Shown: positions 1-19,848, numbered from the stretch's first letter. The stretch is DNA of 19,848 nucleotides from Candidatus Eiseniibacteriota bacterium (GCA_031366795.1 JANLOX010000196.1:1-19848), one strand, 5' to 3'. Notes: generated by a model not told the origin, from the sequence alone. Numbers and translations are program-made.

Positions 1-1
1 A

Positions 2-2203
2 GTGCCGGTGACGTTGCGCGGGGCGGGCTCCACGGCGATGGGTGGCTCGGTGCCGAACGATGGCGGCGTGACGCTGGACCTCGCGCGACTCGACATGATC
101 GACGTCGACGTCGCCTGCGGCACCGCGATCGTCGGCGCCGGGGCGCGGTTGCGCCACGTTCACGAGCGGCTGGCGCAGCGCGGCCTGGCGCTCAAGGTCT
201 ACCCCTCGAACTTGGGCGGAACACTCGCGGGCTGGTTCGTCACGGGTGGCGCGGGGCTCAATGCCTTCAGCCATGGCATCGCGGTCGACTCGGTGCGCAT
301 CGCCGACGTCGTGCTACCCAATGGCGAGCACGTGCGTTTCCACGCCGACGGGCGCATCGATGTCCCGGGCGAGACGCCGCCGCATCGCACCACGCTGGCG
401 GGCGACGTCGCGGCGCAGTGGTTCACCGGCCGCGGCCTGCCGCCGCTCACACTGGGCGATTTCGCCGGTAGCGAGGGCGTATTCGGGTTGGTCCTGCACC
501 TCATGGTCGAGGTGGAACCGCTGGCAGAGATCGGCGCCTTCCTGTTGGCGTTCCGTGATCGCGACGCGGCGCTCGAGGCCGCGCGTTGGATCGCGGCGCA
601 GCCTGCGGACGCCTTCGCAGCGCCCTCGAACCTCAAGTTGTTCACGCAATCGCACTTCCACCACGTCGTGCAGGTATGGCGCGACGAGGATTCGCAGGCG
701 TGGCGCACCCTCGCGCAGGGCGCTTCGACTGGCTTGCCGTGGAAGCGCATCGCGGGGCCGAAGGAACTGGGCGTCGTCAAGGTGAGCGAACACGCGGCGG
801 CGGGTGCGTACCTGTTCGTCGACTTCCATGGCCTCGAGGTGGCGCGCGTCTTCGCGCGAGCTCTCGCGGGCTGCCCCGGTACGCCCTTGGGTCTGGGCGA
901 CGCTTCGGTGCGCTTCGCCGCCGAACGGTTCCGCCCGCAGCAGACGAAGCGGCTGGGACCTGGCATGCTCGCGGCCGAAGTCGTCCTCGCGGGGGACAGG
1001 CTGCGCGATTACCTGCGCGCGGCAGAATCCCTGGCGCGCGGGGTGGGCGTTGCGCTCGACAGCGAGGTGTACTTCCTGCGCGGCGGCGAGGCGTTGGTGA
1101 TCGCCGGCTATCTCACGGACCATCGGCGTGGTTCATTCGCTGTGGACCTCACGCTGGCGCCCGCGCTCACCGATCTGGCGATGCGCCGCTTCGGCGGAAG
1201 GCCCTACGTACTTGGCCGCTGGCAGGCTGCGTGGTTCGAGCGCGCGCTGGGCGCCGCAGCACCGCGCATTCGCGCCGCGCGCACCACGGGCGATCCCGGT
1301 GAATTGCTCAATCGCGGCGTCTACACGGGGCTCAAGCTACGTGGCGCGTTGGGGGGCCTGATGACGAGCACATTCGTTCCCGGCATCGGGCTGCTCTCCG
1401 GCGTCTATGCGTCGCCGCTCGTCTCGTGGATCGTTCGCGGTGTTCGCGGCTTGCTGGCGCTGTTTCCTGGTCCCGCCGCGGGCCATGGCGCCCCGGCGCG
1501 CATCGCCGCGGAGCAACCCGCGAGCGAACACGCCATCCATTGCGTCAATTGCGGCGAGTGCAACAGCGTCTGCCCGATCTTCAGCGAATCGAAGATCCGC
1601 CTGCCGCAGATACTCACGCACATCGGCGAAGCCGTGCATGCGGGCGGCGCCGTGAGCGAGAGTGGCGCCACGCTGCTCGACCTGTGCATGCGCTGCGGTA
1701 ATTGCGAGGAGGTGTGCCAGGCCGGAATCCCGCACCTGTCGCTCTACGAAGGATTGCAGCGCGCCTCGGATGCCGTGCGGCCGCGCGACATCGATCGTCA
1801 CTCCGCGGTCGTCGCCGCGGTGCGCGGCTCGCAGCGCTATCGCGAGGAATTTCTCGATGTGCGTGGCGGCATGTACCTGCGGCGCACGCCCGTGGCGCTG
1901 CCCGGCGTGAACCGGTTCGTGGTGCTGCGCGCCGAGAACGACGCGGGGGCGGAGTCGACGTGCATCCACTGCGGTGCCTGCGTGCCCGTTTGCCCGACCA
2001 ACGCCAACCTCGAATTTGCGGCCGCAGACCCGCGGCTCGTCACCACCGATGAGAGTCGTTGCATCGGTTGCGGCTCGTGCGTCGAGGTGTGCCCGGCCAA
2101 CCAGGCCAACGGCGGCCAGACGCTGCGGGTCATGGAAGCACCGACGCCGGAATGGTTTGTGGCCCTGGAGGAGTTCGAAAAAAACGCAAGCACGAGGCAG
2201 TAG
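2..2203 (+). CDS. FAD-binding (PCMH/VAO-type, GlcD/D-lactate dehydrogenase-like) oxidoreductase fused to four 4Fe-4S ferredoxin motifs; probably 5'-partial
   Basis: FAD_binding_4-type motifs (PVTLRGAGST..GG..P..GGVTLDL, GTLAGW, FAGSEGVFG) and a DPGELLNRG end-of-oxidase motif. These are followed by CVNCGECNSVCP, CMRCGNCEEVC, CIHCGACVPVCP and CIGCGSCVEVCP (1541-2095). The frame starts at the window edge inside the FAD domain; TAG at 2201-2203. Confidence 0.85.
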   Translation: MPVTLRGAGSTAMGGSVPNDGGVTLDLARLDMIDVDVACGTAIVGAGARLRHVHERLAQRGLALKVYPSNLGGTLAGWFVTGGAGLNAFSHGIAVDSVRIADVVLPNGEHVRFHADGRIDVPGETPPHRTTLAGDVAAQWFTGRGLPPLTLGDFAGSEGVFGLVLHLMVEVEPLAEIGAFLLAFRDRDAALEAARWIAAQPADAFAAPSNLKLFTQSHFHHVVQVWRDEDSQAWRTLAQGASTGLPWKRIAGPKELGVVKVSEHAAAGAYLFVDFHGLEVARVFARALAGCPGTPLGLGDASVRFAAERFRPQQTKRLGPGMLAAEVVLAGDRLRDYLRAAESLARGVGVALDSEVYFLRGGEALVIAGYLTDHRRGSFAVDLTLAPALTDLAMRRFGGRPYVLGRWQAAWFERALGAAAPRIRAARTTGDPGELLNRGVYTGLKLRGALGGLMTSTFVPGIGLLSGVYASPLVSWIVRGVRGLLALFPGPAAGHGAPARIAAEQPASEHAIHCVNCGECNSVCPIFSESKIRLPQILTHIGEAVHAGGAVSESGATLLDLCMRCGNCEEVCQAGIPHLSLYEGLQRASDAVRPRDIDRHSAVVAAVRGSQRYREEFLDVRGGMYLRRTPVALPGVNRFVVLRAENDAGAESTCIHCGACVPVCPTNANLEFAAADPRLVTTDESRCIGCGSCVEVCPANQANGGQTLRVMEAPTPEWFVALEEFEKNASTRQ

Positions 2204-2348
2204 AAGTCGATAACATGGCCAGACCTTGAGTGCTGTCTGGGATTCCCTGAGGGGTATTGCGCCCCTGCCGGAGGCCCTTGTCCATCGCCGATTCCGTCGG
2301 GTCCGCTTCACTGAGGGCTCGCCGCAGTCGATCACGAGGAGGTACGAG

Positions 2349-4559
2349 GTGTCAGCTTCAGCGCGCAATACCGCACGTACGGCCGTCAACCAACGGCAAC
2401 CCCGCCGCTTCGATTCGCCCCGCCAGCCCGATGGGCACCGCTCGCCCGTCAGCGCCTACTTCGGCCATCATGTTCTCGACCTGCTGAAGCTCAAGGAGCG
2501 CCTGCCGCGCGAGGTCCACCAGTCGTTGCTTGCCACGCTGCGCAACGGCACGCCACTTACCCGCGAGACGGCTGAGTCGATCGCCTCGGTCGCGCGCGAG
2601 TGGGCGACCTCGCATGGCGCGACGCACTTTACGCACTGGTTCCAGCCGATGACCGGGCTGACTGCCGAGAAACACGACAGCTTCATCGACCTGAACGTGC
2701 AGATGGCGGGCGAGCTCAAGGTGCTCGAGCGCTTCTCGGGGTCGCAGTTGACGCAGGGCGAACCCGACGCCAGTTCGTTTCCCTCCGGCGGCGTGCGCAG
2801 CACGTTCGAAGCGCGCGGTTACACCGCGTGGGACCCGAGCTCGCCGATGTTCCTGGTCGAGAGCGACAACGGCCGCACGCTATGTGTGCCCTCGGTGTTC
2901 ATCAGCTACTACGGCGAGAGTCTCGACCAGAAGACGCCATTGCTGCGAGCCCTCGACGCCGTGAACCGCAACGCCGTGGCGTTTCTCAAGCTGCTCGGCG
3001 ACGTCGACGTGCAGTCGGTCGCGGCCACGTTGGGCTGCGAGCAGGAATACTTCCTCATCGACCGCGACCACTTCTCGCTGCGTGCCGACCTCACGATGTG
3101 CGAGCGCACGCTCGTGGGTGCGGCCTCCTCGCGCGGGCAGCAGTTCGAGGATCACTACTTCGGCTCGATCCCGCCGCGCGTGCTGGCGTTCATGGAAGAG
3201 CTGGAGTTCGAGTTGCACCGGCTCGGCATCCCGGTGAAGACGCGCCACAACGAAGTCGCACCCATGCAGTTCGAGATGGCGCCGATCTTCGAGGACGTCA
3301 ACATCGCCAACGACCACAACGCGCTGTCGATGGACGTCGCGCGCAAGGTGGCGCTGCGGCACCACTTCGTCTGCGTGTTCCACGAGAAGCCGTTCGCCGG
3401 CTTGAACGGCAGCGGCAAACACTGCAACTGGAGCCTCACCACCGACCGCGGCGAGAACCTGCTGGAGCCGGGCCGCACGCCGCACCAGAACCTGCGCTTT
3501 CTAGCCTTCATGGCGGTGTGCTTGAAGGCCGTGCACGATCACTCGATCGCCATCCGCTGGTCGGTGGCGAATGCCAACAACGACCTGCGCCTGGGCGCCA
3601 ACGAAGCGCCGCCGGCGATCCTCAGCGCGTTCGTGGGCGAATTGCTGACGCGGGTGATCGACCAGATCGCCTCGGGTGCTGCGCGCGGGGAAGACCCCGA
3701 GCACTTTGTGCTCGAGATGGGCGTCGGCAAGTTGCCGCAGCTGGCGCGCGACAACACCGACCGCAACCGCACCTCACCGTTTGCCTTTACCGGCAACAAG
3801 TTCGAGTTCCGCGCCGTCGGCAGCTCGGCGAATTGCGCGGGCCCGATGATGATGGTGCTGGGCTCGGTCGCCGACGCGCTGGCGCAGATGGCCACGCGGC
3901 TCAAAGCGCGGCTCACCGGCAACAACCGCGACCAGGCGGTGCTCGACCTGCTGCGCGAGGTGTTCACCGAGACGGCGCCGATTCGCTTCGAGGGCAACGG
4001 CTACAGCGACGAGTGGAAGCAGGAAGCCGCGCGCCGTGGCCTGCCGAACATCCCCGATACGCCCGGCGCCATCGCCGCGATCTCGGACCCCAAGGTCAGC
4101 GCATTCCTCGTCGAGCAGGGTATCTTCTCGGAACGTGAGCTGGCGAGCCGGCTCAATGTGTCGCTCGAGCGCTATGTGAAGACGGTGCTGCTCGAAGCGG
4201 AAACCTTGATCGAAGTGCTCAACACGCAGGTGATTCCGGCGGGTGAGCGCCAGCTCGAGGCGTCGGCCGCGGCGGCCGCGCGGCTTGAAGACGTGAGCGG
4301 CAAGCCGTCCGCGCTCAAGAAGCGCGTCAAGCACGTGGTGGCGTTGCTCGACCAGGTCGTGTCGAGCGCCGAGAAGCTCGAGATGCTCGTCGAGGCGAAC
4401 TCGCATGGTCATGACGAAGCAGCACTGGCGCGGCGGTTGGCCAATGAAGTGCGGCCGGCGATGGATGCGGCGCGTCTTGCGGCCGACGAGCTGGAGCACA
4501 TCGTGAACGACGAGCTGTGGGCGATTCCGAAGTATCGCGAGATGCTCTTCGTAAGGTAG
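2349..4559 (+). CDS. glnA: Glutamine synthetase type III (GlnN-like, about 736 aa)
   Basis: GSIII signatures: ATHFTHWFQPMTG, AEKHDSF, GEPDASSFPSGG.RSTFEARGYTAWDP, EQEYFL, HNEVAP, HEKPFAGLNGSGKHCNWS, RLGANEAPPAI, DRNRTSPFAFTGNKFEFR. Start moved from the ORF-track 2226 to the in-frame GTG at 2349, which follows a strong Shine-Dalgarno GAGGAGGT (2336-2343). Confidence 0.95.
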   Translation: MSASARNTARTAVNQRQPRRFDSPRQPDGHRSPVSAYFGHHVLDLLKLKERLPREVHQSLLATLRNGTPLTRETAESIASVAREWATSHGATHFTHWFQPMTGLTAEKHDSFIDLNVQMAGELKVLERFSGSQLTQGEPDASSFPSGGVRSTFEARGYTAWDPSSPMFLVESDNGRTLCVPSVFISYYGESLDQKTPLLRALDAVNRNAVAFLKLLGDVDVQSVAATLGCEQEYFLIDRDHFSLRADLTMCERTLVGAASSRGQQFEDHYFGSIPPRVLAFMEELEFELHRLGIPVKTRHNEVAPMQFEMAPIFEDVNIANDHNALSMDVARKVALRHHFVCVFHEKPFAGLNGSGKHCNWSLTTDRGENLLEPGRTPHQNLRFLAFMAVCLKAVHDHSIAIRWSVANANNDLRLGANEAPPAILSAFVGELLTRVIDQIASGAARGEDPEHFVLEMGVGKLPQLARDNTDRNRTSPFAFTGNKFEFRAVGSSANCAGPMMMVLGSVADALAQMATRLKARLTGNNRDQAVLDLLREVFTETAPIRFEGNGYSDEWKQEAARRGLPNIPDTPGAIAAISDPKVSAFLVEQGIFSERELASRLNVSLERYVKTVLLEAETLIEVLNTQVIPAGERQLEASAAAAARLEDVSGKPSALKKRVKHVVALLDQVVSSAEKLEMLVEANSHGHDEAALARRLANEVRPAMDAARLAADELEHIVNDELWAIPKYREMLFVR

Positions 4560-4573
4560 TACACACGGAAGAT

Positions 4574-4599
4574 GCGGCGGGCCCATGCGGGTCCGCCGC
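4574..4599 (+). other. Intercistronic GC-rich stem-loop (mRNA stabiliser or weak terminator)
   Basis: GCGGCGGGCCC-ATGC-GGGTCCGCCGC forms an 11-bp stem (one G-U) with a 4-nt loop, 14 nt after the glnA stop. It has no real U-tract, and the RBS AAGGGAG (4608-4614) follows. Confidence 0.6.
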
Positions 4600-4620
4600 C
4601 CGTCTTGAAGGGAGTCGCGC

Positions 4621-7600
4621 GTGACGACAGTTGCCGGCAGCCCGCTGAACGCCGCCGACGCTATCAGCGCGTGGGAAGACGTGCTGACACTCGTGGTCGA
4701 GCCCGAAAGTCCACGCGTCGGTGATCGCGCGCGCGCCCGCAGGCTGCTGAGTTTTCTGTTGCAGCGCGCGGGCGTTGAGGAAGCGGCGTTCTGGGCGCTG
4801 CCGAAGGGGCGGCGTGGGCGGCTGTTCCTGTCGCGCTATTCGCGTGCGGCGCGTGACATCGCGGCACTTGAGATCAGCGCCTTCGATCTCGACAAAGCGT
4901 TGAAGGAACGCTTCCGCGACGAGCCGTTGACGGTCGGCGCACAGTGGCACCATGGTTACTGGCGCTCGTACTTCTCGCACGCCGCGATCACGCACCCGGC
5001 GAACGACGGCCTACGCGAGGAGTTCTCGACCGCGTGGGACATCGTGCGCAAGCACCCGGCGGTGGTGTTCCGCACCGCGACCGGACAGAGCGTCACGACG
5101 CTCAATGCCGTACGTCTCGACCTGCCCATGATCGTCGGACCGCTGCCGCACTCGGACGGCATCACCATGGAGCGGGCCTATCTCGAGGCGATCGCCTCGG
5201 CTGACGCTTCGCACGAACTCCACACGCGCTCGCTGCTGGTGATGGAGTGGGCCTCAGTGCTGGCGGAGTTGCCCGCGTTGCTGCCGCATGCGGCGAACCT
5301 ACTGGCGCGGTTGGGCCCGCGTGATGTGGCGGTGCTCGACGCGCGGGGTGAGGAACCCGAAGCGTTGCGCGACTTCTTGAGCGCCACGCGCGTGGTCGAG
5401 TTGGCGTGGACGCCCACAATCGCAGCGGCGCTTGAGCGCATTCGAGTGCGATTCCCGCGCCTGCTGGTATCAGTATGGATGCGCTATTCCGGCGAAGTGT
5501 GCGGTGCCGCGAACGACGCCGAGGGCGCGCCGCGCGACTTCTGGTTGGCGCTCGAACAGGTCGCGAGTCACGAGGGCGTGGCGCTGATTCACTACCACTC
5601 AGGTGCTACGAAAAGCTACCGGTTGACGCCGCGCATCGACGCCTACTTGAAGGCGCGTTTCCTGCGCGCCCGTGTGCAATTGGTCTCGGCGGGCGGGACG
5701 ACCGACACGCAGGCCTCGGCCGCGACGGTCTACGAGTCCGTGCTGCTCGGCGCCAACGGCGGCGCGATGACGCACATCGCCAGCATCGCGCTCGCGCCGG
5801 GCCTGATCGACGTTCACCACGGTGCCGACCTGGCACCCGTGCACCGGGCGCTGCGCGATGCATCGCCTAAAGCGCTGCGTGATCTCGCAATCCACACGAT
5901 CGGCTGTTGGCAGCACAGCATTCTCGACTTCCTTTCATGCATGGGCATCGACGACATCCAGAAGACCTCGGGCAACACCATGGCGATCACCATGACCGAG
6001 GACTGGATCCGCGACGTGGACGTGCTGGCGACGCGGGAGTTCGGCGAATTGAACGCCGCGCTCAACACGCGCCGCGTGAAGGCCGAGCCGGTGCCGGGAG
6101 CGGTGCGCGATCGCTATCGCGTCAGCGCGCTGCTGCGTGAAGTCACGCCCGACCTGCCGCTGGCGCTCGCAGCACAGGTGCTGGCGCACGAGAACGTGAA
6201 CTTCCACCTGCAGAACACGAACCGCAACCTGAGCGCCGATTTCCTCGACGTCATCTATCGCATGGCCGCGGGCGAGCTACCGCGCGCGGAGGACTTTTTC
6301 ATCGAGAGCGACATGGGAACGATGTCGCTCGATGGTGTCGAGCTCAAGCTGTCGCAGGCGTCGTTGCGCGCGGCGCTCGAACGGCTGCATCGCGAACCGG
6401 AGCTGCTCGACTACATCTCGCTCGCGGTGCCACGCGGCTTCCTGCGGCCGGGCGCTGTGCCCTCAGGCGCGGGTGTCGCGGTGCATCGCGCCATGCCGCT
6501 CGGCGTCTCGCGGGGACCGGGAGAAGTGCTGGCGCAGTTCGACGCGGATGCCACGGGTGGATTCGAGCAATGTTTCGAGCACGGGCACGAGTTGGAAGGC
6601 GCGCTCCGTGACGAGGCGCCCGTGTGGCTCGTGGCGCGCGACGCCGAGGGTGGGGAGACGCGTATCGAGCTCACCGCGTTGGGGCACGGCGGCAAGGGCT
6701 ACACCGTCCTGCGGGCCTCGAGCGATGGCGCGGTGACGCTGCGCCGCGAACCCGCGGGCGGCCTCGTGCTGTCGGGCTTCGGGTTCCGCGAACCGATCTG
6801 GCATGCGCCGGTCAGCCACGCCAGCATTTCACTGGGTGCCGCGTCGGAAGAATTCCTCGTCGCGCGCATCGAGGGCAACGCCGGGTTGGCCATGACCTCA
6901 TCGGGCGAGGGCGGGCCGATCCGGCTCGCCGCGGATTCCGACATGGCGTGGGAGAGCATGCAGGCGGCGAGCGGGCACTTCGGCATTCACGCCGCGGACC
7001 TGCGGCGCGTGCGCGACGTCGAGATCAAGATCAACCAGGGCGCCAAGCCGGGCAAGGGCGGGCGGCTGTCGGGCGCCAAGGTCACGCCGACCGTGAGCAA
7101 GGCGCGCAACATCCCCGCGGGCACGAACGCGCTGTCGCCGGATCCCAAACACGATATCTACTCGATCGAGGATATGCCGGCCGAGGTGTGGATGTGGCTG
7201 CTGTACCGCAATTACTGTGGCATCAAGATCACCGGCTCCAACTACACGCGCTACGTCGCCGCGGGCATGTGGTCGAACTTCGTCGTCGACTACCTGCTCA
7301 TCGACGCCGGCATCGGCGGCTCCGGCAACTACCACGCCGACTCCTCGCACGTTGGCTGGCCTGACATCTTCCGCACCATTCTCCACACGCATCACGCGCT
7401 GGTGGCAGAGAAGGTCGATCTCGAGCGCACCGGCGAGCTCACGACCATTCGCGACATGAACGGCAGTCCATTTGGCGCACAGGGCGGCACGCGCCTGTTC
7501 GCCTCGGGCGGCCTGCGCGGTGAACTCGACATGATCAAGGTGTTGATCGCCGGAGCCGATGGGCTGGTCGAGGCGAGCATCGGCAAGGCCGTGGCATTTG

Positions 7601-10600
7601 GCTGCAACCAGTGCGGCAACTGCCATCTCGATTGCCCGCGCGGTGGCATCACCACGAAGGCCGAGCTGACGGTGCAGAACGACCGCGCGCTGATGCGGCA
7701 GCGGTTCCGCAACTGGACGGCGCTCAACATGGTGAAGCTCGCGGTGATCATCGACGCGCTCAATATCGAGAGCGGGGCGCTCTCCGCGGACGGCGTCGTG
7801 GCGCACCGCGACCGTTTGATTGATGACATCCGCCAACTGCGCGGCCGGACAGACTTGCTCGATATGCCCAAGCACCCCGCCGCGGCTGAGCCGGCGCCGC
7901 CCGCGGAAGCCGCAGCCGCGGAACACGACTCGTGCCGCGTCGGCTCGCTTGCCGTCTCCGAGCCCGTGACGATTGAGGCGATCTGGGAATCTGCGCGCCG
8001 CTCCTACAACGGCGGCAACAATCGCGGCGGCGGCATCGATTTCGCGGGATTTGCTCCCACGCCGCTGCGCGATCGCGCCTGCCTCGTGTTCAACACCATC
8101 GGCCCGGACCGCGCCGACACCATGCGCGAGATGCTGGGCCACCTGGCGGGTTGTGCGGTGTTCGATGCCCTCGGTCACGAGATCCCCGCCGCTCAAGTCG
8201 CAACGCGCCTCGATGAGTTCCGCCTGCCCGTGCGCGAGCGCTACGACTCCGAATTCGGCTGGCGCGATGCCGGGTTACGCGAGAATCCTGGCGACGTCTA
8301 CACTTTGTTCGTCGAGCCGCGTGCGGACGTGATGTCGCGCTATGCCGCGACCCTGCTCGACAGCCCGCACTGGCTGCAGCGGCGGACGAAGTATGGCGAC
8401 CTGAAGTCCGAATTGATGTTGGCAGCGATGGCCGGCCTCGACGCCGCGCGCGCCGCGATGGCAACCGCGGGGGCGACCGCCGACGCCACGACGCTCGAGC
8501 GGCTGGCCGCCTTCGCGACCGACGTGCGCGAGGAATACTTCACGGCACTCGCGCACCTGATCGATTCACGCTACTACCGCACCCATGCACCTGCGGGCTC
8601 GCCGCCGCCCCCGGGCAAGTACGCCGCCAAGCGGCGTGGCTTCGTGGTGTCGATGGGCGAGGATCTCGCCGCCGTCAAGATGTCGGGCTGGACGCACACG
8701 ATCCCCGAGTACTTCGACTTCGACCGCTTCTGGGCGAACTATCCCGGCGCGCGCGAGCAGGGCGGCATCAACGTTACGCAGAAGGGCCGTACCTTTCGCA
8801 CCACCGCGCTGCACGCGCATGTGTGGGGAATGCATCATCGCTACCCCACGAATTCGCCGGCGATCGATGCGGAAGGCCGTGGCAATCCCGCGGGTGCCCA
8901 CCCCTTCAAGGGCTACAACGTGCTGCTGATGCACAACGGCGAGCAGGTCGCGGTCGACTCGACCGCGCCGTTCCTCAGTGAATTCGGCTACGTGCACGGC
9001 GATGAGAGCATGGGTGAGGGGCACGCGTTGGTGCACGGCGACTCGGTCTACGAGCGCAAGGCGCTGACGGACACGGAGTACGCCGCCTACCTCGTCGACT
9101 TTACGCGGCGTGTGCTGGGCCTGAGCACCGAGGATGCGAGCCAGGTGATCTCGCCCATCACGGGGATCGATCTCGCCGCGATGGACGAGGAGCGCCGCAT
9201 CCGGCTCAAGGCGCTGATGACGAACTACGTCCAGCTCACGCCGACAGGCCCCTACAAGTTCACCATCGTGGAGTCGCGCGGGCGCACGCTCGTCGATCCG
9301 GCCAACGGCCGCGTCACCCACGAGCGTCGCGTCGGCTTCCGCGAGAACATGGACATCAAGTTCCTGCGCCCGCACGAAATTGCGGTGTCGGTCGACTCCG
9401 CCGCGGGCGGCGTGCACGCCGTCGCCAACGGGAGTGAGGCGAAAATCGCCGACAGCATGCTGCGTACGCTGCACGCCCAGGGCGTGCTGGCCGACGTCGG
9501 CAGCGACCTGCGCTTCAGCATGCGGCCAGGCGGGAATCCGGGGCGGCGCGACTTCGGTGGTGTCGTCGAAGCATTCACCGTGCGCGGCAGCGGGCGCATC
9601 GATCTGCGCAATCGCTTTGGCGAAAGCGTTGAAGTCGAGCGCTCTGGCGTGAAGGTCGACCTGGCCGTCCCGCTGGAGCGCGCAATCCAATCAGCGCGTC
9701 CTGTGTGGATCGGGCTGTGCGACGAGCGGCTGCGCCAGTTGAGCTCCGTGCTGTCCGGGGCCGGCGGCATCTCGCGCGGGCGCCTGTTCGGACCCGATGA
9801 CCTGCTGCCCGCCGCCGCGAACGAATTGATCGAGGTCGTGCTCGACCAGGCGCGCACGCTGACGTTCGAGGACGTGCGCTACCTGACCGAGCTCGCTCTG
9901 CCGCTATTCGCGCGCAATGGCGATGCCTTCCGCGCCGCTGCCCTGCGCGTGCTCACGGAGCTCCGCAAGCGGCTCACGCTTTGCGATCTCGGTGGCAAGG
10001 CGCTCTCCAGCGTGGAGTACCTGGTGGACGGCGGGCGCTCGGGCCAGGGGGCCGCGGAGGGCGGCATCGTTCGCGTGCTCGACGAGGTGCCCGCGCTGCA
10101 CGAGGCGCTCGTGAAGGCGAATCCCGGCGGCCCCCGCTATGGCCGGCTGACGCTTGCGACGCGCGACGATCTCTCAGGCCCGGGCGATGCCGCGCGCGAC
10201 GTGCTGGTGATCGACTTCGCCGGGTTCGAGAGCGAGTCGTTCGGACTCGATTCCGCTTCCCGCATCGTCAGCGCCGCCGTGCGCATGGGCTGGCGCAACA
10301 TCATCGGCTACGGCTTCATCGGCGGCCCGCGCTACGTGGGAACGAATCTCGCAGGCCTCGATGGGACGGCCGCGCGTGGTGTCGTCATCGAACTCTACGG
10401 CAGCGAATTCGGCGACTTCATCGGCGCGCTGCTCGAGGGCGGCACGCAGGTGTGGGTCTACGGTCAGGGGCAGAGCCACGTCGGCATGAAGGCGGACGAG
10501 GGCTACCTGTTCGTGCTGCAGGACGCGTTGAACACCTGCATGTACGCAGCGCACGGCGGCACGATCAGCGTGTGGGAGACGGGCTCACGCTTCGCCGTTG

Positions 10601-11130
10601 CCGGCCAGAACAAAGTGCTCGCCGCCGATGGCAAGACGCTGGCGCAGGGCTTCAAGTCGATCCACTTCGGCTCACCGAATGAGTACGCCTTCGAATACCT
10701 GATGGCCGGCGGCGACAATTCGCTGCACGTCGTGATGGGACTGCGCAAGCCCAACGCGCAGGGCGAGCTGTCGCTCAAGTCGCGGCCGTACGGCGGTAAG
10801 TTCTTCATGTCGGGCGCAGCCGCGGGCCGCGTGTTCGTGTTCGACCCGAATGTCGCGCTGCTGGCTGCGCAGTACCACGGCAACGTGCTGTCCTCGATCC
10901 CGCCGCAGGAATGGGCGAAGGAAGTAGCACCGTTCATCGCGACCGAAGCGAAGCGCCGCGGCCTGCCGATTCGGATCGACGGCGAATACCTGACGATGCG
11001 GCTTGAGGGCCAGTGGCGCCGTTGGCGTTACGACGAGGCGTTCGCGCGGCTCGTGCCCATTGCGGTGTCGAAGGCGGCGGAACAGCAAGGCCTGACTGCC
11101 CCCTCGCTGGTGCAGATCGTGGGGGAGTAG
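4621..11130 (+). CDS. Glutamate synthase large-subunit (GltB)-related multidomain protein with permuted order: central-like/degenerate barrel, FMN-binding synthase domain, class II (Ntn) glutamine amidotransferase, GXGXG domain
   Basis: FMN domain: SSGEGG, EIKINQGAKPGKGGRLSGAKV (7021-7083), SPDPKHDIYSIED, ASGGLR..LIAGAD, and cluster motif CNQCGNCHLDCP (7603-7638). Amidotransferase: EHDSCRVG (7921-7944), NRGGG, HHRYPTN (8833-8853), AHPF, HNGE (8932-8943), TDTE, GPY, DIKFLRP. Glycine-repeat C-terminus: ELYGSEFGDFIGALLEGG..VYGQGQSHVG..AHGG..MSGAAAGRVFV. RBS AAGGGAG lies 6 nt before the GTG. Confidence 0.88.
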   Translation: MTTVAGSPLNAADAISAWEDVLTLVVEPESPRVGDRARARRLLSFLLQRAGVEEAAFWALPKGRRGRLFLSRYSRAARDIAALEISAFDLDKALKERFRDEPLTVGAQWHHGYWRSYFSHAAITHPANDGLREEFSTAWDIVRKHPAVVFRTATGQSVTTLNAVRLDLPMIVGPLPHSDGITMERAYLEAIASADASHELHTRSLLVMEWASVLAELPALLPHAANLLARLGPRDVAVLDARGEEPEALRDFLSATRVVELAWTPTIAAALERIRVRFPRLLVSVWMRYSGEVCGAANDAEGAPRDFWLALEQVASHEGVALIHYHSGATKSYRLTPRIDAYLKARFLRARVQLVSAGGTTDTQASAATVYESVLLGANGGAMTHIASIALAPGLIDVHHGADLAPVHRALRDASPKALRDLAIHTIGCWQHSILDFLSCMGIDDIQKTSGNTMAITMTEDWIRDVDVLATREFGELNAALNTRRVKAEPVPGAVRDRYRVSALLREVTPDLPLALAAQVLAHENVNFHLQNTNRNLSADFLDVIYRMAAGELPRAEDFFIESDMGTMSLDGVELKLSQASLRAALERLHREPELLDYISLAVPRGFLRPGAVPSGAGVAVHRAMPLGVSRGPGEVLAQFDADATGGFEQCFEHGHELEGALRDEAPVWLVARDAEGGETRIELTALGHGGKGYTVLRASSDGAVTLRREPAGGLVLSGFGFREPIWHAPVSHASISLGAASEEFLVARIEGNAGLAMTSSGEGGPIRLAADSDMAWESMQAASGHFGIHAADLRRVRDVEIKINQGAKPGKGGRLSGAKVTPTVSKARNIPAGTNALSPDPKHDIYSIEDMPAEVWMWLLYRNYCGIKITGSNYTRYVAAGMWSNFVVDYLLIDAGIGGSGNYHADSSHVGWPDIFRTILHTHHALVAEKVDLERTGELTTIRDMNGSPFGAQGGTRLFASGGLRGELDMIKVLIAGADGLVEASIGKAVAFGCNQCGNCHLDCPRGGITTKAELTVQNDRALMRQRFRNWTALNMVKLAVIIDALNIESGALSADGVVAHRDRLIDDIRQLRGRTDLLDMPKHPAAAEPAPPAEAAAAEHDSCRVGSLAVSEPVTIEAIWESARRSYNGGNNRGGGIDFAGFAPTPLRDRACLVFNTIGPDRADTMREMLGHLAGCAVFDALGHEIPAAQVATRLDEFRLPVRERYDSEFGWRDAGLRENPGDVYTLFVEPRADVMSRYAATLLDSPHWLQRRTKYGDLKSELMLAAMAGLDAARAAMATAGATADATTLERLAAFATDVREEYFTALAHLIDSRYYRTHAPAGSPPPPGKYAAKRRGFVVSMGEDLAAVKMSGWTHTIPEYFDFDRFWANYPGAREQGGINVTQKGRTFRTTALHAHVWGMHHRYPTNSPAIDAEGRGNPAGAHPFKGYNVLLMHNGEQVAVDSTAPFLSEFGYVHGDESMGEGHALVHGDSVYERKALTDTEYAAYLVDFTRRVLGLSTEDASQVISPITGIDLAAMDEERRIRLKALMTNYVQLTPTGPYKFTIVESRGRTLVDPANGRVTHERRVGFRENMDIKFLRPHEIAVSVDSAAGGVHAVANGSEAKIADSMLRTLHAQGVLADVGSDLRFSMRPGGNPGRRDFGGVVEAFTVRGSGRIDLRNRFGESVEVERSGVKVDLAVPLERAIQSARPVWIGLCDERLRQLSSVLSGAGGISRGRLFGPDDLLPAAANELIEVVLDQARTLTFEDVRYLTELALPLFARNGDAFRAAALRVLTELRKRLTLCDLGGKALSSVEYLVDGGRSGQGAAEGGIVRVLDEVPALHEALVKANPGGPRYGRLTLATRDDLSGPGDAARDVLVIDFAGFESESFGLDSASRIVSAAVRMGWRNIIGYGFIGGPRYVGTNLAGLDGTAARGVVIELYGSEFGDFIGALLEGGTQVWVYGQGQSHVGMKADEGYLFVLQDALNTCMYAAHGGTISVWETGSRFAVAGQNKVLAADGKTLAQGFKSIHFGSPNEYAFEYLMAGGDNSLHVVMGLRKPNAQGELSLKSRPYGGKFFMSGAAAGRVFVFDPNVALLAAQYHGNVLSSIPPQEWAKEVAPFIATEAKRRGLPIRIDGEYLTMRLEGQWRRWRYDEAFARLVPIAVSKAAEQQGLTAPSLVQIVGE

Positions 11131-11137
11131 CGGACGC

Positions 11138-12067
11138 ATGGGTGCTTCCACGAGACCGCCGGTCATCGAAGTCTCCCACTTGCGCAAGACCTACGGGTCC
11201 ACGGTGGCCGTCGAAGATGTCTCGTTCGAGGTGTACGCGGGGGAGATCTTCGGCCTGATCGGGCCCAACGGCGCCGGCAAGACCACGACGATGGAGTGCA
11301 TCGAGGGCATCCGGAGGCCCGATGGCGGCGCGATGTCCATTCTCGGGCTCGATCCGCGACGCGACGCCCATGCGCTGCAGAACCGCATCGGCGTGCAGCT
11401 CCAGCAGGCGCAATTGCAGAAGCGGATTCGTGTCTGGGAGGCGGTGGATCTGTGGTCGTCGCTCTACCCGCGTTCCGTCGATGGGCGTGTCCTACTCGAG
11501 CAGCTCGGGCTCACGGAGAAGCGCAACGCCTCGTTCATGAGCCTGTCCGGCGGCCAGAAGCAGCGGCTGTTCGTGGCACTCGCGCTGATCAACGACCCCG
11601 AGGTGGTGTTCCTCGATGAGCTGACGACGGGCCTCGACCCGCAGGCGCGACGGGCGATCTGGGATCTCGTCATGGGGATTCGCAGCCGCGGGAAGACCGT
11701 GTTTCTCACCACGCACCTGATGGAAGAAGCCGAGCGGTTGTGCGATCGCGTGGCGATCATCGAACACGGCAAGCTGATCGAGCTCGGCGCCCCAGCGGAG
11801 CTCGTGCGCAAGCATTGCCCGCAACGCGGTGTCGTGTTCTCGAGCGACCGGCAAGGTCTCACGCCCGAGCTCGAGCGGATTCCCGGCGTCGACTCGGTGC
11901 AGGCGGCGGACTCGAGCTACACCGTCGAGGGCCGCGGGGATGCATTCGTCACCGAAGTCATCCGCTTCATCGCCGAGCAACAACTCACCGTGCGTGACTT
12001 CAGAACCGTGTTCCCGACGCTCGAGGATGTCTTCCTTAAGCTCACGGGCCACGGGATCAGGGACTGA
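11138..12067 (+). CDS. ABC transporter ATP-binding protein (ABC-2/DrrA-like exporter)
   Basis: Walker A GPNGAGKTT, signature LSGGQ, Walker B VVFLDE plus D-loop LD, H-loop TTH. Starts 7 nt after the giant gene. Confidence 0.95.
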   Translation: MGASTRPPVIEVSHLRKTYGSTVAVEDVSFEVYAGEIFGLIGPNGAGKTTTMECIEGIRRPDGGAMSILGLDPRRDAHALQNRIGVQLQQAQLQKRIRVWEAVDLWSSLYPRSVDGRVLLEQLGLTEKRNASFMSLSGGQKQRLFVALALINDPEVVFLDELTTGLDPQARRAIWDLVMGIRSRGKTVFLTTHLMEEAERLCDRVAIIEHGKLIELGAPAELVRKHCPQRGVVFSSDRQGLTPELERIPGVDSVQAADSSYTVEGRGDAFVTEVIRFIAEQQLTVRDFRTVFPTLEDVFLKLTGHGIRD

Positions 12068-12819
12068 TGACCATGGTACGTGGACTGTTCAAGCTGACCC
12101 TGCTCGAGATCAAGATCTTCGTGCGCGAGCCACTCGGGTTCGTCGGGACCGTGCTGATCCCGGTCGCGATGTTCCTGCTGCTCGGGCGCACATTCAGCTC
12201 GAACGGGGATCATTCCACGCAGGGCGCGCAGCTGCTAACTCAACGCCTTCCCATCTTCGCCACGGTGTTCATCGCCATCAGCGCCGCGCTTTCGCTGGTG
12301 TCGGTCATCTCGATCTACCGCGAGGGCGGCATTCTCAAACGCCTGCGCGCCACGCCGCTGCGTCCCGCCGTCATCCTGGGCGCGCACGTTCTCGTGAAGC
12401 TGCTGTTCACCGGGCTGTCGCTGGGGCTCATGGCGCTGATGGGAAGGCGCTTCCTCCCGGCCGGTTTCGAACCGCATCTCATGGGCTTCTCGCTCGCAGT
12501 GGCGTTGAGCACTCTGGCGATCCTCAGCATGGGTTTCGTCATCGCCAGCATCGTCCCCACCGCGCGGTTCGCCCAGCCCATCGGCAGCGCGATCCTCTAC
12601 CCGATGCTCGCGCTCTCCGGAATGTTCGTACCGTTGGAGGCGTTCCCCAAAGGATGGGCGATGCTCGGCAATCTGTTGCCGGTCACCCATGCGGTGTCGC
12701 TCATTCAGGGCGCGTGGGTGGGCGCACCGTGGCTCGAGTTATTGCCCCATGCCGGCGTGCTCGTGCTGACGATCGCCGTGTGCCTCGTGCTGACCAACAG
12801 GGTGTTTCGCTGGGAATAA
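12067..12819 (+). CDS. ABC-2 type transporter permease
   Basis: About six hydrophobic segments; YREGGILKRLRATP and LSGMFVP..P motifs typical of ABC-2 membrane subunits. TGATG stop/start overlap with the ATPase gene. Confidence 0.93.
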   Translation: MTMVRGLFKLTLLEIKIFVREPLGFVGTVLIPVAMFLLLGRTFSSNGDHSTQGAQLLTQRLPIFATVFIAISAALSLVSVISIYREGGILKRLRATPLRPAVILGAHVLVKLLFTGLSLGLMALMGRRFLPAGFEPHLMGFSLAVALSTLAILSMGFVIASIVPTARFAQPIGSAILYPMLALSGMFVPLEAFPKGWAMLGNLLPVTHAVSLIQGAWVGAPWLELLPHAGVLVLTIAVCLVLTNRVFRWE

Positions 12820-12892
12820 TCGGCCGCCGAAACAGGCATTTGAACGCTGCCGCGCCGTGTTGCCGATGGAGGCGAGTTTGGCGTGTGTTGGG

Positions 12893-12921
12893 TTGAATCG
12901 GCATGCGCGATGCCCTAGTTT
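12893..12921 (+). promoter_or_regulatory. Putative sigma70-type promoter for a leaderless transcript
   Basis: TTGAAT (12893-12898), 17-nt spacer, TAGTTT (12916-12921). The GTG start at 12928 lies 6 nt after the -10 box and has no Shine-Dalgarno. Confidence 0.5.
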
Positions 12922-12927
12922 TCCTCG

Positions 12928-14907
12928 GTGATTGAAAGACTGAAGAGTTGGCTGATCGGTGGGCGGAAGAATCTCTTCGACCCGCAGATTCACCACCAAC
13001 TTGCGTTAATCGCTTTCTTTGCCTGGGTCGGCCTCGGTTCTGACGGTCTGTCGTCATCCTCCTACGGCCCCGAAGAAGCATTCCTGGCACTCGGCCACCA
13101 TTCCCACCTCGCCCTCTACCTGGCGGTGGCGATGGTGCTCACCGTATTTCTTATCTCCGCCTCCTATAGCCAGATTATCGAGCAGTTCCCGGGCGGCGGT
13201 GGTGGCTACCTCGTCGCGACCAAGCTGCTGGGACCGACGATGGGTGTCATCTCGGGAGGCGCGCTGGTCGTCGACTACATGCTGACGGTCGCTACCTCGG
13301 TCGCCTCAGGTTGTGATGCGATCTATTCATTCCTGCCGGCCGGGATGCATGGCACCAAATTGATCTCGGAATTTTTCGTGATCGGCGGCCTCACCGCGCT
13401 CAACCTGCGCGGGGTCAAGGAATCGGTAAAGACTCTCGTTCCCATCTTTATCGCGTTCGTGATCACCCACCTGGCGCTGATCCTGTACGGCATCTTCTCG
13501 CACGGGCAGGCACTGGGTTCGCTCACGGTGGATACCATCAACGATACGCACCTTGCGATTCAGGAATTGGGGACGTTGGGAGTGCTGGCCATCTTCCTGC
13601 GCGCGTTCTCGCTGGGCGGCGGGACGTTCACCGGAATCGAGGCTGTGAGCAATGGCGTGCAGATCCTGCGCGAGCCGCGCGTTCACACGGCGAAGAAGAC
13701 GATGCTCTACATGGCGACGTCGCTGAGCTTCACGGCGGGTGGCATCCTGCTGTGCTACCTGCTCAACGATGTCCATCACACGGCAGGCCAGACGCTCAAT
13801 GCCTCGCTGTGGAGCCAGCTGACGCAACACTGGCACATCGGCCGGTTCCAGTTGTCCCCCTTGGTCACCGGCATCACGTTGTTGTCCGAGGGTCTGCTGC
13901 TGTTTCTCGCGGCCCAAACCGGTTTCATCGACGGCCCGAGAACCCTGTCGGTCATGGCGGTCGATCATTGGGTGCCGAAGCGATTCGCGCATCTGTCCGA
14001 GCGGCTGGTTACCCAGAACGGCATCCTCATCATGGCCGCCGCCACGATCGTCGTTCTTGGCTACACGCACGGCGACGTGCGCCTGCTCGTCGTGATGTAC
14101 TCGATCAACGTGTTCATCACGTTCACGCTATCCCAGATGGGAATGGTGCGGCACTGGTGGCAGGTGCGGAAGACTGTCCCGCATTGGCGCCGCGCTTTCC
14201 TGCTCGCGGTGGTGGGAACCCTCGTTACCGGAACCATCCTGATCATTACGTCGGTGGTGAAGTTCGGCGAAGGCGGATGGGTAACGCTGGTCGCGACCGG
14301 CATATTCGTCGGGCTCTGCTTTCTCGTGCGCACGCACTACGATCACGTGCGCAATGTGCTTCGGCATCTCGACGAACAGCTTACCAACCTGCCCATGTCC
14401 ACGCCCGCGGTGAGCCCCGCCTTAGTCCCCGAGGGTCCGACGGCGGTCGTGCTGGTCGAGTCCTATGCGGGGCTGGGCATCCACACGCTGCTCTCGGTTC
14501 ACCGGATGTTCCCGCGCCATTTCAAGAACTACGTCTTTGTGTCGGTCGGGCAGGTCGATTCCGGGCAGTTCAAGGGCGCCGAGGCCATTGAAGCACTCGG
14601 GCTCCAGTGCCGCGACAGCCTCGAGCGATATGTTGAGCTGGCGAACCAGATGGGTTGCTATGCCGAGTCTCGCTACGCGGTGGGTACGGATCTCATCGAA
14701 GAGCTCGAGCGCATGACGCTGGTGCTGACCAAGGAGTTCCGGCGCACCATCGTGTTTGCCGGGCAACTCGTGTTCCAGCGCGAAACCATCTTCACCCGGG
14801 CGCTGCACCATGAGACGGCATTTTCAATCCAGCGCCGCCTGCAGTTCGCCGGCATCCAGGTCATCATTCTTCCGATCAGGGTCTGGGAGCAGCATCGATC
14901 CGCTTAA
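12928..14907 (+). CDS. APC-superfamily permease, KimA/YdaO-like (putative K+ or amino-acid transporter) with soluble C-terminal domain
   Basis: About 12 hydrophobic segments. Motifs DGLSSSSYGPEE, GGGGYLVA, ALVVDYMLTVATSVASG, LNLRGVKES and LRAFSLGGGTFTGIEAVSNG resemble the YdaO/KimA family. Ends in an alpha/beta cytoplasmic tail. Confidence 0.85.
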   Translation: MIERLKSWLIGGRKNLFDPQIHHQLALIAFFAWVGLGSDGLSSSSYGPEEAFLALGHHSHLALYLAVAMVLTVFLISASYSQIIEQFPGGGGGYLVATKLLGPTMGVISGGALVVDYMLTVATSVASGCDAIYSFLPAGMHGTKLISEFFVIGGLTALNLRGVKESVKTLVPIFIAFVITHLALILYGIFSHGQALGSLTVDTINDTHLAIQELGTLGVLAIFLRAFSLGGGTFTGIEAVSNGVQILREPRVHTAKKTMLYMATSLSFTAGGILLCYLLNDVHHTAGQTLNASLWSQLTQHWHIGRFQLSPLVTGITLLSEGLLLFLAAQTGFIDGPRTLSVMAVDHWVPKRFAHLSERLVTQNGILIMAAATIVVLGYTHGDVRLLVVMYSINVFITFTLSQMGMVRHWWQVRKTVPHWRRAFLLAVVGTLVTGTILIITSVVKFGEGGWVTLVATGIFVGLCFLVRTHYDHVRNVLRHLDEQLTNLPMSTPAVSPALVPEGPTAVVLVESYAGLGIHTLLSVHRMFPRHFKNYVFVSVGQVDSGQFKGAEAIEALGLQCRDSLERYVELANQMGCYAESRYAVGTDLIEELERMTLVLTKEFRRTIVFAGQLVFQRETIFTRALHHETAFSIQRRLQFAGIQVIILPIRVWEQHRSA

Positions 14908-14919
14908 GTGCCGCCACCA

Positions 14920-15456
14920 CTAATGAGTCACCACTCCGAGCCGCAGCTGAAACGAACCGCCCTGATCGCCCTCAACGATCTGTGACCAGCGACGCCAGCG
15001 CACGGCAAGGGTCCAGTTGCAGCCCGCGGGGCGGCGCGCCCGCAGGCCGGCGCCGAATTCCGCGGCGGCCGCTGAGAGATGGCTCGCCCCGCCCGGCGCC
15101 ACGACCGCGCCCGTGCCGGGCTCCACGAGCCGCGGGTAGGGGCGCGACAGCGTGACCATGCCCGTGCCCGCCTCGACAAATGGTTCGACGCGGTTGCCGG
15201 GAAACGCGATGCGCAGCCCCAACAATTCGGAGACCTGGACTTTTCCGCCGCCACCTTCGACAAGCACGATGGACTGTTGTGGGTAGTACGAGGTGACAAG
15301 CTGGGGCTCGCGCGCCAGAGGATAGTGTTCGAAGCCCAGCTCGAACGTTGCCGAGACGACGCGGCCGAGCCGACATTCACAGCCCTGCTGCCGCCCGAAT
15401 GTACCTCTATCCCGCTCGACGGGCGCAACAGCGGTTTGCCGGGAGGCAATACACAC
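14920..15456 (-). CDS. Hypothetical protein, possibly an outer-membrane beta-barrel fragment; start uncertain
   Basis: Alternating-pattern strands (ATFELGFEHY, ELLGLRIAF, VEPFVEAGTGMV, EFGAGLRAR, SFQLRLGVVTH). The ORF fills the gap between the permease and the P450 and stops 12 nt from the convergent permease stop. A minus-strand AGGAGG lies at 15473-15468. No clear signal peptide. Confidence 0.45.
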   Translation of the reverse strand: MCIASRQTAVAPVERDRGTFGRQQGCECRLGRVVSATFELGFEHYPLAREPQLVTSYYPQQSIVLVEGGGGKVQVSELLGLRIAFPGNRVEPFVEAGTGMVTLSRPYPRLVEPGTGAVVAPGGASHLSAAAAEFGAGLRARRPAGCNWTLAVRWRRWSQIVEGDQGGSFQLRLGVVTH

Positions 15457-15472
15457 ATTTCGCGTGGCCTCC

Positions 15473-15481
15473 TGATATCCT
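15473..15481 (+). promoter_or_regulatory. Putative extended -10 promoter (TGnTATCCT) for leaderless P450 mRNA
   Basis: TGATATCCT ends 8 nt before the ATG at 15490; no Shine-Dalgarno precedes that ATG. Confidence 0.4.
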
Positions 15482-15489
15482 CTCCGCCA

Positions 15490-16710
15490 ATGACCCCGCA
15501 CACTGCACTCGACCGTTTCACTCCGGCCGACTCGTCGTTCATCGCGAATCCATATCCCGTGTACACGGAACTGCGCGCCGCGGGTCCCATTCACTACGAC
15601 GCGCGCACCGATCACTGGCTGGTGACGCGTCATGCGGACGTGAGTGCGCTCCTGCGTGACCGCCGCTTCGGCCGCACCTACCTGCACACGGCGACGCACG
15701 CCGAGATGGGGCGCGCCTCAGAGCCCCCCGAGCAGGCCCCATTCTGGCGGCTCATCCGCGATGGGCTACTCGACCGTGAGCCGCCCGACCACACGCGGTT
15801 GCGCTCGCTCGTGTCGAAGGCGTTCACGCCGCTGCGCATCGAAGGCATGCGCGCGAGCATCCAGCAGATCGTGGACGGGCTGATCGACGAAGCACTCGAG
15901 CATGCCGAGTTCGATCTGCTCGGGGCAGTCATCGAGCCGCTGCCGGTGACCGTCATCGCCGAGTTGCTCGGCATCCCGGAGGCCGATCGCGCCCTGCTGC
16001 GCCCGTGGTCGTCCGAGATCTGCCTGATGTACGAGTTGAACCCGTCCGAGGACTATGCGCGTCGCGCGGTGCGGGCGAGTGTGGAGTTCGGCGACTACCT
16101 GCGTGAGCTTGCGCGGGTGCGGCGCGCGCAACCGGGCGACGATCTCATCAGCGCGCTGACGCAGGTCGTCGATGCCGGCGAGCGGCTCACCGAGGACGAA
16201 CTGGTGGGAACCTGCGTGCTGTTGCTCAACGCCGGCCACGAGGCAAGCGTGAACGGGGCGGGAAATGGCTGGTGGGCGTTGTTCCGTCATCCCGGTCAGC
16301 TGTCGCGGCTGCGCGCGGATCACTCACTGGTCCCGCGGGCGGTCGAGGAACTGCTGCGCTTCGATTCACCGCTGCACCTGTTCGAGCGCTGGGTGCTCGA
16401 GGACTCCGAGATCTGTGGCGTGCAGGTTCCGAAGGGCGCGGAGCTGGGGTTGCTGTTTGGTTCGGCGAATCGCGACCCGGTGGTGTTCGATGCGCCCGAC
16501 ATGCTGGATCTCGCCCGTGATCCCAATCCGCACGTGAGTTTCGGCGCCGGCATCCATTTCTGTCTCGGCGCGCCGCTCGCGCGGCTCGAGTTGCAGGTCG
16601 CGTTCGAGACGATGCTGCGCCGCATGCCACGACTCGAACTGACCGCCGAGCCTGAGTGGAAGCCCACCTACATCCTGCGCGGGCTGCGCGAACTGCGGGT
16701 GCGTGCCTGA
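15490..16710 (+). CDS. Cytochrome P450 (CYP107-like, about 406 aa)
   Basis: NPYPVY, EPPDHTRLR.LVSKAFTP, I-helix AGHEAS, ExxR (EELLR), ANRDP, heme motif FGAGIHFCLG. Start reassigned from 15079 to the in-frame ATG at 15490, giving a typical bacterial P450 length. Confidence 0.95.
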   Translation: MTPHTALDRFTPADSSFIANPYPVYTELRAAGPIHYDARTDHWLVTRHADVSALLRDRRFGRTYLHTATHAEMGRASEPPEQAPFWRLIRDGLLDREPPDHTRLRSLVSKAFTPLRIEGMRASIQQIVDGLIDEALEHAEFDLLGAVIEPLPVTVIAELLGIPEADRALLRPWSSEICLMYELNPSEDYARRAVRASVEFGDYLRELARVRRAQPGDDLISALTQVVDAGERLTEDELVGTCVLLLNAGHEASVNGAGNGWWALFRHPGQLSRLRADHSLVPRAVEELLRFDSPLHLFERWVLEDSEICGVQVPKGAELGLLFGSANRDPVVFDAPDMLDLARDPNPHVSFGAGIHFCLGAPLARLELQVAFETMLRRMPRLELTAEPEWKPTYILRGLRELRVRA

Positions 16711-16757
16711 TTCGGCCGGGGCGTGCGCGAGGTCGAAGCCGAGATCGCGCGGAGAGG

Positions 16758-16785
16758 TTGCATTTGCCCGCGGGAGGATTACGTT
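16758..16785 (+). promoter_or_regulatory. Possible sigma70-type promoter for the IS-interrupted gene
   Basis: TTGCAT, 16-nt spacer, TACGTT in the intergenic region, about 100 nt before the ATG at 16886. Confidence 0.25.
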
Positions 16786-16885
16786 TCCTTTGTTCCGTGC
16801 TTCGCGACAGAGTGCCAGTCGGTCCGCGCTGCGCGCACGGAATGGATCGGGAATGTCCCACACGACTGACGTGAGGAATGTCGCC

Positions 16886-16955
16886 ATGAAGAAAGCGATT
16901 GCCTGCTGCGTGGCTGCCGCGGCGCTGTTGTGCCTGAGCTCCGGAACATCAACTG
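16886..16955 (+). pseudogene. 5' fragment (signal peptide) of a secreted/outer-membrane protein gene interrupted by the IS21 element
   Basis: RBS GAGGA, then MKKAIACCVAAAALLCLSSGTST (basic N-region, hydrophobic core). The frame rejoins 19567 onward when the IS and one TSD copy are removed. Confidence 0.8.
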
Positions 16956-17088
16956 TGCGTGTTTCGGTCCATCGTGAACACCCGTTTCGGTCCATCGTGA
17001 ACAGTCATTTCGGGATCGTGAACACCCAAAACGGCATCGTGAACAGCCGTTTCGGCATCGTGAACACCTAGATCGGTGATCGTGAACA
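16956..17088 (+). repeat. IS21 left-end tandem transposase-binding repeats (6 copies)
   Basis: Core ATCGTGAACA at 16971, 16994, 17015, 17036, 17057 and 17079 (period 21-23 nt). Confidence 0.9.
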
Positions 17089-17177
17089 GGCCACGCTGCC
17101 CCTGATGGGGTGGGTGTCTGGGAGAGAAGCGGCGCTGGGAGGTCCAGTCGTCTATCCGCCCCCATGGAGGGGGTGGG

Positions 17178-18716
17178 ATGGCGACCGAGCGACTGACCAT
17201 GCGCAAGATCCGCGAAATACTTCGGCACAAGTGGGCCCTGGGCCGCAGCCACCGCGATGTGGCGGCGAGCCTGTCGGTGAGCATCGGCGCCGTCTCGGCC
17301 GCCGAGCAGCGTGCGCGACGTGCCGGGCTCGACTGGGGCACCGTCGAGGGGCTGAGCGACGAAGCGCTGGAGCTCGCCTTCTACGGCGTGCTGGCAAGCG
17401 ATCGTCACCGGTCGCTGCCCGACCCTGCGACGTTGCACGCCGAACTGAAGCGCAAGGGCGTCACGCTGCAGTTGCTTCACCTCGAGTATCGCGAGCGGCA
17501 CGCCGACGGCTACGGGTACACGCAGTTCTGCGATCACTACCGGCGCTGGTGCCAGGATCGCCGGCTGTCGATGCGGCAGGTCCATCACGCGGGCGAGAAA
17601 CTGTTCGTCGACTACGCGGGCAAGAAACCCGAGATCGTCGATCCCGCAACGGGCGAGGTTCGCGAAGTCGAGTTGTTTGTCGCCGTGCTCGGCGCTTCGA
17701 ACTACACGTTCGCAGAAGCCACGCACACCCAGCAGATCGTCGACTGGATCCAGAGCCACGTTCACGCGCTGGAGTACGTGGGCGGCGTGACCCACGCCAT
17801 CGTGCCTGACCAGCTGAAGACCGGCATCACCGGCGCGTGCCGCTACGAGCCCGAGATCCAGCGCAGCTACGAAGAGCTGGCGCTGCACTACGGCACCGTG
17901 ATCCTGCCCGCGCGCCCGGCCTCACCGCGCGACAAGGCCAAGGTCGAAGTTGCCGTACAGATCGCCGAGCGATGGATCCTCGCGCGCCTGCGCAACGAGA
18001 CCTTCTTCTCGCTGGCCGAGCTCAACCTCAGGATCCGCGAGTTGCTGGAGGAACTCAACGGCCGCGTCATGCGCCACTATCGCGCCAGTCGCCGCACGCT
18101 GTTCGAGCAACTCGACCAGCCCGCACTGAAGCCCCTGCCCGCCACGCGCTACGAGCACGCGCTGTGGAAGTTCGTGCGCGCCGGCATCGACTATCACGTC
18201 GAACTCGCCGGCCACTACTACAGCGTGCCGTTCACGCTGCGCGGGCAACGGCTCGAGTTGCGGCACACCGCGACCACCGTCGAGGTCTTGCACAAAGGCC
18301 AGCGTGTTGCCTCGCATGTGCGAAGCGTCACGCGCGGCCGTCACACGACAGTGACCGCGCACATGCCGAAGAGCCATCAGGCGCACCTCGAGTGGTCGCC
18401 CGATCGCATCGTGCGTTGGGCCCAGAGCATCGGCCCGCAGACGCGCACGCTGGTCGAGGCAATCCTCGCCGATCGCCCGCATCCCGAGCAGGGCTACCGC
18501 TCCTGTCTCGGCATCCTCCGCTTGGGCAAACGCTACGGCGAACCCCGCCTCGAGGCTGCGTGCACGCGTGCCGTCGCCGTGCGCGCGCGTTCCTACCGTC
18601 ACGTCGAATCAATCTTGAAGCATGGACTCGACCGGGTGCCCGCCCCGGACGCGAGCCCGCGAGGCGCCGTCGCCGTCTCGCACGTCAACCTGCGCGGCCG
18701 CGACTACTACCGTTAA
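17178..18716 (+). CDS. istA: IS21 family transposase
   Basis: N-terminal HTH (MRKIREILR), GYGYTQFC, DDE residues in FVDYAG, VPDQLK and KAKVE, plus YYSVP and HPEQGYRSCLG. RBS GGAGG upstream. Confidence 0.96.
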   Translation: MATERLTMRKIREILRHKWALGRSHRDVAASLSVSIGAVSAAEQRARRAGLDWGTVEGLSDEALELAFYGVLASDRHRSLPDPATLHAELKRKGVTLQLLHLEYRERHADGYGYTQFCDHYRRWCQDRRLSMRQVHHAGEKLFVDYAGKKPEIVDPATGEVREVELFVAVLGASNYTFAEATHTQQIVDWIQSHVHALEYVGGVTHAIVPDQLKTGITGACRYEPEIQRSYEELALHYGTVILPARPASPRDKAKVEVAVQIAERWILARLRNETFFSLAELNLRIRELLEELNGRVMRHYRASRRTLFEQLDQPALKPLPATRYEHALWKFVRAGIDYHVELAGHYYSVPFTLRGQRLELRHTATTVEVLHKGQRVASHVRSVTRGRHTTVTAHMPKSHQAHLEWSPDRIVRWAQSIGPQTRTLVEAILADRPHPEQGYRSCLGILRLGKRYGEPRLEAACTRAVAVRARSYRHVESILKHGLDRVPAPDASPRGAVAVSHVNLRGRDYYR

Positions 18717-18729
18717 CGGAGGAACCCCG

Positions 18730-19473
18730 ATGCTCAACAGCCCCACCCACGACAAGCTCTCGTCCCTGCGTCTGCACGAAATGTCCCACGCATGGCAGGA
18801 GCAGCAGCGCATCGCTGATCACGATGCCCTTACGTTCGATGAACGCTTCGGCCTGCTCGTCGATGCGCAGTGGCTCGCGCGCGAGAACCGTCGCCTGCAA
18901 CGCTCACTCAAGGTGGCCCGGCTCCGCCTCACCCAAGCGTGCCTTGAAGCGATCGAGCATCGGCCGCAGCGTCCGCTCGACAAAGCGCAACTCCGCCAGC
19001 TCGCCACCGGCCGTTGGATCGCCGAGCACCACAACGTCGTCATCACCGGCCCCACCGGCACGGGCAAGACGTTCATCGGATGCGCCCTCGGGCACCAGGC
19101 GTGCCGCACCGGGCACCGTGTGCTCTATCGGCGTGTGCCGCGGCTGTTCGAGGAGCTCACGCTCGCGCACGCCGACGGCAGCTACACGCGCCTGCTTGCA
19201 CGGTTCGCTCGCGCCGATGTCCTCGTGCTCGACGACTGGGGGCTGGCACCGCTGAGCGACGCGGATCGTCGCGACATGCTCGAGATCGTCGAGGACCGCT
19301 ACGGCCTGCGCTCCACGATCCTCACCAGCCAGCTGCCCGTGGAGCACTGGCACGATCATCTGGGAGAGGCTACGGTCGCCGATGCGATCTGTGATCGGCT
19401 GCTCCACAACGCTCACCGCATCGTCCTGACGGGACCGTCCTGGAGAAAGGAGAACGTTCAGCTCGACGCCTGA
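18730..19473 (+). CDS. istB: IS21 family helper AAA+ ATPase
   Basis: Walker A GPTGTGKT, Walker B LVLDDWG, TSQLP..W, ADAICDRLLHNAHRI. ATG at 18730 follows RBS GGAGGA (the ORF-track start at 18622 overlaps istA). Confidence 0.96.
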   Translation: MLNSPTHDKLSSLRLHEMSHAWQEQQRIADHDALTFDERFGLLVDAQWLARENRRLQRSLKVARLRLTQACLEAIEHRPQRPLDKAQLRQLATGRWIAEHHNVVITGPTGTGKTFIGCALGHQACRTGHRVLYRRVPRLFEELTLAHADGSYTRLLARFARADVLVLDDWGLAPLSDADRRDMLEIVEDRYGLRSTILTSQLPVEHWHDHLGEATVADAICDRLLHNAHRIVLTGPSWRKENVQLDA

Positions 19474-19494
19474 ACCCCCGGCGTCGCTTCGCTC

Positions 19495-19561
19495 CGTTCA
19501 CGATGCCCGAAACGGGTGTTCACGATCCCGAAACAGCTGTTCACGATGACCGAAATGCGCA
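19495..19561 (-). repeat. IS21 right-end inverted repeats (3 copies)
   Basis: (T/C)GTTCACGAT at 19495, 19517 and 19538, the reverse complement of the left-end core. Confidence 0.9.
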
Positions 19562-19566
19562 AACTG

Positions 19567-19848
19567 CCGGTGGCGCCCCGCGCACTCACGATGGCCTGTT
19601 TCTCCGGCTCGCCGTGGGCGGTGGTCACGCCGGATCCAAGATCGATGTGCCCGACACTCCCGCGACGCCCGGCGGGGCAACCATCGATCTCTCGGGTACA
19701 GCGGGTGATGTGGACTTTGCGCTGGGTGGCATGGTCCAGCCGAACCTCGCAATTCACGGCACCATTTTCGGCTGGTCGGTGAGTGACCCCGACGCGGACA
19801 TCCGGATCGGCGCCCAGTCCGGCAGCGGGACTCTGAACGGCACGGCCA
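19567..19848 (+). pseudogene. 3' part (runs off window) of the IS-interrupted putative outer-membrane beta-barrel protein gene
   Basis: The reconstructed frame is open to the window end: AGGAPRTHDGLFLRLAVGGGHAGSKIDVPDTPATPGGATIDLSGTAGDVDFALGGMVQPNLAIHGTIFGWSVSDPDADIRIGAQSGSGTLNGTA. It is Gly-rich with amphipathic beta-strands and is missing from the ORF track. Confidence 0.75.

Follow-up and report, generated by a model that had tools for sequence, protein, structure and literature searches.

The window, the entire 19,848-nt stretch analysed here, encodes a 2,169-residue relative of glutamate synthase that is real and widely conserved, with its parts reordered. The giant gene (4621..11130, plus strand) specifies a glutamate-synthase-like precursor in a single open frame. 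An uninterrupted frame of this length was claimed in the original prediction and is borne out: no in-frame stop was observed across the 2169 aa, GC3 is even along the gene (0.77-0.94), and homologues are of like length. Seven of nine members of the 90% cluster have 2169 aa, one has 2172 aa and one is a 332-aa piece, and 116 of the 120 best homologues reach at least 2000 aa. Pfam, the AlphaFold fold match and profile matches confirm the predicted order, FMN synthase before amidotransferase before GXGXG, and the domain coordinates given earlier are correct. This arrangement lies within one chain in 118 of the 120 best homologues. The family was not found in 20 other Actinomycetota genomes sampled; G120, a 200-aa fragment with a different match pattern, was excluded from the carrier counts. 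Pfam and NCBIfam detect only the FMN part of the giant, with the GXGXG match below the cut-off, so metabolic reconstructions overlook the enzyme.

The chance that an assembly or frameshift artefact fused separate genes is close to nil. A contig of run X1, which may be the source sample, spans 4400-11279 gaplessly with 15 substitutions. The junction at 7860-7935, for which an assembly check had been advised, is also gapless in contigs of X2, X3 and X4, that is, in four of four runs, which argues that it is no artefact. All three markers share one frame in 36 of 53 loci, and another 14 are truncated at contig ends. Breaks do occur in six of the 53, as several frameshifts (L016, L035, L037), one frameshift (L014, L038) or an in-frame stop in the N-terminal part (L006), and one frameshift of L037 falls in the linker; however, the break positions differ between loci. 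A search for shorter split forms of the family returned apparent fragments. The shorter family proteins resemble contig-end or frameshift pieces, and a clean split was found in none of those examined.

In the model, aa 82-457 (4864..5991, +) form a second, catalytically dead synthase-type barrel in the place of the central domain, a feature that the original prediction does not mention. This barrel aligns with the synthase domain (789-1160) of 1ea0 and 2vdc, and its model superposes on that of 1ea0 over 281 residues (Z 16.9, rmsd 3.7 Å). It lacks the GAKPG loop and the Fe-S cysteines, and it matches gene 2 of the split operons described below with a weak profile score (best E 2.7e-5). No Pfam match to Glu_syn_central was found in the giant. 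A helical connector (aa 458-611) and a beta-rich insertion (aa ~612-720), both placed by model and alignment, follow the dead barrel (5992..6780, +). This region has no Pfam match, and at its position in the alignment the split genes have a ferredoxin and a connector. The ESM Atlas matches for aa 1-720 are all below 0.9 and serve as leads only.

The FMN/2-oxoglutarate synthase barrel (aa 721-1083; 6781..7869, +) retains the site of canonical GltB. Pfam Glu_synthase matches aa 729-946 (E 3.4e-44), hhalign aligns the barrel with E. coli GltB (99.2%, E 9e-20), and the motifs SGEGG, GAKPG, DIYSIED and GG are present. Residues K803, K812, E850 and K869 are invariant in 120 of 120 homologues. The same holds for all four cysteines of the Fe-S motif C995-x2-C998-x2-C1001-x3-C1005 (7603..7635, +), which was assigned from conservation and alignment; E. 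coli GltB has three Cys at the same place, and canonical GltB binds its [3Fe-4S] cluster through three cysteines. The barrel itself is poorly modelled (pLDDT <50 across 760-914), and Foldseek returned generic barrels only for the N-terminal half.

The class II (Ntn) glutamine amidotransferase domain begins at Cys1105 (7933..9645, +) and found no match in Pfam/NCBIfam or in a PDB sequence search. The AlphaFold model of aa 1100-2169 contains an Ntn fold in which Cys opens strand 1; its best matches are glutamate synthases, followed by PurF and GlmS, and model residue 6 (Cys1105, nt 7933) is aligned with Cys1 of those enzymes. Superposed on GltB, as the original prediction had proposed, the C-terminal half fits in one piece, amidotransferase and beta-helix together (574 residues, rmsd 3.6 Å, Z 17.2), with Cys1105 on Cys1. 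These two domains as modelled retain the GltB geometry. C1105, R1407, N1439, G1440 and D1484, which comprise the glutamine-binding Arg, the oxyanion Asn-Gly and the Asp, are invariant (120/120). The glutaminase site is nevertheless altered: all 120 giants have Gly1131 in place of the Arg after the first helix (QHRG in E. coli GltB), and six extra residues are inserted in the glutamine loop. Of 120 split genes, 117 have the Arg. Arg1135, four residues past Gly1131, is invariant in giants and may, judging from the alignment, stand in for the missing Arg. A helical linker domain recognised in the model (9646..10185, +) is common to the split amidotransferase-GXGXG genes (860-920 aa). It leads into the GXGXG beta-helix and C-terminal tail (10186..11127, +), which were assigned from the fold, the profile and, on a fragment, a weak Pfam match below cut-off (E 0.017).

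The altered site, the long branch of the giant and the lack of a Pfam GATase match would also fit an enzyme that used another amide or amine donor, or one whose chain stayed uncut, its amidotransferase silent, and which used free ammonia in an N-methylglutamate-synthase-like or dehydrogenase-like manner. We regard this as very unlikely, since a dead site would not be expected to keep Cys1105, the motif upstream of it and every glutamine-binding residue invariant, as they are in all 120 homologues. N-methylglutamate synthase MgsABC, moreover, consists of three small subunits encoded in a methylamine-use cluster and acts on methylamine, and no methylamine genes were found among the recurrent neighbours in the 13 of 41 clusters scanned.

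An Ala/Pro-rich variable linker (7870..7932, +), which measures 14-94 aa in the 120 homologues (median 20), ends in EHDS at the predicted cleavage point. The pre-Cys motif (E/D)(H/R)DS has E/D in 120, H/R in 119, D1103 in 120 and S1104 in 119 of 120 sequences; in E. coli GltB the Cys is preceded by ERDN, which resembles EHDS. The full-length chain of Azospirillum GltB exceeds the mature chain by 36 aa, the numbering of the B. subtilis glutamate synthase begins at 22, and split amidotransferase genes have 12-58-aa leaders ending in EGG before the Cys (118/120). Ntn enzymes must expose their nucleophile at the N-terminus and generally process themselves, according to a passage on threonine enzymes (PMC11947121). 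As Cys1105 comes after a propeptide-like motif and coincides with Cys1 of GltB in the superposition, the precursor is likely cut just before Cys1105 into two subunits. The single-chain glutamate synthase of the original prediction thus holds for the precursor; the mature form is probably cut, as an N-terminal-nucleophile Cys cannot function mid-chain. B. subtilis-type PurF and other Ntn precursors share the fold (1ao0, 1ecb, Z 10-12) and the need for a free N-terminal nucleophile, but the 'propeptide' of the giant would be 1104 residues long and is itself a synthase subunit.

The giant differs from canonical GltB, as had been predicted, and scores 82.6 bits against NF008730, for which the cut-off is 1047. 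Canonical GltB runs amidotransferase, central domain, FMN barrel and GXGXG, whereas the giant runs dead barrel, FMN barrel, amidotransferase and helix. With GltB/GltD (Azospirillum brasilense 1ea0, 2vdc, 6s6s; B. subtilis 7mfm; E. coli) it shares the synthase motifs (~30% identity), a class II amidotransferase with a Cys nucleophile behind a cleavable leader (cleavage being predicted in the giant), a GXGXG beta-helix that keeps its position relative to the amidotransferase, and a second inactive barrel. In contrast to GltB, its Cys is internal, its inactive barrel resembles the synthase domain instead of the central domain, and it has a four-Cys motif, extra beta-rich and helical domains, the Arg-to-Gly change and a FAD-oxidase-type partner without an adjacent GltD. 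A simple circular permutation of GltB was rejected, since the helix would then precede the amidotransferase. The ferredoxin-dependent glutamate synthase (Synechocystis 1ofd, 1ofe, 1llw) is the best structural match of the C-terminal half (Z 17.2) and likewise has no NAD(P)H subunit; however, it has the canonical order and a free ferredoxin donor, whereas the giant would use an Fe-S wire on a dedicated flavoprotein.

The nearest kin of the amidotransferase, helix and partner lie in an uncharacterised split operon (L057-L064) with identical parts in identical order: a FAD/Fe-S gene, (ferredoxin) dead barrel, (ferredoxin) FMN barrel and amidotransferase-GXGXG. This order, found in the same phylum, agrees with the predicted kinship to split-type subunits. 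The giant amidotransferase and GXGXG match the split genes and not E. coli GltB in profile comparison: the giant family profile matches GATase_6-bearing split genes at E 5e-6 to 6e-12 (best stretch each) and GXGXG-bearing ones at 1e-14 to 1e-26, whereas hhalign of the C-terminal half with E. coli GltB aligned the helix alone (probability 2.7%). Unlike archaeal-type glutamate synthase, whose domains are on separate genes, the giant keeps them in a single frame. Compared with the separate genes of the split operon, the giant has one ferredoxin shifted to the partner and one lost; its dead barrel lacks the cysteines of the split form, and the split genes retain the glutaminase Arg. Partly fused states exist as two-barrel genes of 968 and 982 aa, and other fused lineages exist beside the giant family. 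The giant may have arisen by fusion, perhaps independently as the original prediction proposed, or the split genes by fission. All trees are quick trees; that of the giants is unrooted, and in the one where the giant is on a long branch, long branches meet. A cultured carrier of the split amidotransferase-GXGXG gene is Thermalbibacter longus (WP_284056709.1). A plasmid search with the split gene gave weak GATase matches only. Searches of literature listings yielded no description of either the architecture or the partner; the original prediction likewise knew of no characterised enzyme of this kind.

A partner flavoprotein, which the original prediction also leaves out, was identified by Pfam and locus conservation and is encoded at 2..2203 (+), its 5´ end cut by the contig; G000:C7 (L070) carries a stretch that matches the lost N-terminus. 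In relatives it measures ~880 aa and comprises FAD_binding_4, a FAD-oxidase C-terminal part, an amphipathic segment (a helix at aa 470-490 of the fragment), a Fer4_8 with two [4Fe-4S] clusters and a C-terminal ferredoxin with two more. The partner gene is located 5´ of the giant in 38 of 38 loci and was present in 7 of 7 carrier genomes tested versus 0 of 14 non-carriers. In five relatives of 2,500-3,150 aa (P0400, P0445, P0455, P0492, P0435) it forms one chain with the enzyme. In split operons, the domain that opens gene 2 is the last ferredoxin of the partner, and only 4 of 8 such loci show the flavoprotein within the stretch fetched. A GltD-like gene of G000 is on a separate contig and not beside the giant, and GltD-like domains occur in seven Actinomycetota loci only, downstream on the opposite strand inside another module. 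The partner likely replaces GltD as the electron route. It shares the FAD_binding_4 and FAD-oxidase C-terminal fold with LctD and the D-lactate, glycolate and D-2-hydroxyglutarate dehydrogenases (7qh2, 8jdb, 9qgz, 6lpn; E 6e-21 to LctD) but, unlike them, has four Fe-S clusters and the amphipathic segment. Pro-Tyr-Val-Leu-Gly-Arg-Trp is found in 28 of 29 partners. Because the conserved Pro-Tyr-Val-Leu-Gly appears to replace the catalytic Glu-His of LctD-type enzymes, whose metal-binding or catalytic His motif is near the C-terminus of the oxidase domain, the partner substrate probably differs from theirs; the alignment is weak at this motif and anchors just the following Gly. Between the flavoprotein and the giant lies a type III glutamine synthetase gene (2226..4559, +; Pfam GSIII_N, E 4e-68). 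GSIII occupies this interval in 4 of 38 loci, as it does in the window, and it is immediately 5´ of a partly fused operon in G123. No sigma-70 promoter was found in the gene run of the window, and terminator-like sites were fewer than in shuffles, so co-transcription is suggested solely by the spacing of 22 and 61 bp.

We consider it moderately probable that the giant makes glutamate from glutamine and 2-oxoglutarate after being cut before Cys1105, with electrons arriving via the flavoprotein instead of NADPH and GltD. The domain order, the intact synthase and glutamine-site residues and the constant partner gene form its basis. Cleavage would expose Cys1105 as the N-terminal nucleophile and yield chains of ~1104 and ~1065 aa, which likely remain associated in a GltB-like geometry, the dead barrel taking the role of the central domain. 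Cys1105 would hydrolyse glutamine, and the ammonia would reach 2-oxoglutarate at the FMN. Electrons would pass from FAD through the four partner [4Fe-4S] clusters and the C995-C1005 cluster to FMN. The other substrate of the partner might, as a guess, be a membrane quinol or a similar mid-potential carrier and not NAD(P)H; against quinol, the FMN of the Azospirillum enzyme is at ~-240 mV (PMC8097209), which would make the transfer uphill. In the window genome the enzyme would pair with the GSIII of the same gene run. Canonical GltB is absent from G000 and 18 of 22 other carriers; in 4 of 22 it is also present beside glnA, which counts against this reading.

Glutamine synthetase (GS) was not found in 19 of 26 phylum carriers, a poor fit with a glutamine-consuming enzyme; the corresponding figures are 2 of the 117 genomes that have neither giant nor split form, and 3 of the 8 that have the split form. 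The GS-less carriers include three 100%-complete genomes and one single-contig genome, and no hidden GS or PII turned up near amtB in the 36 ORFs scanned out of 62. One reading of this absence, which we judge quite unlikely, is a catabolic or redox role in which the forward reaction, run on imported glutamine, acts as an electron sink: coupled to glutamate dehydrogenase, it would let glutamine hydrolysis drive electrons to NAD+ from a mid-potential donor. This would explain why GS-less carriers keep dehydrogenases, why some carriers also hold canonical GltB, and partial amino-acid auxotrophy. Yet GSIII or NAD synthetase adjoins the operon in several genomes, pointing to nitrogen supply, discarding glutamine would be odd in a cell unable to make it, and no glutamine transporter is among the constant neighbours.

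The absence also speaks for the same anatomy working in the opposite direction, in which glutamate would be oxidised at FMN and the ammonia held in the tunnel for the amidation, at Cys1105, of a second glutamate (2 Glu -> Gln + 2-oxoglutarate + 2 electrons, passed by the flavoprotein to quinone). Such reversal is unlikely, although GS absence is far commoner in carriers than in genomes with neither form. In quick trees, GS-less and GS-bearing carriers are interleaved and the family GSIII looks inherited, suggesting repeated GS loss in carriers; these are mostly one family, however, and not independent, and outside it GS is mostly kept (12/14 Actinomycetota, 3/3 Planctomycetota loci). A Glu/Leu/Phe/Val dehydrogenase occurs in 35 of 35 genomes tested, and among eight GS-less carriers PurF is kept in all and AmtB in four. 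HisH is missing in six of these eight, as in 8 of 13 GS-bearing non-carriers, which suggests that amino acids are taken from outside, so that glutamine import is possible. The couple, computed from free energies, lies at -0.06 to -0.09 V, near menaquinone (~-0.07 V), and both futalosine-pathway and heme-copper oxidase genes occur in G000; the altered glutaminase site would also suit reversal. On the other side, GSIII lies within the gene run of the window, GS-less G090 and G143 carry neither giant nor split form, and no class II amidotransferase known to us builds the thioester on free glutamate fast enough to be useful.

In the glutamate synthases known so far, the electrons come either from NAD(P)H by way of GltD or from ferredoxin (PMC8097209); the giant and its split relatives point to a further input, a FAD-oxidase-type Fe-S flavoprotein. 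A leader that makes up an entire catalytic subunit would keep the two halves at a 1:1 ratio, and the forms with four, three, two and one genes offer a natural series for the assembly of a complex enzyme. It is doubtful that a self-cleaving, quinone-linked reverse glutamate synthase provides a second, ATP-free glutamine route that permitted GS loss in many Eisenbacteria; if it did, then together with glutamate dehydrogenase glutamine would be made without ATP, and GS would be dispensable and no longer the sole route. The giant may alter nitrogen handling in the bacteria that carry it.

The frame at 4621-11130 on the forward strand comprises 2169 codons without a stop and shows uniform codon bias along the giant precursor. 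Glu_synthase (aa 729-946) is its sole Pfam domain, and its NCBIfam GltB score is 82.6 versus 1047. A structural model of aa 1100-2169 (mean pLDDT 78, pTM 0.84) has glutamate synthases as its top matches, followed by GlmS and PurF. It superimposes on Synechocystis GltS over 574 residues (3.6 Å, Z 17.2), beginning at model residue 6, where Cys1105 falls on Cys1, and continuing to where the β-helix ends, confirming by structure the amidotransferase and GXGXG parts that the original prediction had read from motifs. In this model, which GltB structures in the training data may have influenced, the amidotransferase and the helix are placed as in GltB, although both barrels that separate them in GltB are missing here.

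The homologue search scored 7992 candidates and gave 591 matches. Among the best 120 of these, which include the window's own cluster, 116 reach 2000 aa or more, and in 118 the FMN loop, the cysteine and the helix share one chain. The three markers lie in a single frame in 36 of 53 GTDB loci, 14 being cut by contig ends and three showing scattered frameshifts. Record titles are mostly Eisenbacteria, with Thermoleophilia/Actinomycetota, Planctomycetota and Krumholzibacteriia also represented; the nearest locus belongs to an Eisenbacteria MAG (93%), and all named carriers encountered are uncultured. Contigs from four runs cover the FMN-amidotransferase junction without a gap, which, with the 36 agreeing loci, shows that the proposed uninterrupted frame is real and not an assembly artefact.

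The domains listed originally are present, and a further barrel at aa 82-457 had been missed. In structure it comes closest to glutamate synthases, where it aligns with the synthase domain (residues 789-1160 of 1ea0, Z 16.9); the GAKPG loop and Fe-S cysteines are absent from this barrel in the alignment. The giant precursor thus has the inventory of GltB: one live barrel, one dead barrel, an amidotransferase and a helix. Because the GltB tunnel is described as walled by the synthase and central domains in a review (PMC8097209), the dead barrel may take the tunnel-lining role.

In homologues, an Ala/Pro-rich linker of 14-94 residues follows the FMN barrel and leads to (E/D)(H/R)DS-C-R-V. E. coli GltB has an 11-residue leader before ERDN-C, and the Azospirillum chain is known both with and without 36 leading residues. 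The amidotransferase chemistry of B. subtilis GltA is attributed to the N-terminal cysteine (10.1101/2021.04.12.439528), and Ntn enzymes are described as precursor-made and usually self-cutting (PMC11947121). Six other fused proteins have an internal D/N-x-C-G-V or x-D-C-G-V behind a charged linker. By analogy, the giant precursor is predicted to be cut into chains of 1104 and 1065 aa; the original single-chain view holds for the frame and overlooked this likely cleavage.

The same parts occur on separate genes (L057-L064) in 8 of 151 phylum genomes. This split form runs dead barrel, FMN barrel and, last, a leader-bearing amidotransferase-GXGXG gene of 860-920 aa, which is the domain order of the giant. 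The two barrels are fused in three of the eight genomes, and the flavoprotein gene described below lies upstream in four of the eight loci. Profiles of the giant amidotransferase and helix match the split genes, without a match to E. coli GltB. The last split gene is common: of 7998 candidates scored, 7610 matched, a figure that takes in distant relatives. A cultured organism that carries it is Thermalbibacter longus (WP_284056709.1). In a quick, unrooted phylogeny, the giants sit together on one long branch, to which neither the split genes nor two other fused lineages belong. Within the barrel encoded by the dead-barrel gene of genome G083 (L061:10072-11754, minus strand), a GLPGGA unit is repeated about seven times in tandem. 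Genome G108, where no glutamine synthetase (GS) match was found, has a glutamine-dependent NAD synthetase gene (L058:13725-15464, minus strand) immediately upstream of a partly fused operon.

The original account identified the giant gene correctly and missed its upstream flavoprotein partner, which contains FAD_binding_4, an FAD-oxidase C-terminal part and two 2x[4Fe-4S] domains. By hand count, the partner is upstream in 38 of 38 loci that contain the start of the giant, with a type III glutamine synthetase gene (GSIII) between them in four; it was present in 7 of 7 carrier genomes tested versus 0 of 14 non-carriers. D-lactate-type dehydrogenases are its closest solved relatives. Ahead of its Fe-S domains the partner has an amphipathic helix, which hints at membrane contact. 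Complete pairs of partner and giant occur at L003 and L021, for example, and the two proteins together come to 330 kDa. Searching 1.84 billion representatives by profile yielded 266 matches; among the 150 listed are chains of 2508-3152 aa, each a single-member cluster, that unite flavoprotein, barrels, amidotransferase and helix. Six proteins (P0400, P0445, P0455, P0492, P0435 and P0433) are larger single chains of this system (2204-3152 aa); five include the flavoprotein, and P0435 places amidotransferase and helix before flavoprotein and barrels. A rhomboid protease gene lies upstream in 12 Eisenbacteria loci (L003, L004, L006, L007, L011, L012, L017, L018, L022, L024, L027, L042), probably as plain synteny. 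At L006, whose operon includes GSIII and is otherwise intact, an in-frame stop (about 9237) lies near giant residue 125.

Downstream in the window are an ABC-2 exporter pair (11138-12819) and a 659-aa APC-family permease with a soluble C-terminal domain (12928-14907; AA_permease_2, E 5e-14), the latter not among the recurrent neighbours of the giant. A cytochrome P450 gene (15490-16710) precedes an IS21-type istA/istB element (17178-19473), which is flanked on each side by short repeated motifs (about 17020-17100 and 19480-19560). Seven Actinomycetota loci (L033, L037, L038, L046, L048, L049, L052) have an opposite-strand module 2-9 kb downstream of the giant (e.g., L037:23408-26587 and L048:4500-6329, both minus strand). 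It comprises a NuoF/HydB-like gene, a 1060-aa fusion (2Fe-2S, GltD-like, ferredoxin and TPP domains) and a 2-oxoacid:ferredoxin oxidoreductase alpha gene, a make-up that suggests an electron-bifurcating oxoacid oxidoreductase.

Score band and frame length identified 26 giant carriers among the 151 phylum genomes. Gln-synt_C had no match in 19 of the 26, nor did GSIII_N in any of those 19; a twentieth, G150, gave a weak GS-like match only. GS-less carriers are 80-100% complete. GS is missing in three of eight split carriers versus 2 of 117 genomes with neither form (including unpublished G015, with GS and without the giant). Because these genomes are related, the tallies do not amount to a statistical test. 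On a quick tree, GS-bearing and GS-less carriers are interleaved. Another quick tree groups all five in-operon GSIII with two non-carriers in a clade of 7 rows (support 94). Most of the 151 genomes have GS and no recognisable glutamate synthase was found in them; canonical GltB is nearly absent, with one clear case (G126), and neither GS nor a giant or split system was found in G090 and G143.

GS-less carriers could be accommodated if the giant made glutamine from glutamate, releasing 2-oxoglutarate and electrons. From free energies, the couple would lie at about -0.07 V, near menaquinone, so a quinone-linked giant could be reversible. With the FMN of canonical glutamate synthase at -240 mV, as given in the review (PMC8097209), quinol would be a poor donor and quinone a good acceptor. 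Glutamine synthesis nevertheless seems unlikely, and several findings speak against GS loss as a general rule: most carriers outside the Eisenbacteria family keep GS; GSIII lies inside the gene run in the window; four Thermoleophilia carriers have an additional canonical GltB adjoining glnA; and hisH is often missing, so glutamine could be imported. Forward glutamate synthesis is the best reading, held with modest confidence, because every enzyme with these sites known to us runs forward and GS is linked in the window.

The available text of a 2021 review covers NADPH, NADH and ferredoxin glutamate synthases and archaeal single-domain genes, and the giant is not among them (PMC8097209). The original account knew of no characterised enzyme with this architecture, and no description of it was found in the non-subscription literature searched. 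On the best reading, the giant resembles GltB in working as a glutamate synthase. It is a real enzyme variant that stands outside canonical GltB by its domain order, family score, central domain and partner.
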